Origin: a bacterium
Lineage (GTDB): Bacteria; UBA10199; 2-02-FULL-44-16; DYJF01
Length of the DNA: 64,000 bases
Direction: 5' to 3'
Assembly: GCA_041739675.1 (NCBI GenBank)
Contig: JBGSNL010000069.1
Span: 11,592-75,591 of the forward strand
Positions 1 to 64,000 of this stretch are shown here, piece after piece. The position numbers and the translations under genes were made by a program. How positions within the stretch are numbered: the first letter of the stretch is position 1; each line of letters opens with the position of its first letter. Below the pieces are notes generated by a model. It did not search any database, was not told where the DNA came from, and saw only the letters and a program-made list of their open reading frames with translations.

Positions 1-2
1 TC

Positions 3-1052
3 GTGCAGGAGATGAGTGCAAGGATGGGTGCGGTCACGGGCAAGGGACTGGCCGATCTTATACGCGAAAATTTCGGCGCGAAGATCGCGTTTTATGCGAT
101 GAGCGCACTTCTCTTCTCGAATATCGGCAACACGGTCTCCGAGTTCTCGGGCGTGGCGGCGAGCCTCGAGATATTCGGAATTTCAAAATACATAAGCGTT
201 CCCATAGCGGCGCTTCTGGTGTGGCTCCTTGTCGTGAAGGGCAATTTCAAAACCGTTGAAAAAGTGTTTCTGGTTCTTTGTCTTTTTTATTTTTCTTACG
301 TGGTGTCGGGTTTCTTCGCAAAACCGGACTGGAACGAAGTCGCTCTTCGAATGGTCGAGCCTAAATTCAGGTTCGACCCCAAATATCTCTACATGCTCGT
401 CGGTATAATAGGAACGACGATCGCGCCGTGGCAGCTTTTTTTCATGCAGTCCTCCGTTGTGGAGAAAGGAATCGGTGTCGAGAACCTGAAACATTCGCGG
501 TTTGATTCTCTCATCGGTTGTATAATGGCAGGCGTGGTCATTTTCTTCATCATTGTCGCATGCGCCGCCACCATCCACCCCGCGGGGATAAAGATAAAAA
601 CCGCAGCCGACGCCGCGCTGGCTTTGGAACCGCTCGCGGGCACTCATTTCAAGATTCTTTTTTCGTTCGGCCTTTTGAACGCCTCCCTTTTTGCCGCCGT
701 TGTGCTTCCGCTTTCGGTTGCATATTACGTCTGCGAAGGCCTGGGCTTCGAGGCCGGTATCAACAAAAAATTCTCGGAGGCGCCGCAGTTTTACACGATC
801 TTCACCGCCACCATAATTATCGGCATGGGTCTTGTTTTGATCCCGGCCTTTCCTCTCTTCAAGATGATGGTGTTGACGCAGGTGGTGAACGGAGTCGTGT
901 TGCCGTTCATGCTCATCTTCATGGTGCGGCTTATCAATCGCAATGAAATCATGTGCGGATTCACAAATGGAAAGATCTGGAACTTCGTTTCATGGTTCAC
1001 GATCGCTGCGGTGATTGCGCTGACAATTCTCATGTTCGGCGAATTTTTCTAG
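3..1052 (+). CDS. mntH: Nramp-family divalent metal (Mn2+/Fe2+) transporter, 5'-truncated at window edge
   Basis: 349-aa ORF with multiple TM segments and Nramp-like motifs (GPGFLMSIAFIDPGN-type region missing because N-terminus is off-window; C-terminal TM6-11 pattern MQSSVVEKG, hydrophobic helices); ORF runs to window start so partial. Confidence 0.8.
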   Translation: MQEMSARMGAVTGKGLADLIRENFGAKIAFYAMSALLFSNIGNTVSEFSGVAASLEIFGISKYISVPIAALLVWLLVVKGNFKTVEKVFLVLCLFYFSYVVSGFFAKPDWNEVALRMVEPKFRFDPKYLYMLVGIIGTTIAPWQLFFMQSSVVEKGIGVENLKHSRFDSLIGCIMAGVVIFFIIVACAATIHPAGIKIKTAADAALALEPLAGTHFKILFSFGLLNASLFAAVVLPLSVAYYVCEGLGFEAGINKKFSEAPQFYTIFTATIIIGMGLVLIPAFPLFKMMVLTQVVNGVVLPFMLIFMVRLINRNEIMCGFTNGKIWNFVSWFTIAAVIALTILMFGEFF

Positions 1053-1208
1053 GAAAGCATCCTTCCCAATAACCGGATTTAGGGGCTTTCAGGGCCCCAA
1101 GAGGCGCCAATATCGGTATTTGGCTCGCAGAAAACCATTATCCCCTTGAATATCAGTGGGATATAGGCTAGAGAGATGCGCTATGGGGGGAGGGGAAGGA
1201 AGGAAAAA

Positions 1209-2465
1209 ATGATCGCAGCAGGCGGGGACGACTCTGTTCGCGGAGCTTCAAATTCCGACCATGCAACGCAGTACATCATTCCAAGATTGTTATCTGAAGA
1301 TCCCACGTTAACTCAATCAATTCTAGATTATTTTGTGAGCGGTTCGGCTGCCCCGGCTTACGGCCAAGGTTTGCTTCAACTCGTCACCGAACCCGTCCGG
1401 TTTACCGGATATGCATTCATGCCGGATTTGTTCGGTCTTGTCCCGCGCGTGAATGTGAAACCTGAGGTGTATGCGGATTTTCAGAGAATGGATTCATACA
1501 GCGGCTCCGCAATTTATGTCAAAACGGACGTCGAGGGAAAAGTTGTCATCGGAGGAAGGCTTGGCGATCTTGCATCTTTTTTGAATGCCGCCATCGGCAA
1601 ACCCGGTGTCTGGTCCCCGGGTATGCTGGCAAGCATGATAAGGGGAAACAGCCGCCCTTCGCTTCTCGCGGACCGCACATTCGGTGACGGCGAGCTCGTG
1701 TTCATTCCAATGTACAATTACGCGGCACGTCTGTATCAGGTCACAATATCTCCAGATCATGATTTGAATTTTCCCGCAGATTTCATGTGGTATCGTTTTC
1801 ACGCCGCAATGAAATTTTTTATGGCAAGGAGCTTGTACGATATCGAAGAGTCCACCAATGACGTGACTTATCTTGGAATCATCAATGCCTTTCACAGCGC
1901 CATGCAGGATATCCAGAGCGGACAGGCAAAGCGCGTGGAAAGGTTTCTCAACACCAGCACTTTGCTGAGAGCTTTTGCTCCAGACGATATGATTGGTATC
2001 GTCGGCGCGGGAGTGAGGCTCAATCCCGAAGGCAAGGTGATGCAGTTGACGCTCAGGGTCGGCGGTCTTGAAAATGAAGCACTGTGGACAGGCATCTTGG
2101 GCCGCAATGGAAAAACAATCTACTGGCATGTGGAAAATTCCAGGCCGGAAAATGTTACCAGGCGGTCGCAGAGAGCGTTTGTTGAAAACGATATTGCGCC
2201 CCTCTTCCACCGTTCCATCAGGAATGTCTATTCAGGAGATTATCCCTCACGGCAGGGTTCGTCCGTTACGGGGACATTTGAAACCGGCGAAACGTCGGGG
2301 CCGCACGGAGGCAGATCCCTGCGCCAGTATTGGTCTCTTCCGTTCGCAGGGTATGTGGGCCGGCGCGCGTTGGTTTCGGGGGTCAGACGCGTGAGATCGG
2401 CGGCGAGTGTCGTGCGTCAAAATATCGTGAATATAGTGAGACCTCAGGCGGTCAAAGTGCGGTAG
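1209..2465 (+). CDS. hypothetical protein, member A of a 4-gene tandem paralog family (conserved Arg/Ala-rich C-terminal module)
   Basis: ORF 1176..2465; start chosen at ATG 1209 preceded by GGAGGGGAAGGAAGG purine-rich RBS; C-terminal ~60 aa (..VTG.FETGETSG..GRRALVSGVRRVRSAASVVRQNIVNIVRPQAVKVR) alignable with C-termini of the next three ORFs. Confidence 0.55.
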   Translation: MIAAGGDDSVRGASNSDHATQYIIPRLLSEDPTLTQSILDYFVSGSAAPAYGQGLLQLVTEPVRFTGYAFMPDLFGLVPRVNVKPEVYADFQRMDSYSGSAIYVKTDVEGKVVIGGRLGDLASFLNAAIGKPGVWSPGMLASMIRGNSRPSLLADRTFGDGELVFIPMYNYAARLYQVTISPDHDLNFPADFMWYRFHAAMKFFMARSLYDIEESTNDVTYLGIINAFHSAMQDIQSGQAKRVERFLNTSTLLRAFAPDDMIGIVGAGVRLNPEGKVMQLTLRVGGLENEALWTGILGRNGKTIYWHVENSRPENVTRRSQRAFVENDIAPLFHRSIRNVYSGDYPSRQGSSVTGTFETGETSGPHGGRSLRQYWSLPFAGYVGRRALVSGVRRVRSAASVVRQNIVNIVRPQAVKVR

Positions 2466-2501
2466 TTGCAATAGGGTGGCGGGGGAAGAACGGAGGCGGC
2501 T

Positions 2502-3947
2502 ATGGCATCAGGAGGTGATGGCGATAGCGGAAGAATCGGTAGCGATCCACCGGTACCTGATCTCCCTGCTCTGGATTTCAGCGATGACGAGGAGACCAAT
2601 TCGGGAGTCGATAAGCGCAGAGGCGCTGGCCAGAGTGATAGAGCCGATTCATATGTTGATGTACGATCTCCCATCGACCCGGGTTCGCGAATCGAAGTCT
2701 CGCCGGCCCCGCTTCCAAGCCCTTATGAGACGCATCTCAGGCACGCGATAAGACGGCTCGTCGGAACGCCCAGCAACGGTCCGGGGAGAGAAAGCTCATA
2801 TGTGCCGGGACTCAATCTCTTGCCTTCCGGAAACAATGCGATGGTGTTTGCTGCATATGTCGCGCGTGACAACGGAAATCTGTATCGAATCGCAGGTTAT
2901 ATCTACGATGCCGTCATTTTGCTTGATGACATTCTGCGGAGCTTCGACGGCGTCGAGCGTGCCTACAGATATTACTCTCCGGCAACTATCGCGAGAGATC
3001 TGGAGCTGACCAACGCAGGCGAAGAGTCCGGCGAGTTCACAAATGGGGCCAAGACGGCGACTGTGAAATGGAGACGTTTTTTTGATACGGCCTTTTATCA
3101 GTTTGAACTTCGCTTCTCTCCCGCGAGATCCGAAGCGGATTTGAGGCCGGTCATTGACCGTTTCGCCGCGCTTGAAACGTTCGAGATAATGGAAACCACG
3201 GAATCGCCGGTGAGCTTGGCAAACATCCGAAGAAAGCTGGGACATCTTTTAAAAATTGCCAATGCCGGCGATATATTGGGTATGCTTGGCCGTGAGAAAT
3301 CAGTAAGTGATTTGACGAACGTTGGAGCCCCAAGGAATTCCGGTCCTTTTGTCAGAGATGTAGATGTCGGGATAGGGATAAAAGGCCGCGGAGTGGACTC
3401 CGTTGAACTTTCCATAAATCAGGGTGATGCAGACGACGACATCAGAACGTTTGCTTCAACGAACGTGTCAAAGTGGAGCCTCAGGCGTCTCACTGACGGA
3501 AGAAGGGGTTTCAGAGTTACCATTTCTGATACGGATCCGCATGCGAAGAACGCCGATTGGAGATCCCCCGTATCGCTGCCTTTGAGGCGGTTCGTGCGCG
3601 ACATATGGGGTGAAGGGGTCGTCCTCGTGAACGCCGACATGGAGGAAGTGCCCATTGACGGCAGCGGCGGCACGAGCATGCCGCCTGCGGAAACTGGCGG
3701 CGGCGGGGGCGCACAGGGAGCGGTCGGAGGCGGTGAAAACTCCCTATCGGTTATCGGCACCTTTGATGCGGCGGAAGTTTCCACTTATGCCGGCATGTTT
3801 TATGGGACTCATCGGCTGCGTCGTCACGAGCGGGTCGCAGGTGCCCGCGCACTTGCATCGGGGCTAAGAATGGTAAGGCGGACCGCGAGGATCGCTCCAC
3901 AAGGTGTGGTGGTGGCTGCGAGATCGGCTTTGGTAAGAACACTGTAA
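2502..3947 (+). CDS. hypothetical protein, member B of tandem paralog family (Gly-rich linker + conserved Arg/Ala-rich C-terminal module)
   Basis: ATG at 2502 preceded by GGAGG (spacing ~5); clearly paralogous to 3963..5426 (ESGEF..FY.F....., SP.SL.N..R.L..LL, F(V/I)R(D/N)VDVGI.IK blocks); poly-Gly tract (ETGGGGGAQGAVGGGEN) then C-terminal HRLRRHERVAGARALASGLRMVRRTARIAPQGVVVAARSALVRTL. Confidence 0.6.
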   Translation: MASGGDGDSGRIGSDPPVPDLPALDFSDDEETNSGVDKRRGAGQSDRADSYVDVRSPIDPGSRIEVSPAPLPSPYETHLRHAIRRLVGTPSNGPGRESSYVPGLNLLPSGNNAMVFAAYVARDNGNLYRIAGYIYDAVILLDDILRSFDGVERAYRYYSPATIARDLELTNAGEESGEFTNGAKTATVKWRRFFDTAFYQFELRFSPARSEADLRPVIDRFAALETFEIMETTESPVSLANIRRKLGHLLKIANAGDILGMLGREKSVSDLTNVGAPRNSGPFVRDVDVGIGIKGRGVDSVELSINQGDADDDIRTFASTNVSKWSLRRLTDGRRGFRVTISDTDPHAKNADWRSPVSLPLRRFVRDIWGEGVVLVNADMEEVPIDGSGGTSMPPAETGGGGGAQGAVGGGENSLSVIGTFDAAEVSTYAGMFYGTHRLRRHERVAGARALASGLRMVRRTARIAPQGVVVAARSALVRTL

Positions 3948-3962
3948 AAATAGGAGGAAGAC

Positions 3963-5426
3963 ATGCGAGCAGGAGGAGACGGACCAGATGCTGTGAGAAA
4001 CGGAACTTCGGAACCTGTAGTGCCGGCAGTTCCGGCGAAGATAAATCCGGAAGGAGAGATTAACCCTCCTTCGACTGTGGGGCTTTTGCATTTCACGGAA
4101 GCGCCGGTGGACTCGATGTACAGGCCGCCACGTTTGACCCCTCTACTTTCCCATGCCGAACGCGGTCTGGAGCGTCTTTTCGGAATGAGTTCCGGCGGTA
4201 ATGAGGAAGGCGACGTCTTTGCCGGCGAGTTTAAACCCGTTGCCGGACCAAATGGTTCAACATGGTATTATGCATTTGCCGATAACAAAACGGTGACGGT
4301 GACCGGATATCTTCAGGAAGTGGTCGGCCCGCTTCATCATCTGATGTTGTTGGGGGCGAGCCCGGAGGATCTGACAGTTTACACCTCCCCAGCCACGGTT
4401 GTGAGACATTTCGACTGGGAGGAATCTGACAATGAATCCGGCGAATTTGCCAGCGCGTCGGGGAACGTGAGGGTGGGCTGGAGCCGCGACCTTGAAACGG
4501 ATTTTTACAGGTTCGATATTCAATATGCGCGTTCGCCGTCGAGGACGGCGTTGGAGTCCGCGATCGGGAGCTTGGCCGATCTAATAGAGCACGAATTGAC
4601 GGAGGTCTTCGCTTCTCCGTTCAGCCTTGGCAACATGAGCAGAATGCTTGAACGGCTGCTTCGCGAGGCCAAAGATACACAGATAGTCGGGATGATGAAG
4701 ATGATCATGGCCGACATCGATCCCAAAGACGTGGCGGCGTGGCATGCAGCCATTCACGAGCGCCCGAGCGGAATCGCTGAGACGAGAAACATCAACGACG
4801 GCTTGGCAGAGGATTCGGATCTTTTTATCAGAAACGTAGACGTGGGGATAAGGATCAAAGAGGGTCTGGTCTCTTCGGTAGTTTGGGCGCTGAACTTTGG
4901 CAAAGGCGTGTTGAGGGTGATCGCTTCTCCGCGCCCCGATATGAATGGTCTTCTCTGGCAGAGGGAGACTGTCCCGTTTGGGCGTCAACTGGACGAGAAC
5001 TGGGTTCAGGCTGCATTCGAAAGATTCAAGGGCTTTGCCGTCGGTCTGTTTAGAGACGGCCTCAAACAGTCGAATGTCGCCGACATAAACGCGTCGGGGG
5101 TCATGCGCGGTAACGGCGGCGGTGGAAGTGTTCCGCCCGCAGCGGAAAACGGCGGCGGGGAAGGCGGCGGTGCTGGCGGCGCAAATCCTCCTTCAGGAAC
5201 TCCGCCAACGCAGGAAGGAAAACCCACTGTCACGGGTCTTTACTATCCAGAGGAGACCGAGGCTTTTTCGGACGGCTTTGGAAACAATTTCCATTATCGT
5301 CATGGTCACGACCGCATCGGCGCACGTGCGCGCGCTGCTGCTTTGAGAACTGTTCAGCCGGGAAGGGCGATACAGCGGCCGATTGCTGCTCCCATCGCGC
5401 GGTCGGCATTGATGATCACAATGTAG
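3963..5426 (+). CDS. hypothetical protein, member C of tandem paralog family
   Basis: ATG at 3963 preceded by AGGAGGA; paralogous to member B over most of length; Gly/Pro-rich linker (GNGGGGSVPPAAENGGGEGGGAGGANPPSGTPPTQEG) then TVTGLYYPEETEAF...RIGARARAAALRTVQPGRAIQRPIAAPIARSALMITM. Confidence 0.6.
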   Translation: MRAGGDGPDAVRNGTSEPVVPAVPAKINPEGEINPPSTVGLLHFTEAPVDSMYRPPRLTPLLSHAERGLERLFGMSSGGNEEGDVFAGEFKPVAGPNGSTWYYAFADNKTVTVTGYLQEVVGPLHHLMLLGASPEDLTVYTSPATVVRHFDWEESDNESGEFASASGNVRVGWSRDLETDFYRFDIQYARSPSRTALESAIGSLADLIEHELTEVFASPFSLGNMSRMLERLLREAKDTQIVGMMKMIMADIDPKDVAAWHAAIHERPSGIAETRNINDGLAEDSDLFIRNVDVGIRIKEGLVSSVVWALNFGKGVLRVIASPRPDMNGLLWQRETVPFGRQLDENWVQAAFERFKGFAVGLFRDGLKQSNVADINASGVMRGNGGGGSVPPAAENGGGEGGGAGGANPPSGTPPTQEGKPTVTGLYYPEETEAFSDGFGNNFHYRHGHDRIGARARAAALRTVQPGRAIQRPIAAPIARSALMITM

Positions 5427-5435
5427 AGACACGAA

Positions 5436-6842
5436 ATGGGCACAGTTGATAAATTATTCATGTCGCTCTGGAATCTTGCGCTCAATCCATGGTCCTTGCT
5501 GGGCGAGCAAGGTGTAGCCAGGCTCGTGGATGACGACAAGCCCCCGCGCGCTCCGGAGATTCCGGTGGGAAGTGCCGTTTCTCGCCCCAGTGACGGGCCG
5601 CCGCTTTCTTACGCGCCTGCGGCCCGTTATTCACGCCGCCCGATTGCAAATCTTGAACGCATGTCGCCTCACGAAAGAGACGGTCTTCTGAAATATCTCT
5701 TCGGAATAGTCGATGACGCGCTTCAAAGGCCAGGCGGCCGGGCCGAAGCCGATCTTGTTCACTATCAAATGAGTGACGACGATCTGTCGGGGGTGGCAAA
5801 TCAGATTCAGGAGTATTTCCCCATTTTGTTCGATATGACTCACGTCGAAAGTCCGGATGAATTTGCCCGATTCGTGAGAATGTATTTCGGCCGCGCCTCA
5901 GAGCGCATTTCGCAGATCCTTGATAAGAACACATCCGATGCGATTAGGGATGCGGTGACCTACAGAAGGGAGAGCTTCTGGGGGCCAGAGACGTACATGC
6001 GGCGCATCCTTGATAAGAAAGCGATGAGAAACTGGGATGGGGACCCCCGCGTTATGGTGGTCGGCCAATACATGACTGACAGATGGAACGATCTTGCGCG
6101 TCTTGAAGACGTCAGGGGACTGGAAAAAGTCTGGACGGATGCCGATATCAAAAGGGTCCAGTCGATACGGGTCTTTGGGAATCTCTCTTTCAGAATTCGT
6201 GCCAGGACGTTGAAAATTGTTTTTCCCCATGCCCTTGTTGCGACGATGGAGGGAATCGACATCGGCGTGGATATCGAAAAGCACTTTTTTTACAGAAAAG
6301 ATCTGGATACCGAATCGGTCGACAATATATGGGACAGGCTCGCCACAATTTCGCGCAGGTATCACCGCACTGAGGGGAACGATCGCCACATCACGATAAC
6401 GTGGAATCCTGAAAGATACGTCCTCCTCATGGAAGACAATGGAGCCGGCATTGGAAACTTGAGCAACTCGCCGGATTTCATATCGGTCGAGGAGAGCTTG
6501 GAAAGACTTGGATGGACAATGAATATATATTCAAGACTGAACGACGGTACAACATTCACGATCCATCCCAAGAGTGGCGACATTATTACCGAAGAGCAGT
6601 TCGATCCCAGCCTTCAAAATGAGGGGCGCGGAAGCGTAACCGGACTTGCCGATCCCGGAGAGACAAGCGGTGCATCAGGGGTTGTGGGAAGAAGCGGCCT
6701 ATTTTTGGCCGGCGCGCATAGATACATATCGGTTCGGCGCGGGCATTACTTAATGCCTGCACGTTCCATGCGGACAGCAGGGTTTAGAGCCGCAGGAATC
6801 GCTCCCGCCGTTGCAGTTTCCAAAGTCGCAACCGCCTTTTGA
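5436..6842 (+). CDS. hypothetical protein, member D of tandem paralog family, with GHKL/HATPase_c-like ATPase domain
   Basis: 468-aa ORF; internal region ...GNDRHITITWNPERYVLLMEDNGAGIGNL....LERLGWTMNIYSRLNDGTTFTI matches the G1 (DxGxG) and G2 boxes of histidine-kinase/GHKL ATPases; C-terminus (SVTGLADPGETSG...ARSMRTAGFRAAGIAPAVAVSKVATAF) shares the family C-terminal module; start codon not certain (weak RBS). Confidence 0.55.
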   Translation: MGTVDKLFMSLWNLALNPWSLLGEQGVARLVDDDKPPRAPEIPVGSAVSRPSDGPPLSYAPAARYSRRPIANLERMSPHERDGLLKYLFGIVDDALQRPGGRAEADLVHYQMSDDDLSGVANQIQEYFPILFDMTHVESPDEFARFVRMYFGRASERISQILDKNTSDAIRDAVTYRRESFWGPETYMRRILDKKAMRNWDGDPRVMVVGQYMTDRWNDLARLEDVRGLEKVWTDADIKRVQSIRVFGNLSFRIRARTLKIVFPHALVATMEGIDIGVDIEKHFFYRKDLDTESVDNIWDRLATISRRYHRTEGNDRHITITWNPERYVLLMEDNGAGIGNLSNSPDFISVEESLERLGWTMNIYSRLNDGTTFTIHPKSGDIITEEQFDPSLQNEGRGSVTGLADPGETSGASGVVGRSGLFLAGAHRYISVRRGHYLMPARSMRTAGFRAAGIAPAVAVSKVATAF

Positions 6843-6854
6843 ACCTTTATTTCC

Positions 6855-7487
6855 TCAATCCAATATGTGTGAAAAGATCACGAACGCGAGCTCGTCCTTC
6901 GGAAGTTCGGGCAGCACGATGCGCTTTCCCTCCTTTGAAAAAAGGATCGCGTGGCCGCGCTCTTTGCCGATCACAGTGTGACGATTGGCGACGATCCAGT
7001 CGCACTTTTTCTCTTTCAATTTTCTTCGTGCGTAGGTTTCAAGATTTTTGGTTTCAACTGCGAAGCCTATGAGTAGTTGATCCTTTCGTTTCTTTTTTCC
7101 GAGTTCGGCCAAGATATCGGGATTTTTCTTCAGGGAGAGAACAAGTTGGTCGGACCGCGAGAACATTTTTTTAATCTTCTGTTTTGAAAAGTGTGCCGTT
7201 TTGAAATCAGAAACCGCCGCGGCCATGACGATGATATCCGCTTTCGCCTGCCGCTTCATGACCTCGCGGTGCATATCGTCGGCTGAAATCACGTCTACTC
7301 GTTTTACGCCGGAAGGAGCGGCGATTCCGACCGGCCCAGATATAAGCGTGACGTTTGCTCCGAGCTTTCTCGCCGCTGCGGCGAGCGAAAAGCCCATTAT
7401 TCCGGAAGAATCGTTCGAGAGATAGCGCACGGGATCCAGATATTCCCGCGTAGGCCCGGCCGTTATAAGGACGTTCAAGTTTTTCAT
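6855..7487 (-). CDS. coaB: phosphopantothenate-cysteine ligase (CoaB domain), separate gene
   Basis: MKNLNVLITAGPTREYLDPVRYLSNDSSG..AVSDF motifs typical of the C-terminal half of Dfp/CoaBC; start ATG overlaps upstream stop (ATGA). Confidence 0.8.
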   Translation of the reverse strand: MKNLNVLITAGPTREYLDPVRYLSNDSSGIMGFSLAAAARKLGANVTLISGPVGIAAPSGVKRVDVISADDMHREVMKRQAKADIIVMAAAVSDFKTAHFSKQKIKKMFSRSDQLVLSLKKNPDILAELGKKKRKDQLLIGFAVETKNLETYARRKLKEKKCDWIVANRHTVIGKERGHAILFSKEGKRIVLPELPKDELAFVIFSHILD

Positions 7488-8035
7488 TTCTTCAATATCC
7501 GTTCAAGGACCTTCATTATATCGGCCGGTTCGGGGAGCCTTCCTTTTCCCTGATAGCCGCAGGCAAGATCGCCCATCGCCGGTTCTATAAAATGGTAGCC
7601 CAGCTTTTTGAGTTTTTTCACATTTTCTTTTGTGATCGGATTTTCCCACATGTGCACGTTCATGGACGGCGCGAAAACCACCGGCGCCTTCGTGGCGCAG
7701 ACGACCGTTTGCAAAAGCTCGTCGCATATTCCGCAGGCCACCTTCGCTATGAAGTCCGCGCTGGCCGGCGCGACAAGAACGAGGTTTGCCTTATCGGCGA
7801 GTGATATATGTCCGATCTCCCCCTCCTGAATGAGGCTGAACATGTCGGTGTGGACCGGATTTTGGGACAACGCCTGAAGCGTCAGAGGGGTCACAAACTG
7901 GGCGCCGGCTTTTGTGAGGATGACATGGACATCCGCGCCCGCCTTCACAAGAGACCTCACGAGGTCACAACATTTATATGCCGCGATGCCGCCCGTTATT
8001 CCGAAAATGACGATCTTCTTTTCAAACGGCTTCAT
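7484..8035 (-). CDS. coaC: phosphopantothenoylcysteine decarboxylase flavoprotein (CoaC domain), separate gene
   Basis: MKPFEKKIVIFGITGGIAAYK..PASADFIAK..KAPVVFAPSMN flavoprotein motifs; start at ATG 8035 preceded by GGAGGTAAT; the longer ORF to 8284 has no RBS and is not supported. Confidence 0.8.
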   Translation of the reverse strand: MKPFEKKIVIFGITGGIAAYKCCDLVRSLVKAGADVHVILTKAGAQFVTPLTLQALSQNPVHTDMFSLIQEGEIGHISLADKANLVLVAPASADFIAKVACGICDELLQTVVCATKAPVVFAPSMNVHMWENPITKENVKKLKKLGYHFIEPAMGDLACGYQGKGRLPEPADIMKVLERILKK

Positions 8036-8096
8036 ATTACCTCCATGACAAAACGGGAACATAGTGGTATTGAAAAATAGAAGCAAGGGGGGATTT

Positions 8097-8654
8097 ATGG
8101 AGCAAATGCTTACCGATGAGGAACAGAAAATCCTTTTGAAACTGGCGCGCGATACGATTGAAATGTGGGTGAAAGAGCAGGCGAGGCCTCCTCTTCCTTC
8201 TGCCAAGGGGATTATGGGAGAAAAATGCGGCGCCTTTGTGACTATCCACAAAAAGGGGCAGCTCAGGGGGTGCATCGGCAACATGGTGGGCCACGCTCCT
8301 CTTGTGGAGACGATCCAGGAGATGGCAATCGCATCTTCAACCGGCGATCCGCGTTTTCACCCGGTGAACAGAGAGGAACTCAAAGAAATCGATATCGAGA
8401 TATCGGTCCTGTCCCCGCTCAGGGAGATAAAAGACGTGGGTGAAATTGAAGTCGGCAGACACGGCATACTGATGAGCCGCGGAATGTACCACGGCGTTTT
8501 GCTCCCTCAGGTTGCGACCGAATACGGCTGGGACCGCACGACCTTCCTTCAGCACACCTGCATGAAAGCCGGTCTCCCCGAAAACGCCTGGCAGGATCCT
8601 ACGACCAGAATCGAAATATTTTCCGCCCAAATCTTCGGAGAAAAGAAGAAATAA
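8097..8654 (+). CDS. AMMECR1 domain protein
   Basis: ..GAFVTIHKKGQLRGCIGN..PRF.PV..EEL..I.IEISVLSPL.. canonical AMMECR1 motifs; ATG 8097 preceded by AAGGGGGGA. Confidence 0.75.
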   Translation: MEQMLTDEEQKILLKLARDTIEMWVKEQARPPLPSAKGIMGEKCGAFVTIHKKGQLRGCIGNMVGHAPLVETIQEMAIASSTGDPRFHPVNREELKEIDIEISVLSPLREIKDVGEIEVGRHGILMSRGMYHGVLLPQVATEYGWDRTTFLQHTCMKAGLPENAWQDPTTRIEIFSAQIFGEKKK

Positions 8655-8690
8655 AAAATCGCCGGCTTTATTTGAAAGCCGGCGATTTTA
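8653..8690. terminator. bidirectional intrinsic terminator between convergent genes
   Basis: AAAAAATCGCCGGCTTT-atttg-AAAGCCGGCGATTTT: 13-bp GC-rich stem flanked by A-run and T-run. Confidence 0.55.
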
Positions 8691-8710
8691 TTCAATTACT
8701 TTTGGATGCG

Positions 8711-9343
8711 TTATGCTCCGAAGTTCTTTTTGAACTGCTGAAAATTGTGAAGAACCTTCTGAACGTACTTGCGTGTTTCCGGATAGGGCGGAACTGAACC
8801 GAAACGCTTCACTGCTCCAGGGCCGGCGTTGTACGACGCGATTGCGAGCGTCAAGTTACCGCGGAACTGATCCAGGAGCGAACGGATATATTTCGTGCCT
8901 GCGCGGATATTCTCATGGGGGTCGCTGAGATTGTAAACTTTGAGCTCATGCGCTGTGGCCGGCATAACCTGCATCAAACCGCGCGCTCCAACCGGTGAAA
9001 CGGCATTGGGCCTGAAATCCGACTCGGCCTTGATGACCGCCGCGACGAGCGCCGCGGGAACGTTATATTCCTTCGCCAGCGATACGATCGAAGCCTGATA
9101 TTTCACAAAACCGGTCTGTTCCTTCTTGATCAGCTCAATGAGTCCGAAAAAGCGCGGCGCAAAGAGGACATAAACAAAGAAGATTGCCGCGAGGGTGAAT
9201 ATCTTGTTGCGCTTGCGTGGCAGATAAATGATCTCGGTCACGAAGTCGTGCTCGGACCTGTTGCTGTTGCGCTTTGAAGTCTGAGCTATTTCTCTCGACT
9301 CATCGGCACTCGGAAACGGTATTTTTAATGTTGGTTTCATCAT
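8711..9343 (-). CDS. lytic transglycosylase (SLT domain) with N-terminal membrane anchor
   Basis: AESDFRPNAVSPVGARGLMQVMPATA...AIASYNAGPGAV - catalytic E-S and AYNAG motifs of family-1 lytic transglycosylases. Confidence 0.8.
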   Translation of the reverse strand: MMKPTLKIPFPSADESREIAQTSKRNSNRSEHDFVTEIIYLPRKRNKIFTLAAIFFVYVLFAPRFFGLIELIKKEQTGFVKYQASIVSLAKEYNVPAALVAAVIKAESDFRPNAVSPVGARGLMQVMPATAHELKVYNLSDPHENIRAGTKYIRSLLDQFRGNLTLAIASYNAGPGAVKRFGSVPPYPETRKYVQKVLHNFQQFKKNFGA

Positions 9344-9512
9344 ACCCCTGCTATAAGAGCAAGATGCGGGCCAAGATATAACCCATTGTAATTATTGAAA
9401 TTATTGTTCTAGACCCCCGGTTTGGGACCAGGTTTGGGGGGCAGAAATGGGGTGTTCTTCCCCCATATTGCGTCCCTATAAATACACATATATAATGATG
9501 GGGAGAGATCAC

Positions 9513-10346
9513 ATGAACTTTAAACCTCTTAAAATTATTTGGGTTTTAGCTGTAGTCACGTTCCTCCTTGCCGGCTGTGCCAAGGACGTCATTACGGGTA
9601 AAACCACCCTTAACTATTATAAAGTCGAAAACGAGCCCAAGCTTGGCGAACAGGTCCTCGTCTATCAGGCCAAGGCCCTGAAAAATGAGAAAAAGGAGTT
9701 GGATCCCGAAAAGGACGCCAAGGAGCTCGAACGCCTCAAAAGAATTGTCAGAAATATCAGCGCCGTTTCCCACTATCCAAACTTTCCCTACGAGGTCCAC
9801 ATTGCCGACGTTGATATTGTGAACGCATGGTGCGCCCCCGGCGGAAAAATCATGGTATATGAAGGACTTTGGGATCCAAAAAAGGGTCTTGTGGAAAAAG
9901 ACAACGACGACGAGTTGGCCGCGGTTCTGGCGCACGAAATTGCGCACGCGAACGCGAGGCATGTGACCGAGACGATCAGCGCAAATATGACGATCATGAT
10001 GGTGGGCGCCGCGGTTTCCACCGCCATAGCGGCGGGCGGATATCAGGAGGGGAGCAACTTGTTCGGCGAGGTGTTTTCCCAGGGCATGAATCTTTATCTT
10101 CCGAGCTATTCCAGAAAAAACGAATTCGAGGCGGACCATATCGGTCTGGCGTACATGGCGATGGCCGGCTACGATCCGCGCGTGGCAGTCGAATTGTGGA
10201 AAAAGGCGGCGCAGAAGAAGAAGGATTTTTCGTCCATCTATGCGTCGCATCCTTCAAGCGGAGCCCGCGCAAAATATCTGGAAACTCTTTTGCCGAAAGT
10301 CATGCCGCTATATGAACAGGCTAAAAGAGAGGGTAAACCCAACTAA
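9513..10346 (+). CDS. M48-family zinc metallopeptidase lipoprotein (BepA/YcaL-like)
   Basis: Signal peptide + lipobox (LLAGCAK); HEIAHANARH (HExxH) and downstream EFEADHIGL motif typical of peptidase M48; ATG 9513 preceded by GGGGAGAG. Confidence 0.8.
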   Translation: MNFKPLKIIWVLAVVTFLLAGCAKDVITGKTTLNYYKVENEPKLGEQVLVYQAKALKNEKKELDPEKDAKELERLKRIVRNISAVSHYPNFPYEVHIADVDIVNAWCAPGGKIMVYEGLWDPKKGLVEKDNDDELAAVLAHEIAHANARHVTETISANMTIMMVGAAVSTAIAAGGYQEGSNLFGEVFSQGMNLYLPSYSRKNEFEADHIGLAYMAMAGYDPRVAVELWKKAAQKKKDFSSIYASHPSSGARAKYLETLLPKVMPLYEQAKREGKPN

Positions 10347-13300
10347 GTTCTTTTCTTCCTTCTATTTCTGATTTTGGAAACGGAGTTAGATACCATTACA
10401 TATCCGGACTCCCCGTATCTCCTCACAAGTTTTGGGATGAATGAGAACTTCTCCTTCAGCTGCCCCACCCAGCGCGGTATCCACACAGTCTGAGCGTCGT
10501 CAAAAATGGAATAGAAAACCGGCGTCAAAAGCAGCGTGACCAGAAGGCACAAAGATTGCCCGCCGATGATCACGACCGCCATCGGAGAGCGTGAGGAAGA
10601 TCCAGGGCCCCTCGACAGAGCGACGGGAATCATGCTCGCGATGAGCACGAACGTTGTCATTAGGATGGGACGGAGCCTCGTCCGTGAAGCCTCCACGAGA
10701 GCGACGTCTCTTGGCTCTCCGCGCGATCGCAGCGTGTTGGTGTAGTCGACTTGAAGAATGGCATTTTTCTTAACGATGCCGATGAGAAGGAAGAGGCCCA
10801 GAATCGATATGATGTGGAGCGTTTGATGCGTGATCAGAAGCGAAAATATCGCAAACGGAAAAGCGAGCGGCAGAGAAGCGAGAATCGTCACCGGATGCAG
10901 CCAGCTTTCAAAGAGCGAAGCCAGAATCATGTACATAAAAATGACCGAGAGCAAGAACGCCATCGTGAAGCTTGATTGCATCTCCGCCATATACTTGGAA
11001 TGGCCCACGAACTGGAATTCGTAACCGGGCTCGACGTTCATCTTCTTTGCCTCGTCCAGCACAAATTGCTTCGCTTCGCTCTGGGCCATATTTTCAAGAT
11101 TGGCGTCGATCTCTATGGAACGCTGGCGTTGGTAGCGGTCGATCTGGGAAGGGCCGGTCGTCTCCTCGAATGTCGCTATCGAATCCAGGCGAACGAGTCC
11201 TGTGGGCATGTGTTCTTTACTGGATGGGATCGGAAGCTGGAAGAGATCTGTGGGCCGGCTCCTGAACTTGTCTTGCAGGCGGATGCGTACCTCGTAGAGT
11301 TCGTCTGCCACCTTATATTTGGTGATGTCCAGTTCCCCGGAGACCAAAAGCTGCATCGTGCGGGCGATATCGTCAGCCGTCACGCCGAGGTCCGCCGCAC
11401 GTTGTCTGTCGATATTAATGCGCACCTCAGGCTTGCCGAAGACGAGCGACGTATCAACGTCGACAAAACCCTTTTGCTTTCTCATGGCGGCGGTAAGCTG
11501 ATCGGCATACAGTTTGAGCTTGTCTAGATCCGGGCCGGTGAGGCGTGACTGGAATTCCGCTTCGCCGCCGCCGGCGCCGCCCGTGAACTGCACGCTGGTG
11601 CGCAACGTCGGATAATCCTTGAGCATCATGCGCGCATCGTTCATGACGTCGACCTGGGAATAACTTCTTTTTTTGAGGTCGCTTATCTTGACGAAAATGT
11701 CGCCTTCATTGACCTTCTGGTTGTCGCCGCCGCCGATAGAAGTGAGCAGATGCTCTACCCCTCTGATTTTTCGAAGGCCCGATTCAATGCCATATGCGAT
11801 TTTGTCCATCTCGGCGATCGACGTCCCCTCCGGAGCCTTTACGTGGATGTTGAACTCGCTCCTGTCGTCTTTCGGTATGAAGTCTTTGCCGACGAGAAAC
11901 AGCGACGGTATGGAGCTCAGCATTATTACGATCGCCGCTATTACCGCCGTTTTGCGGTGGACAAGAACCCATTTGAGCATCCGCGTGTAATATTTGTCGA
12001 CATAGCGGTTGATGAGCGTGTCGCGCGATGTCTTCTCAACATGCGGTTTGATCTTGAGGAAACGCGAGCACATCATGGGAGTGAGGACGAACGCAACGAC
12101 CAGGGAGACGCCGATTGTGAACGCCATCGTCAGGCCGAAGCTGAACATGAACCGGCCGATGACGCCGTACATGAAAGCCAGAGGCACGAAGATGACCATG
12201 AGCGACAGCGTTGTGGAGACGACGGCGAGCGCTATTTCGTCGAGCCCCTTTGAGGCGGCAGAGAAGGGCTGCTCCTTCTTTTCTTCCAGATGGCGAAATA
12301 TGTTTTCAAAGACGATGATCGCGTCATCGATCACGATGCCGTTGGCAAGCGACAAGGCGAGAAGCGTCAGGTTGTTGAGCGTGAAACCCAGCATCTTCAT
12401 CAAGGTGAAGGTTGAGATGAGAGACACGGGAATAGACACGGCGCAGATTATCATGCCTCGGAAGTTTCTTATGAAGAGAAGCACCGTGAGCGACACCAGA
12501 ATGGCGCCGAGGATCAGGTCCTCCTCAAGCGAGTGGACGGCAGCCATTATGAAGATCGATTGATCCTGAACGATTTCCGCCTTTACGCCTGGAGGAAGCG
12601 TTTGCCTTATTTCGGAGAGCTTTTTGGCCACCGCCCTGGCGACGTCTACGGTGTTGGCATCAGATTGCTTTCTTATGGAAATGTTGATTGCGGATATGTC
12701 ATCGAAGCGCGAGAAGCTGCGCATCACTTCGTCCACATCCTCGACATCCGCCACGTCGCGGATGAGCACCGGCGTGTTGCCGAACGTGTCGACCGGGATC
12801 GCCCCGAAATCCTTAGAGTCGACGATCTTTCCCATCGTGCGGACCACTATTTCGCGCGGCTCTTCGGTCAGATAGCCGCCGGGAAGCTCGATGTTCTGCT
12901 TTTGAAGGGCGGTCTGTATGTCGAAGATGGACAGCCCGTATCCGGCCAGCTTTGCCGGATCGATCCGTATGTGAATCTCACGCTCGCGCGCCCCGATCAT
13001 CCTGATATCGCCGACGCCGTCGACCGTCTCTAAAATCTCCTTCACGCGTTTGCGCGTGATCTTTGTCAGATCGCGCATGGGCATGTTGGCGCTGACCACG
13101 ATCTGCACGATGGGGCTGCCGGAGAAATCGAATTTTTCGATGACGGGCTGCTTCGTTCCCTCAGGCAGATCGTTGATGACCCGGTTCACGCGGTCTCTCA
13201 CGTCCTGCGCGGCAATGTCGGAGTTCTTGTCCAGCACGAACTGCGCCCAGATGATCGAGCGTCCTTCGAAGGAAAACGACTGCAGCTCGTCCAACCCGGA

Positions 13301-13522
13301 GATCGTGTTGATCGATTCCTCAAGTTTTTTTGTGACCTCGGTTTCGATCTCCTCCGGAGAGGCGCCTAAAAGATCGGTTCTCACCGAAACGATCGGAAAA
13401 TCGATTTTGGGGAAAAGGTCGACGCCCAATCTCAAGAAAGAAAAAAAGCCCAGAACCACCATGGCCATGATGATCATGGTGGCAAATATCGGGCGCCTGA
13501 TGAATGTATCTACTGATTTCAT
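10343..13522 (-). CDS. RND (AcrB/HAE1-type) efflux transporter inner-membrane pump
   Basis: 1059 aa, 12-TM RND architecture, N-terminus MKSVDTFIRRPIFATMIIMAMVVLG and conserved ..FLAGYYV../..ILLLALIPLALGTGAGAE.. like blocks. Confidence 0.9.
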   Translation of the reverse strand: MKSVDTFIRRPIFATMIIMAMVVLGFFSFLRLGVDLFPKIDFPIVSVRTDLLGASPEEIETEVTKKLEESINTISGLDELQSFSFEGRSIIWAQFVLDKNSDIAAQDVRDRVNRVINDLPEGTKQPVIEKFDFSGSPIVQIVVSANMPMRDLTKITRKRVKEILETVDGVGDIRMIGAREREIHIRIDPAKLAGYGLSIFDIQTALQKQNIELPGGYLTEEPREIVVRTMGKIVDSKDFGAIPVDTFGNTPVLIRDVADVEDVDEVMRSFSRFDDISAINISIRKQSDANTVDVARAVAKKLSEIRQTLPPGVKAEIVQDQSIFIMAAVHSLEEDLILGAILVSLTVLLFIRNFRGMIICAVSIPVSLISTFTLMKMLGFTLNNLTLLALSLANGIVIDDAIIVFENIFRHLEEKKEQPFSAASKGLDEIALAVVSTTLSLMVIFVPLAFMYGVIGRFMFSFGLTMAFTIGVSLVVAFVLTPMMCSRFLKIKPHVEKTSRDTLINRYVDKYYTRMLKWVLVHRKTAVIAAIVIMLSSIPSLFLVGKDFIPKDDRSEFNIHVKAPEGTSIAEMDKIAYGIESGLRKIRGVEHLLTSIGGGDNQKVNEGDIFVKISDLKKRSYSQVDVMNDARMMLKDYPTLRTSVQFTGGAGGGEAEFQSRLTGPDLDKLKLYADQLTAAMRKQKGFVDVDTSLVFGKPEVRINIDRQRAADLGVTADDIARTMQLLVSGELDITKYKVADELYEVRIRLQDKFRSRPTDLFQLPIPSSKEHMPTGLVRLDSIATFEETTGPSQIDRYQRQRSIEIDANLENMAQSEAKQFVLDEAKKMNVEPGYEFQFVGHSKYMAEMQSSFTMAFLLSVIFMYMILASLFESWLHPVTILASLPLAFPFAIFSLLITHQTLHIISILGLFLLIGIVKKNAILQVDYTNTLRSRGEPRDVALVEASRTRLRPILMTTFVLIASMIPVALSRGPGSSSRSPMAVVIIGGQSLCLLVTLLLTPVFYSIFDDAQTVWIPRWVGQLKEKFSFIPKLVRRYGESGYVMVSNSVSKIRNRRKKRT

Positions 13523-14397
13523 TTTTTCACTATGACGGCCTCGCCGTCTTTCAGATCAATTAGACTGCCGACGGCCAGAGTGTCGTTTTCGGCGGTGCCT
13601 TCCGCTACCTCGACGTGCGTGTCGTTGCGCATGCCTATTTTTATCTCGGCGCGGTGCACTTTGTCGTCTGCAACCTTATAGACGAACTGTTTTTCCCCTT
13701 CCCACGATACAGCATTGAACGGCACGATGAGCACGCCGTCTTTCCGTTCGACTACCAGATTCAGCCTGCCGAACATACCGTGGCGGAGGCGCCCGTCGGT
13801 GTTGGGAATTTCGACTTCGACATTTGCCGTCCTTGTCTTCTCGTTGACGACGGGGCTTGAGGTTATGATCGTTCCCGTGTAGCCGTCGCCGTCAAGGGAA
13901 TCCACCTTCATCGTCACTTCCGTTCCCGGGAGTATCACGCCTAGATAGCGCTCGGGAATATCGAGCTTCACGCGCATAACGCCCGGCCGCACTACTACGG
14001 CCACGGGTTGTTCCGAGAACACCGTGCGGTCATACACAAAGGTTCCCACGTCGACCAATATGGAACCCACATAACCGTCGATGGGAGAGTCGACGACCAT
14101 CGGTTTGAATGTGTAGCCGATGTCGTCACGGTCGATGAGCATGATCCCCTGGCCCTTCTTAACCGGATCGCCTTCCTTCAAGAGTTTTTTGGTAACGCGT
14201 CCGTTGCCGCGCGGGAAGACGTTCACAGTATCTTTGGCCACGATGTTGCCCGTGAACAGGACCTTTTGTTCGATTGTGCCTCTTTCCACCTTCGCCGTTT
14301 CTATCTCCTGCGGTGCGGTTACGACCTTGCCCTTCCCGCAGGATATTGCTGCGAGCGCAACGAGCAGCGGCAATATTCCCAATTTTTGAATTTTCAC
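13519..14397 (-). CDS. RND efflux periplasmic adaptor (membrane fusion protein, HlyD family)
   Basis: Lipoprotein-like N-terminus (AAISCGKG), beta-barrel/lipoyl/alpha-hairpin MFP pattern; overlaps RND start by 4 nt (operon). Confidence 0.85.
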   Translation of the reverse strand: MKIQKLGILPLLVALAAISCGKGKVVTAPQEIETAKVERGTIEQKVLFTGNIVAKDTVNVFPRGNGRVTKKLLKEGDPVKKGQGIMLIDRDDIGYTFKPMVVDSPIDGYVGSILVDVGTFVYDRTVFSEQPVAVVVRPGVMRVKLDIPERYLGVILPGTEVTMKVDSLDGDGYTGTIITSSPVVNEKTRTANVEVEIPNTDGRLRHGMFGRLNLVVERKDGVLIVPFNAVSWEGEKQFVYKVADDKVHRAEIKIGMRNDTHVEVAEGTAENDTLAVGSLIDLKDGEAVIVKK

Positions 14398-15710
14398 ATC
14401 GCACCTCCTATAGCCTTTTCAAGCACCGCCTCGGCGGCAAGGCATTCGTACAAAGCCTGCAAGTAAAGTTGCTCCGCCTGCGCCTGCGAATTGATCGTAT
14501 CGTTGAGTTCAAGCTGGCTCATGAGTCCGGCCCCAAATCGTTCGCTTGCGATGGCCGTCGCTTTTTTCGCCAGATTGAAAGAGCCGAGCTGTGTCCTGTA
14601 AGCGGCCTGCGCTTTGTCCAGCGATATGACGGCGTCCTCCACCTCGCGCACGATGGAATCTTCGAGCTGGGAATTCGTGACGCGCTGCTGGAGAAGTTTA
14701 GCCTTCGCCTGCTCCACGCGCGATTTGGTCTTGAGCCCGTCGAAGATGGGCCACGACATCTGGATCATGCTGTACAAATTGTCAGCTGTTTCGTTGCCCG
14801 AAAGACTCCAGTTGTCGGTCAGTCCCTGCCACTGATATGTCGTGTTGAACGTGAACTGCGGCCAGTAACCTGATTTTTCCGCGCCGACGCCGTGCTCCAG
14901 CGATTTCTCGCGGAGCCTTTGCGCGTTGAGATCGGGTCTTGTGGCCCTTGCTTTTTCGATCATCGCCTTCGCATCGGGGAGTTGTTTCGGCTCGAAGGCC
15001 AGAGAACCCGAGACCTCGATCGGCTCCTGCGGATCGACCGCCATCAGAACCTTGAGTCCGTTGAGTAATAGCTCGTGCACGCGCTGCGCCTCCAGAAGTT
15101 GCGGTTCGACGTTCGTGACCTCAACCTGCTGGCGCATCAGCGTGTAATCGCTGTCCAGACCCTTTCCGAATCTCGTCTGGATCGCCCTCAAATGTTCTTT
15201 GAGCTGGGCAAGCTGCATCTTCAGCACTTCGATCACCTTTTCGGTGTAGATGATCTGGTAGAAAGTTTGTTTTACGGCGAGGCGAATCTGTGCCTCGACG
15301 TCCTTGATGTTCCATACGGCGCTCTGGCGCTCCGTCTTTGCCGCCTTGATGGCCTTCAAAACTTTGCCGCCGTCCCAGAGGAGCTGATTCACTTCGGCAC
15401 CGGCCAGGTATGTGTTATCTGAGCCGACATTGAAGACCTGGTTGTTGATGAACATCTTCGGCTTGCGCCACGTGCGTTCGTATGATGCGGTGCCGGTCAG
15501 CTGGGGCAGGCCCATCGCACGGGCTTCTCCTATCAGCCCCTCAACTTCCGCAAGACGCTCTTTTGCGGCCGCGATGTCGCGGTTGGCGGTCTGCGCCCGC
15601 TCGAGCGCCTCGTTCAGCGTGACTTTCCGAACCTGGGCGTCCGCGCAAACCGGTGCCAAAGTTATAGAAACGACTGAAGCGATTCCCAGAATGTAACGAA
15701 AAAGGATCAT
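14394..15710 (-). CDS. TolC-like outer membrane efflux protein
   Basis: Signal peptide (ITLAPVCADA), two repeats of coiled-coil/beta OEP pattern; first gene of TolC-MFP-RND operon. Confidence 0.85.
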   Translation of the reverse strand: MILFRYILGIASVVSITLAPVCADAQVRKVTLNEALERAQTANRDIAAAKERLAEVEGLIGEARAMGLPQLTGTASYERTWRKPKMFINNQVFNVGSDNTYLAGAEVNQLLWDGGKVLKAIKAAKTERQSAVWNIKDVEAQIRLAVKQTFYQIIYTEKVIEVLKMQLAQLKEHLRAIQTRFGKGLDSDYTLMRQQVEVTNVEPQLLEAQRVHELLLNGLKVLMAVDPQEPIEVSGSLAFEPKQLPDAKAMIEKARATRPDLNAQRLREKSLEHGVGAEKSGYWPQFTFNTTYQWQGLTDNWSLSGNETADNLYSMIQMSWPIFDGLKTKSRVEQAKAKLLQQRVTNSQLEDSIVREVEDAVISLDKAQAAYRTQLGSFNLAKKATAIASERFGAGLMSQLELNDTINSQAQAEQLYLQALYECLAAEAVLEKAIGGAM

Positions 15711-15741
15711 GATAAATGGAACTCACCATTTATCATGATCC
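15704..15741 (-). terminator. perfect 16-bp inverted repeat + U-tract (intrinsic terminator/attenuator) enclosing the tolC start codon
   Basis: GGATCATGATAAATGG-aactca-CCATTTATCATGATCC; on minus-strand RNA the hairpin is followed by UUUUUCG; tolC ATG (15708-15710) lies inside one arm. Confidence 0.5.
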
Positions 15742-15771
15742 GAGGGTGTGTCAAGAAAAGGGTATCCGCAA

Positions 15772-17160
15772 TTATTCCGGCAACTTATGATGCACCGGGG
15801 CTGTTTTGATATTCTGGTCGACGATCTTTTTGTTGCCCTGGATGCCCAGCTTTTTGAACATCATGTCGAACGTTTTTGCCAGTTCGCTCGTCAGAGCGGT
15901 CTTGGTATTGTCAGTGAGCGACCAGATCTCTTTTTTGAAGGGTCCGAAACCTTTTTTGCGAGTCTTGTAATAGAACTGCTCTTCGGTCTGATCCGGTGTC
16001 TTCTCTTTTGCGCATTCCTGCTTCAGCCACTTGTAGATATTTTCGCGAAGCGTCTTCGGGAAAGCGGTGCTGTCATAGAAGATGTTCTGGAATGCCGTGG
16101 CCAGATGCACTTCCAACGTCTGCCTTTTCGGGAAATTGTCGAACGCGCTGTCAGGAAGTGTCGATGCGCCGTGCTGAACCACGCCGCCAAGTCCGAACTG
16201 ATCGCGCGCGACCTTTCCAAGTTCCTCTAACGTGTCGAAGTCGAGTTTTACCTTCGCGATCGAACCGTCTGCCAGCACCACGCCGCCGTGGGTCGTGCCC
16301 GTCTGGATTGATATCTTTGACAATCCCGACGGTGTCTTCTTGGTATTCAGACTCATGACGCCGTTGAAGCCTTCGACGAACGCGGCAAGCTCCTCGCCCG
16401 TGCTGTTCTTGCCTCCGACCTCTCCTATCTCGCCGCCGACCGAAACTGTGACGCCTTTCGGTTCGAGCGAGCGGATGTGTTTTGCCAGAACCGCCGCGGT
16501 CTCAAAATTCGCGCGCTGTTGATCGAAGACCGTCGGCTTTGAAAGATCCACCAGCGTGGACGTGTCGATGTCAATGTTGTAGAAGCCCGCTTCGACCGCC
16601 TCGGAAATGAGTTTTTTGAGCGTGTTCACTTCCGCGTCGGGATCTGCCGCGAATTTCTTGGCGTTGGCCTGGAAGTGGTCACCCTGGATGAAGACGGGTC
16701 CGTGCCAGCCCTCGCGGAGCGCGGCGGCCAGTATGCATGCGGCGTATTCGTCGGGCCGCTGTTTTGTGTAATCTATCTCCGACTTCGCGATTTCAAACAG
16801 ACACGTGCCGGAATTGATGCGCAAAAGCGTTTTGAAAATCGTGCGGGCGATGTCGTAGGTCATGCCGCGCAAGTTTATGGCGGGGACCGTCTGGTCCTTC
16901 CAGCCGTCTTTCGCGCGCGCGATGTAGAGATCATGAATCGAGGAAGAGGGGCACCCAAGAAGCTGCGAGCCTTCCCAGATCGCCCACTTGGCCGTCTTTT
17001 TCACGAGCTCTTCGCCCGAGAATACCGCGTTCCAGATGAGGCGGTCCACCGCTTCGTTTCTGAACCGCTTCTCGTCGGTTATTTTGAGCTCGCCCTGCGA
17101 GATCTCAAAAGATCCCTGGCAGGCCGTCTTCAACTGATCCACCGAATTCCACACTTCCAT
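15772..17160 (-). CDS. class II (metal-dependent) ketose-bisphosphate aldolase-like protein
   Basis: GDHFQ, VSVGGEIGEVGG, HGASTLPD blocks resemble class II FBA/tagatose-bisphosphate aldolase motifs; family assignment from memory only. Confidence 0.45.
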   Translation of the reverse strand: MEVWNSVDQLKTACQGSFEISQGELKITDEKRFRNEAVDRLIWNAVFSGEELVKKTAKWAIWEGSQLLGCPSSSIHDLYIARAKDGWKDQTVPAINLRGMTYDIARTIFKTLLRINSGTCLFEIAKSEIDYTKQRPDEYAACILAAALREGWHGPVFIQGDHFQANAKKFAADPDAEVNTLKKLISEAVEAGFYNIDIDTSTLVDLSKPTVFDQQRANFETAAVLAKHIRSLEPKGVTVSVGGEIGEVGGKNSTGEELAAFVEGFNGVMSLNTKKTPSGLSKISIQTGTTHGGVVLADGSIAKVKLDFDTLEELGKVARDQFGLGGVVQHGASTLPDSAFDNFPKRQTLEVHLATAFQNIFYDSTAFPKTLRENIYKWLKQECAKEKTPDQTEEQFYYKTRKKGFGPFKKEIWSLTDNTKTALTSELAKTFDMMFKKLGIQGNKKIVDQNIKTAPVHHKLPE

Positions 17161-17164
17161 AGTA

Positions 17165-17340
17165 AACCTCCTTGAATATAAATTCGAAATACTAAATCCG
17201 AAATACGAAATAAATTCAAAATTCGAAATTCAAATGACCGAAACGTTTAGGATTTAGAATTTTGGTCATTTGGATTTGTTTAGGATTTCGATATTCGAAT
17301 TTCGGATTTGTTTTCGGAACGCAGCTTCTCCTTCAATTTT
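17165..17340. repeat. palindromic MITE-like element built from GAAAT(C/T)CGAAAT units (copy 1)
   Basis: Left arm ..AAATCCGAAATACGAAAT..CAAATGACCGAAA and right arm TTTTGGTCATTTGGATTT..TCGAATTTCGGATTT are reverse complements; second copy at 22040-22195 shares TTTTGGTCATTTGGATTT core. Confidence 0.6.
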
Positions 17341-17816
17341 TCTTCCACAATCGGATGAATCATTTTGAAGCCGCTCCCTCCGAAGGTGATGACTTCCTTT
17401 ATTATAGAGGAGCTCAAATGCGCGTACTGACCTTCAGTCATCATATATATAAACTCGAGATTGGGGTCGAGGGTCTTGTTTGCCAGCACAAGCTGCGATT
17501 CGTATTCGTAATCGCTCATGTTCCTGATGCCGCGGAGGATAGTGCTGACACCCCGTTTTTTCGCGTATTCAACGAGCAACCCTTCAAACGAATCAACCTC
17601 TACATGCTTGGAATCCTTATAGATTTCCTTCAGCATCTCCAGCCTTTCCTGGGCCGTGAAGATGGGATTTTTCGTCACATTTATAGCCACCGCGACTATG
17701 AGCTTGTCGAATATCTTGAGGCCTCGCTCGATGATGTTCAAATGCCCGTTGGTTATGGGATCGAAACTTCCGGGGCAGATGGCTATTTTGCACATGACGG
17801 GCGCGATTTTGACCAT
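17280..17816 (-). CDS. coaD: phosphopantetheine adenylyltransferase
   Basis: ICPGSFDPITNGHLNII (T/HxGH nucleotidyltransferase motif), ..RGLR.. , ISSS motif; last ~19 codons are encoded inside the palindromic repeat. Confidence 0.85.
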   Translation of the reverse strand: MVKIAPVMCKIAICPGSFDPITNGHLNIIERGLKIFDKLIVAVAINVTKNPIFTAQERLEMLKEIYKDSKHVEVDSFEGLLVEYAKKRGVSTILRGIRNMSDYEYESQLVLANKTLDPNLEFIYMMTEGQYAHLSSSIIKEVITFGGSGFKMIHPIVEEKLKEKLRSENKSEIRISKS

Positions 17817-17841
17817 ATTTGAAGCTTCCGGTCAAGGCCCA

Positions 17842-18393
17842 CTATTTGTGGACAGACCCGAGAAAAGTGATGAGCGTCTGGCCGTATTTCCGGCTGTCGG
17901 TGATTTTGAGCCCCTTTATTTCCATGATCAGCTCTTTTGGATGGTGCTCTACTATAATGATGGAAGATGGGTGGATGATGGAGCTCTGTGAAAGGGCCTC
18001 GAGCGTGGCTTTGACCAGATTCTTGAGATATGGGGGGTCCACAAAGATGATGTCGAAGCTGGCGTTTTTCTTTTCCAGTTTTCTGATGGCCGCGCTCACC
18101 GGGGATTTTACGATACTTGCGCGGTCTTCAAACCCGCAAAGTTTAAGGTTCTTCCTCACAAGGACCACCGCGGGAACGAAATCGTCTACGAAGGTTGCGT
18201 GAGAGGCCCCTCTGGAAAGGGCCTCGATACCCATCGAGCCGGTCCCGGCAAAGAGATCCAGCACGCTCTTGCCTTCCACGTCGAAGAGTATGTCGAAGAC
18301 GGATTCTTTGACCTTATCGAGCGCAGGTCTGATCTTGTCCGATTTGGGAGCGAGTAAACGCCGGCCTTTTGCGGAGCCCGTGATGACTCTCAT
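17842..18393 (-). CDS. rsmD: 16S rRNA (guanine966-N2)-methyltransferase RsmD
   Basis: MRVITGSAKGRRL..P....RP..D.V.ES.F..L.....VLDLFAGTGSMGIEALSRGA..FVD..; conserved rsmD-coaD gene pair. Confidence 0.85.
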   Translation of the reverse strand: MRVITGSAKGRRLLAPKSDKIRPALDKVKESVFDILFDVEGKSVLDLFAGTGSMGIEALSRGASHATFVDDFVPAVVLVRKNLKLCGFEDRASIVKSPVSAAIRKLEKKNASFDIIFVDPPYLKNLVKATLEALSQSSIIHPSSIIIVEHHPKELIMEIKGLKITDSRKYGQTLITFLGSVHK

Positions 18394-18749
18394 ACGGAAT
18401 TCTGCATCATCTCATTGAATGCGCCCGACGCTCCGAAGGAGATTCCAAGGGCAATGATGGCGATGAAGGCTAAAATCGCCAGGACCGTGAGGAGCGTGCC
18501 GACGATCCCCAAAACCAGGCCTATCTTTGCGGAAGACTCGCCCTCTTTGGGAGATTCCCCGGCCTTGATCGCACGGAGCTCCATCGTGCCCAGAATTATT
18601 GCGGGGATGCCGGTCATAAGACCGGTGCATGTGATTGAAAGTATTCCCAAAACCAGCGTTGCCACTGCACGGCTGCTGGCGTTTGTGCCGGATGGGGCCG
18701 CCGGCGGCTTCGCCACCGGTTTTGCCACCGGGATGTCATTTTGCTGCAT
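18390..18749 (-). CDS. small membrane protein (DUF4190-like, two TM helices)
   Basis: Pro/Ala-rich N-terminus followed by two hydrophobic helices; overlaps rsmD start by 4 nt. Confidence 0.45.
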   Translation of the reverse strand: MQQNDIPVAKPVAKPPAAPSGTNASSRAVATLVLGILSITCTGLMTGIPAIILGTMELRAIKAGESPKEGESSAKIGLVLGIVGTLLTVLAILAFIAIIALGISFGASGAFNEMMQNSV

Positions 18750-18834
18750 GGGGGCAATTTAGCCCGTTGTTTTTCCGGTTGCAAGCATATTTGAAGACCT
18801 GATATGAGAACGAACCCAAGGACAAGGAGGTAGT

Positions 18835-19686
18835 ATGAAAAAAGTAATGTTGCTTGCGCTGATTGCGTCGCTTCTGCCGGTTTCCGCGATGGCAAAGAAG
18901 ACGACCTACATTGTGACGAACCACAGGTTCAATTATGTGAAGCTCGTGGAGGTGAAGCAAAAAGAGGCGGACGAGCGCGGGATCACGCAGCCCAAAGAGT
19001 TTACTGAAGCGCAGATCAGGGCCGTGCTGAGCTCGGTCAAGATGTCGCGCCGCCATCTGATGAGCAAGGAAGTGGACACGCAGGAGGCGTTCAACGAATC
19101 GAGCATCAACTTTCTGGCGCCCGCCCTCGTGAAGGCGTTCCGCGAGGCTAAATCGACAGACGAAGTTGTCTTCTCCTTTCTAATGAAAGAGCCTTTTTTC
19201 ATTCTCAGGAACGACCGCTTGAATCTTGGAAGGACATGGATCCACGACAACGAAATGCATATCACGTTCGATAAACTCTACGCGAAGGTCACGGGCGACG
19301 TCGATGCGAGAGGGCACGAGGCCAAGGCGGTCACGAACTCCCGCGGCATAAGGATAGAGCTTGAGCTTCAGCCCGGGCAGACGATGGACGTGAAAAATTC
19401 GGAAGAGCTTGTCGTCGATCTGGGCCACGATTTCGAAGCCGATGTGGCTGTTGCGGACGCGGCCAAAGCGGCTGAACCCCAGAAGGAAAAGAAATCCAAG
19501 AAGAGCAAGAAGGAAGTCGCGAAGGCCGAGGCGGAAGCGGAACAGGCGGCAGCGGCAGCGGTTCCGGCGCAGGGAACACAAGACGTCAAGACGCGGCTTG
19601 AAAATCTCGAGCAGCTGAAAAAAGACAAGTTGATCACGGACAGAGAATACAAAGAAAAGAAAAAGGAAATTTTGAAAGACCTTTGA
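18835..19686 (+). CDS. secreted protein with C-terminal SHOCT domain
   Basis: Signal peptide MKKVMLLALIASLLPVSAMA; Lys/Glu/Ala-rich linker; C-terminal LEQLKKDKLITDREYKEKKKEIL matches SHOCT (short C-terminal) oligomerisation motif. Confidence 0.55.
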   Translation: MKKVMLLALIASLLPVSAMAKKTTYIVTNHRFNYVKLVEVKQKEADERGITQPKEFTEAQIRAVLSSVKMSRRHLMSKEVDTQEAFNESSINFLAPALVKAFREAKSTDEVVFSFLMKEPFFILRNDRLNLGRTWIHDNEMHITFDKLYAKVTGDVDARGHEAKAVTNSRGIRIELELQPGQTMDVKNSEELVVDLGHDFEADVAVADAAKAAEPQKEKKSKKSKKEVAKAEAEAEQAAAAAVPAQGTQDVKTRLENLEQLKKDKLITDREYKEKKKEILKDL

Positions 19687-20417
19687 AAAATGTAAGAATC
19701 GATAAACTTCTGGTGGATAGAGAGCTTGTGCCTTCGCGTGAGAGGGCACAAGCTCTTTTAATGGCAGGTCTGGTCCTGGTGGACGACGTGCCCGTCACAA
19801 AATCCGGAAAACTCGTGCGCGAAGACGCGGCAGTTCGCATCAAGGGCATGGACCATCCCTACGTCAGCCGGGGCGGTGTCAAGCTCGCGCATGCGATTGT
19901 CCATTTTGGCTGCGATATCAGAGGAAAAATATGTCTCGACGTCGGGGCTTCGACCGGCGGTTTCACCGATTGCCTTTTGCAGAACGGCGCGGCCAAAGTT
20001 TATGCGGTCGATGTCGGCTACGGACAGTTGGCAGGGAAAATTGCCGGCGATCCGAGGGTAGTCGTCATCGACCGCCAGAATATCCGTCATCTTGACCCTT
20101 CGCTTATCCCGGAACCGGTGGGCGTCGCGACAATCGACGTTTCCTTCATCGGGCTTGAGCTTGTCCTGCCGGTCGTCTGCGGCTTGCTGAAGGAGGGCGG
20201 AATCGTGATCGCTCTCATCAAACCCCAGTTTGAGGTGGGGCCTGCCCTTGTGGGCAAAGGGGGCATAGTCAAGGATCCCTCGTCTCATAAACTTGCGGTC
20301 GACAAGGTTTGCCGGTGCGCGGAAGAGCTGGGTTTAAGTGTTGCCGGTGTGACGCAATCGCCCATAGAAGGCACAAAGGGAAACAAAGAGTTTCTGGCAT
20401 TGTTTAAAAAAGAGTGA
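19683..20417 (+). CDS. tlyA: TlyA-family rRNA 2'-O-methyltransferase (hemolysin A homologue)
   Basis: N-terminal S4 domain (IDKLLV.R.LV.SRE.A..L...G.V.V), FtsJ-like MTase with LDVGASTGGFTDCLLQNGA.KVYAVDVG. Confidence 0.85.
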   Translation: MKNVRIDKLLVDRELVPSRERAQALLMAGLVLVDDVPVTKSGKLVREDAAVRIKGMDHPYVSRGGVKLAHAIVHFGCDIRGKICLDVGASTGGFTDCLLQNGAAKVYAVDVGYGQLAGKIAGDPRVVVIDRQNIRHLDPSLIPEPVGVATIDVSFIGLELVLPVVCGLLKEGGIVIALIKPQFEVGPALVGKGGIVKDPSSHKLAVDKVCRCAEELGLSVAGVTQSPIEGTKGNKEFLALFKKE

Positions 20418-20420
20418 TAT

Positions 20421-22034
20421 ATGATTCCCTCTGTGAAACCCGTAACTTACATCCTCCTTGCCGCTTTTTTGCTGGGCGGTTGCGCCTCCAAAAAACCCTC
20501 CATAGTTCCAAAAGCGCAGGCCGACAAAAAAGAGAACGCCTATTACCGGTTTCTCGTTTCCGATTACGAGGCGATGAGGGGGGAGACGCAGAAATCGACC
20601 CCCGAGCTTGAGAAACTTGCCGCGCAAAATCCCGATATCGGTTTTTTCTATTATGTGCTCGCTGAAAACTACGCCTCGGAGCGGCGCTTCGACGACGCCG
20701 AGGCGGCTTGCAAGAAGGCCGTTGAAAAGGATCCGTCGCTGATAGACGCGCGCGTTTTTTTGGGAAGGCTCTATCTCATCGAGGGGAAAAACAATGACGC
20801 CGCGCAGATGCTCGATTCCGCCATACGCCAGGCGCCCGACCGCGAGGAGCTCTATGCTCTTCTGGCGCGCGCTTATGTCGCGTCAAACAAGCTTTCAGAG
20901 GCCGTCGCCACGATGCATCGTCTCCTCCGCGTCAGCCCCGATTCGGTGATCGCATATTCATACCTTGGAGCGCTCCACGCGGAGCTTCATCAGGACGCGA
21001 AGGCGCTCCAGATGTACGACAAGGCGCTTGATATAGAACCGGACGACTTGAACGTCCACCGGGCGGTGGCACAGCTCTATCTTGACACCAAACAGTACAA
21101 GAAGGCGCTCGCAAAGCTTGCCGAGATCGAGCAAAAGGCGCCGGACGATCTTGCCGTCAAGCTTCGCATCGCGCTCATCTATTATGAGATGAAAGATTAC
21201 AAGAGCGCCACGGAGAAGTTCGAGGCGATACTCAAAGAGAATCCCGATGCCGACAAGATACGTTACTATCTCGGCATACTCTACGAATCCGTGAAGAACT
21301 TCGCCAGGGCGATCGAGGAGCTGGGGAAGGTTCCGCCGCAGTCGTCGTTTTTCAAAGATGCCACTCTTCACGTCGCGTCGCTTCACAGGATGGAAGGGCG
21401 CGTTGACGAGGCCATCGATTCGCTGAAGCGCGCCATCGCTGCCAAGAACGACATTCCCGAGTTTTACGAATTTTTGGCGGCGCTTCTTGAAGAGCAGAAG
21501 CGTTACGACGAGGTCATCTCCGTTCTGGAGCAGGGCAGGAAGGTAATGCCCAAGAACGAGAAGATGGTTTTCCTTTTGGGCATCATGTACGAGAAGATGC
21601 ATGAACGCGGCAAGGCGCTCGATGCCATGCGCGCAGTTCTGGACATGGATCCGCAGAACGCTTCGGCGCTCAACTACATCGGCTACAGTTATGCGGAATC
21701 CGGCGATCGTCTGGACGACGCCAAGGAGATGGTGGAAAAGGCGCTGGTGCTCAAACCCAACGACGGCTACATCACGGACAGTTTGGGCTGGGTCTATTTC
21801 AAAATGGGCGACCTTGGAAAGTCGCTTGAGTATTTGTCCAAAGCCAACACGCTCGCGCCCAACGAACCCACTATCCTGGGCCATCTGGGCGAGTTGTTTC
21901 TGAAGCGCGGCGACACGAAAAAGGCGCTTGAGTATTTCCAGAGGGCCTATGATATCGGTTCGAAAAGATCCGAGCCCGACGAGGAAGAGCTCGAGAAAAT
22001 CAAAAAGAGAATCGATGAGCTCAAGGGTAAATAA
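20421..22034 (+). CDS. TPR-repeat lipoprotein
   Basis: Lipobox LLGGCAS; >10 TPR-like 34-aa repeats (A..Y..A....P........LG..Y). Confidence 0.75.
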   Translation: MIPSVKPVTYILLAAFLLGGCASKKPSIVPKAQADKKENAYYRFLVSDYEAMRGETQKSTPELEKLAAQNPDIGFFYYVLAENYASERRFDDAEAACKKAVEKDPSLIDARVFLGRLYLIEGKNNDAAQMLDSAIRQAPDREELYALLARAYVASNKLSEAVATMHRLLRVSPDSVIAYSYLGALHAELHQDAKALQMYDKALDIEPDDLNVHRAVAQLYLDTKQYKKALAKLAEIEQKAPDDLAVKLRIALIYYEMKDYKSATEKFEAILKENPDADKIRYYLGILYESVKNFARAIEELGKVPPQSSFFKDATLHVASLHRMEGRVDEAIDSLKRAIAAKNDIPEFYEFLAALLEEQKRYDEVISVLEQGRKVMPKNEKMVFLLGIMYEKMHERGKALDAMRAVLDMDPQNASALNYIGYSYAESGDRLDDAKEMVEKALVLKPNDGYITDSLGWVYFKMGDLGKSLEYLSKANTLAPNEPTILGHLGELFLKRGDTKKALEYFQRAYDIGSKRSEPDEEELEKIKKRIDELKGK

Positions 22035-22039
22035 GTCAC

Positions 22040-22195
22040 ACAATGAAATCCGAAATCCTAATATCGAAATCCGAAACAAATTCTAATTACCAAAATTCAA
22101 AATTCAAAACGTTTTGGTCATTTGGATTTCGAATTTTGAATTTGTTTAGAATTTCGAATTTCGTATTTCGAGTTTTTCTGTTTTGGTTTTCCCTT
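22040..22195. repeat. palindromic MITE-like GAAAT-unit element (copy 2)
   Basis: AAATCCGAAATCCTAATATCGAAATCCGAAACAAA...CCAAAA // TTTTGGTCATTTGGATTTCGAATTTTGAATTTGTTTAGAATTTCGAATTTCGTATTTCGA; arms inverted-complementary and homologous to copy at 17165-17340. Confidence 0.6.
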
Positions 22196-22954
22196 TCCCT
22201 TCCCTTTTTGGTTTCCTGCCAGAAGGCGCCGCCGCGCATTGCGGTCGTTGGTGGCGAGAGAAACGCGCAGGCGATCATGGTCGAGCGCAGCCTCAAGGAG
22301 GCGGACGCGCGCGTGAAAACCCTCAAGGGTTTTGCCGATGCCGTGCTTGTGAACAAGGACGAGGAAAGGCGGACCGATCTTGCTCTCGTCGTTTCCCGCC
22401 CGAACCGCATTCGCGCCGATGCCGTGGACACGCTTGCCGACGTCTGGGCGGCCGCCGGCTCGGACGGCAAGAGGCTCTGGCTGTGGCTCCCCCACAAGGG
22501 CAAGCTCTACCGCGGCGCCGCCACGCCCCACAATCTCAAGAAACTCGCCGAGTTCGACTGGGAACTCCCGGAGCTTATCGCGATAATCTCCGGCGTCGTT
22601 CCATACGCCCGCAATGCGGAGCTTGTTGAAAGCGGAAGCGGCGGCAAGGTGCACTACAGTTTCAAGGACCAGCCCATGCATCTGTGGGTCGACGCAAAGA
22701 CAAAAAATCCTGTGAGGCTCGTGAGGTACAAACCCCCTGAAGATACGGTTCAATATGAAGTGAATTTCCGGAACTACCGGAGCGCGGGCGAGGGCCTGTT
22801 TCCCTACGATATCGACGTGACGTTTCCGGAGCGCGACTGCGCGTTTTACCTTCATTACAGAGAGGTGGACATGAACGCCTCCGTCGATTCCTCGATCTTC
22901 AAACCGGAAACGGTGTGGAAAACGCAGACCGAGGAGATCGACAAAAAAGATTAG
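22043..22954 (+). CDS. hypothetical lipoprotein (start codon uncertain; 5' end of ORF lies in the palindromic repeat)
   Basis: Lipobox ..LPFLVSCQKAPP near 22200; 3' end abuts kinase gene (22954/22956); no ATG with RBS near the signal peptide, so a non-ATG start around 22150-22200 is likely. Confidence 0.45.
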   Translation: MKSEILISKSETNSNYQNSKFKTFWSFGFRILNLFRISNFVFRVFLFWFSLSLPFLVSCQKAPPRIAVVGGERNAQAIMVERSLKEADARVKTLKGFADAVLVNKDEERRTDLALVVSRPNRIRADAVDTLADVWAAAGSDGKRLWLWLPHKGKLYRGAATPHNLKKLAEFDWELPELIAIISGVVPYARNAELVESGSGGKVHYSFKDQPMHLWVDAKTKNPVRLVRYKPPEDTVQYEVNFRNYRSAGEGLFPYDIDVTFPERDCAFYLHYREVDMNASVDSSIFKPETVWKTQTEEIDKKD

Positions 22955-22955
22955 C

Positions 22956-25900
22956 ATGATTCCAGAGGCCGGCACAAAAATCGGCGGCAGATACGTTCTT
23001 CGTGAGAAGATATCCGAGGGCGGGGGCGGAATCGTCTGGAAGGCGGAAAATGAAGCGGAGATGGAGAAGGAGAAAACTTATGTAGCTCTCAAGGTTCTGA
23101 AGCTCTCGCCGTTCAAGGCCAAAGAACCGGTTGCCGACCGTTTCAAGCGCGAGTTCGAGCTCTTCAAAAAAGTATCACACCCCAACATTGCAAGGATACA
23201 CGATTTCGGTTTCGACCAGGATCTGGACGTTTATTATTTCACGTCCGAAATTCTTCCCGGCGGAGATTTGAGAAAAATGATCGGCGCTCCGGTTCCGGCG
23301 ATCGAAAGGCTACTACTCCAATCCCTGCGCGCGCTGGAGTATCTTCGCAATTTCGGCATTCTTCATCTGGACATCAAGCCGCAGAATCTTTTGCTGCGCG
23401 GCTCTCCGTCATCCGGGGATTTTGCGGACCTTGCCCTCATCGACTTCGGTCTTGCGGGTTTCAATCCGCCCGAACGCCCCGGCGGCACCCCCAATTACAT
23501 GCCCCCGGAGGTAGTGCTGAAAAGATTTGCGGCCATCGAGGAGATGGAGGGCAAAAAAAAGTCCCCCGGGGTTTCACTCCCCATCGATCACAGAAGCGAT
23601 CTCTATTCTCTGGGTGTGGCGTTCTATTATGTGCTCTCGGGCATTCAGCCCTTCGCTATCACCAAGCCCGACGGCCGCCTGGACACCGACGCAACGATGC
23701 AGCGCCACCTAAGCGACGATCGCCCTGCGCCCCCGTCGCAGCACAATTCGCAAGTTCCGAAATATCTTGACGATATCATCATGCGCATGATGGCGAAAAA
23801 CCCCAACGACCGCTATCAGTCTGCGATGCTCGCCGCGCAGGCGCTGTGCTTCAGATCGCCCAACCGCCTTGAGCCGGAAAGCAAAGAGACGATAAGCGCA
23901 TATATCCCTGAAGAGGGGATGTTGATCGGAAGGCATGAAGAGAGAAAAATTCTTGAGAACATGATTCACGAGACGGCAAAGGGCCTGAACCAGTCCCTCC
24001 CGGTCGTGTGCATCGTCGGCGCGTGGGGAACCGGGAAGACTAGACTTCTTCAGTCTTTGAAACCCTTTGCGCAGCAGCAGGAGATGGAGGTCGTCACCGA
24101 TCTCAAAAATCAGAACCTTGATCTCAAGCGCGCGACGGCATTTCTCATAGACGATCCCTTTTTGCCGCAGGCCTCGATCGACATAGCCAGCGTTCCCGAC
24201 ATTTATGCGTTGAGGCATCTGGTGCGTTACATCCTTCAGATGCCCAAGGCGCGCTACTTTCTTGCCGTGGCCCTCAACCCGGATCTGATGCCTCTGGAGG
24301 ACATGCTCCGCCAGATGGAGTTAAATCCGTCGCTCTGCACGATCGTGAACCTCAAAAACTTCACGGTGGACGAGCTCACGGAATATCTCGATCATCTTTT
24401 GGGCGAAAAGCCGTCGGAAAGGATCGTCCAGGAGCTTCATCAGGCGACATTCGGAAATCCCAGATTCATCGTGGATTTTTTCAAGCGCATGATGAAAAGG
24501 GGCGAGTTCTTTTCTTATTTTGCGGGAAGACCGGGCGTCGACACTCTAGAGTCCTTAAGTTTTTCGTTCTCGCATGCGGCGTCGCCGCCTTCGCTGTCGG
24601 AGCATCTTCTGGAACTCGTACGCGAGCTCCCGCGCGGCGCGAAAACGTTATGCCGGCGGCTGGCCTGCTGGCAAAGGCCCGCCACCATCGGCGAATTATT
24701 TTTGAATGTGCCCTCTCCCCTTGCGGGAGAGGGTGGGGGTGAGGGGGACCTTGCCTCGCTTCTCTCCTCCGGCCTTGTGAGAAGGAGCGAAGAGAACGGG
24801 CGCGTGAGTTTCGTAAATCCGCTCGCTTCAAAGATCATCGAAGCGGGCCTGGATCCCAAAGAGCGCGCCGCCATACACGATTCGATAGTGAGATATCTGA
24901 AGAAAATCACGCCCCTCTCCACCTTCGAAATCGATCGCCACATCGCCTTCGGCTCCGACCCCGTTCTCCAGAAAGATGCGGTCCGGCGTTTTGCCGTGGA
25001 GGCGCTCAAGAAGTTGCACCCGGCGGAGACCTCCGAGCTTCTGCAGGCCGTGTTCAATCAGGTGCCGCCCGAAGAGTGGGATATCCGCATGGAAATTCTG
25101 GTGCGCGAGGGCCAGGCGCTTGCCCGCCTAGGAAGATGGGACGACGCAAAATCGGTATTCGAACGGTTGCGCACGCTTTCAAAAGAAGAGGATGCGGCAT
25201 TCAAACTGGACTTGCGCGCGAACGAGCAGCTGGGTCTTTTGTCGCTTCGAAGAAGAGAGGTCGCCGAAGCGAGGAGTATTTTCAGTGCCGCGATCGGCGA
25301 AATAAAGAAAAAGAGTCTGGAAAATAATCCCGAGTATGCGGTCCAAACGGTCCGCCTTGAAAACTATCTTGCGGGCGTGGACCTGCGCGACGGCCATTAC
25401 GAAGAGGCGGCCGGGGCCTACAAGCGCACAAGGGAGCTTGCCTCTAAGCTTCCTCTTGAACTTCAAGAGCAGATCACGAACAACGAATTGGGAGAGACGT
25501 ACATCTTTCTTGGAAAAGGCGCCGAGGCGCTTGAGATTTTGTCGGCCGAGCTCAAAAATGCGGAGAAGGCAGACCAGTGGGAAAGGATCGTGAACCGCCT
25601 TCGTCTTCTGGGCGACGCCTGCCGGCGCCTTGACGACCTGCCTGCCGCGATCGGCCATTATCAGAAGGCGCTAGATCTTTCGCAGAAGTATCATCTCTTC
25701 GAGCATCAGCTCCGGATCAGAAACAGTTACGCGAATCTGCTTTTGCATATGCGAAAATGGCCCGAGGCTATCGAGCAGTATAAGCCCGCGCTCAATCTCG
25801 CGATGCAGCTTGAAGGGAAGGCGACCTGCGTGGACATCATGGCCAACATCGGCTTCACCTACAACCGCATCGGCCACTACGACGACGCCATTGAATATCT

Positions 25901-26240
25901 TGAGCTGGCGCTCGATTTCGCAAAGGGCCCTGAGGCGGAGAGCTCGGCGCAGGTGAGGCAATCGATGCCGCACATACACGTGGCGCTTGGTAACGCGCAC
26001 TATGAAAGAAAAGAGTACGACGAGGCGGAAAGGCACCTGAAAATAGCGCTGGAGGTGGACGAAAAAAATCCGCTGAGCGTCGTTGCGCGCTACAATTTGC
26101 ACGGCACGCTTGCGGAAATTGATATCGCAAGGGGCGATCTTGCAAAGGCGCGGAAGCGGTTGCCCATCCTTGAAAAACTCGCCGTCGATTTCCCCGAAGC
26201 TGCAAAACATCTGAAGGGCCTCAGAGAAAAAATCAAGTGA
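22956..26240 (+). CDS. Ser/Thr protein kinase fused to STAND-type P-loop NTPase and TPR array
   Basis: Kinase subdomains: VALKVLK (VAIK), HPNIARIHDFG, HLDIKPQNLLL (HRD-like, non-RD), DFGLAG (DFG), NYMPPE (APE); then P-loop IVGAWGTGKTRLL and Walker-B-like LIDDP; C-terminal ~400 aa of TPR-like repeats. Confidence 0.8.
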   Translation: MIPEAGTKIGGRYVLREKISEGGGGIVWKAENEAEMEKEKTYVALKVLKLSPFKAKEPVADRFKREFELFKKVSHPNIARIHDFGFDQDLDVYYFTSEILPGGDLRKMIGAPVPAIERLLLQSLRALEYLRNFGILHLDIKPQNLLLRGSPSSGDFADLALIDFGLAGFNPPERPGGTPNYMPPEVVLKRFAAIEEMEGKKKSPGVSLPIDHRSDLYSLGVAFYYVLSGIQPFAITKPDGRLDTDATMQRHLSDDRPAPPSQHNSQVPKYLDDIIMRMMAKNPNDRYQSAMLAAQALCFRSPNRLEPESKETISAYIPEEGMLIGRHEERKILENMIHETAKGLNQSLPVVCIVGAWGTGKTRLLQSLKPFAQQQEMEVVTDLKNQNLDLKRATAFLIDDPFLPQASIDIASVPDIYALRHLVRYILQMPKARYFLAVALNPDLMPLEDMLRQMELNPSLCTIVNLKNFTVDELTEYLDHLLGEKPSERIVQELHQATFGNPRFIVDFFKRMMKRGEFFSYFAGRPGVDTLESLSFSFSHAASPPSLSEHLLELVRELPRGAKTLCRRLACWQRPATIGELFLNVPSPLAGEGGGEGDLASLLSSGLVRRSEENGRVSFVNPLASKIIEAGLDPKERAAIHDSIVRYLKKITPLSTFEIDRHIAFGSDPVLQKDAVRRFAVEALKKLHPAETSELLQAVFNQVPPEEWDIRMEILVREGQALARLGRWDDAKSVFERLRTLSKEEDAAFKLDLRANEQLGLLSLRRREVAEARSIFSAAIGEIKKKSLENNPEYAVQTVRLENYLAGVDLRDGHYEEAAGAYKRTRELASKLPLELQEQITNNELGETYIFLGKGAEALEILSAELKNAEKADQWERIVNRLRLLGDACRRLDDLPAAIGHYQKALDLSQKYHLFEHQLRIRNSYANLLLHMRKWPEAIEQYKPALNLAMQLEGKATCVDIMANIGFTYNRIGHYDDAIEYLELALDFAKGPEAESSAQVRQSMPHIHVALGNAHYERKEYDEAERHLKIALEVDEKNPLSVVARYNLHGTLAEIDIARGDLAKARKRLPILEKLAVDFPEAAKHLKGLREKIK

Positions 26241-26392
26241 CGCCTATCTTATTCTTCCTTTGAATCCTGCGAAGTGGTATAAGAAAGAAAAGGCAGGGTA
26301 TTCTTATGCGGAGTTTATCCTGTGGAGTCCAAATACGGACCGTCGCATCGTGAATGATGCGCGCGTCCGTTTTTTTCTTAAAAGGAGAAAAT

Positions 26393-27421
26393 ATGATTTC
26401 AGCAGGCGAGCAGGAGATGAGGATATTGAGCGTGTCGGATGCCATCCACGAATTTCGAGGTGTCGTCTCGCGATATTGCGGCTCCGATCATGCTTCGGAA
26501 GAAGTGTGTCAGACTTGGTGCCGAAGACGCATTGACAATATATGTTTCACAGATGAACCGCTCCCCGCGGTTGAGAGTTGCAGCTTATATCCGCAGGGTA
26601 TTGTCAGCCTCTTCGGCGACGCGGATCATCTGGGTCAGTGGGGGTACGCTCCTGCCCAGGCATGCGCTGTCGTAGATGCATTGAAGGTCGGCGCCGGCTC
26701 TTTTCCTCAGCCGGAAAACCCGATTTCAAGGTTACGGATTCCCGTGACCATAATTGATCACGCTTCTGAACAACAGCCTGCGCCGCCGATTTCAGTCGAC
26801 GACCCTTCGGGTTGGTGGTTCAAGGCCGGTTTCCCAGGTGCCGACATGCTCTCGATAGACACATCCGTTGAGATTGGCCAGAATGGAACTTCATTAGGGA
26901 CATCGGAGTTTGACTGTCGCCTTGGGCTTTTCCGAATCGGCATGTCCTATTATTTCGATTTCGGCCTGTTCATGTCGGCAAATGTCGAGGCGTTCGGCTG
27001 GATGGAGACGCACAATATTGTGTATGGCCGCGATCGATACGGAGCGTATTTGAGAAAAGGCGACAATATGTTCGAAATAGATACCGTCCTTGAAGCCGGT
27101 TACTTCATCCCGGTCATGCAGCGTGCCGGGATAGAGTTTTTCGGCGGTGCGAAGCTGGGTTATCGCGAGGGCGATTTGATGCTCAATGCGGTTGCCGCCG
27201 ATCCGGTCACCTTCCAGAGTTTCTATTCCGCGGCGGGCGGCGGCATAGAGTGGATGATGTGGGGCACGGAAGGGCTTGGGTTTCAGTTCGGCGTGGAATA
27301 TTGGCGGGCGCTGACAAGCGACGGTATTACGGCGGACAGATCCGGTTCGGAAGTCCAAGTGACGGTGCCGCCCGATGAATTAGCCGTCACCATAGGGCTG
27401 GTGGGCCACCTGCCTATCTGA
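26393..27421 (+). CDS. hypothetical protein, possibly outer-membrane beta-barrel
   Basis: ATG 26393 preceded by AAAGGAGAAAAT and located just after a hairpin+T7 terminator of the kinase gene; C-terminal two-thirds has alternating hydrophobic/polar beta-strand pattern rich in G/Y/F. Confidence 0.4.
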   Translation: MISAGEQEMRILSVSDAIHEFRGVVSRYCGSDHASEEVCQTWCRRRIDNICFTDEPLPAVESCSLYPQGIVSLFGDADHLGQWGYAPAQACAVVDALKVGAGSFPQPENPISRLRIPVTIIDHASEQQPAPPISVDDPSGWWFKAGFPGADMLSIDTSVEIGQNGTSLGTSEFDCRLGLFRIGMSYYFDFGLFMSANVEAFGWMETHNIVYGRDRYGAYLRKGDNMFEIDTVLEAGYFIPVMQRAGIEFFGGAKLGYREGDLMLNAVAADPVTFQSFYSAAGGGIEWMMWGTEGLGFQFGVEYWRALTSDGITADRSGSEVQVTVPPDELAVTIGLVGHLPI

Positions 27422-27435
27422 TTTGCGCAAGACTA

Positions 27436-27468
27436 AAAAAACCCCCTCCGTGGGAAGGGGAGGGGGGA
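27436..27468 (-). terminator. intrinsic terminator of the minus-strand beta-helix gene
   Basis: On minus-strand RNA: CCCCCCUCCCC-uucccac-GGAGGGGG followed by UUUUUUU. Confidence 0.6.
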
Positions 27469-27478
27469 AGGGACGTTT

Positions 27479-27505
27479 GTCATTCTGAACGAAGTGAAGA
27501 ATCCC
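27479..27505. repeat. 27-nt box motif GTCATTCTGAACGAAGTGAAGAATCCC (solo arm; second copy of the opp intercistronic hairpin arm)
   Basis: 25/27 identical to 53729-53755 (GTCATTCTGAGCGAAGCGAAGAATCCC). Confidence 0.45.
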
Positions 27506-27507
27506 GG

Positions 27508-28980
27508 CTATTTCCTTTTCTTTATCCTCACCGCAACAAGTATTGCAGGGGCCGTGAAGATGAGCCACCAGAGGCCCAGAGATGGGGCGAGTGTATTGTG
27601 ATTATTGGCCGGCACTATCGCCATGGACTGCCCGCCGCCGCCGCATCCGCCGCCCGAACCGCCGCCTGAGCCGCCGCCGGATGCCGCCGTTGCCGTTTCG
27701 CCTACGCCATCACCAGTTACTTCTCCCGTGGCCGACGAACCCGAAGATGCAATTGTTATCCCCTCGTCGCTTCCAACGGTGACAACAGGACCGTCGAGCT
27801 TCAGGGCCTCAGCAGTATAAGCGGACGATTGCTCGGGAGCATCTGCTAATGCTATGAAATACCAGTCCGGATCACCGCATTTTTTGGCCGGTATTGTGAC
27901 ATGGGAGGGAAACGTTATCGAACAATTATTCCTATCGTCCACTGTGCATTTCGTAAGATAGTTGGATGCCTGATTGTAGAAGGTGTCAGATTCATAGACG
28001 ATCACTTCTTGGCCGATTGCAACGGTACCTGACTTGAATCTCAGATGACGTGAAACAATATTGCCGGCCTCGTCTTTAACGCAGAAGAGTCCTTCCTTTT
28101 TGGCGGGATCAGGATCACTTAGCGTTATTTCCGGCTTGACGATTCCCGTCTCAACGAGAATTCCATTACCTGAAGTGGGTCTTATTCCCTCTTGAACATT
28201 GTTGTGAATCAAATTGAACGGAAATCTGTTTTTCTCTCCGCTTACCCAATGTAACCCTATTTTATTATCGAATAACTCAACCTTCTTAACCTCAAACTGC
28301 GCCTCGTCAAACGGAACGCCGTCAAATAGCGGGCCGAGGACGATTTTTGACCCTTCAAGACGGACCGCTTCGCCAAAGCCGTGAGCAACCATATTCAATA
28401 TGCGATGATTACAGCCGCTGATCACAAGGCCCTTTCCCATGTCGGCCGGGCCGATTCCCGCCAGTATGACATCATAAAATATTACCGGACTCGTTGCATT
28501 GATAGTAACGAGCGGGAAGCTACTGTCTGCCACAGCGGGATCTCGTTGGATTTTCAGGCCGGAGATTAAAATTGGTTTATCGGCAGAATAATTGAGTATA
28601 ACACCCGAACGCAAATCAATTGGATCACTTTGGACAAAACAGAGTTTAAAAGTGTCGCCATGCAAATGGGTCGAATAGGCATTCAGCATCTCCTGAAGTA
28701 CCTCGTGTTTCTCCCTAGCCGCAGGTATGAAGTCAGGTCCAAAAGGGATTTTTTGATCTTCCGGAACATCATCACATGTGAATGCCGTAGCCGGAATTGA
28801 AACTTCAGGGCACGATTCCGAAGGGCGCGTTATCGTTGGTATCGTTGCTTCATGTTCTGCAACCGTCGGTCTTGGAGACGATGCTTCGGGAAAGAGCGGT
28901 CGCGGTTCAGCGTTGAGCGAAATCGAAAAAACTATCGTGAAAAAAAGAGCGCTCAAAAAGCAAAGTGTTTTTTTCTTCAT
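27508..28980 (-). CDS. secreted right-handed beta-helix protein with Gly-rich linker and C-terminal TM + basic tail (sorting-signal-like)
   Basis: Signal peptide MKKKTLCFLSALFFTIVFSISLNA; repeated ..N.I.N....G..I..G.. beta-helix-like turns; C-terminus GGGSGGGSGGGCGGGGQSMAIVPANNHNTLAPSLGLWWLIFTAPAILVAVRIKKRK. Confidence 0.6.
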   Translation of the reverse strand: MKKKTLCFLSALFFTIVFSISLNAEPRPLFPEASSPRPTVAEHEATIPTITRPSESCPEVSIPATAFTCDDVPEDQKIPFGPDFIPAAREKHEVLQEMLNAYSTHLHGDTFKLCFVQSDPIDLRSGVILNYSADKPILISGLKIQRDPAVADSSFPLVTINATSPVIFYDVILAGIGPADMGKGLVISGCNHRILNMVAHGFGEAVRLEGSKIVLGPLFDGVPFDEAQFEVKKVELFDNKIGLHWVSGEKNRFPFNLIHNNVQEGIRPTSGNGILVETGIVKPEITLSDPDPAKKEGLFCVKDEAGNIVSRHLRFKSGTVAIGQEVIVYESDTFYNQASNYLTKCTVDDRNNCSITFPSHVTIPAKKCGDPDWYFIALADAPEQSSAYTAEALKLDGPVVTVGSDEGITIASSGSSATGEVTGDGVGETATAASGGGSGGGSGGGCGGGGQSMAIVPANNHNTLAPSLGLWWLIFTAPAILVAVRIKKRK

Positions 28981-29159
28981 AACTTATCCCCCATTTCCGG
29001 TAACCTCGCCCTACATATAGAGCAACAAATATGCCACTAGGCGGACTCCGGAATGGAAGTAAATTATGCAATGAATTCAGACATTTAAGCGCGAGGCGCG
29101 AAATTGGGTGGGTTGAAACCTACCGCAGAAAAGCTATATAAATGTCAAACTGATAATGG

Positions 29160-32108
29160 CTACTGGCAGTCGCCTTCAGGGTCGCCGACGGGGGAATAGC
29201 AGACGCTCATGCTTGCCATGTCAACCGGTATGGGCGGCGGTTGAGTGGGGTATGTCTCTTGTGCATAGGCGATGAGTTGCTGCACGAACGAGTAGTTGAT
29301 TCCGCCCGAATATGACCTGCCGGGCAGAGCAAATTTTCTGGTATCGAACGACAACGGAATTTCTCTTATATCCCCACCCATGGGGAAGGAGCTTGATGTA
29401 TAGGCTATTCTCCACTCGTCAGGACACATGACGGCGCGGTCCTCACGGCCGTCACCGTCAAAGTCGGCCAATATTGGACGGCACTCAAGAATTCCCCAAT
29501 AAACTTTGCCCTGGGGTGGAGTCGGTTCCAAGGTCAGATAATTCTCCGAAATATTCCACGTCCCACTATTTTTAAGCCCTATTCCATTGCCATGAGTATA
29601 AACGAATGGAACATAATGATTTCCGCCAAATATATACGGCGATTCACGTCCTAAATCTATCGTTGGATTTTGTATTGAAAACGCCACAAGTCGGCCCTCT
29701 TCGGACAAACCATCAGGCACTTTATAGCCGATATAGTATTTTCCATTGACGGTTGAATTAATTTGTCCAGGCGCCGGCAAATAAGCCCACCCCGGCGCGG
29801 CAGTGAGTCTCGCGGCGTTGAGATACTGCACATTCTGATTGAACGTTCCGTAATCGGATCTGTCAGCGCCGCCGAAATCTATTCTCCAGTATCCGTCGGA
29901 GCACGCGATAGCAATATCAACCCAGCCGTCGCCGTCATAGTCTCCGGGCACGGGGCGGCTGTATTGGCTGTCCCACGGGTCCATCTCCAGCGTATCAACC
30001 CACTCTGCAGAATAATCTATCTCCCAATCCCAACCGTGCCAGACTCCTGTGCCAAGAAGCGAGCTGTCTGTGAATGCGATATACCATTTACCGTGTTCTT
30101 TATCGTAAACCGCAAAGTCTTCTCTGCCGTCAGAGTTGTAATCCTCCACAAAAGGCCATACCCATCTGCTTGTGACGGGCGTATAGTTGAGAACCATGTC
30201 CCACGCGCCGTAATTGTCTCCGCCGCTGCCGATGCTTGACAGATCCACCTTCCACTGGCCGTTTGTCCATGAGACAAGATCGGCCCTTTGATCGCCGTCA
30301 AAATCCAGCCATTTTGCCTTTTGTGTTCCCGGTACCCACATTGCATCGTCGGGGCATATAGGATCGCTTCCGGCAGGATCTGAATCTTTGCAGATGAGGC
30401 CGATGCCGATAGTGCGGAGGGCGATCATTTCTTCAAGAGTTAATCTGCCGCCCGATCTCAATTCGGGATATGTAGCAGAAACCGACGACCAGAATGTATC
30501 GACTGCCGCTATTGCCTGATCGATTCTGGGCTGTCTTCCAATAGTTCCCCCTCCACCAGTTTGAGCCACACCCGTTGAAACGAGTATCTCGCGCATCTTG
30601 AGGGGCATTAAGTAACGATCGTGGCCGAAGAGATTCTTTGCATAGCTCTGAACAAGAACCGCAGCGCCCCCGACCATAGCCGTGGCGGATGACGTGCCGC
30701 CGAATCTGTTCGTATAGAATGCGTTGTTGTCGTCATTGGGAGGGTTGGCCCCTGCGCCGGGGGTCCAGTAATAGGGCCCGGTTGAGCCGCCATAAGGATA
30801 CGCGGTTGTCACGACACCTTGCGCCCATGCATAGGCGTCAACAGGGGAGCCAAAATTCGAGAACGATATCTTCTGATGATTTGACCCCTGCGAGCCGCCG
30901 ACAAGAATGGAGCCTGAGTCGTGATCGTAGAGGGTCATTTCGTAGGAATAATATGTAGCGGAACTTCCAAGATCTACGGAGCCGTTTCCGGAGCCTTCAA
31001 CGATGGTTACGCCCGCCGCAATCGCTTGTTCGATATATCCAAATTCCTCAGGGTCAACCTCCAAAGCCACGCAACCGTATTGATCTGCTTCGGTCATGCC
31101 GGAGCAGAAACCGTCCGGAGACAATCTTCCCGCGCGCTGGACTTCAATCAGATAAATAGTGCCGGGGGGGATTTCGTTGAGAGCCTCAAGAGAACCTTCG
31201 CCATCTGTGAGGACCTGTATCGAATACCTTGGTCCCGCGGTCTTCAGATCGACCTGCGGCGCAAAGCCCGTTGTTCCATGTCCGTTGTCAAGCGAGGCCA
31301 GTATGCCGGCTATTGCAGTGCCGTGAGCAAAATCACCTATGCATCCGGAATCAACAGGCCAGCAAGGTAACGCGCCAAGCATATCTCCGCCGGGCTCGGA
31401 AAGATCGAGATCAATATCCTCATGATCAAAATTCCAGCCGTATTCGCCGTCAACGACGACCATGTTGGCGCCTCTGGCGCCTTCCGCCCATGCAGCCCGC
31501 GCGTTGAGACCGCCGTGGGTTTCATTGGCTTCAAGATAACCCTGTGAGCCGGTCAGATCCGGAACGGTTGCAAGTGTTGTTACGGCCCCTTTGAGTTTTG
31601 GATAAACTTTATCCACGCCGTCGGTCTTCTCAAGCTCGCGCATTGTGCGCACAGCCTCGTCGGGATCGGCTGCTTCAACGTGATATATCAAATTGAAATC
31701 GGTGAGGCTCTTTCCTGATATCTGCTCTAAATATCTTCTCCTTGCATCGATAACTTCAGGGGCCGCGGTGACGCTGCGGCTCAATGCAATGGAAGGGTGG
31801 GCCGTCAGAACAGGTTGCAATATAGATGGAATTTCAATGTTATCGTTTGGAGGCGTGACAGAAAGGCTGAGCTTTGTCGCGTCGTTTGCCCTTGTCGATT
31901 CATTGAGGAAGACTACAAGATAACCTGCGTATCCTTCAGTGTAGATTGTCTGCTCGATGGCCGTGAGCGCGCCGATGTCCTGCGCAGGGGTGGGCCCGTC
32001 AAGCGGAGTGGTTCCGGCGCCACCGCATCCGAAAAGTAAGAAAGCGCACGCGATGACTAAAAAATTCACCGATGCGCTCAGTAATCTTTGCGAACTCTTT
32101 CTCCTCAT
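29160..32108 (-). CDS. secreted subtilisin-like (S8) serine protease lipoprotein with C-terminal FG-GAP/VCBS-like repeats
   Basis: Start at MRRKSS..LVIACAFLLFGCGG (lipobox); S8 triad motifs (..VVDGEYGWN.. Asp region, HGTAIAGILAS His, GTSSATAMVGGAAVL Ser); four D(F/Y)DGDG(R/W).D..(V/I).. repeats. Confidence 0.8.
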   Translation of the reverse strand: MRRKSSQRLLSASVNFLVIACAFLLFGCGGAGTTPLDGPTPAQDIGALTAIEQTIYTEGYAGYLVVFLNESTRANDATKLSLSVTPPNDNIEIPSILQPVLTAHPSIALSRSVTAAPEVIDARRRYLEQISGKSLTDFNLIYHVEAADPDEAVRTMRELEKTDGVDKVYPKLKGAVTTLATVPDLTGSQGYLEANETHGGLNARAAWAEGARGANMVVVDGEYGWNFDHEDIDLDLSEPGGDMLGALPCWPVDSGCIGDFAHGTAIAGILASLDNGHGTTGFAPQVDLKTAGPRYSIQVLTDGEGSLEALNEIPPGTIYLIEVQRAGRLSPDGFCSGMTEADQYGCVALEVDPEEFGYIEQAIAAGVTIVEGSGNGSVDLGSSATYYSYEMTLYDHDSGSILVGGSQGSNHQKISFSNFGSPVDAYAWAQGVVTTAYPYGGSTGPYYWTPGAGANPPNDDNNAFYTNRFGGTSSATAMVGGAAVLVQSYAKNLFGHDRYLMPLKMREILVSTGVAQTGGGGTIGRQPRIDQAIAAVDTFWSSVSATYPELRSGGRLTLEEMIALRTIGIGLICKDSDPAGSDPICPDDAMWVPGTQKAKWLDFDGDQRADLVSWTNGQWKVDLSSIGSGGDNYGAWDMVLNYTPVTSRWVWPFVEDYNSDGREDFAVYDKEHGKWYIAFTDSSLLGTGVWHGWDWEIDYSAEWVDTLEMDPWDSQYSRPVPGDYDGDGWVDIAIACSDGYWRIDFGGADRSDYGTFNQNVQYLNAARLTAAPGWAYLPAPGQINSTVNGKYYIGYKVPDGLSEEGRLVAFSIQNPTIDLGRESPYIFGGNHYVPFVYTHGNGIGLKNSGTWNISENYLTLEPTPPQGKVYWGILECRPILADFDGDGREDRAVMCPDEWRIAYTSSSFPMGGDIREIPLSFDTRKFALPGRSYSGGINYSFVQQLIAYAQETYPTQPPPIPVDMASMSVCYSPVGDPEGDCQ

Positions 32109-32418
32109 AAATGCCTCGCCTTTTCGAGGAGTTGTCAAATTTCTAGCACTAATGACCCACCGCGGCAAGAACATACTTCTTCCTTACCTTACTTTTCGGC
32201 CGAAACCCCAAAAAGTTGCGTGATTTCTTAGGAATTTTAAGGGGTTATAAAATATGGCCCCTATTCTATGATTACGGGCTGTTTCCTTGAGATAACTAAT
32301 CAATTATTGACGTAACTAGCCGATCTGAATGGTTTTTTAAAAACCTTCGCAACTTTTTCCCAAATGAACCGATAATTAAAATGAGTATCTCTTGGGGGGG
32401 GGATCATGGAGGTGAGTA

Positions 32419-32856
32419 ATGTCGACATTTGAATCAGCCGGGCAACTTAGATTTCCTTTTGAATTCGATTTTGCGGAGATTTTACTCCATTTGAGCGATT
32501 CCTGCGGCTGCGCCGAGATCAAACCGACTGTTTTCATGAACGACAATCCGAAAATTATGAAAACAGCTTCATTATTTGAAGATGAATTTAATGAAGCCCC
32601 GGTTCCTGCTAACGGTGGAGCTCAAATATGGGGGACAGAATTTCAATTTGCCTCAATGATAAATTTATTTTTGCTTGATAGTGACTACACCGACCAGCTA
32701 TTCGCACCTTTTGACGATATGTCTGACAATACGATGAATGGTTTGGAATTCGCGCTGCCCTTGTCCGACATCATTTCCGTTGAGTTTTTGTTGCCTACAT
32801 CCGATCTGTTTTTTCCACAGACGTCCGATAAACACTTCACTATAGAGTACCGTTAA
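32419..32856 (+). CDS. hypothetical small acidic protein
   Basis: 145-aa ORF with RBS GGAGGTGA 7 nt upstream of ATG; very acidic, no recognisable motifs; sits in an AT-richer intergenic island. Confidence 0.35.
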   Translation: MSTFESAGQLRFPFEFDFAEILLHLSDSCGCAEIKPTVFMNDNPKIMKTASLFEDEFNEAPVPANGGAQIWGTEFQFASMINLFLLDSDYTDQLFAPFDDMSDNTMNGLEFALPLSDIISVEFLLPTSDLFFPQTSDKHFTIEYR

Positions 32857-32872
32857 TAGGTCGCCGTGTGGT

Positions 32873-33625
32873 TCAATTCTCGTAGCGTACGGCCAGGCCG
32901 ATATAATGATCGTTTACATCGTCCGGGGAAAAAAGCGAAGCCGTCACCGAGCAACCAAGGAAGAGCTTGTCGGAAACACCTTCTCTCACGAGTCCCAGCT
33001 CCCAGTAGGGATACCACCAATAATCGTGCGCTACGCTGCCACCTGCATAGATTGGAAAACCCGCATACATGTGCAGCATCCACAGGCTGCTCTCATCGAT
33101 ATTGGCGTCGAAGCCGGCGCCTAGAAATAACTTGCCTCCGGCGGCGGTTTCGAGGCGCGACGTCTGGTACGTGGCCGCGATACCGCCAAATATGCGCGAC
33201 GCATCCTTGTGCAAAGTTGCGTTGTCGGCCATAGGCGAATAAAAAAGCAGCCTGAGTTCGTGCTCACTGCCCGGTTGTGCCGCGTCCATTGCGTTTACCA
33301 TGCCGACGCTCAGGCCGGCGCCGTCATCCATATTCAAACTGAATCCATCTTGATGTATTTGCGAAAAGAGATGAAGCCTCTGAAAGGCCACGGGGTCTGA
33401 AGTCATGGGTATGAAACTGCGCGAAAAAGAATCTTCGGAGTGCTGGTCGGAACGGGTGAAAGTTGCAAAGAAGTGTTCGAAAGGAATTTTCGTGGGCACC
33501 AAAACGGCGCTTTCAATAAGGGAATAATCCGTATCCAGAGGATCAGTTCTCCATTCGGAAATGAGCCGGTCGGTCGGGGGTGTCAGATCATCGACCATTC
33601 TCGTTGAAATGCCCGGGATATTCAT
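32873..33625 (-). CDS. hypothetical protein (possible outer-membrane beta-barrel)
   Basis: 250-aa ORF ending in aromatic-rich ..GLAVRYEN; alternating strand-like pattern. Confidence 0.35.
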   Translation of the reverse strand: MNIPGISTRMVDDLTPPTDRLISEWRTDPLDTDYSLIESAVLVPTKIPFEHFFATFTRSDQHSEDSFSRSFIPMTSDPVAFQRLHLFSQIHQDGFSLNMDDGAGLSVGMVNAMDAAQPGSEHELRLLFYSPMADNATLHKDASRIFGGIAATYQTSRLETAAGGKLFLGAGFDANIDESSLWMLHMYAGFPIYAGGSVAHDYWWYPYWELGLVREGVSDKLFLGCSVTASLFSPDDVNDHYIGLAVRYEN

Positions 33626-33652
33626 AAAAATCTCCTCTTTTGTCGGACGATG

Positions 33653-36298
33653 TCAATTGCCGTGCTGCTCCATCAAATTGCGAATGACGTCGCAGCGTAT
33701 GCCGAAAAACGTGCGGCAGGGCCGCGCCGTATCCGGTGTTCCGTTTACGAAATCCGAAAGTTGTTGATCGTCGGCAATCGCCGCCGATGCCGTCTCTTCG
33801 TCCATTGCGCGGGCCCTTTCGACGCAGATGCGGGCCATTTCCGGTTCTTCGGCCCGAATGAATCGCGAGGCGAGGCCCACATACACCTTTGCCATGAGAG
33901 GACGTTTATCGCTGTCCTGCGCGAGATCTACAACTGAGAGTATATCATACAGATTTTTCAAATAGATATTGTCACAGTGGCTGCCCGATCGCAAAAATCT
34001 GTTGAATTGGGAGAGAAAGTCATCAAATACACTCTGCACGGCCGGAGTGAAAGGATCGCCGGTAGCTTGAAACCAGTTTCGTGCCGCATCAACGCCCTCC
34101 ATTATGGCGACGATCATGGCGTATTTCAGGTAGGTTGCTTTTATAAGGGAGAGATCAACGTCGGGAAGAGTTTGTGCCTGCTCTAGAAGCGATTTGATGG
34201 TTTCAAATACATTGTGAGCCGCCCTGACGTAATTTTCATTTGCCGTTAAAACCATTTCAAACACAACCTTATTGTAAAGCAGGTCAGGGATTGCGTTCGA
34301 CGGTCTGTCCTCGAAAAACGACGCTATATCTTCCGTTCTTCCGAGGATCAAGCCAGTCTTTATAAATTCCATGACAGCGGCGCGATCATACGGTGCCACC
34401 AGTAAATCCTTTCCTCTGTTCCAATAGAAAAGCGACTCGTCTTCCCTGCCGGTGGAGAAATAAAGATAAGCGAGCAACAGATATGGAATGGGGCTTTGCG
34501 GCTCGATAGAAATCAGGCGTTGCGCATGGCCGATCGCTTTCTCAATTGAATCGGAGGGCTCCGGACTCTCTCCGGCCATGGCGCTCAGGAAATACAGCCT
34601 TGCCGCAAAATATTGGAAAAGTGAGTGGGTCGGATACTGTGCAGCGCGCGCATCAAAGAACTCCGCTGCATCGGCATATTTTCCCGAATCGTGAACCGAT
34701 TTATAGAGATTGCACACGGCAAAGATGTCATTTGGATTCAACGTGACCGACTTTGCAAGCCAGCGCATCGACTTCTCAAATAATTTTGCAGCCGCCTCCA
34801 TCGGATTTCCAAATTGCAGTCCTCCTCTCGAAATATTTTCAGCGATCTGGAGCGTGCGGCTGGAAAGGTCCGTATAGGCGAAGGCGGCGAGGTGCGAGTT
34901 CTGCGCCTCCAGCTTCCGCATCGTGTCGTTCAGCACCGTTTCGGCGGCATCGACAACGCTTTGATCGCCGCTCAAAAACGATCTGTACCAAGCGCCACTA
35001 TTCATCAAATAATCGGCCATCGGATGGTCGGCGGCATTGCGCTCTATATCCGATGTCAACGTATTAAAACCCGCCGTATCCGTAAGAAAAGAGGTGAGCG
35101 ATACGAAATATGGTTCAAGTGAATCCGGAGCCATGCGAAGATATAATTCGCTCGTGGCATTTACCGTGTCGATGTCTCTTCTTGCCCGAGATGTGATAAC
35201 TGTATTGGAAAGCGTGCCCAAGGCAAAATTCAAAGGAGAGGTTTCAATCGAATCCGTGAATCTGACGTCAAACATCTCCCCCGTCGGATCGATTGCCAGC
35301 GTCCGGCCCGACGACTGTGGGAGTCCCACCATGACGTGGTCTTTTTCCGCTTGATCCAGCAGGATAAGCATCGAGAGTGTCGGCTCGAAATCCTGATTCA
35401 TGAGGAAGACCGGCTCAAGGCCAGCGTACTCATAAAGATAATACAGTATGGCGCTCATCTCGCTGCAGTCACCTTTGTGCAACTCATATGCCTCATAGTC
35501 GGGATATTCATTATCCGAGTCCCCCGTGATGCCATTTTTGTACTTCCATTCTATTAGCCAGTCGAAGATTCGTCTTGCCAGTTCCTGTTTGTAGGAATCG
35601 CTGTCCTCCGAGACATTTCTCCATTCCCTTGAAAGCTCTCTTTTGATTCTGTCGACGACTTCGTTGAGTTCGTTTCTGGCGTCGTCGTCTTCAGTTGTGG
35701 CAGGGTCGAAATCGTTCATTGCAAATGGAACGGGAAAGCCGTTGTCATAAAGGAGTTGATAATAGGCCGGATGCCTGTACGCGTGTTCAAGGACCTCCCT
35801 TGTTTCTATTCTGGAGATATCGTTACGATAGACGTTTCCGAACAGCGGGTCCAGGATGTAGCCGGTGTTCACCTCCTGCTCCAACTCGCTTACGCTGCCG
35901 CCGCTTTCAAGACGATCCTCGATGATTCCCGCCCACACCTTTCCAACCTCCCACATCACGGGCGCTTTTCCCTTCGTGATCGCGCTGTAGACGTTGGCTG
36001 CCGCTCCCGCCGTATCGAAACCAAGACGCCCCAGATAATCCTGCTGAGGAAGAAGATCTCTCACGCCGTTGGGCAATTGGTCGTAGGAAGGAAGATTGGC
36101 GAGCAACGCCGGATTGCCTCCGGAATCTGCGCATTCCGCCGCGGAGGAATTATCTGAGCAATAATTTGTGATTGCGTTTTCAATCCTCGAAAGGATCGTG
36201 CGACAACTGTTTTCGTCGGTCTGGCGCTGCGGATCCGTGTAGCCGGTGCACAAACCCGCGTTCACTGGTCCAACTTGGCCACCGGGAAACATAGGCAC
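33653..36298 (-). CDS. large TPR-repeat protein with transglutaminase-like cysteine-protease core
   Basis: N-terminal region HKGDCSEMSAILYYLYEYAGLEPVF resembles the Cys motif of transglutaminase-like domains; C-terminal ~500 aa of TPR-like helical repeats. Confidence 0.45.
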   Translation of the reverse strand: MPMFPGGQVGPVNAGLCTGYTDPQRQTDENSCRTILSRIENAITNYCSDNSSAAECADSGGNPALLANLPSYDQLPNGVRDLLPQQDYLGRLGFDTAGAAANVYSAITKGKAPVMWEVGKVWAGIIEDRLESGGSVSELEQEVNTGYILDPLFGNVYRNDISRIETREVLEHAYRHPAYYQLLYDNGFPVPFAMNDFDPATTEDDDARNELNEVVDRIKRELSREWRNVSEDSDSYKQELARRIFDWLIEWKYKNGITGDSDNEYPDYEAYELHKGDCSEMSAILYYLYEYAGLEPVFLMNQDFEPTLSMLILLDQAEKDHVMVGLPQSSGRTLAIDPTGEMFDVRFTDSIETSPLNFALGTLSNTVITSRARRDIDTVNATSELYLRMAPDSLEPYFVSLTSFLTDTAGFNTLTSDIERNAADHPMADYLMNSGAWYRSFLSGDQSVVDAAETVLNDTMRKLEAQNSHLAAFAYTDLSSRTLQIAENISRGGLQFGNPMEAAAKLFEKSMRWLAKSVTLNPNDIFAVCNLYKSVHDSGKYADAAEFFDARAAQYPTHSLFQYFAARLYFLSAMAGESPEPSDSIEKAIGHAQRLISIEPQSPIPYLLLAYLYFSTGREDESLFYWNRGKDLLVAPYDRAAVMEFIKTGLILGRTEDIASFFEDRPSNAIPDLLYNKVVFEMVLTANENYVRAAHNVFETIKSLLEQAQTLPDVDLSLIKATYLKYAMIVAIMEGVDAARNWFQATGDPFTPAVQSVFDDFLSQFNRFLRSGSHCDNIYLKNLYDILSVVDLAQDSDKRPLMAKVYVGLASRFIRAEEPEMARICVERARAMDEETASAAIADDQQLSDFVNGTPDTARPCRTFFGIRCDVIRNLMEQHGN

Positions 36299-36308
36299 CT
36301 CATTACTG

Positions 36309-36899
36309 CTACTGATTCAATGGTGTCACTGTGTGACTCCGAATTACACGCCCATCTTGTGTTACCCCGTGCACGTCGACCTCGGTGTAAGGCGTAGCGG
36401 AAACGCTGCCCAAATTTACTTCTCCAAATCTTAGGCACACGCCTCCCCAGACAAAATGCCAAACGTCATAATCTTCACTTGCATACATTCTGGCATCGTA
36501 GCCCACGGCGAAGCGGAAAGATTTGAGGAATAAATTGCTGTCGGCATTGTAATAAAAAGGAGTGAATTCGATTGTTGCGCCGACTGAAAAGCCGTTTCCA
36601 AGAGGGTTGCTGATTGGAAAGATGCCGTAGCTGTAACCCGCGGAGGCAAGTATCTCAAAATGCTTCACATCGCCGAAGCTGATTACAAAGCGAGGATCCA
36701 CGCTTACCTCATCCGGCTTAACCGCAACATATGATGACAACTCGGCGCCTAAAGTCAGCATCAGTGGGTTGTCATTTTCAGATTCAGTAAGTTGAATGGG
36801 AAAGCGCGGAATAAGTCTCAGAGCGCCTGTCACGTGATCATCTTCTGATCCAACTCTTCCGCCTACACCACCGCCGAAACTTATGAAAAAACCTCCCAT
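36309..36899 (-). CDS. hypothetical small outer-membrane beta-barrel-like protein
   Basis: N-terminal G-rich hydrophobic segment, alternating aromatic residues (Y/F/W) every second position. Confidence 0.35.
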   Translation of the reverse strand: MGGFFISFGGGVGGRVGSEDDHVTGALRLIPRFPIQLTESENDNPLMLTLGAELSSYVAVKPDEVSVDPRFVISFGDVKHFEILASAGYSYGIFPISNPLGNGFSVGATIEFTPFYYNADSNLFLKSFRFAVGYDARMYASEDYDVWHFVWGGVCLRFGEVNLGSVSATPYTEVDVHGVTQDGRVIRSHTVTPLNQ

Positions 36900-37061
36900 A
36901 AGGGCTCCCTTCTTTTTTTATTTGGCAGGAAAGTGAAGACAGAAACGACGGACCTTTGACACAAGGATAAATGAAAAAACCATGGAGCCATTCTTAGCAT
37001 AACCGCTCCTTATGGCCTCCCCCAAGGCTTTGCCGCAAGGTGTCAGAGATCAGCAGTTCTG

Positions 37062-38333
37062 TCAAGGATACACATAGCTGCAACTCAGCGCCTCCACGAT
37101 TGCGATGTCGGTGCGGCCGACGACGACCGATCCCGCCCTGAAGACGAAATCCACGATGCCGTCGCTTGCGATATTATACGACAGTTCGTGCATGTGCCAG
37201 CTTAGGCTCTCCCTCCTGCACATGTTGCCCGTCCAGCAGCTGATCTCATGGCAGCCAAAGCCGTCCGCCTGAATTGTGACGCCGCCGGTGTTTGAGAATG
37301 AATCGAGCTTTATGATGTCCGAGGCCGGATCGACCGCCAGAGAAATCTGAACCCAATCTCCCACGCGGTCAAAGTAGACGCCCAGCGCCGCCCCGCAACT
37401 GTCTCCCGGGCTTATCCCGGGATGAACGCCCGCGCTCGAGACATATCCGTGTGTCGTGAAATCCACGCCGAAGTCGAACGAATCGGTGACGACGCACTCC
37501 AAAGGAAGCGGCGCGCAATATGAGTCGCCCGTGCAGATCTCGCCCGGCGGGCAACTCTGGCAGATATCCCCGCAGCCGTTTTCATCTCCACACGAGCTCT
37601 CGCCCGCGCAGACGGGCTCTTCGCAAGCGCCTTCAATGCAGGCGCAGCCGCCGCAATCTTCCATGGTATCTTCGTCGGTTGAATAATCGCAATCATTATC
37701 GAGGCTGTCGCAGATTTCGTATTGCGGAACGACTTCGTTCACACATGTGCCCCAACTCCACGATGCCGTTTCATCGTCGAAGTTGCAGAATCTTTCGCCC
37801 CCTCTGCAGATGCCGATGTCTTGTGTCCATTCGGGGCCGCTGTAACATGGATGCGGTCTTTCCAAATCTTCTTCATCGGCCCCTTCGCATTTTCCCGACC
37901 ATGTGTATGTGATCTCGCAGACCTCCGTGCCCAGATTGCACGGCCCGCACGTCCTGAAATCGCCCGGATGGCAGGCGTGGGCGGGGCTGTCTTCCATATA
38001 AACGTCGTGCTCGGCATCTTCGCCATATTCGACGGCGTCGCCTTCAAAATCGGCATCGTCTAATTCATCCGCCCGGGAGGAATCTTCCTCGACAAAGTCC
38101 GCGTCGATTGAATCGTATTCCACTCCGGCATCATCACGATTGGTTTGCGGCGGGGGATCTTCCGCAGTGGCGCAGCCCGCCATGTTGATCGCAAAATATG
38201 CCACTACCCCCTCCGGCCCGAGAAAGATCAGCGGCAAACTGACGAATGGAAGGATGTCTCCCGTGTCACTCATAAGGCCTCCTTCGATTTTACATAGCAG
38301 GGGGCGTGCCAAACCGGAGCTTCGCAAATTCAA
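37062..38333 (-). CDS. cysteine-rich secreted/lipoprotein with acidic low-complexity N-region
   Basis: >40 Cys in CxxC/CxC/CGxC spacing (..CGGCACIEGACEEPVCAGESSCGDENGCGDICQSCPPGEIC..), acidic D/E-rich tract, N-terminal hydrophobic segment. Confidence 0.5.
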   Translation of the reverse strand: MNLRSSGLARPLLCKIEGGLMSDTGDILPFVSLPLIFLGPEGVVAYFAINMAGCATAEDPPPQTNRDDAGVEYDSIDADFVEEDSSRADELDDADFEGDAVEYGEDAEHDVYMEDSPAHACHPGDFRTCGPCNLGTEVCEITYTWSGKCEGADEEDLERPHPCYSGPEWTQDIGICRGGERFCNFDDETASWSWGTCVNEVVPQYEICDSLDNDCDYSTDEDTMEDCGGCACIEGACEEPVCAGESSCGDENGCGDICQSCPPGEICTGDSYCAPLPLECVVTDSFDFGVDFTTHGYVSSAGVHPGISPGDSCGAALGVYFDRVGDWVQISLAVDPASDIIKLDSFSNTGGVTIQADGFGCHEISCWTGNMCRRESLSWHMHELSYNIASDGIVDFVFRAGSVVVGRTDIAIVEALSCSYVYP

Positions 38334-38366
38334 TCAGTTAGCCGATGGGGCACCAAAGGAACTGCT

Positions 38367-38395
38367 CGATTTTCGTGCAGGCTGCACGAAAATCG
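38367..38395. promoter_or_regulatory. perfect 14/14 inverted repeat (candidate operator) in divergent promoter region
   Basis: CGATTTTCGTGCAG-g-CTGCACGAAAATCG between minus-strand Cys-rich gene start (38333) and plus-strand gene start (38464). Confidence 0.4.
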
Positions 38396-38463
38396 GACAG
38401 TAGAGGCTTGCGCGCCCATTTGCGCCGTGATAGGTCTTCACATCTAAAACGAAAGGAGGATGT

Positions 38464-39546
38464 ATGGCCTTCAATCTGGAGAAATTCTTCAACGACATCT
38501 TCGCTCCGGCGGAGGGTGAGGTGATCACCGTGATGTACGATCTGCCTCACGGTTCGATCGCGGACCATCAGGCGTGGAAGGATCGCCGCGCGATGGCGGA
38601 AGGGTGGCACAAGAACTTGAGCAAGCTGGTGGACAAGTGGAGCTCGAAGCTGAATCCCATCGTGACCTACAACGCCACGGGCGGAAACAACGCCGATCTT
38701 CCGGCTGAAGGGGAGATGGGCGGCGCAAAAGTGGCGCTCGCCGACGTGATCAACAACTCGACTATCGTCGTTGCGATGCCGCAATTTTCTGCAACCGCTC
38801 CGCTGAAGGGTTTTGCGAGAAATTCAAAGAAGCTGCGCGTGGGTTCGATGCCGGGAGTTGCGAAGTTCATGGAAGAGAGCGGCCTGTCGGCCGATTACGG
38901 CGCAATAGCGAAGCGCTGCAAGACGCTGGCGCCGTTGTTCGATAAAGCCACCGGCGCGGAAGTTACATTCTCCACCGGCCACAAATGCTATTTTGATATT
39001 TCAATCGAAGGGCGACACGCGCATAGAGACGATGGCTACCTCCATCCCGATGTGGCGGGAACGGATAAGAGTCTGTCGAACCTTCCGGCGGGCGAGGTCT
39101 TTGTGGTTCCCAACGAAGGAAAAGACAGCAAAACGGCCGGCGAGCTTCCGTTCAAGTTTGGGAACGATCTCGCGGTCTTTGTCGTGAAGGCGAACCGCAT
39201 CGTGGAGGTGAAGGGCACCGGCGCGAAGGTGGACGAGATTCGCACAAAATTCGCAAAAGATCCCGCGTGGCAAAACATCGGCGAGTTTGCGATAGGCTGC
39301 AACGACAGGGCGCGGGTGACGGGCATCGTCCTTGAAGACGAAAAGGCCGGTTTCCATTGGGCATACGGCCGGAGCGACCATCTGGGCGGCGTCATCGGCG
39401 TGAAGGATTTCACGTCGCCGGCCAACGTTGTGCATCAGGACCAGGTCTATGCGAAGGAGAGCCCCATTTCATGCGCGAAGCTGGACCTGATTTTCCCCGA
39501 CAACACGCGCCAAACCGTGATCGTCGACGGCGTGCTGAAGGTATAG
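38464..39546 (+). CDS. putative aminopeptidase (M29/AmpS-like), family assignment tentative
   Basis: 360-aa cytoplasmic protein; RBS AAAGGAGGA upstream; overall resemblance (from memory) to thermophilic aminopeptidase T family; no motif I can verify. Confidence 0.35.
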   Translation: MAFNLEKFFNDIFAPAEGEVITVMYDLPHGSIADHQAWKDRRAMAEGWHKNLSKLVDKWSSKLNPIVTYNATGGNNADLPAEGEMGGAKVALADVINNSTIVVAMPQFSATAPLKGFARNSKKLRVGSMPGVAKFMEESGLSADYGAIAKRCKTLAPLFDKATGAEVTFSTGHKCYFDISIEGRHAHRDDGYLHPDVAGTDKSLSNLPAGEVFVVPNEGKDSKTAGELPFKFGNDLAVFVVKANRIVEVKGTGAKVDEIRTKFAKDPAWQNIGEFAIGCNDRARVTGIVLEDEKAGFHWAYGRSDHLGGVIGVKDFTSPANVVHQDQVYAKESPISCAKLDLIFPDNTRQTVIVDGVLKV

Positions 39547-39565
39547 GGGGGTATAGAATGATAGT

Positions 39566-39594
39566 TGCCAATATCCGTTAATAAGTGTACATAA
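39566..39594 (+). promoter_or_regulatory. candidate sigma70-type promoter and long 5' UTR of cspA
   Basis: TTGCCA-17 nt-TACATA ~55 nt upstream of the cspA RBS AGGAGGAG; Csp genes typically have long structured leaders. Confidence 0.3.
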
Positions 39595-39648
39595 CCGTTT
39601 CAGATCGTCGGAGGTTGATTTACAAACGAAACATCAGGAGGAGATCGT

Positions 39649-39843
39649 ATGGAAACCGGTACCGTAAAGTTTTACAACGAAGCGAAGGGTTTTGGGTTCA
39701 TCACGCCGGACAATGGCGGGAAAGATCTTTTTGTGCACTCCAGCGCAATAAAGAACGGTCCGATCAAAGAAGGCGACAAGGTCGAGTTTGAGATCGGCCA
39801 GAGTGATAAAGGTCCTCGCGCCGAGAACGTCAGCCGTAAATAA
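39649..39843 (+). CDS. cspA: cold-shock protein (CspA family)
   Basis: [15 protein letters not shown] (RNP1) and DLFVHSSAI (RNP2-like) motifs; 64 aa. Confidence 0.9.
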
Positions 39844-39877
39844 TTAGGGTGTAGGAATAGCTCTTTAGGGAAAAGGG

Positions 39878-39904
39878 AGGGCCCAGCCTTTATGGCTGGG
39901 CCCT
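39878..39904. terminator. bidirectional intrinsic terminator
   Basis: AGGGCCCAGCC-tttat-GGCTGGGCCCT, 11-bp GC stem; lies between convergent cspA and DUF4097 genes. Confidence 0.6.
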
Positions 39905-39929
39905 GCCTGCAAGTTACTGATGTGTGACA

Positions 39930-41035
39930 TCAGTTCAGAGTGTCGATGCTGATGGTTCCCGTCGTGGATCTTATGGTCAAGGCGGCTCCGCCTCCGTTTA
40001 TATCCGCCACAAGTTTTTCGCCGGTCACGCCGCTCGGCGCAGGGGCCGGGAACGCCGCCGGCACTTCGATCGATCCCGTCAAGACTTCTGCGTCAAGGTG
40101 GAGACCAAAACCATCCGCAAGGTCGAGGGCAATCGATCCGCTCTCGCTGCTCACGATGCCGTCATATTGATATGGGACGCCACCATTCGTGAGCGTATAA
40201 TGGATGTCGCCGCTTCGGTTTTGCAGATCGACGGCAACTCTCGAATCGGCGTTGACCTCCAGATCGCCACTGACATTTGTGGATGTGATTTTCCCTGATC
40301 CGCTCGTACTTATAGCAATATTTCCACTTTGCGATGATACGGTAACCTCTTTGTCTGATGCCGTATCAATTGAAATATCTCCGCTTTGCGTTTTCGCACC
40401 AATAGTCCCGCCGGTATGCTGTGTGATGATTATGTCTCCGCTTGCGGTCTCAACGATCACATCACCCGACATGTTTTGTATTTCAATATTGCCGCTTTCA
40501 TTGTTTGAGCTTTGCGGCCAGTCGGAAGGCGCCATAATGACCAAACAGGTTTCGTAACGGGTGCCGGGCAGGACGCTGTCAGGCTGCGAAACGTCAACCG
40601 TCGCCGCATTATCTTTGACATCCGAAGAGATTGCGACATTTTCCAGCTCCGATTCGGCTTTCTCCATGGTTTCAGACAAAGTCCATTTCCGGGCCGCCCA
40701 ATATACGTTCCCGTCCGAAGATGTTTTAACGCGCAGAGTTCCATTGATATTGCCTGCGGACAACTTGGATGCATCGGAAATGGAGCTTCCGACATCTTCT
40801 TCGGCGAGGACTTCCGCATAATTTAAGCGTTGGCCGCCTATTTCGGAATCTTCCGCCAGCGGCGTCGGTCTTGTGCCGCACGTCTCATCCAGCATTGCTT
40901 TTATCGCTGATGGAACTTCTCCTGCGACCGACCCTGCCGGGGAGCCTGGCCCACCCCCTCCTGCACTACCGCCGCATGCACTGATAAGGCAAGCGATAGC
41001 GAGTATTGCCGCCATTCTTCTCACGATCTTCATAC
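39930..41035 (-). CDS. DUF4097-type (putative adhesin, beta-helical repeat) lipoprotein
   Basis: Start ATG 41035 preceded by GGAGG; lipobox LISACGG; tandem SGDI.I.T.SG.I...T.SG repeats characteristic of DUF4097. Confidence 0.65.
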
Positions 41036-41246
41036 GCACCTCCTTGCCCGCCAAAGTCTTAGTGGCGGGCTTCTGCCGAGTCATTTTTTGATCAGCGACC
41101 GGACCATCCGATTGCTGGCGACTCAAGCGATTGTGAACAGTTCCCGTATCCATCATCTTGGCGGGATACTTACTTCACTTTTTATGGAGTGATCTGTGCC
41201 GGAGGGCACAAAACGGAAGATTTTTTATGGTGTAGAATAGTCGTTA

Positions 41247-41954
41247 TTATTCAATAGGATGGGAAGAGACCCAAATGCCGTTCTTCAGTTCTTTGATAAA
41301 TCTTACTCTTTTCAGATGGGCCAAGGCCTCAGAGACGCGCGCCCTTGAAGCCCCAACCATATTAGCCAATTCTTGGTGGGTCGGTAATTCATTTAAAATA
41401 AAACCCTCTTCAGAGTTTTGGCCTTCCTCTTTTCCAATATCCGCCAAAATCTTTTTTAAGCGCTCGACGAGACCCAGTGTTGATAACTCCTCAATTCGAC
41501 GATCTGCCTGTCTCAGCCTTAGGCTCAATTCCTTGAGTAAATGCTCCAATGCCGTGGGACATTGTTGCAGAAATCGGATGAAGGACGCGCGGTCGATTAT
41601 CGCAACTTTTACGGGTGTTGATGCAGTCACCGATGCGGAGCGTGGCCGTCCGTCCAAAAGAGCCATCTCACCGAAATGATCGCCTTCTGACAATGTATCA
41701 AGAATAATTTCTTTGCCGTCTTCCGTGTATCGGGTAACCTTCACTCTTCCGTTTAAAATGAGAAAAAAATTTGCCCCATCATCTTCTTGCTGAATAATGG
41801 GGTCCTCTTTTTTGAAATCAACTACTCTTGAATGGGCGGCGAGTTTTCTAAGATCCTCAATTGGGCTTCCTGAAAAAAGCGAAGATTTTTGGAGAAATGG
41901 AATCCATTCGATGCTGAGATCGCGACGTTGTTCCATGGTGTTCATCATCTCCAA
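41247..41954 (-). CDS. Crp/Fnr-family transcriptional regulator
   Basis: cNMP-binding domain (..GDHFGEMALLDGRPRSASV..) and C-terminal HTH (..QELANMVGASRARVSEALAHLKR..). Confidence 0.85.
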   Translation of the reverse strand: MEMMNTMEQRRDLSIEWIPFLQKSSLFSGSPIEDLRKLAAHSRVVDFKKEDPIIQQEDDGANFFLILNGRVKVTRYTEDGKEIILDTLSEGDHFGEMALLDGRPRSASVTASTPVKVAIIDRASFIRFLQQCPTALEHLLKELSLRLRQADRRIEELSTLGLVERLKKILADIGKEEGQNSEEGFILNELPTHQELANMVGASRARVSEALAHLKRVRFIKELKNGIWVSSHPIE

Positions 41955-41975
41955 TAATCGGCGAAGTTGCCGACT

Positions 41976-42356
41976 TTAACGTTTAATCGTCCCAAAGGGA
42001 GTTTCAATTTCACGCTCGATCTTTTTTGATTTCGGCTGATCCGGCGGGACGCATTGGGCCAGTTTGCGTTCTTTTGCGCCTCCCCAGGGAGTGTCGACGC
42101 TTCCTTTGGTTGTCGTTTCATCTTTTGCCACGACCTTGTCATCTTTCAGAAGGAGACAACGGTCTTCTCCATAGTGCCACGAGGCGTAACCTTCCTTGAA
42201 CGGTTCCACGCTGTTTGGTCCTTTTCCCATCGTTTTTGCCACGTCGTCTGCCGTCATACCTGGATAGATTTTTGAGAATTTGGATTGTTTTCCCGCACAG
42301 GCGGCAAGAAGAACAACACAGCAAATGACAACTACAACTTTTAAATTGAACATCAT
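41976..42356 (-). CDS. small lipoprotein, SmpA/OmlA (BamE)-like
   Basis: Lipobox LLAACAG; IYPGMTADDVAKTMGKGPNSV resembles the BamE-fold G-M-T..V....G.P motif. Confidence 0.45.
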   Translation of the reverse strand: MMFNLKVVVVICCVVLLAACAGKQSKFSKIYPGMTADDVAKTMGKGPNSVEPFKEGYASWHYGEDRCLLLKDDKVVAKDETTTKGSVDTPWGGAKERKLAQCVPPDQPKSKKIEREIETPFGTIKR

Positions 42357-42371
42357 AATCTTTCTCCTATT

Positions 42372-43754
42372 CTAATGCTTTCGATTCACTTTGTTTCTCA
42401 CGATAAGCGAACATCCGCCGCCGGCAGAGGCGTCGTCATTGCCGCCCTCGTCGATGCCGATGAGCGCGGCGTAGTCAACGGTCGTGTCGGTGCAGGCGGT
42501 GACGGCAGGCATTGGGAAATAGCCGAGGATGACGTCTAACGGGATAAATTTCACGCGGTCCTCAGTGACCTCGCTGCGGTTTAATATGATATCGACGTTT
42601 TCTCTGACTTCACCCGCGGCGAGTGAAATAACAGTGTAGGTGTACGGATCCTCCGCCGCCTGATCCCCCTCATTCCAAAACTCGGCATCGCCGGGGAGCT
42701 CGTTTAAGGCTGTGTTCATATTTTGATCCCAGTCAAGCTCTTCCACTTCAACAGTATAATTTCCCGGCGGAAGACTTTCTATTGTATAATTTCCTTTATT
42801 TTCTAGACAGGTGAGAATCATGTCCACGGATGAATAATCACATAATCGGCCTGTCACAACTGAATATGCTGAACACAAAGGGTCTACGATATTTCTGGCG
42901 ATCACATTTACGTACTGTAACGGAGACCCATCCGACTTAACAATTTTCCCCATTATTTGAGACATTTGAGCAGAAGAGCTATCCAACGGATAGAGTGTTG
43001 AGATTCCAGCAATATCATCTGAATTCAAAGTGGTTCCCTCACTTGACGCGCTACCCGTGACACGGCCTGAAGCGCTCACTTCCATCGTCGGCATAAAAAG
43101 TTTTTCATCAGCTTCAAGATCGTTTGCGTAGAACAATTGCTGGTTCAGCGATGTATGATTCAGACCTAAAAGATGGCCTAATTCATGAATAAACAGCGCG
43201 ACTGTCCCATTTGTGTTAAATGGTGACGGTTCGAACACGATGGCTCCTTGAACCATAAATTCACTATAACTCAAACTTCCGCTGAATGTTGGAGGAGCCA
43301 CAACGCCTGCACACCCTCCGCTGATACGACACATCACATTTTCAGTTATCCATCTCTCGTCATCAAAGATTATAACTGTCTGTAGGTTTCGTCTTGCCTC
43401 AACATCACAAGTATCAAGTCTATCTGTATAGCATGCAGTTTTGTCGACGTACTTGCTGTAATTATCTTTGTTCACATCTTCAGGCAAAAAGCCTGCAAAC
43501 TCGAAATGGGGAACTTTAGCAGTCGAGACATTTTCCAAGATTTTCATTGCTTCTTGCAGTAGTGCATGTGCCTGTTCGCTCGTTAAATAACCAAGTTTGC
43601 CGGGGTCAAGATAATATTGTATGGATTTTGTATTGTCCCAAGTGATCGGCCGTCCGTCATTTCCTATGTAGATAAAATCATAAGCAAATAAAGAACGTGC
43701 TCCAATTAGGATGCCTGCAATTATTATAATAATTATCCTGACTGCCGAAACCAT
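42372..43754 (-). CDS. secreted metzincin zinc metalloprotease
   Basis: N-terminal signal/anchor; FIHELGHLLGLNHT (HExxHxxGxxH) metzincin signature. Confidence 0.7.
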   Translation of the reverse strand: MVSAVRIIIIIIAGILIGARSLFAYDFIYIGNDGRPITWDNTKSIQYYLDPGKLGYLTSEQAHALLQEAMKILENVSTAKVPHFEFAGFLPEDVNKDNYSKYVDKTACYTDRLDTCDVEARRNLQTVIIFDDERWITENVMCRISGGCAGVVAPPTFSGSLSYSEFMVQGAIVFEPSPFNTNGTVALFIHELGHLLGLNHTSLNQQLFYANDLEADEKLFMPTMEVSASGRVTGSASSEGTTLNSDDIAGISTLYPLDSSSAQMSQIMGKIVKSDGSPLQYVNVIARNIVDPLCSAYSVVTGRLCDYSSVDMILTCLENKGNYTIESLPPGNYTVEVEELDWDQNMNTALNELPGDAEFWNEGDQAAEDPYTYTVISLAAGEVRENVDIILNRSEVTEDRVKFIPLDVILGYFPMPAVTACTDTTVDYAALIGIDEGGNDDASAGGGCSLIVRNKVNRKH

Positions 43755-43793
43755 TTAACTCTCCCAAGGCAAAAATCATGCATAATTAACAAT

Positions 43794-44933
43794 CTATGGT
43801 GGCCCAATTACTATGAAATCAAAAGCTGCCAGACCCATATCCATAGTGGAAACCGTGAAATCGTTGACCGTTTTATTAGAAATATACACGGTTGCATTAC
43901 TGCGTGGCGTGACAATCACAGCATAGTCTGTACTGGCCATGGGTCCAGAGAAAGATACCGTGTAATTGAATCCCGCTCCGGAAACTCCGGCGACATTGTA
44001 TCCGTGGATGGTGCCCGGCCCCGTTACTGTTCCCCATGCGCTGGGAAGCTGCTCGGGGGGATTTTCAACTGCCTGTAAACGGCCATCAAGTTCTCTGTCC
44101 TTCTCGTCACGTGCGTTTGCTTCTACCGCATCCGCCGCAGCTCTCGCTGCAGCTTCTGCATTTATATTGTTCTGCAATGTTGTGTCCGCTGTGGTTCTTG
44201 AGTTTGTTTCATTTGTAATACTTGTCTGCACCGCTTCCACACCCACTTGCCTGTGCTGTATCGCTCTATCCAGATCCTGAAGCACCGCCTGCAAGTTGTT
44301 GCTCCCCGAATAGACAAGTCCTGCATTGACGCCGATGGTCGAAGCGCCGCTCACGGAACGAAATGTCGTCTGAAGATTCGTCAAGTCTGTCCTCGTTGCG
44401 ATGAGTCCCGCAGTGCCCATTTCGGTTGCGAGCTCAGTCACCAAATCGTCTGCCAAATGATCCATCGTAATGCTCTTTTTTGCAAGGGCCGCTCCAGTCA
44501 CGCCTTCATCGGCAACTCCCAGCGCCTTTTCCGCATAGATTGAATAGGGGACGGAGACGATTTCCAGCGATCCCTCGGGCGTGAAGCCGTCGACCGTCAC
44601 CTCAAGATATTTGCCGCTGTCAGGCGACAGGACCGATTCAGGTATGCCGCCCATCGGAGCTCCGGCACCGTTCAACCCGTTTCCAACAAGTGCTGAAACA
44701 GCGCCGCGCACGACGTCCAGAGTCTGCCGCTCTTCATAAAGGACAGCGCCGGCGGAATCGGTGATCTTGAAAGTTACGCCGGTAGCGCCATCCGCGACTA
44801 GATTGCCGCCGTCGTCATATAATAGCGATTGGTAGTTGAGAAAGTGAGGAACGGCTGTCGGTTCGCCTCCCACGGCATTTGCCGCCGTCAATGCGATGCA
44901 GATTGCCATTATTCCCATGAGAACCTTTTTCAT
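43794..44933 (-). CDS. secreted hypothetical protein (Ala-rich coiled segment + C-terminal beta domain)
   Basis: Signal peptide MKKVLMGIMAICIALTAANA; no catalytic motifs. Confidence 0.45.
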   Translation of the reverse strand: MKKVLMGIMAICIALTAANAVGGEPTAVPHFLNYQSLLYDDGGNLVADGATGVTFKITDSAGAVLYEERQTLDVVRGAVSALVGNGLNGAGAPMGGIPESVLSPDSGKYLEVTVDGFTPEGSLEIVSVPYSIYAEKALGVADEGVTGAALAKKSITMDHLADDLVTELATEMGTAGLIATRTDLTNLQTTFRSVSGASTIGVNAGLVYSGSNNLQAVLQDLDRAIQHRQVGVEAVQTSITNETNSRTTADTTLQNNINAEAAARAAADAVEANARDEKDRELDGRLQAVENPPEQLPSAWGTVTGPGTIHGYNVAGVSGAGFNYTVSFSGPMASTDYAVIVTPRSNATVYISNKTVNDFTVSTMDMGLAAFDFIVIGPP

Positions 44934-44943
44934 ATTACCTCCT

Positions 44944-45423
44944 CTAGCGGACTATAAGTTCAACACGCCGGTTGACGTTCCACGCCTCAGGCACGTGGCG
45001 CGGATCGATGGGCGCCCGTTTGCCGTATGAGACGACCATTATGAGACGGTCGGAAGCGATTCCCTTGTTTATGAGATGAGACTTCACGCTTCTCGCGCGC
45101 CTGTCGCCAAGTTCGATATTATAAAGATCTCCGCCGCGCTCGTCGCAGTGGCCCTCAAGAACCAGAACCGCTTGTGGATTTTTTTCAAGCCACGAGACAT
45201 TCGAATCAATGGAGCCTATTTCTTCATTCAAGATCGCATCGCTGCCCGTAGGGAAATGCACCGGCGCTAAACGTATCGCCTCATCAGGTTGCTTCGTTGT
45301 CTTGCCACCGGCAATGACATTGATTAGTTCTTTGTTGTGAGCGGTCGTGGCAGAGTGGTGCGCGCTCTGACAGGAAGCCAGAAACAAAAGGATCGAAACT
45401 GGAAGTAAGATGAACTTATTCAT
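44944..45423 (-). CDS. OmpA-family peptidoglycan-associated lipoprotein (Pal-like)
   Basis: Start ATG 45423 (MNKFILLPVSILLFLASCQ, lipobox); OmpA C-domain motifs LEGHCDERG...YN..L...RA..V...L...G. Confidence 0.8.
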   Translation of the reverse strand: MNKFILLPVSILLFLASCQSAHHSATTAHNKELINVIAGGKTTKQPDEAIRLAPVHFPTGSDAILNEEIGSIDSNVSWLEKNPQAVLVLEGHCDERGGDLYNIELGDRRARSVKSHLINKGIASDRLIMVVSYGKRAPIDPRHVPEAWNVNRRVELIVR

Positions 45424-45424
45424 A

Positions 45425-47782
45425 TTATAGATGCTCCACGGCGCCGATATCATAAGCAGCGCCCTGCGGTCTCGCTGTACCGTGAAAATCGTTTGCAACG
45501 CCACCCAGTGTCGGATCGCTTGCATCCAATCCGTCATTGATGCCTTCGCCGATCAACCCATAGAAGGCGTTCACTAGATTACCCACTGTTTCGGTCGCGT
45601 CGTAGACGATATTGTCGTCAACATCGGCAGCACCCATCGAAAAATCTTCATCGGTATAAACGTTTCCATCGCAATCACGCGCATAGATTTCGGCAGGATC
45701 GGATGTGAAGACGGAAAGCAGATTGTTCCTGAACATAGATGATGAATCCGGCGCGGTCCCCTCGCATTCAAGAACATAAAGGCCCAGCGCATTGCCAGCG
45801 AAGATGAGATTGTTGACGACGACGGGCGACGAGGAACCGAAGACCAACCCCTCCGCGCTTCCCAGCGACGCATTCCCACCGCGCGCATCTATCGTATTGT
45901 TCGCGAGGATAGACGGCGAATTTTGGAGCTCTACGCCTGTAACGAAGCGTGCGCCGCCCGCCTTTATTATGTTATTGGTCAGTGTGCCCGTTGCATTTTC
46001 GATTATGACGCCCGTGCTCACGCTGCCTATTCCGTCTATGCCGCCGCCGTCTATCACGTTTCTGGTCAGCGTCACATTAGCCAACGACGCGGCTGCAACC
46101 GCAGTGCTGCGCGTAACAACAGTATTGCCGGAGATAGTATTGCGATCGAGCGTTGCCGATCCGCCAGAGATTTTGACAGTCTTGCTTCCTTCTATCGCAT
46201 CCGCAGTTGCCGAACCGTTCTCAATATGGAATCCGCCGATGATCAGATTTGTAAGTCCCGATGTGAATATCGTCACATCCGCTGCGCTTCTCGTCAAAAC
46301 GGTTTTGTATGACAGATCGGCGCTTTCTGTACTACGCGACATGAAACGAACGCCGGGGTCATCATCGTTTTTGAATCCGCCAAAAATTCCGATGCCGTTT
46401 TGCCAGACGACACTTGCAACATTATATGTTCCGGCCGCAACACAGATTTTTTTGCTTTGGGCCTTGGCTTTCACTATTGCCGCCGAAATCGAGGCGAGAG
46501 GCTCATCCATTGTGCCGGCATTCGTGTCCGACCCGTGCGCGATATCCACGAAGACAGCGGTTTCCTTTGCGCCTACGTTCGAATCCGTTTCGTCAAGATC
46601 GCAGTCCTCAGCGACGCCGTCACTGTCCGCATCCGCTGCGGACTGAGGCGGGTTCGAAACGTATGGACAGTTATCGGAATCGTTCGACCAGCCGTCACCG
46701 TCCAAATCCGGGTCGCACGGATCGCCAATATCGTCACCGTCTTGATCGGCCTGATTCGCATTCACGTTGATGGGGCAATTGTCGGCCACATCCGTGATGC
46801 CGTCATTGTCGTCATCGGTGTCGCATGAATCGCCCGTCCTATCACCGTCGTTGTCGAGCTGAGTCGGGTTTGAGTTTATGGGGCAGTTATCCGAACCGTC
46901 ATTTCTTCCGTCGCCGTCTGAATCGCGCTGGAGCGGATTGCTGCCCAAATTCACTTCAGTCCGGTCACCAAGGCCGTCGCCATCCGTATCGGCCACAAGT
47001 TTATTTGTGCCGCGCGCCGCCTCTTCAGCATCGGACAAACCGTCGCCGTCGGTGTCGTTTTCGCAGGCATTGCCTTTGCCATCGGCGTCTGTATCAAATT
47101 GATCTGCGTTCGAAACGGTCCTGCAATCGTCATTGCCGTCGACAATTCCGTCTCCATCGCTGTCGGGATTTGTGGGGCTCGTTCCATATAGAAGCTCGTC
47201 GCTGTTTGAAAGGGCGTCGCCATCGATGTCGTCGTCGGAGTTGTCGCCGATGCCGTCGCCGTCCATGTCTCCCCATTCCGCCGATATTGAAGGGAACGGA
47301 TCGGCGCCGTCGGGAACTCCGTCGCCGTCGGTGTCTGGATTCGAGACGTCAAGGCCCAATAAAATTTCAGTCAAATTTGAGAGACCGTCAGAATCTGAAT
47401 CTGTCGATGTATCGAAATCGGTCTCGACCACCGTGATTGTTTCGCCGGTGGAATTGATCTGCCTCACGACAAACGCTACAGGTATGTCGTTGAAATAGAA
47501 ATCCGCTTCGAAGAAGGCGCCCGTTGGTGGAAGGGAGCCGCCTGCAGGCAGGCTGAACGTGTAGCTTCCGCCGCTGAAGACCCCTTCAGCCGGCCCGGCG
47601 ATGACCGCGGCATCGGCATCGGAAGAAGAATAGATGACGCCCATTGCTTTCAGACCAGTCCCGAGCGAGGAGATCGAAGATGGAAGGGTGGGGGTTAAAG
47701 TGACGCTGAGAGTTTCCCCGCCGCCGCCCCCGCCGCACGAAATCAATGTCATCGCAAGAAGTGCGATCAGTGTGTTCCGCAT
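45425..47782 (-). CDS. secreted protein with thrombospondin type-3 (Ca-binding) repeats and C-terminal parallel beta-helix domain
   Basis: Lipobox LISCGGGGGG; >10 D.D.DG..D..D.C repeats (TSP3); C-terminal N.I.GN....N.I beta-helix-like repeats; stop overlaps pal-like start. Confidence 0.7.
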   Translation of the reverse strand: MRNTLIALLAMTLISCGGGGGGETLSVTLTPTLPSSISSLGTGLKAMGVIYSSSDADAAVIAGPAEGVFSGGSYTFSLPAGGSLPPTGAFFEADFYFNDIPVAFVVRQINSTGETITVVETDFDTSTDSDSDGLSNLTEILLGLDVSNPDTDGDGVPDGADPFPSISAEWGDMDGDGIGDNSDDDIDGDALSNSDELLYGTSPTNPDSDGDGIVDGNDDCRTVSNADQFDTDADGKGNACENDTDGDGLSDAEEAARGTNKLVADTDGDGLGDRTEVNLGSNPLQRDSDGDGRNDGSDNCPINSNPTQLDNDGDRTGDSCDTDDDNDGITDVADNCPINVNANQADQDGDDIGDPCDPDLDGDGWSNDSDNCPYVSNPPQSAADADSDGVAEDCDLDETDSNVGAKETAVFVDIAHGSDTNAGTMDEPLASISAAIVKAKAQSKKICVAAGTYNVASVVWQNGIGIFGGFKNDDDPGVRFMSRSTESADLSYKTVLTRSAADVTIFTSGLTNLIIGGFHIENGSATADAIEGSKTVKISGGSATLDRNTISGNTVVTRSTAVAAASLANVTLTRNVIDGGGIDGIGSVSTGVIIENATGTLTNNIIKAGGARFVTGVELQNSPSILANNTIDARGGNASLGSAEGLVFGSSSPVVVNNLIFAGNALGLYVLECEGTAPDSSSMFRNNLLSVFTSDPAEIYARDCDGNVYTDEDFSMGAADVDDNIVYDATETVGNLVNAFYGLIGEGINDGLDASDPTLGGVANDFHGTARPQGAAYDIGAVEHL

Positions 47783-48531
47783 GATACCCTCCTCTTTGAA
47801 TCAGGTTTTGATGCGTCGCCGGTGGCGAAAAGAGGCGCGCCGCGACGTTTTGTTCCGTCGTTCAAATTCAAAGTGACCTCGGAAAACCTCCCGCTCACAA
47901 CATCATAGACCTTGTATTTGCGCTGCCCGGTTGGTTGAAGCGACGGCGCCATTTTTCCCAGCCCCGTTGCGACATCGAGGTTAATTTGAGTGGCCGTGCT
48001 GGATGCGTCGGCAAGGATTGCGGACGACGTCCCCGTCACATCTTCAACGGCAACGGGGTTTGCGGGATCTGAGAATATCTGAAACACGAGGCGCGTATTA
48101 TCCAGCGTGTTGCCGTCGGCGAGATTGGTGAAGATGGGAACCGCCTGCATTGCGACATCTACCTCTGCGGTATTTCCGCCTTCGATTATCACGCCACCTT
48201 GTTCACCCTGTCTTATGATCGCGTTGTTCGCGTTGACGGCCTCGACGACGATTTGTCTGTCGGCTCCGACGGGGATGTTTTCGATAACGCCGCCGGTTGC
48301 TGTGCCGTCGAATTCGGCAACGATCGGTGTTTCGATTCCAGCTCCCGAAATAGTAACGCGATAAGAAATTATACGGCCGTGTTCGATGCTTGGATTAAAA
48401 CTTTTGGAACCTGTCACCGCGACTTTCAAAACTCCGCACGCGCCGTCGCATGCTGATCGACTGCCAGAATTTGTGCCGCCACCGCATGAGACCAGCAAGA
48501 CAAGAACAAATATCAAGGTTAAGTGTTTCAT
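47767..48531 (-). CDS. hypothetical lipoprotein
   Basis: MKHLTLIFVLVLLVSCGGG lipobox; overlaps downstream gene by 16 nt. Confidence 0.45.
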   Translation of the reverse strand: MKHLTLIFVLVLLVSCGGGTNSGSRSACDGACGVLKVAVTGSKSFNPSIEHGRIISYRVTISGAGIETPIVAEFDGTATGGVIENIPVGADRQIVVEAVNANNAIIRQGEQGGVIIEGGNTAEVDVAMQAVPIFTNLADGNTLDNTRLVFQIFSDPANPVAVEDVTGTSSAILADASSTATQINLDVATGLGKMAPSLQPTGQRKYKVYDVVSGRFSEVTLNLNDGTKRRGAPLFATGDASKPDSKRRVSCGTH

Positions 48532-48539
48532 CTTAGACC

Positions 48540-49886
48540 TCATTTATTTTTAAACTGCACCGCGACACTTCCCCTGTCAGGCGACGAACCTCCGGACATC
48601 GCGGCCAGGATGCCTCCGACAACCGCTCCTGCCGCGGCCGTTCCAACCGCACCCCAGAAAATCGGCTTTTTATAGAACTCCTTTTTACGGCTGGTCAAAA
48701 GCACTGGGTCGCCAAGGCCATCCGGGTCCAGATATTTCACGGGATTTCCCATAAGATTCAGCTTTGCCATGGAGGCAAGCGCCTCCGTCATATCGGCAAT
48801 CGCTTGCGGTTTTTCAATCGCGTTACCGTATTCTACAATGATCTGCCTGTGGGCGGAGCGATACTGGCGGTCGAACATTCTTGTCTTCAAAATTCCACTG
48901 CCATCACTTTTTTCATCGCAGTTCACAACGACCGCTTTGTCAACTTTCAGGAGATCAGCGATTCTCAATCCCTCATCTATTTCGGCCCTGGCGCTTTCAA
49001 TTAGCGCCTGTTTTTTTCCAACTGCTCCGCCTCCATTGATCCAGCGCAGATTTTCCTTGATGACGATCTTTTTGCCGGCTCCTATATCCACGTTCTTTTC
49101 AACAGGTTGATACTTGTTGGTTTTAATGAGAACTGAGTAAGAACCCGCAGGCACCTGCGGCAGATTAAGCGGAGTGACACCCTGAACGATTCCGTTTATG
49201 TAAACTTCGGCGGCCGCGGGATCGGTCTCGACATGGAGCGAACCTTTTTCACCGCGCATGAGCCCGCCTCTGGACTCTTCAAACAAATCGACAATACTTG
49301 GAGGAAATGCCCTGCGGTCTATAAGATAAAATGGATTGAGACGGACCGCGCGCTCGAACGATTGCCTCGCGAGATTCAGATTTCCCGTCGCCTTTGCGAT
49401 GAGCCCCTGTGTGAGAAGCGCATCGTGGAGGGCGATGCCTTGAAGCATTTCAATGGCACGGGCAACCTCCACCGACGCTTCATCGTATTGAAATTGGAAA
49501 TAATGTTCTTTGGCGCGCGAAAGATTATCCAATGCGGAATCTTTTCCGCCCGATGCTGTCTCTCTTTGATGATAGGCGATGACCTGCTCGGCAATTTCAG
49601 GCGACACGATGTGAACGGGAGTGACAAACGGCAGTGCCCGCCTCAGCGCCGCAGCAGTGTCGCTTGAAGAATCATCGGATGTGCCGTCCTGTTTTGGCCA
49701 AATGACAATCGATGTGTTGTAGGAATTTTCAAGATCCTGAGCGCTGGCAATGGAAGGTATTAGGTTCCACGAAAGGGCCGTGAACACGGCGGCCCAAGAA
49801 ATAATTCTTTTGGAGCGGACAGTGATCATATCAGTTGCTGTAAGCACGAGGTGTGCCATCAAAAAATCTTTAAAAATCAATGGCAC
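48540..49886 (-). CDS. PEGA-domain protein with N- and C-terminal hydrophobic segments
   Basis: ..AEVYINGIVQGVTPLNLPQVPAGSYSVLI.. matches PEGA domain consensus; TPR-like segment upstream. Confidence 0.55.
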   Translation of the reverse strand: MPLIFKDFLMAHLVLTATDMITVRSKRIISWAAVFTALSWNLIPSIASAQDLENSYNTSIVIWPKQDGTSDDSSSDTAAALRRALPFVTPVHIVSPEIAEQVIAYHQRETASGGKDSALDNLSRAKEHYFQFQYDEASVEVARAIEMLQGIALHDALLTQGLIAKATGNLNLARQSFERAVRLNPFYLIDRRAFPPSIVDLFEESRGGLMRGEKGSLHVETDPAAAEVYINGIVQGVTPLNLPQVPAGSYSVLIKTNKYQPVEKNVDIGAGKKIVIKENLRWINGGGAVGKKQALIESARAEIDEGLRIADLLKVDKAVVVNCDEKSDGSGILKTRMFDRQYRSAHRQIIVEYGNAIEKPQAIADMTEALASMAKLNLMGNPVKYLDPDGLGDPVLLTSRKKEFYKKPIFWGAVGTAAAGAVVGGILAAMSGGSSPDRGSVAVQFKNK

Positions 49887-50053
49887 GACTTGTCGTCACT
49901 GCATGAAAACCGGTCACCCTGTCCGACTTTGCTGCAACTCCCGTCGCTCCCCCGACAGGTCCTTTTAATCCCCCTTTCAAGTGAGCCGCTTATAGTAGTT
50001 TTTATACGACGCTGGCAAGCAGAAATAGCACCTATATAATGAAGGGGAATCTG

Positions 50054-50082
50054 TTGCGCGGCGGCCCCCATGATGTTATAAG
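50054..50082 (+). promoter_or_regulatory. candidate sigma70-type promoter for opp operon (near-leaderless)
   Basis: TTGCGC-17 nt-TATAAG ending 12 nt before the oppA ATG. Confidence 0.25.
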
Positions 50083-50094
50083 TCCCTTAAAATA

Positions 50095-51729
50095 ATGAGT
50101 TTTTGGGGGACTGTGGATTTTGCAAAGACGGGTAAAATTCGCGTAATCCTTTTGTTTTTCGCGGTCTTTGGGGCGATTTTCAGCTCCGCTGCCTGCGGTT
50201 TTCGTGTCCCTCGCGCTCGCGATGCCCTTGTTGTCCACCTCGAGTCTGATCCTTCAACCCTGAATCCGATTCTTTCAACCGACTCTGCCGCCTCCTCGGT
50301 GGAAAAATTCGTCTACGAAAGTCTGCTCGATCGCGACAATCAAACTCTTGAGTTGAAACCGCTTCTTGCCTCCGATTGGCAAGTCGCCGACGATCATCTC
50401 ACCTACACGTTCACCATCCGCGAGAATGTGAAGTGGCAGGACGGCTCTCCCTTCACCGTCGACGATGTCGTCTATTCGTTCGAGAGGATAAGAGATCCGA
50501 AGATCGATGCCGCGCAGAAGCGTTCATATTTTGCGGACGTCGTTGGAGTAAAAAAAATAGATGATAAGACGATTCAGTTCAAATATCGCCGCCCGTATTT
50601 CAAGGCGCTTGAGATCATAGGCGGCATGCCCATCATCCCGAAACATATTTTCGAGAACGGCGAGGATTTCAACACCCATCCGGCGGGAAGAAATCCCGTG
50701 GGTACCGGCCCATACCGTTTCAAATCGTGGCAGACAGGCACGCTGATAACGCTCGAGAGAAATTCCGGTTACTGGAAAGAGGAGCCAAAGATATCCGGCG
50801 TCGTTTTCAAGATTATCCCAAGCTCGAATGTCGCGCTGGAGCTTTTGAAAAAGGGCGCGCTCGATTTCGCCGGCCTCCGTTCGATCCAGTGGGAGAAGCA
50901 GACCCAGACTCCGTCATTCACGAAACGTTTTGACAAATACCGCTACTGGCTCCCAAATTATTCCTATATCGGATGGAATTCGAGAAAACCGTATTTTGCG
51001 GACAGGCGCGTGCGTATCGCGATGACGATGATGCTGGACAGAAAAACTATTCTCAAAGATCTTCTCTTCGGGCAGGGCGAAATCGTGAGCGGGAATTTTT
51101 ACCGCTACGGTGACGCATATAATGAAAAAGTGGAGCCGTACGCGTACGATCCGGCGGGGGCGCGCCAGCTTCTGGACGAGGCTGGCTGGATAGATCACGA
51201 CGGTGACGGCATTCGCGACAAGGACGGCGTTCCTTTCAGTTTCACTTTCCTTTATCCATCCGGCAGCCGTTTCAGCCAGAGTATGGGGATCATCATGCGC
51301 GAGGATTTCATGCGCGCAGGAATTGAGATGAAGGCGCAGGCCCTCGAATGGACCGCGCTTTTGAAATTCATCCACGACCGGGATTTCGATGCGGTCTCGC
51401 TTGCGTGGGCGACAACCTTCGACGAAGATCCGTATCAGCTCTGGCATTCCTCGCAGGCTGAAAAGGGGTCGAACTTCGTGGGGTTTGAAAATGCAGAGGC
51501 CGACAAGTTGATAGAGGCTGGCAGGATAGAGTTTGATAAGTCAAAGCGCATCGAGATATATAAAAAACTCCACGCCTTGATTCACGAAGAGGAGCCCTAC
51601 ACGTTTCTCTTCACGAATCCGTCTCTTGTCGCCGTCGCGAAGAGATTCACGAACGTGAAGGCGTATCGCGCGGGGCTCGATATTCTGGAATGGGGCGTGA
51701 CACCCGGCCCCGAACTCAAGGAGTGGTAG
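50095..51729 (+). CDS. oppA: ABC transporter substrate-binding lipoprotein, peptide/nickel family (SBP_bac_5)
   Basis: Signal peptide + lipobox (SSAAC); family-5 SBP blocks (..GTGPYRFKSW..GYWK.. ). Confidence 0.85.
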   Translation: MSFWGTVDFAKTGKIRVILLFFAVFGAIFSSAACGFRVPRARDALVVHLESDPSTLNPILSTDSAASSVEKFVYESLLDRDNQTLELKPLLASDWQVADDHLTYTFTIRENVKWQDGSPFTVDDVVYSFERIRDPKIDAAQKRSYFADVVGVKKIDDKTIQFKYRRPYFKALEIIGGMPIIPKHIFENGEDFNTHPAGRNPVGTGPYRFKSWQTGTLITLERNSGYWKEEPKISGVVFKIIPSSNVALELLKKGALDFAGLRSIQWEKQTQTPSFTKRFDKYRYWLPNYSYIGWNSRKPYFADRRVRIAMTMMLDRKTILKDLLFGQGEIVSGNFYRYGDAYNEKVEPYAYDPAGARQLLDEAGWIDHDGDGIRDKDGVPFSFTFLYPSGSRFSQSMGIIMREDFMRAGIEMKAQALEWTALLKFIHDRDFDAVSLAWATTFDEDPYQLWHSSQAEKGSNFVGFENAEADKLIEAGRIEFDKSKRIEIYKKLHALIHEEEPYTFLFTNPSLVAVAKRFTNVKAYRAGLDILEWGVTPGPELKEW

Positions 51730-52737
51730 GTGGCGAGCTATCTAATAAAAAGACTTCTTCTCATGATCCCGACACTTTTCGGGATCACGGTGATAACTTT
51801 TCTCGTGATTCAGCTGGCGCCGGGCGACCCGGCGTCGCTCAAGGCGCAGTCCGGTACCGACGCGCTCAAGAGCGATCAAATGGCGGCGGAGGTGGTCGCT
51901 GAAACGCGGAAACTCTACGGCCTCGATCAGCCTGTCTATGTGCAATACGGGCGCTGGGTGAAAAGGCTGGCAGAGTTCGATTTCGGAAATTCATACCGCG
52001 ATCACAGGCCGGTCCTGAAAAAAATCGGCGACGCGCTGCCCATCACGCTCACCCTCAACATCATCACGATACTTATCGTCTATGTGATTTCAATTCCCAT
52101 CGGGGCCTACTCCGCGCTCAAACCCCGCGGCCTGCGCGACAAACTCTCCGCCCTCGTGCTCTTCGTCTTGTATTCGCTGCCAAGCTTCTGGGTGGCGATG
52201 ATGCTCATCGTCCTTCTGGGCGGCGGGGATTATCTCAACCTCTTCCCGATTGTGGGTTTCACGTCGGACAACGCCTCAGAGCTTTCATGGATCGGGTGGG
52301 CGGGAAACGTCTTATGGCACATCGTCCTGCCGGTGATATGTCTCACATATGCCTCGCTCGCTTTCCTTTCGCGCTTTTCGCGCGCGTCTATGCTTGAGGT
52401 GATCCGGCAGGACTATATCAGAACTGCGCGGGCGAAGGGTCTTTCGGAGAGGAGTGTTGTCTGGAAGCACGCGATGAGAAACGCGCTCATCCCGCTTGTC
52501 ACGCTCATGGGAACGCTTCTTCCTTCGCTTCTCGCCGGCAGCGTGATCATCGAGCAGATATTTGCGATACCCGGAATGGGGCGTCTCGGTTTTGAATCGG
52601 TTCTTTCGCGCGACTATCCTGTCATCATGGCGATCGCTTTCATCAGCGCGCTTCTAACTCTCGTGAGCGTGCTCTTGAGCGATCTCTTGTACGTTGTCAT
52701 AGATCCCAGAATCACCTTCAAGAGGCGCGCCTCATGA
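51730..52737 (+). CDS. oppB: peptide ABC transporter permease (DppB/OppB family)
   Basis: N-terminal RLL.MIPTLFGIT..TF, EAA-like loop IRTARAKGLSER. Confidence 0.85.
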   Translation: MASYLIKRLLLMIPTLFGITVITFLVIQLAPGDPASLKAQSGTDALKSDQMAAEVVAETRKLYGLDQPVYVQYGRWVKRLAEFDFGNSYRDHRPVLKKIGDALPITLTLNIITILIVYVISIPIGAYSALKPRGLRDKLSALVLFVLYSLPSFWVAMMLIVLLGGGDYLNLFPIVGFTSDNASELSWIGWAGNVLWHIVLPVICLTYASLAFLSRFSRASMLEVIRQDYIRTARAKGLSERSVVWKHAMRNALIPLVTLMGTLLPSLLAGSVIIEQIFAIPGMGRLGFESVLSRDYPVIMAIAFISALLTLVSVLLSDLLYVVIDPRITFKRRAS

Positions 52738-53726
52738 AGCATATGGAATCATACGGATCGATCGTCTGGCGCCAGTTCAAGAAGAGCAAGTTGGCACTTG
52801 TCTCTCTTGCAGTCGTGAGCCTCATCTTTGTCGTCGCGATTTTTGCGCCCTTCATCGCCAACGAGCGGCCCTTGTTGATGCGCTATAACGGAAAATGGTA
52901 CGCGCCGGCCGCGCATTTGTCGGCCGATCTGCGCGAGGTGGATTTCAGGGTGCTTTCAAAGACGAAGACGAACGGCCTTGTCATGCTCCGCGCGCCGATA
53001 CCATTTTCGCCCAACAGCTACGATCTTTCGCGCATACTTGAAAAACCCTCGCTTGCGCATCCCCTTGGCACCGACGGGGAAGGGCGCGACATTCTGGCGC
53101 AGCTCGTCTGGGGCAGCCGCGTTTCGATATCCGTGGGATTTGTCGCGGTGGGAATCTCGGTGCTGATAGGAATTTTGCTTGGCGTGCTTGCGGGATATTA
53201 CGGCGGGGCGGCAGATATCATAATCTCGCGCCTGATCGAAGTGATGATGTGCTTTCCCACATTCTTTTTGATACTTGCCGTGCTCGCGTTCGTCGGCCCG
53301 TCGATCTACAATATAATGATAGTGATCGGCCTTACGAGCTGGACGGGCGTTGCGCGCCTAGTGAGGGGGGAGTGCCTCAAGTTCCGCGCGCGCGAGTTTG
53401 TTGTCGCGGCGCGCGTAGCTGGCGCCAGGGACCGCCGGATCATTTTCCGGCACCTTCTTCCCAACGCGCTCTCTCCTGTTCTCGTGGTTGCGACGTTCGG
53501 CGTCGCATCCGCGATACTTGTCGAGGCCTCGCTTTCGTTTCTCGGTTTTGGCGTTCCGCCATCGACGGCAAGCTGGGGCAGCCTTCTTTCGACCGCGCAG
53601 GATTTCATGGACGTGGCATGGTGGTTGACTTTAGCCCCCGGCTTTGCGATTTTTTTAACCGTGACCGCTTACAATCTGGTGGGCGAAGGTTTGAGGGACG
53701 CGATAGATCCGAATTTGAAAACCTAG
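52734..53726 (+). CDS. oppC: peptide ABC transporter permease (DppC/OppC family)
   Basis: EAA motif region AARVAGARDRRIIFRHLLPNAL; overlaps oppB by 4 nt. Confidence 0.85.
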   Translation: MKHMESYGSIVWRQFKKSKLALVSLAVVSLIFVVAIFAPFIANERPLLMRYNGKWYAPAAHLSADLREVDFRVLSKTKTNGLVMLRAPIPFSPNSYDLSRILEKPSLAHPLGTDGEGRDILAQLVWGSRVSISVGFVAVGISVLIGILLGVLAGYYGGAADIIISRLIEVMMCFPTFFLILAVLAFVGPSIYNIMIVIGLTSWTGVARLVRGECLKFRAREFVVAARVAGARDRRIIFRHLLPNALSPVLVVATFGVASAILVEASLSFLGFGVPPSTASWGSLLSTAQDFMDVAWWLTLAPGFAIFLTVTAYNLVGEGLRDAIDPNLKT

Positions 53727-53788
53727 TCGTCATTCTGAGCGAAGCGAAGAATCCCATGGGATCCTTCGCCTGCGGCTCAGGATGACAA
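53727..53788 (+). repeat. intercistronic REP-like RNA stem-loop (27-bp arms, G-U wobble compatible on + strand) enclosing oppD start codon
   Basis: GTCATTCTGAGCGAAGCGAAGAATCCC-atgg-GATCCTTCGCCTGCGGCTCAGGATGAC; arm mismatches are all T:G (U-G wobble in + strand RNA); oppD ATG at 53782 is inside the 3' arm. Confidence 0.55.
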
Positions 53789-54783
53789 CCATTGGCATGA
53801 CACTTTTAAACGTGGAAAATTTGAAGACGCACTTTTTCACCGAGGCCGGAACGGTCAAGGCGGTGGACGGTGTTTCTTTTACTCTGGGCCGCGGCGAGAC
53901 GCTGGGCGTTGTGGGGGAAAGCGGCTGCGGCAAGACGATGATGGCGCTCTCGCTTCTTCGCCTCGTGCCCGATCCGCCGGGAAGGATAGTCGGAGGGCGC
54001 ATCCTTTATCAGCTCACCCAGACCGGCGGCCCGGTCGATCTTCTGATGCTTACCGACAGGCAGATGAGGGACATACGCGGAAAAAGGCTCGCGATGATTT
54101 TTCAGGAGCCGATGACCGCACTCAACCCTGTTTATACTATCGGCAACCAGATAGGCGAGGCGATCGAGCTTCACATCGGGGGCACGAAAAAAGAGGTCAG
54201 GCAAAAAACGGTTGAGATGCTCAAACTCGTCGGCATCCCCGCGCCTGAAAAACGCGTGGACGATTATCCCCACCAGCTCTCCGGAGGCCAGCGTCAGCGC
54301 GCGATGATAGCAATGGCGCTCTCGTGCCGCCCGGACGTTCTCATCGCCGACGAGCCTACCACCGCGCTGGACGTAACAATACAGGCACAGATACTGAATC
54401 TGATCGAGGAGCTTCAGGGGCGCCTCGGCATGGCCGTGATACTGGTGACTCACGATTTCGGCGTGATCGCCGAGGTGACGAAGCGCGTGATCGTCATGTA
54501 CGCGGGAAGATTCGTGGAGGAGGCGCCTACCACGGAGATTTTTGCAAATCCACTCCATCCATACACACGGGGGCTCTTGAGCTCCATCCCCCCGCTGAAA
54601 AGGTTGGACAAGAAAACGAAGCTCAAGACTATTTCCGGAACCGTTCCGAACCTTGCCGGCCTGCCGCGCGGATGCACGTTCCAGGACCGCTGCCCCAAGG
54701 TGGAGCCGCGCTGCCGGATCGACGAGCCGGAGCTGGTGGAGGTGGGCTCCGGACACAAAGTGAGATGCTATTTTCCGGGCTGA
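53782..54783 (+). CDS. oppD: peptide ABC transporter ATP-binding protein (OppD/DppD)
   Basis: Walker A GESGCGKT, signature LSGGQRQR, Walker B LIADEPTTALD, C-terminal oligopeptide-ABC domain. Confidence 0.9.
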   Translation: MTTIGMTLLNVENLKTHFFTEAGTVKAVDGVSFTLGRGETLGVVGESGCGKTMMALSLLRLVPDPPGRIVGGRILYQLTQTGGPVDLLMLTDRQMRDIRGKRLAMIFQEPMTALNPVYTIGNQIGEAIELHIGGTKKEVRQKTVEMLKLVGIPAPEKRVDDYPHQLSGGQRQRAMIAMALSCRPDVLIADEPTTALDVTIQAQILNLIEELQGRLGMAVILVTHDFGVIAEVTKRVIVMYAGRFVEEAPTTEIFANPLHPYTRGLLSSIPPLKRLDKKTKLKTISGTVPNLAGLPRGCTFQDRCPKVEPRCRIDEPELVEVGSGHKVRCYFPG

Positions 54784-54784
54784 T

Positions 54785-55777
54785 ATGAAAACACTGGTCG
54801 AAATACAAGACGTCGCGAAGAGCTTTCCCGTGGACAGCGGGTGGTTCGGCAAGCACGCGGGCGACGTCCACGCTGTGAACGGCGTCTCGCTCAAAATAAA
54901 CGAAGGAGAAACGCTGGGGCTGGTGGGCGAGAGCGGCTGCGGGAAATCGACGCTCGGCCTTCTCGTCTTGCGCCTCATGGAAACAGACAGCGGCAAAATA
55001 ATATTCGAAGGCCGTGACATAACGAAGATGAGCCAGGCCGATCTTCGGCCGCTTCGCCGCGAGATGCAGGTGATCTTTCAGGATCCTTTCGCCTCGCTCA
55101 ATCCGCGCATGACCGTTGGCGAGATAATAGAAGAGCCGCTTCTCGTTCATCGTGTCGGCGGAAAAGCGGAGCGCATAACCCGGGTCGCGGAGCTTTTGAG
55201 GCAGGTGGGGCTGCCGTCAGCTGCGGCATCCAAATACCCGCACGAGTTTTCAGGCGGGCAAAGACAGCGCATAGGCATCGCCCGCGCGCTTGCATTGAAA
55301 CCCAAGCTTATCATCGCCGACGAGCCGGTGAGCGCGCTCGACGTTTCAATTCGCGGAGAGATAATCAACATCCTCTCCGATCTTCAGGAGAAGATGGGCC
55401 TCACGTATCTTTTCATCTCCCACGACCTGACGGTCGTCTTGCACATAAGCGACAGGATCGCCGTGATGTATCTTGGAAAATTGATGGAGCTTTTCCCCGT
55501 GGCGCAGATCGGGGCGGCCCATCACCCCTACACGGAGGCGCTCATCTCTGCGATTCCCATCCCCGATCCAAGGGCGAAGAAGGAGAGAATCATTTTGAAA
55601 GGGGACGTGCCCTCTTCGCTTGAGCTTCCATCAGGGTGTCCCTTTCATCCGCGCTGCAAGTATGCGCAAAATATCTGTCGTGACAAAGAACCGCCGTTCG
55701 AGCAGTATAAGGACCAGTGCTTTGCGGCGTGCCATTTCATACGTGAAATGGTGCCGCTGGAAATGAATTTCAGGTGA
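54785..55777 (+). CDS. oppF: peptide ABC transporter ATP-binding protein (OppF/DppF)
   Basis: Walker A GESGCGKST, signature FSGGQRQR, Walker B IIADEPVSALD. Confidence 0.9.
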   Translation: MKTLVEIQDVAKSFPVDSGWFGKHAGDVHAVNGVSLKINEGETLGLVGESGCGKSTLGLLVLRLMETDSGKIIFEGRDITKMSQADLRPLRREMQVIFQDPFASLNPRMTVGEIIEEPLLVHRVGGKAERITRVAELLRQVGLPSAAASKYPHEFSGGQRQRIGIARALALKPKLIIADEPVSALDVSIRGEIINILSDLQEKMGLTYLFISHDLTVVLHISDRIAVMYLGKLMELFPVAQIGAAHHPYTEALISAIPIPDPRAKKERIILKGDVPSSLELPSGCPFHPRCKYAQNICRDKEPPFEQYKDQCFAACHFIREMVPLEMNFR

Positions 55778-55785
55778 GGTGATAT

Positions 55786-56286
55786 ATGAAAAAAGCGGCG
55801 CTCGTTTCTTTGATTGTGTGCCTTGCCCTGGTGGCCGGCGGAACCGCGCTGGCCCGCAAAAAGCAGATCGTAAAATCCATGGGCGGGACGGTCATTCCCA
55901 GATTCGGCATTATCATCGATGCGGGCTACGATCCCGGGCTCGACAACTTCGTTCCCGGCTACAAGATGCTCAACGTCGCGATCATGAACAACTCTTTCAA
56001 CATCATAGAGATGAGCCCTCAAAGGGATCAGTGGTGGATAAAGACGAAGAACGGCGATAAAAAATACCGCGTCATCGGAGACTTGAGAACTGAAGATGCG
56101 GCTGCATGGAACAATCTGCCCGATAAGGCGAGAACTCTCATCACCTACCCGCTCCTTCTGCCGATAGGGGCAAGACAAGTTATCGATCTTTTTGTTCCCG
56201 ACAAGGTGCCTGTGGAAGATTTCGAGCAGGTGATTATTTACATCAATTCTCTGGATACGACGTTTGAGGTGCTGGCGAGGCAGTGA
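55786..56286 (+). CDS. secreted hypothetical protein
   Basis: Signal peptide MKKAALVSLIVCLALVAGGTALA; 3' end overlaps convergent radical SAM gene by ~49 nt. Confidence 0.45.
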   Translation: MKKAALVSLIVCLALVAGGTALARKKQIVKSMGGTVIPRFGIIIDAGYDPGLDNFVPGYKMLNVAIMNNSFNIIEMSPQRDQWWIKTKNGDKKYRVIGDLRTEDAAAWNNLPDKARTLITYPLLLPIGARQVIDLFVPDKVPVEDFEQVIIYINSLDTTFEVLARQ

Positions 56287-57212
56287 CCCTGGCGGCTGTT
56301 TCGCCTGTCCAGTTCCCTCTCCACTGCATTGAAAATGGCGAGCTTGTTGACCGACCACTCCGGCGCTACGGTGATATTTCTTGGCGCGTGGCCGTTGACG
56401 CGGTGAACGACGATCGAGGGCTTCAGGCGCTCCAGGAAGGATGCAACCCAGCCGGCGTAGGTTTCAAGATCGGGCACTTCAACTTTTCCATCATTATATA
56501 GTTTCTCGAGCTTCGTTCCCTTCAATACGTGAAGGTTGTGAATCTTCACCCCATCCACTCCTTCATTGTTCAAAAATTCCGCAGTCTTGAGCATGTCATC
56601 AAGGGATTCGCCGGGCAGCCCCAGAATGACATGCGCGACCACTGAAATATTTTTTGTCCTCAATATTCCCGCCGCTTTCGAAAAATCCTCCACCGTATGT
56701 CCCCGATTAATGAGCTTGAGTATAGCGTTCTTAGCGGACTGAAGACCGAGTTCAACCCACAGCATTGTCTTTTTTGACAGCTCCTCAAGAAGGTTTGCAT
56801 GCTCCATTGCGATGCAGTCAGGGCGCGTTCCGATTGCCAGCCCCACGACATCTGGATGGTCTATCGATGCCTCAAAAATCGGTCTCAATTTTTCCGCGGG
56901 GCCGTACGTGTTCGTGCCGCTCTGGAAATATGAGATGAATTTTGCAGCGCCGTGGCGGCGGCGCACATATTCGATTCCTTCCGCGAGCGCCTCCATTATC
57001 GATTTTTCAGGTAGAACGGTTTTTCCTGCGTCGACGGCGGTCAGATAGGAGGCCTCGCTGCAGAATGCACAGCCGTTTCTGCCTACGGTCCCGTCGCGAT
57101 TGGGGCAGGAAAGCCCACTCTCAAGGCTCACCTTGAAGACCTTGCAGCCGAACCGCTTTTTCAGAACCTCGTTAATCGCGTTGTAGCGCACTTTTTGCAT
57201 CCCACAGCTCAT
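56238..57212 (-). CDS. radical SAM protein, TIGR01212 (YhcC-like) family
   Basis: CPNRDGTVGRNGCAFC cysteine motif characteristic of the TIGR01212 subfamily; TIM-barrel length ~320 aa. Confidence 0.7.
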   Translation of the reverse strand: MSCGMQKVRYNAINEVLKKRFGCKVFKVSLESGLSCPNRDGTVGRNGCAFCSEASYLTAVDAGKTVLPEKSIMEALAEGIEYVRRRHGAAKFISYFQSGTNTYGPAEKLRPIFEASIDHPDVVGLAIGTRPDCIAMEHANLLEELSKKTMLWVELGLQSAKNAILKLINRGHTVEDFSKAAGILRTKNISVVAHVILGLPGESLDDMLKTAEFLNNEGVDGVKIHNLHVLKGTKLEKLYNDGKVEVPDLETYAGWVASFLERLKPSIVVHRVNGHAPRNITVAPEWSVNKLAIFNAVERELDRRNSRQGHCLASTSNVVSRELM

Positions 57213-57518
57213 AGCCCTTTTTATTCGGGGCCGTCAACCGCCCTTATTTAAGAGGGTATTTTTATATCCCAAAGAAGGGAAATTGACTGCGTTCAATAAT
57301 CCTCTTTTAATCAAGCTAGTTAGGTCTTCTTTATCGAATTGATCGCCTCCATTTAGAGACACATGGGTAGATTCAAACCCTTTATCATGTTTTCAATGAA
57401 AAGGTCGTACGACACAACATCTTGAAACATAAGACTAATTAGGAATTTGTGCACTTCAGGCTCATGGCACGCCAATTGCTCCTTATCCGGGTGAGGAACG
57501 GAGGGAAGGGAGGGTGCC

Positions 57519-59150
57519 ATGGAGAAAATCAGAAAATACAGCAGCTTGGCAGTGATGATTCTCTCGTTAGCTCTGATCGGCGCATGCGGTGGCAGCTCTT
57601 CCACGAACCCCTTCGATGGTTCCAGCGGCGGCGGCGTTGAATTCACCAATGAATACTCCTCACCTTCCGAACTCGGCGTCGGCGACATCATGTATGTCAA
57701 CTTCGGCGGCTCATCCAGCGCCACGATAGATTTCTCAGGCGTCGATTCATCGGCAAAATTCGTTCTCGTAGTGGGATCGGCAAATGAGGGCGGTTCCGCT
57801 GTTTCGATGAGCCTCTCTTCGGATCTCGCTGCGCCGGTTGAAAAAGCCCTGAGCGCGGAAGCGGCGGTCGATGAAGAGTATTCCGCGGAAGAGATCATGT
57901 CGGCATGGCTGCGCGCCGCCGAGCAGGATCTTGCCGTGACAGAGCCCGTGCCGGAAGCTGCGGTGAGCGCCGTGAAGTCGATGTCGGCAGCGAAGGCCGT
58001 GAGCATGGGACAGGTCGAAACCTTCCGCGTGCTTTCAAACCTCTCCTCGACCAGTACCTTCACGATGATTGATGCCAGCGTCCGCTGCATCGGCTCATCG
58101 GTGATTTTCTACGTCGACACCGATCCGCGCATCAACTCCAACGTTTTGAGCGACTCAGACATTCAAAGTCTTTGCAGCGAGTTCGACGACGTCGCGAGCC
58201 GCGAGCAGCAGCTTCTTGGCGAGACCTCCGACGTCGACGGCGACGGCAAGGTTGCGATACTCATGACCAAGCAGATCAATATGCTGGGCGGCTACGCAGG
58301 CGGAATCATCACCGGCTTCTTCTGGGCGGGCGATCTCTACGACGTGTCGAGCTCGAATCCTGCCAGCAACCATCGCGAGATCATCTACACGATGGTTCCG
58401 GACCCGGCGGGAACCTTCGGGACGACGGTTACCAGGGACTTTGCACTTAACAGTCTGCTCCCGGCGGTTCTTCCGCACGAGCTGCAGCACGCGATCAACT
58501 ACAACCAGCACGTCTTCGTCGACGGAACTCCGCCTGAGACGAACTGGTTGAACGAGGGAATGTCTCACTTGGCTGAGGATATCATGGGATACGGCCAGGA
58601 GAATCCCTCAAGATACGCGCTCTACCTTTCCAATCCGTCCAACGCGGGCGTGGTGACGCTCAGACAGCCGAATCTCTACGAGCGCGGCGCATCCTATCTC
58701 TTCCTGCGCTACCTCTATGAGCAGGCCGCATCTGGCGACACGTTCGTCAGGAATCTGGAACAGAGCGGGCTTACCGGCGTGGAAAACGTCGAGGCGTCGT
58801 TCGCAGGCGGAAGCGGTTTCTCGATGTTCCACGAGTTTCTGGCGCGCTGGACCGTGGCCCTTGCAATGACCGATGAAGGAATCACGGCCGACAGCCGCTT
58901 CATTTATCGCGATCGCGTGAAAGACAGCGCAACGGGGCACTGGGAGGGAGTTTGTTTGAGCTGCGAAGCAGATGACGGCCGGGGCACGGTGCTGACCGGT
59001 GTGGCGAAGAGCACGTACCACGGATCTGCCAGCGCGACGGTTGCCGCATCTGGCGCGACGTTCTACGACATTCAGTCCGTTCCCGGGCACATCACGGTGG
59101 GCGGCGGCTCCGGCGGCGCGAACTTCGGCGTCCTCATGAGGCAGTACTAA
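57519..59150 (+). CDS. lipoprotein zinc metallopeptidase candidate (HExxH...E gluzincin-like; possibly M30-like)
   Basis: Lipobox LIGACGG; LPHELQHAINYN (HExxH) with NEGMSHLAED ~25 aa downstream. Confidence 0.45.
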   Translation: MEKIRKYSSLAVMILSLALIGACGGSSSTNPFDGSSGGGVEFTNEYSSPSELGVGDIMYVNFGGSSSATIDFSGVDSSAKFVLVVGSANEGGSAVSMSLSSDLAAPVEKALSAEAAVDEEYSAEEIMSAWLRAAEQDLAVTEPVPEAAVSAVKSMSAAKAVSMGQVETFRVLSNLSSTSTFTMIDASVRCIGSSVIFYVDTDPRINSNVLSDSDIQSLCSEFDDVASREQQLLGETSDVDGDGKVAILMTKQINMLGGYAGGIITGFFWAGDLYDVSSSNPASNHREIIYTMVPDPAGTFGTTVTRDFALNSLLPAVLPHELQHAINYNQHVFVDGTPPETNWLNEGMSHLAEDIMGYGQENPSRYALYLSNPSNAGVVTLRQPNLYERGASYLFLRYLYEQAASGDTFVRNLEQSGLTGVENVEASFAGGSGFSMFHEFLARWTVALAMTDEGITADSRFIYRDRVKDSATGHWEGVCLSCEADDGRGTVLTGVAKSTYHGSASATVAASGATFYDIQSVPGHITVGGGSGGANFGVLMRQY

Positions 59151-59209
59151 GGCAACTAGGGAAAATCGGGTCTTTACTTTTGGCGGTCTATTCTCTATAA
59201 AAATCCAAT

Positions 59210-60019
59210 ATGTATCCGGTTTTGCTAAGGATCCCGTTCTTCGGGGGATCCACAATCACAATCTACACATACGGTTTCATGGTGGCCTTGGCCTTCCTGG
59301 TCGGCATGTTCTGGATCAGCCATGAGAGCAAAAGGGTGGGGCAAAGCCCGGCACGGGCGATGGATCTGGCCTTTTATGTCATCGTCGCGGCAATCGTGGG
59401 TTCCAGGATCCTGCACATCGCGGTAAGCGAGCGCGAGCGTTTTCTCTCAAATCCGCTCATCATCTTCAGGATATGGGAGGGAGGGCTTGTCTTCTACGGC
59501 GGGCTGATCGGGGCACTCCTCGTGAGCGTCTGGTACATGAGGCGCCACAAACTTCCGTTGTGGATCTACTGCGATATATTCGCACCCGCTATAGCTTTGG
59601 GGCACGTCTTCGGAAGACTGGGCTGCTTCATGGCGGGCTGCTGCTTTGGGCGGCTTGTCGGCCATCCGGCGTGGTACGCAACCACGTTTCCGGCCAACCC
59701 AAGTTCCTTTGCGCCAACCGGTCTTCCGCTTTATCCCACGCAGCTGATGGAGGCGGCGGGCGAGCTCGTCGTCTTTTTCATTCTGTTTTTCATGCGCAAA
59801 AAGAAGAGCTTCGACGGCCAGCTCATAGCGACCTACCTTATTTTGTATGCGATCCTCCGCGCGGCCGTTGAATATTTCAGGGGGGATACGGAGCGCGGTT
59901 TCCTGATCGAGCCGTGGCTTTCAACCTCCACATTCATAAGCCTTTTGATGTTTCTGGCGGGCGCGGCCATATACGTTGTGATGCTCAAGCGTAAAAACGC
60001 AAAGGGCGGAAATAAATGA
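59210..60019 (+). CDS. lgt: prolipoprotein diacylglyceryl transferase
   Basis: IFRIWEGGLVFYGGLIG, GRLGCFMAGCCFGR, YPTQLME, LRAAVEYFR - Lgt signature blocks. Confidence 0.85.
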   Translation: MYPVLLRIPFFGGSTITIYTYGFMVALAFLVGMFWISHESKRVGQSPARAMDLAFYVIVAAIVGSRILHIAVSERERFLSNPLIIFRIWEGGLVFYGGLIGALLVSVWYMRRHKLPLWIYCDIFAPAIALGHVFGRLGCFMAGCCFGRLVGHPAWYATTFPANPSSFAPTGLPLYPTQLMEAAGELVVFFILFFMRKKKSFDGQLIATYLILYAILRAAVEYFRGDTERGFLIEPWLSTSTFISLLMFLAGAAIYVVMLKRKNAKGGNK

Positions 60020-60492
60020 AGATAAAATTCCTGTTTTTGATTTTGTGTCTCACCCTCGTCGGCTGCAGCAAGCCGATGATAAATGCCTCCGTCGCCGAAG
60101 ACATCGGTTTTGTGTCCAAGTCGTTCGCAACCGACACGACGCAGGCGTTCGCCGCGGTTCGCTACGCCTTGAAGATAAGCGGCTATTCTATCGCGAGCGA
60201 CAGCCAGCCGGAAGGCCTGATAACGTCGACATGGGTTCCGACGAAATCCGATTCGCACGCCGTCATGGTCTTTGACCGACGCCAGATGGGCGTGAACGGC
60301 GCGTACTATCAGCTTGAAGTTCATATCGTGCCGGATGCCGGCAAGGTCCGCATCGATGTCGGAGCCAAAGCGAAAAGCGTAGTGGCAAATCTTAAATCGA
60401 CCGGCATCGAGGAGCGGAAAGTATTGAGCGAAGTAGGCAATTATCTGCGCACTTCGGAACCGGAGCTCTCAAACATCGGACTCGAGGAGTAG
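60016..60492 (+). CDS. hypothetical lipoprotein
   Basis: MKIKFLFLILCLTLVGCSKP lipobox; overlaps lgt stop by 4 nt. Confidence 0.5.
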   Translation: MKIKFLFLILCLTLVGCSKPMINASVAEDIGFVSKSFATDTTQAFAAVRYALKISGYSIASDSQPEGLITSTWVPTKSDSHAVMVFDRRQMGVNGAYYQLEVHIVPDAGKVRIDVGAKAKSVVANLKSTGIEERKVLSEVGNYLRTSEPELSNIGLEE

Positions 60493-60503
60493 ACGTCCCG
60501 CCA

Positions 60504-63296
60504 ATGGATTACAAAGACACACTAAATCTTCCGCAGACGCAGTTCCCTATGAAGGCCGATCTCGCCCGACGCGAGCCCGACCAGCTGAAAAAATGGCAGG
60601 ACGCGCGCCTCTATGAAAAGATGATCGATGCGAACAGCAAGGGGCGCGCCTTCATTCTGCACGACGGCCCGCCATACGCGAACGGCCATCTCCACCTCGG
60701 CACAATTTTAAATAAGATTCTCAAAGACATCGTCGTCAAATACAAAAACATGTCGGGCGAGCGCTGCGAGTTCGTTCCCGGCTGGGATTGCCACGGCCTG
60801 CCGATCGAGATCGAAGTCGACAAAAAACTCGGCGGGAAAAAGAACGCGCTGAAGCCGATCGAGAAGAGGCAGGCGTGCAGGGAGCACGCGGGTCATTTCA
60901 TCGACATCCAGCGCTCAGAGTTCATGCGCCTGGGTTGTCTGGGCCGCTGGGAAAAACCCTACAAGACGATGTCGTTCGATTACGAGGCCACAATCGAGCG
61001 CGAGTTCGGAAAATTCGTCGCCACCGGCGGAGTGTTCAAGGAGAAAAAACCGATTCTCTGGTGCCCCTCTTGCCGCACTGCGCTCGCAGAGGCGGAGGTG
61101 GAGTACGGCGATCACGTTGCGCCCTCCATCTACGTGAAGTTCCGCCTTGAAGACGAGGCGCAGTTCAAAAAAGAGTGGGGTCTGAAAGACGAAAAAATAT
61201 ACGTCGTCATCTGGACGACAACTCCGTGGACGATCCCCGCCAATCTCGCCATCGCGCTCCATCCCGATCTTCCATACGTTGCCGTGAGTGTTGACGGCGA
61301 GGTTTGGATCATGGCGGAAGGCTTGATGGATGCCGTGATGACGTCGGTGGGAAAAACTTATTACAAAGTCGTGGGCAAACCGAAACCCGCCGATCTCGAG
61401 CACAAACACTGCCGCCATCCGCTGATCGACAGAACGTCTCTCATAATACTGGGCGAGCACGTCACTCTTGAGGCGGGAACGGGAGCCGTTCACACCGCGC
61501 CCGGCCACGGCCAGGAGGATTACCAGGCGGGCTTAAGATACGGCCTCGATATTCTGGCGCCGGTAGACGACGCGGGAAAGTTCACAAAAGAGGCGGGGCT
61601 CGATTATCTCACCGGAGTTTTTGTCGAAGAGGCCAACGAAAAGGTCATCGTCAAATTGCAGGACGTAGGCGCGCTGATAAAAAGCGAGAAGGTCACGCAT
61701 CAATATCCGCACTGCTGGCGCTGCAAAAAGCCCATCATCTTCCGCTCCACGGAGCAGTGGTTCATCTCGATGGAGAAAAACGATCTCCGCAAAAAGGCGT
61801 TAGCCGCCGTGGAGAAGGTGCAGTGGATTCCGCCGTGGGGCAAGAACCGCATCGGCGGCATGCTTGAGGCAAGGCCGGATTGGTGCATATCAAGGCAGCG
61901 TCTGTGGGGAGTTCCCATAGTCGCGCTCGTGTGCGCGTCGTGCAACACATCGCACACCACCAAGGAGCTGGTCGACAAGGCGGCGAAGATATTCGAAGCG
62001 GAAGGTTCCGACGCGTGGTTCGCAAGACCGGTGGAGGATTTCAAACCCTCCGGATTCAAGTGCCCTTCGTGCGGCGAGGAAAAAACTTTCGGCAAGGAAA
62101 AAGATATTTTGGACGTCTGGTTCGATTCGGGCGTCTCATACGCCGCGGTCCTTGAAGCGGAAGAGGGGATAAAAGAGCCCGCCGATCTTTATCTGGAGGG
62201 GAGCGATCAGCACCGTGGCTGGTTCCACACCTCGCTTCTCACCTCCATCGGAACACGCGGCCGTTCGCCATATAAGCGCGTGCTCACTCACGGCTTTGTC
62301 GTGGACGGCGAGGGTAAAAAATATTCGAAATCCGCAAAGAACTATGTTCCGCCCGATACTCTGATCAACAAGCACGGCGCGGAAATTTTAAGACTCTGGG
62401 TCTCCTCCGAAGACTACCGCGACGACATCAGGTTTTCAGACGAGATCATGACGCGTCTCATCGAGGCCTACCGTAAGGTGAGAAATACTTGCCGCTACAT
62501 CGTCGCCAATCTATACGATTTCGATCCCGACCGCGATGCGGTCAAAGATGCCGATCTCACTGAGATGGACCGCTTCGCGATGCACGCCCTCCAGCTCTTT
62601 GTGGGCAAGGTCCGAAAGAGCTACGACGACTTTGAATTCTACGTGATATCGCAGGCCCTCACGAGGCTCTGCACTGTGGAGCTCTCCGCATTCATCTTCG
62701 ATATAATGAAGGACCGCCTCTACTGCGAAAAAAAGGACGGACCTCTAAGGCGCTCGGCGCAGACAGTTCTCTGGCGCATAGGCGATGCTCTCGTAAGGGT
62801 GATGGCGCCGATACTTTCCTTCACCGCGGATGAGTTGTGGGATCATCTTCCTGCATTCAAGGGAAAATCGGAACAGGTCTTCACCGCACGGCTGCCGGAA
62901 GTGGATAAAAAATACGTGGACGAAAAGTTGGGCGAACGCTGGACGCGCCTGATGCAGGTGCGCGAATCGGTGACGAAGGCCCTTGAGATCGCGCGCGCCG
63001 CAAAGGTGATCGGCAACTCGCTTGCGGCAAAGATTGTTATCGAAGCGCCTGACGATCTTTCCGCGTTCCTGAAAAGTTTCGGCGATTCGCTCCCCGATCT
63101 TTTCATAGTATCCGCGGCGGAGTTCGGAAAAGTCTCCGGCGATCACGTTTTCGCAAGCGAAGAAGTTCCCGGCCTGAAGGTGGCTGTTTTCACCGCGGAC
63201 GGCGAAAAATGTTCGCGCTGCTGGAAGACAACAACTACTGTGAACTCTGACCCCAATCACCCCGAGGTTTGCGCAAGGTGCGCATCAGTCGTATAG
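60504..63296 (+). CDS. ileS: isoleucyl-tRNA synthetase
   Basis: HIGH motif (PYANGHLHLGT), KMSKS variant (KYSKS), C-terminal zinc finger CSRCW...CARC; 930 aa. Confidence 0.95.
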   Translation: MDYKDTLNLPQTQFPMKADLARREPDQLKKWQDARLYEKMIDANSKGRAFILHDGPPYANGHLHLGTILNKILKDIVVKYKNMSGERCEFVPGWDCHGLPIEIEVDKKLGGKKNALKPIEKRQACREHAGHFIDIQRSEFMRLGCLGRWEKPYKTMSFDYEATIEREFGKFVATGGVFKEKKPILWCPSCRTALAEAEVEYGDHVAPSIYVKFRLEDEAQFKKEWGLKDEKIYVVIWTTTPWTIPANLAIALHPDLPYVAVSVDGEVWIMAEGLMDAVMTSVGKTYYKVVGKPKPADLEHKHCRHPLIDRTSLIILGEHVTLEAGTGAVHTAPGHGQEDYQAGLRYGLDILAPVDDAGKFTKEAGLDYLTGVFVEEANEKVIVKLQDVGALIKSEKVTHQYPHCWRCKKPIIFRSTEQWFISMEKNDLRKKALAAVEKVQWIPPWGKNRIGGMLEARPDWCISRQRLWGVPIVALVCASCNTSHTTKELVDKAAKIFEAEGSDAWFARPVEDFKPSGFKCPSCGEEKTFGKEKDILDVWFDSGVSYAAVLEAEEGIKEPADLYLEGSDQHRGWFHTSLLTSIGTRGRSPYKRVLTHGFVVDGEGKKYSKSAKNYVPPDTLINKHGAEILRLWVSSEDYRDDIRFSDEIMTRLIEAYRKVRNTCRYIVANLYDFDPDRDAVKDADLTEMDRFAMHALQLFVGKVRKSYDDFEFYVISQALTRLCTVELSAFIFDIMKDRLYCEKKDGPLRRSAQTVLWRIGDALVRVMAPILSFTADELWDHLPAFKGKSEQVFTARLPEVDKKYVDEKLGERWTRLMQVRESVTKALEIARAAKVIGNSLAAKIVIEAPDDLSAFLKSFGDSLPDLFIVSAAEFGKVSGDHVFASEEVPGLKVAVFTADGEKCSRCWKTTTTVNSDPNHPEVCARCASVV

Positions 63297-63305
63297 CGAA
63301 TCCCT

Positions 63306-63836
63306 ATGAGCTTCAAATACAAAGCACTCATCATAATCACGCCGCTTGTTTTCATCGCAGATCAGCTCACGAAATGGCTCGTGGTTAAATACATCCCGTT
63401 CGGGGATAGCGTTCCCGTGATTTCCGGCTATTTCGATCTCGTCTATCTCAAAAATCCCGGTGCCGCCTTCGGCATGCTCTCTTCTCTCGCCGACGGCTAC
63501 AGGCAGGTTTTTTTCTACGTTGTCGCTGCGGTGGCTGTTATCGTTCTCGCGGCCTTTTACCGCTCCATCAAGGAGAGCGAGCGTCTGCTTCCCATAGGCA
63601 TTGCGCTCGTCTTCGGCGGCATCGCCGGCAATATCATGGACCGCATCATATCGGGCGAGGTCACCGATTTTCTTTCTGTTCATATAAAAGATGCCGCAAT
63701 AGATTGGACGATTTTGGGGCACAATCTGCACATTCCTCTCATCTGGCCGGCCTTCAACGTTGCCGACAGCGCCATAACCGTCGCGATGGTTCTGCTTGTC
63801 ATCACGGCGTTCAGGGCGAAGAAGGGGGAGATATGA
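63306..63836 (+). CDS. lspA: lipoprotein signal peptidase II
   Basis: ..YLKNPGAAFG.. and FNVADSAITVA catalytic Asp motifs; conserved ileS-lspA linkage. Confidence 0.9.
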   Translation: MSFKYKALIIITPLVFIADQLTKWLVVKYIPFGDSVPVISGYFDLVYLKNPGAAFGMLSSLADGYRQVFFYVVAAVAVIVLAAFYRSIKESERLLPIGIALVFGGIAGNIMDRIISGEVTDFLSVHIKDAAIDWTILGHNLHIPLIWPAFNVADSAITVAMVLLVITAFRAKKGEI

Positions 63837-64000
63837 GGCCGATCCTCTTTTCCATCGGGTCCGTCGGCGTTCCCGCGTTTTTTCTGATGATCATGCTGGG
63901 CGCGCTTGCCACCACGTTTTACGCATACAAGCTCGCCAAGCGCGAGGGCGCGGATCCCGTAGTGATGCTCGATTTCGGCATCATAGGTATTATAGCCTCC
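63833..64000 (+). CDS. lgt: second prolipoprotein diacylglyceryl transferase paralog, 3'-truncated at window edge
   Basis: ATG 63833 overlapping lspA stop (ATGA); MRPILFSIGSVGVPAFFLMIMLGALATTFYAYKLAKREG matches Lgt N-terminus (..IFSIGP....Y....L....A.RR..). Confidence 0.55.
   Translation, partial: MRPILFSIGSVGVPAFFLMIMLGALATTFYAYKLAKREGADPVVMLDFGIIGIIAS

Follow-up and report, generated by a model that had tools for sequence, protein, structure and literature searches.

Several bacterial sorting systems are recognised by a C-terminal domain. The LPXTG/sortase, PEP-CTERM/exosortase, GlyGly-CTERM/rhombosortase and MYXO-CTERM domains are lineage-specific, are carried by unrelated proteins and occur several times per genome, and lineage-specific paralogous C-terminal domains on unrelated proteins have been taken as the mark of sorting systems that await description (PMC3237569). 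T1SS substrates and T1SS-secreted S-layer proteins represent a second arrangement, characterized by an uncleaved C-terminal signal of ~60 residues, an acidic pI and the absence of cysteines; the S-layer proteins combine an N-terminal anchoring region with the C-terminal signal, and rtx loci usually contain ABC/MFP genes (PMC3034196). Encapsulin and BMC cargo proteins, in turn, join a divergent body through a flexible Gly/Pro linker to a short terminal peptide, and dockerins provide varied bodies, by way of a linker, with one shared docking module at the C-terminus, in a many-to-one binding to a partner. Here, we compare these systems with a four-gene array whose products, A to D, share a C-terminal module.

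The array lies in a 64 kb stretch of bacterial DNA, hereafter the window, and was examined together with related loci, designated L002 to L004, L085, L086 and L088 to L090. As described in the initial annotation, it consists of four co-oriented, closely spaced ORFs on the + strand, listed with the same coordinates at 429, 481, 487 and 468 aa, with intergenic gaps of 36 nt (A/B), 15 nt (B/C) and 9 nt (C/D). The longest ORF of gene A (429 aa) opens at position 1176; a start at M12 (nt 1209) is more likely, since a GGAGG-type RBS (ggaggggaaggaagg) lies upstream of this ATG and the resulting product, beginning MIAAGGD, acquires the N-terminal motif of the family. From M12, gene A spans 1209-2465 (+, 418 aa) and encodes an A-type member of an orphan body family. 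Genes B (2502-3947, +, 481 aa, product beginning MASGGDG) and C (3963-5426, +, 487 aa, product beginning MRAGGDG) encode B/C-type body members, and gene D (5436-6842, +, 468 aa) encodes a member of a separate body family with the same C-terminal module.

The A-D locus is chromosomal and syntenic. Upstream on the same contig, a partial Nramp transporter gene (3-1052, +, PF01566) runs off the start of the window and lies outside the system; downstream, a CoaB-like DFP gene (6855-7487, - strand, PF04127), sharing 57-59% identity with its counterparts in L090 and L089, forms a boundary that is kept in the window, L089 and L090. The adjacency of the array to Nramp, highlighted initially, proved incidental by synteny, and a functional tie was rejected: the window Nramp is 80% identical to that of L090, where three genes stand between Nramp and the family member, and the arrays of L004 and L088 sit in another neighbourhood. 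Promoter and terminator scans for operon signals performed no better than chance, and no Rfam family was matched within the locus.

All four proteins end in a homologous module of ~70 residues. Pairwise BLAST of the tails yielded E-values of 4e-7 (A-B), 8e-5 (C-D), 6e-4 (A-D) and 3e-3 (B-C). In a leave-one-out HMM test, in which each tail was held out in turn and the 652 six-frame segments of the window served as target, the held-out tail was the best non-training match each time (A 3.4e-5, B 6.5e-8, C 6.9e-4, D 9.8e-3), with the next-best matches at E > 0.2; the tail was not found on other ORFs of the 64 kb window. The module occupies 2241-2462 in A, 3735-3944 in B, 5214-5423 in C and 6630-6839 in D, always on the + strand. 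Its first motif, with the consensus [V/I]-[T/G]-G-x-x-x-x-(G/E)-E-x-[T/S], reads VTGTFETGETS in A (2265-2297), VIGTFDAAEVS in B (3750-3782), VTGLYYPEETE in C (5229-5261) and VTGLADPGETS in D (6636-6668). After a spacer of ~25-30 residues comes motif 2 (hydrophobic-x-G-A-R-A-x-x-x-G-x-R), represented by VGRRALVSGVRRV in A (2355-2393), VAGARALASGLRMV in B (3834-3875), IGARARAAALRTV in C (5316-5354) and LMPARSMRTAGFRA in D (6750-6791), and then a short basic/hydrophobic end, as noted in A; D ends in ...KVATAF. When modules from three loci and four body types were aligned, a G and an E were invariant and another G near-invariant. The sequence also reveals Gly/Pro-rich linkers before the tail in B (aa 386-411, 3657-3734, +, low pLDDT) and C (aa 381-417, 5103-5213, +). 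Neither the full-length proteins nor 10 modules searched in isolation had an NCBIfam match with an E-value of 1 or below. These results bear out the initial observations of a tail common to all four proteins and of linkers in B and C, and the remark that no known signal motif fits the tail agrees with the lack of a match to any curated C-terminal sorting-domain model or motif.

The bodies that precede this module are of two kinds. B and C, initially described as alignable over most of their length, share 28% identity across 332 aa (E 6e-25), and the blocks ESGEF, SP.SL and F[VI]R[DN]VDVGI.IK are present in the sequence as noted. According to hhalign, the A-group and B/C-group bodies are related (98.6%, E 8.5e-16), in contrast to the body of D, which reached 0.4% against the A/B/C family. 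Judged by these comparisons, A, B and C are paralogues with one orphan alpha/beta body of ~260 residues, and the D body is unrelated. The proposal of four paralogous proteins with divergent bodies is thus retained for the divergence and for A, B and C, whose bodies are related to each other, but not for D. In the related loci, B is 51% identical to P0002 (L002) and 34-39% identical to P0003 (L003), C is 33% identical to L3_2 over 499 aa, and D-like genes are also present in L002 and L003, namely L2_2 (32% identity, E 6e-64) and L3_5 (E 7e-13). Every member of the body family opens with M-x-[A/S]-G-G-[D/E] and continues into an N-terminal region that is disordered; the idea that this motif reflects the nucleotide sequence, for instance an internal SD sequence, was discarded because the codons vary among members.

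Structure and profile searches place these bodies apart from described families, as had been suspected from the sequence. The AF2 model of A has a core (residues 80-345) at pLDDT 80-95 and a module below 50, and the termini of the modelled proteins are predicted to be disordered. Foldseek comparison of the confident A model gave a TM on query of at most 0.18 against the PDB and no match in the BFVD viral library. Sequence and profile searches of the PDB with D, the D family, the body family, the D C-domain and the tail module returned no match, and Pfam, NCBIfam, PHROGs and PADLOC yielded nothing significant for A-D, distant members or the other tail-bearing bodies. The A/B/C body fold is without a solved relative. 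For D, aa 309-378 scored 14.3 bits against HATPase_c, below the cut-off of 26.4, and spIIAB was matched at E 0.12. The possibility that D is a GHKL/HATPase_c protein, a Bergerat-fold class marked by the ATP-binding N box, G1 (DxGxG) and G2 motifs, was rejected on the basis of this sub-threshold score, the replacement of its 'EDNGAGIG' by 'EDDKMSVR' at the same place in the homologue L2_2, and the absence of GHKL proteins from the PDB profile search.

The tail marks a wider set of proteins, a prospect raised in the initial annotation. Across sister loci, four or more unrelated bodies carry the module: those of the A/B/C and D families, that of a 530-aa protein of L004, and those of a 493-aa and a partial 324-aa protein of L085. 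The 530-aa protein lies 5 kb from the three body-family genes of L004, with housekeeping genes between, and L085 has a run of four tail-bearing genes in succession, of which two encode other bodies (E 4e-14 to 5e-16 in BLAST with the tail alone). Tails are similar inside one genome and sharply different between genomes, where they may be Arg/Ala-rich, acidic/aromatic or Gly/Ala-hydrophobic. For instance, the L003 tails form a 170-nt DNA repeat with 71-81% identity on bodies that are just 25-40% identical as protein, and L002 contains a 90-nt tail repeat with 80% identity. The tail copies of a genome thus undergo concerted evolution, by gene conversion in L003 and L002. The origin of Arg-rich tails by frameshift from Gly/Ala-rich tails was unsupported: an off-frame match between L2_1 in frame +2 and the L003 tail (11/20 identical, shuffle p 0.004) was chosen out of about 1,000 comparisons, stops short of the window tails and finds no support at the DNA level (z < 1).

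Predicted disorder, wide composition drift between genomes and DNA-level homogenisation in L003 and L002 would also be expected of a functionless tail, that is, a disordered low-complexity extension whose similarity merely follows from tandem duplication and gene conversion. This explanation is very unlikely, given that the window tails are alike at the protein level only, with no DNA repeat among them, and that the two motifs persist over three loci and four unrelated bodies, including the L004 protein located past housekeeping genes. In addition, comparison of the L3_1 and L3_3 tails (dS 0.40) gave a dN/dS of 0.41, which indicates purifying selection, and the tail persists where only one copy is present.

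Three genomes have a single copy of the body family at this locus, with no further tail-bearing gene in the DNA covered at these loci. In L090, the single copy occupies the same syntenic position as the window array; tblastn with A-C queries gives no match to it, and the syntenic neighbours of the two loci are 50-85% identical. The family member has diverged far faster than its syntenic neighbours. The family is extremely rare, with 16 matches among 1.84 billion representative proteins and no relative in a scan of 185,579 species-representative genomes. For IleRS, the highest identity obtained was only 56-57%. Viral contigs, phage records and plasmids likewise gave no matches, and this result, together with the chromosomal synteny, led us to reject a mobile or viral origin. 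A-D would be best described as a lineage-restricted, fast-evolving chromosomal operon.

The composition of the proteins is equally distinctive. A-D contain 0 Cys in 1,854 residues, where ~24 would be expected and neighbouring genes reach 1.28%, and their bodies are acidic (pI 4.9-6.1). The net charge is +3 to +12 over the last 60 residues of the window and L003 tails and -12 to -16 in L004-type tails, whose Glu/Asp blocks lie 15-35 residues from a hydrophobic end; L085-type tails are polar. Body and tail are complementary in charge in the window but not in L004, where both are acidic. Within the first 40 aa, the 10-residue KD maximum is at most 1.2 in A-C and 1.65 in D, compared with at least 2.5 in four signal-peptide/anchor controls. 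The N-termini are acidic or neutral. A-C have no N-terminal h-region or TM helix, and D and L2_2 possess an N-terminal stretch of moderate hydrophobicity that has no basic n-region and falls clearly below the exported controls. The best 19-residue KD window of the A-D tails is 0.5-1.2, versus ~2.0 or more in TM/signal controls, and the 19-residue maxima of the Gly/Ala-rich hydrophobic ends reach 1.57 in L2_1 and 1.55 in P0011.

These properties allow a comparison with the CTERM sorting domains, in which a hydrophobic and/or basic segment comes after a signature motif (PMC3237569), as in the module described here. However, those domains are always accompanied by a signal peptide and a true TM helix, whereas A-C have neither and D and L2_2 lack a canonical signal peptide. 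The module is also longer, with ~70 aa, a 25-30-residue spacer and a second motif, and of the tripartite sortase-type tail (motif, TM helix, basic cluster) A-D have only the motif, their basic residues being distributed along the tail rather than clustered at its end. Similarly, there was no NCBIfam or Pfam match to the T9SS CTD (Por_Secre_tail-type), nor a signal peptide.

The tail values also bear on a membrane tether, in which a hydrophobic/cationic C-terminal end would anchor cytoplasmic proteins at the inner membrane. Gly/Ala-rich ends come near the TM range in several lineages, as in L2_1 and P0011; motif 2 of B, VAGARALASGLRMV, aligns by eye with IAGAMGAAGLGGAA of L2_1, as if the Arg-rich form had been derived by adding charge to a helix rich in small residues, and cationic tails could bind anionic lipids. 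We nevertheless regard this explanation as improbable, because no segment is as hydrophobic as the true TM/signal controls, L004-type tails are strongly negative and L085-type tails polar, and the conserved motif 1 (G...E.T) has no obvious membrane-binding role. Moreover, the helical hydrophobic moment of the tails shows no excess over composition-matched shuffles (z no higher than 1.8), a result that also led us to discard an amphipathic-helix reading.

A-D share several traits with T1SS substrates such as the S-layer protein RsaA of Caulobacter, which are likewise acidic, cysteine-free and without a canonical signal peptide, with the qualification that the N-terminal segment of D and L2_2 is moderately hydrophobic. 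The T1SS signal lies within ~60 residues of the C-terminus, downstream of a Gly-rich region; here a conserved ~70-residue module, putatively a signal, sits at the extreme C-terminus, and the pairing of anchor and signal in S-layer proteins resembles that of the universal N-terminal motif and the C-terminal module. Unlike T1SS signals, however, the module has two motifs of its own that are absent from curated models, and the strongly basic tails of the window and L003 are atypical. RTX proteins carry GGxGxDxUx repeats, which the A-D family lacks: a regex search of 23 tail-bearing proteins gave one chance match only, at the N-terminus of C, and the linkers are Gly/Pro/Ser-rich with no nonapeptide repeats. 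The absence of RTX repeats and the basic tails argue against a T1SS-like reading.

A search for partner machinery covered the window ORFs of at least 200 aa (64 kb), the called genes of L085, L086 and L088-L090 (21 kb in the case of L090) and part of L004. No encapsulin/BMC shell, T1SS ABC/MFP, T4SS or T9SS genes were found in the scanned window ORFs and related loci, nor any transporter, sortase-like enzyme or scaffold linked to A-D. The linked ABC/MFP genes usual for T1SS were thus missing among the genes scanned near the A-D family, exporter-type ABC/MFP being absent from the L085, L086 and L088-L090 genes and the scanned part of L004. Nearby, envelope systems are limited to an ordinary RND/MFP/OEP efflux pump (10343-15710), conserved whatever the copy number of the family, and the window also encodes an Opp-type importer. 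The link to encapsulins, microcompartments, T4SS or T9SS raised in the initial annotation therefore finds no counterpart in the scanned genes, and the search of related loci for encapsulin, T4SS and secretion genes proposed there came back empty. The architecture of body, linker and C-terminal signal that had suggested such systems is upheld by the presence of the module on at least four unrelated bodies and by its co-variation per genome, but no known signal class fits it.

VirB/D4-type T4SS signals are positively charged, and Dot/Icm signals consist of an E-block. The spaced Arg residues and positive charge of the window and L003 tails could accordingly be likened to the former, and the Glu/Asp blocks of L004 to the latter, in proteins that have no canonical signal peptide, as if A-D were type IV secretion substrates. 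This is extremely unlikely: the scanned window ORFs and related-locus genes include no T4SS gene, motifs 1 and 2 are foreign to T4SS signals, and it is implausible that one orthologous family would swap two signal classes among close relatives.

Another explanation is a cytoplasmic co-assembly tag, by which the tails would bind each other or a scaffold or shell, bundling the products as a complex, lattice or compartment. The divergent bodies, flexible linker and short C-terminal peptide on co-encoded proteins match the architecture of encapsulin/BMC cargo, the genes are tightly spaced and co-transcribed, and the B model draws the tail as long helices, at low confidence. Homogenisation within a genome and radical change between genomes would be tolerated by homotypic tail-tail contacts, since all copies change together. 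We consider this explanation unlikely, however. Encapsulin/BMC systems have a shell gene and a targeting consensus, but no shell or scaffold gene occurs among the scanned ORFs and known cargo-peptide motifs are lacking; the bodies have no match among enzyme families, and cysteine depletion and very fast divergence are not traits of cargo enzymes, the former being unexpected for cytoplasmic assemblies in general. Unless a polyanion were present, mutual repulsion would be expected between Arg-rich tails (+8 to +12), the charge complementarity is missing in L004, and the tail is kept where the gene is single-copy. Dockerins share with A-D the varied bodies, linker and common docking module, but they are Ca-binding duplicated EF-hand-like folds on Sec-secreted enzymes; the A-D module has no sequence or profile similarity to them, and no cohesin/scaffoldin candidate was found.

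We tentatively favour, at somewhat less than an even chance, the interpretation of the module as a common tag for targeting or docking. The module would be an uncleaved address that follows a flexible linker (Gly/Pro-rich in B and C) and would bring several unrelated, co-expressed proteins to one common partner. This partner would most plausibly be a pathway for Sec-independent export or for assembly at the cell surface in which the signal is read at the C-terminus, much as in T1SS substrates and T1SS-secreted S-layer proteins, with its machinery encoded elsewhere. Recognition of the module by a machine, the exit of A-D from the cytoplasm and the identity of that machine are elements that we infer. 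Cysteine-free, acidic proteins without a canonical signal peptide are as expected of non-classically exported proteins, and very fast divergence with tandem expansion fits exposed or secreted ones. The same tail on unrelated bodies in one genome supports a shared tag, and the precedent of lineage-specific C-terminal domains supports inferring a sorting system from a shared tail (PMC3237569). On the other hand, the lack of a linked transporter, sortase-like or shell gene in the scanned ORFs argues against an export tag. The swings in tail composition between genomes, not usual where a conserved receptor has to read the signal, and the single-copy state of the body family in three genomes also argue against a shared tag. 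That the module represents an undescribed sorting system in an uncultured clade related to Desulfobacterota and Nitrospirota, with an export, surface-assembly or organelle-targeting machine unlike known secretion/sortase systems, is a more doubtful possibility.

C-terminal tags common to unrelated proteins gave the first indication of the sortase, exosortase, rhombosortase, T9SS and myxosortase systems. The case presented here adds what looks like a new tag, carried by proteins without canonical signal peptides and, in part, by a body without a solved relative, and pairs it with an invariant N-terminal hexapeptide and clear concerted evolution. The rarity of the family restricts its general impact, and a tag that is merely a local assembly device would be a lineage-specific curiosity. 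If partner machinery emerges, however, the array would represent a new protein targeting or export route in a poorly known bacterial lineage and would illustrate, in a clean natural case, how a sorting signal co-evolves through gene conversion.

Four consecutive open reading frames on the forward strand, designated here A to D, lie exactly where the initial annotation placed them: A at 1176-2465 in its longest form (429 aa), B at 2502-3947 (481 aa), C at 3963-5426 (487 aa) and D at 5436-6842 (468 aa), with intergenic gaps of 36, 15 and 9 nt. GC content and GC skew rise slightly across the array relative to its flanks. The most likely start of gene A is its second methionine, at nt 1209, giving a predicted 418-aa protein, since a strong GGAGG-type ribosome-binding site precedes this ATG and the resulting N-terminus, MIAAGGD, resembles those of its family. 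Our analysis firmly supports an operon whose products, all orphans, are linked by a real C-terminal module: a homologous tail of about 70 residues that occurs on unrelated bodies and stays uniform inside each genome.

The homology of the four tails, proposed in the initial annotation, proved statistically significant. BLAST of the isolated 75-residue tails linked A with B (E 4e-7), C with D (8e-5), A with D (6e-4) and B with C (3e-3). Similarly, when a hidden Markov model (HMM) built from three tails was run against the complete six-frame translation of the window (652 segments), the left-out tail was each time the top non-training match (A 3.4e-5, B 6.5e-8, C 6.9e-4, D 9.8e-3), and all remaining segments had E > 0.2. 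No further tail-bearing open reading frames were found in the 64 kb window, and no DNA-level repeat was detected among its tails, which implies that their likeness is maintained at the protein level. Alignment of the modules from the window and from two related loci, L002 and L085, revealed two motifs: [V/I/L]-[T/G]-G-[aromatic/L]-x3-[G/A/E]-E-x-[T/S], with invariant G and E, and, about 25-30 residues further on, hydrophobic-x-G-A-[R/Q]-[A/T]-x-x-x-G, with a near-invariant G. The module HMM detected nothing new in 445 kb of sequence except a weak match (E 0.16) to a partial tail at the start of L002, and it matched no PDB chain or curated sorting-domain model.

The description of the array as four paralogous proteins holds for A, B and C, which form one body family, but not for D, whose body belongs to a second. 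B and C are clear paralogues, as first suggested (28% identity over 332 residues, E 6e-25), and the conserved blocks originally quoted for them reappear in the alignments. The family is connected by transitive BLAST links through the L003 proteins (A to L3_3, E 3e-21; L3_1 to L3_2, 1e-18; L3_2 to B, 2e-62, and to C, 1e-74) and by a profile-profile comparison of the A group with the B/C group (hhalign probability 98.6%, E 8.5e-16, 274 columns). D's own family is unrelated to it (hhalign 0.4%) and is also represented in L002 (32% identity to D, E 6e-64) and in L003. A weak, sub-threshold HATPase_c/SpoIIAB signal in D was rejected, as the motif is not kept in the closest homologue and profile searches give it no support. 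Two proteins, at L003 2767-4929 (720 aa) and L085 1118-3466 (782 aa), carry two body domains fused in tandem before a single tail, so the body behaves as a duplicable unit.

As in the initial annotation, the bodies could not be assigned to any known family: searches of A-D against Pfam, NCBIfam, PHROGs and PADLOC were all empty. A word-indexed search of 5.8 billion proteins returned only the query and two relatives, and an exhaustive comparison of a profile with 1.84 billion cluster representatives gave 16 proteins at E ≤ 1e-3, one of them apparently spurious. No relatives were found in 185,579 species-representative genomes, viral contigs, plasmids or phage records. In an AlphaFold2 model of A based on a 17-sequence alignment, residues ~80-345 form a predicted alpha/beta domain at pLDDT 80-95, flanked by low-confidence stretches of ~78 residues at the N-terminus and ~73 at the C-terminus.

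All 17 body-family members open with M-x-[A/S/P]-[G/A]-[G/A]-[D/E/Q/N], for example MRAGGDG, including the mis-called P0018 once its start is corrected. The motif lies on the forward strand at 1209-1229, 2502-2522 and 3963-3983, the starts of A, B and C, and at the family gene starts in L002, L003, L004, L085, L088, L089 and L090. Its codons vary among members, which indicates constraint at the peptide level. Neither the D family nor any other tail-bearing body carries the motif, and none of the known N-terminal signals or processing motifs fits it.

The locus is chromosomal and syntenic. On the 216-kb contig containing L090, a single family member follows genes for MgtE, Nramp, UDG, a Na/Ala symporter and His_Phos_1 and precedes CoaB-like, CoaC-like, AMMECR1, SLT, M48 peptidase, RND pump, MFP, OEP, TetR and FBA genes; gene order 3' of the family member is the same in the window save for the TetR gene. 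L089 and L086 share this arrangement, also with one copy, and L004 and L088 have a common neighbourhood of a different type. Flanking proteins of the window and L090 are 50-85% identical, whereas tblastn with A-C did not detect the family member at the same L090 position, which is too diverged. This combination of synteny, copy number and divergence shows that the family is inherited vertically, evolves very fast and has expanded in tandem in certain lineages, where D-type genes were gained as well; the adjacent Nramp gene, highlighted previously, is incidental. The host itself has no close representative, given that its IleRS reaches at best 56-57% identity, to Thermodesulfobacteriota, Nitrospirota and "Deltaproteobacteria" MAGs.

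Several features of these neighbourhoods were recorded separately. A small His_Phos_1 (histidine phosphatase) gene lies immediately upstream of the single-copy member in L086 (4551-5015), L089 (2457-2921) and L090 (9410-9874), and near a member in L088 (5240-5992), and is missing from the expanded window array; this proximity could reflect synteny alone or a functional link. CoaBC is split into two reverse-strand frames overlapping by 4 nt, DFP/CoaB-like at 6855-7487 and Flavoprotein/CoaC-like at 7484-8284, the longest form of the latter having an implausible N-terminal extension of ~80 aa; the split recurs in L089 and L090. Between the AMMECR1-like and SLT genes, a reverse-strand match to the Rfam Thr operon leader (8652-8716; 32.9 bits against a gathering score of 55, E 0.004) is probably due to chance. 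Frames of 250-490 aa with no Pfam match at the thresholds applied (26354-28980, 32873-33625, 37062-39546, 42372-44933 and 47767-48543) are interspersed with TPR, Ser/Thr kinase, subtilase, TSP3-repeat and PEGA-domain proteins; orphan, probably envelope- or surface-related genes abound in the host lineage.

The module is also present on other, unrelated bodies. The acidic/aromatic tail of three body-family genes in L004 recurs on an unrelated 530-aa protein 5 kb away, past MoeA, HMGL-like and VWA genes. A single tail type runs through four consecutive L085 genes (tail-only BLAST E 4e-14 to 5e-16), and two of the four bodies are unrelated to either family. Sharing of a C-terminal domain by unrelated proteins has previously led to the recognition of C-terminal sorting domains (PMC3237569). 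We tentatively favor a tail that would serve A-D as a common address or docking tag, most plausibly for export or surface assembly.

Within one genome, similarity is much higher between tails than between bodies. L003 contains a 170-nt DNA repeat at 71-81% identity (1169-1338, 2595-2764 and 4769-4938) that spans the tails and part of the spacer; ribosome-binding site and start codon regions are likewise repeated, and bodies share just 25-40% protein identity. A shorter repeat, 90 nt at 80% identity, occurs in L002. The values for the L3_1 and L3_3 tails (dS 0.40, dN/dS 0.41) indicate gene conversion together with purifying selection; a functionless extension that is simply homogenized appears very improbable. 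L3_1 and L3_2 have identical ribosome-binding site and start regions, and each L003 repeat contains an imperfect 8-bp-stem palindrome, CACGCCTTGGCGCAAGGCGTG, coding for ARLGARRV (1253-1273, 2679-2699 and 4853-4873).

Between genomes, the character of the distal tail switches completely. It is Arg/Ala-rich in the window and L003 (net charge of the final 60 residues +3 to +12), acidic/aromatic in L004 (-12 to -16), similar to the L004 type but only -7 in P0010 of L088, Gly/Ala-hydrophobic in L002, P0011, P0017 and P0018, and polar in L085. This radical change between related genomes and the strongly basic window tails weigh against a conserved receptor. An off-frame resemblance between L002 1409-1545 in frame +2 (the hydrophobic L2_1 tail) and the Arg-rich L003 tail (11/20 identical, shuffle p 0.004) was considered as a sign of frameshift origin and rejected, since it fails multiple-testing correction and DNA-level support is absent.

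Cysteine is missing from all 1,854 residues of A-D (~24 expected), compared with a mean of 1.28% in ten neighboring proteins and ~0.14% in the whole family, and body pI lies in the acidic range (4.9-6.1). Neither a canonical signal-peptide h-region nor a transmembrane helix is present in any member, whereas exported and membrane proteins of the window, used as controls, scored clearly higher. Among the rival readings, a membrane tether is improbable and a tag for co-assembly in the cytoplasm rather unlikely. D-family N-termini, MGTVDKLFMSLWNLALNPWSLLG (window 5436-5530) and MKVIDAAWDILQTYLPFVVAFVAG (L002 1558-1650, L2_2), hold a moderately hydrophobic segment that lacks a basic n-region and is not a canonical signal peptide. 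The missing signal peptide and cysteines and the acidic bodies, taken with flexible Gly-rich linkers, disorder at both ends, fast divergence and expansion in tandem, point towards Sec-independent export or surface assembly.

Similar traits are published for type I secretion (T1SS) substrates and T1SS-secreted S-layer proteins; in the latter, an N-terminal region for anchoring is paired with a C-terminal signal that is not cleaved (PMC3034196). The earlier suggestion of a shared targeting signal gains from the presence of the module on unrelated bodies, but the tail lacks the defining features of known classes, in agreement with the original remark that no signal motif matched. The proteins contain neither RTX repeats nor a known cargo motif, and among window frames of at least 200 aa and the genes scanned in related loci there were no linked ABC/MFP genes of T1SS and no shell gene of encapsulin or BMC systems; sortase-type signals require a transmembrane helix and signal peptide, both missing here, and the T9SS CTD was not found in A-D. 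A T4SS signal is scarcely credible.

C-terminal tags on unrelated proteins are of a known kind. New in this case are the particular tag, the fold of the body, the invariant hexapeptide at the N-terminus and the missing machinery. That the module marks a categorically new sorting system is doubtful; the observation itself is robust and unusual, in a family that is extremely rare.
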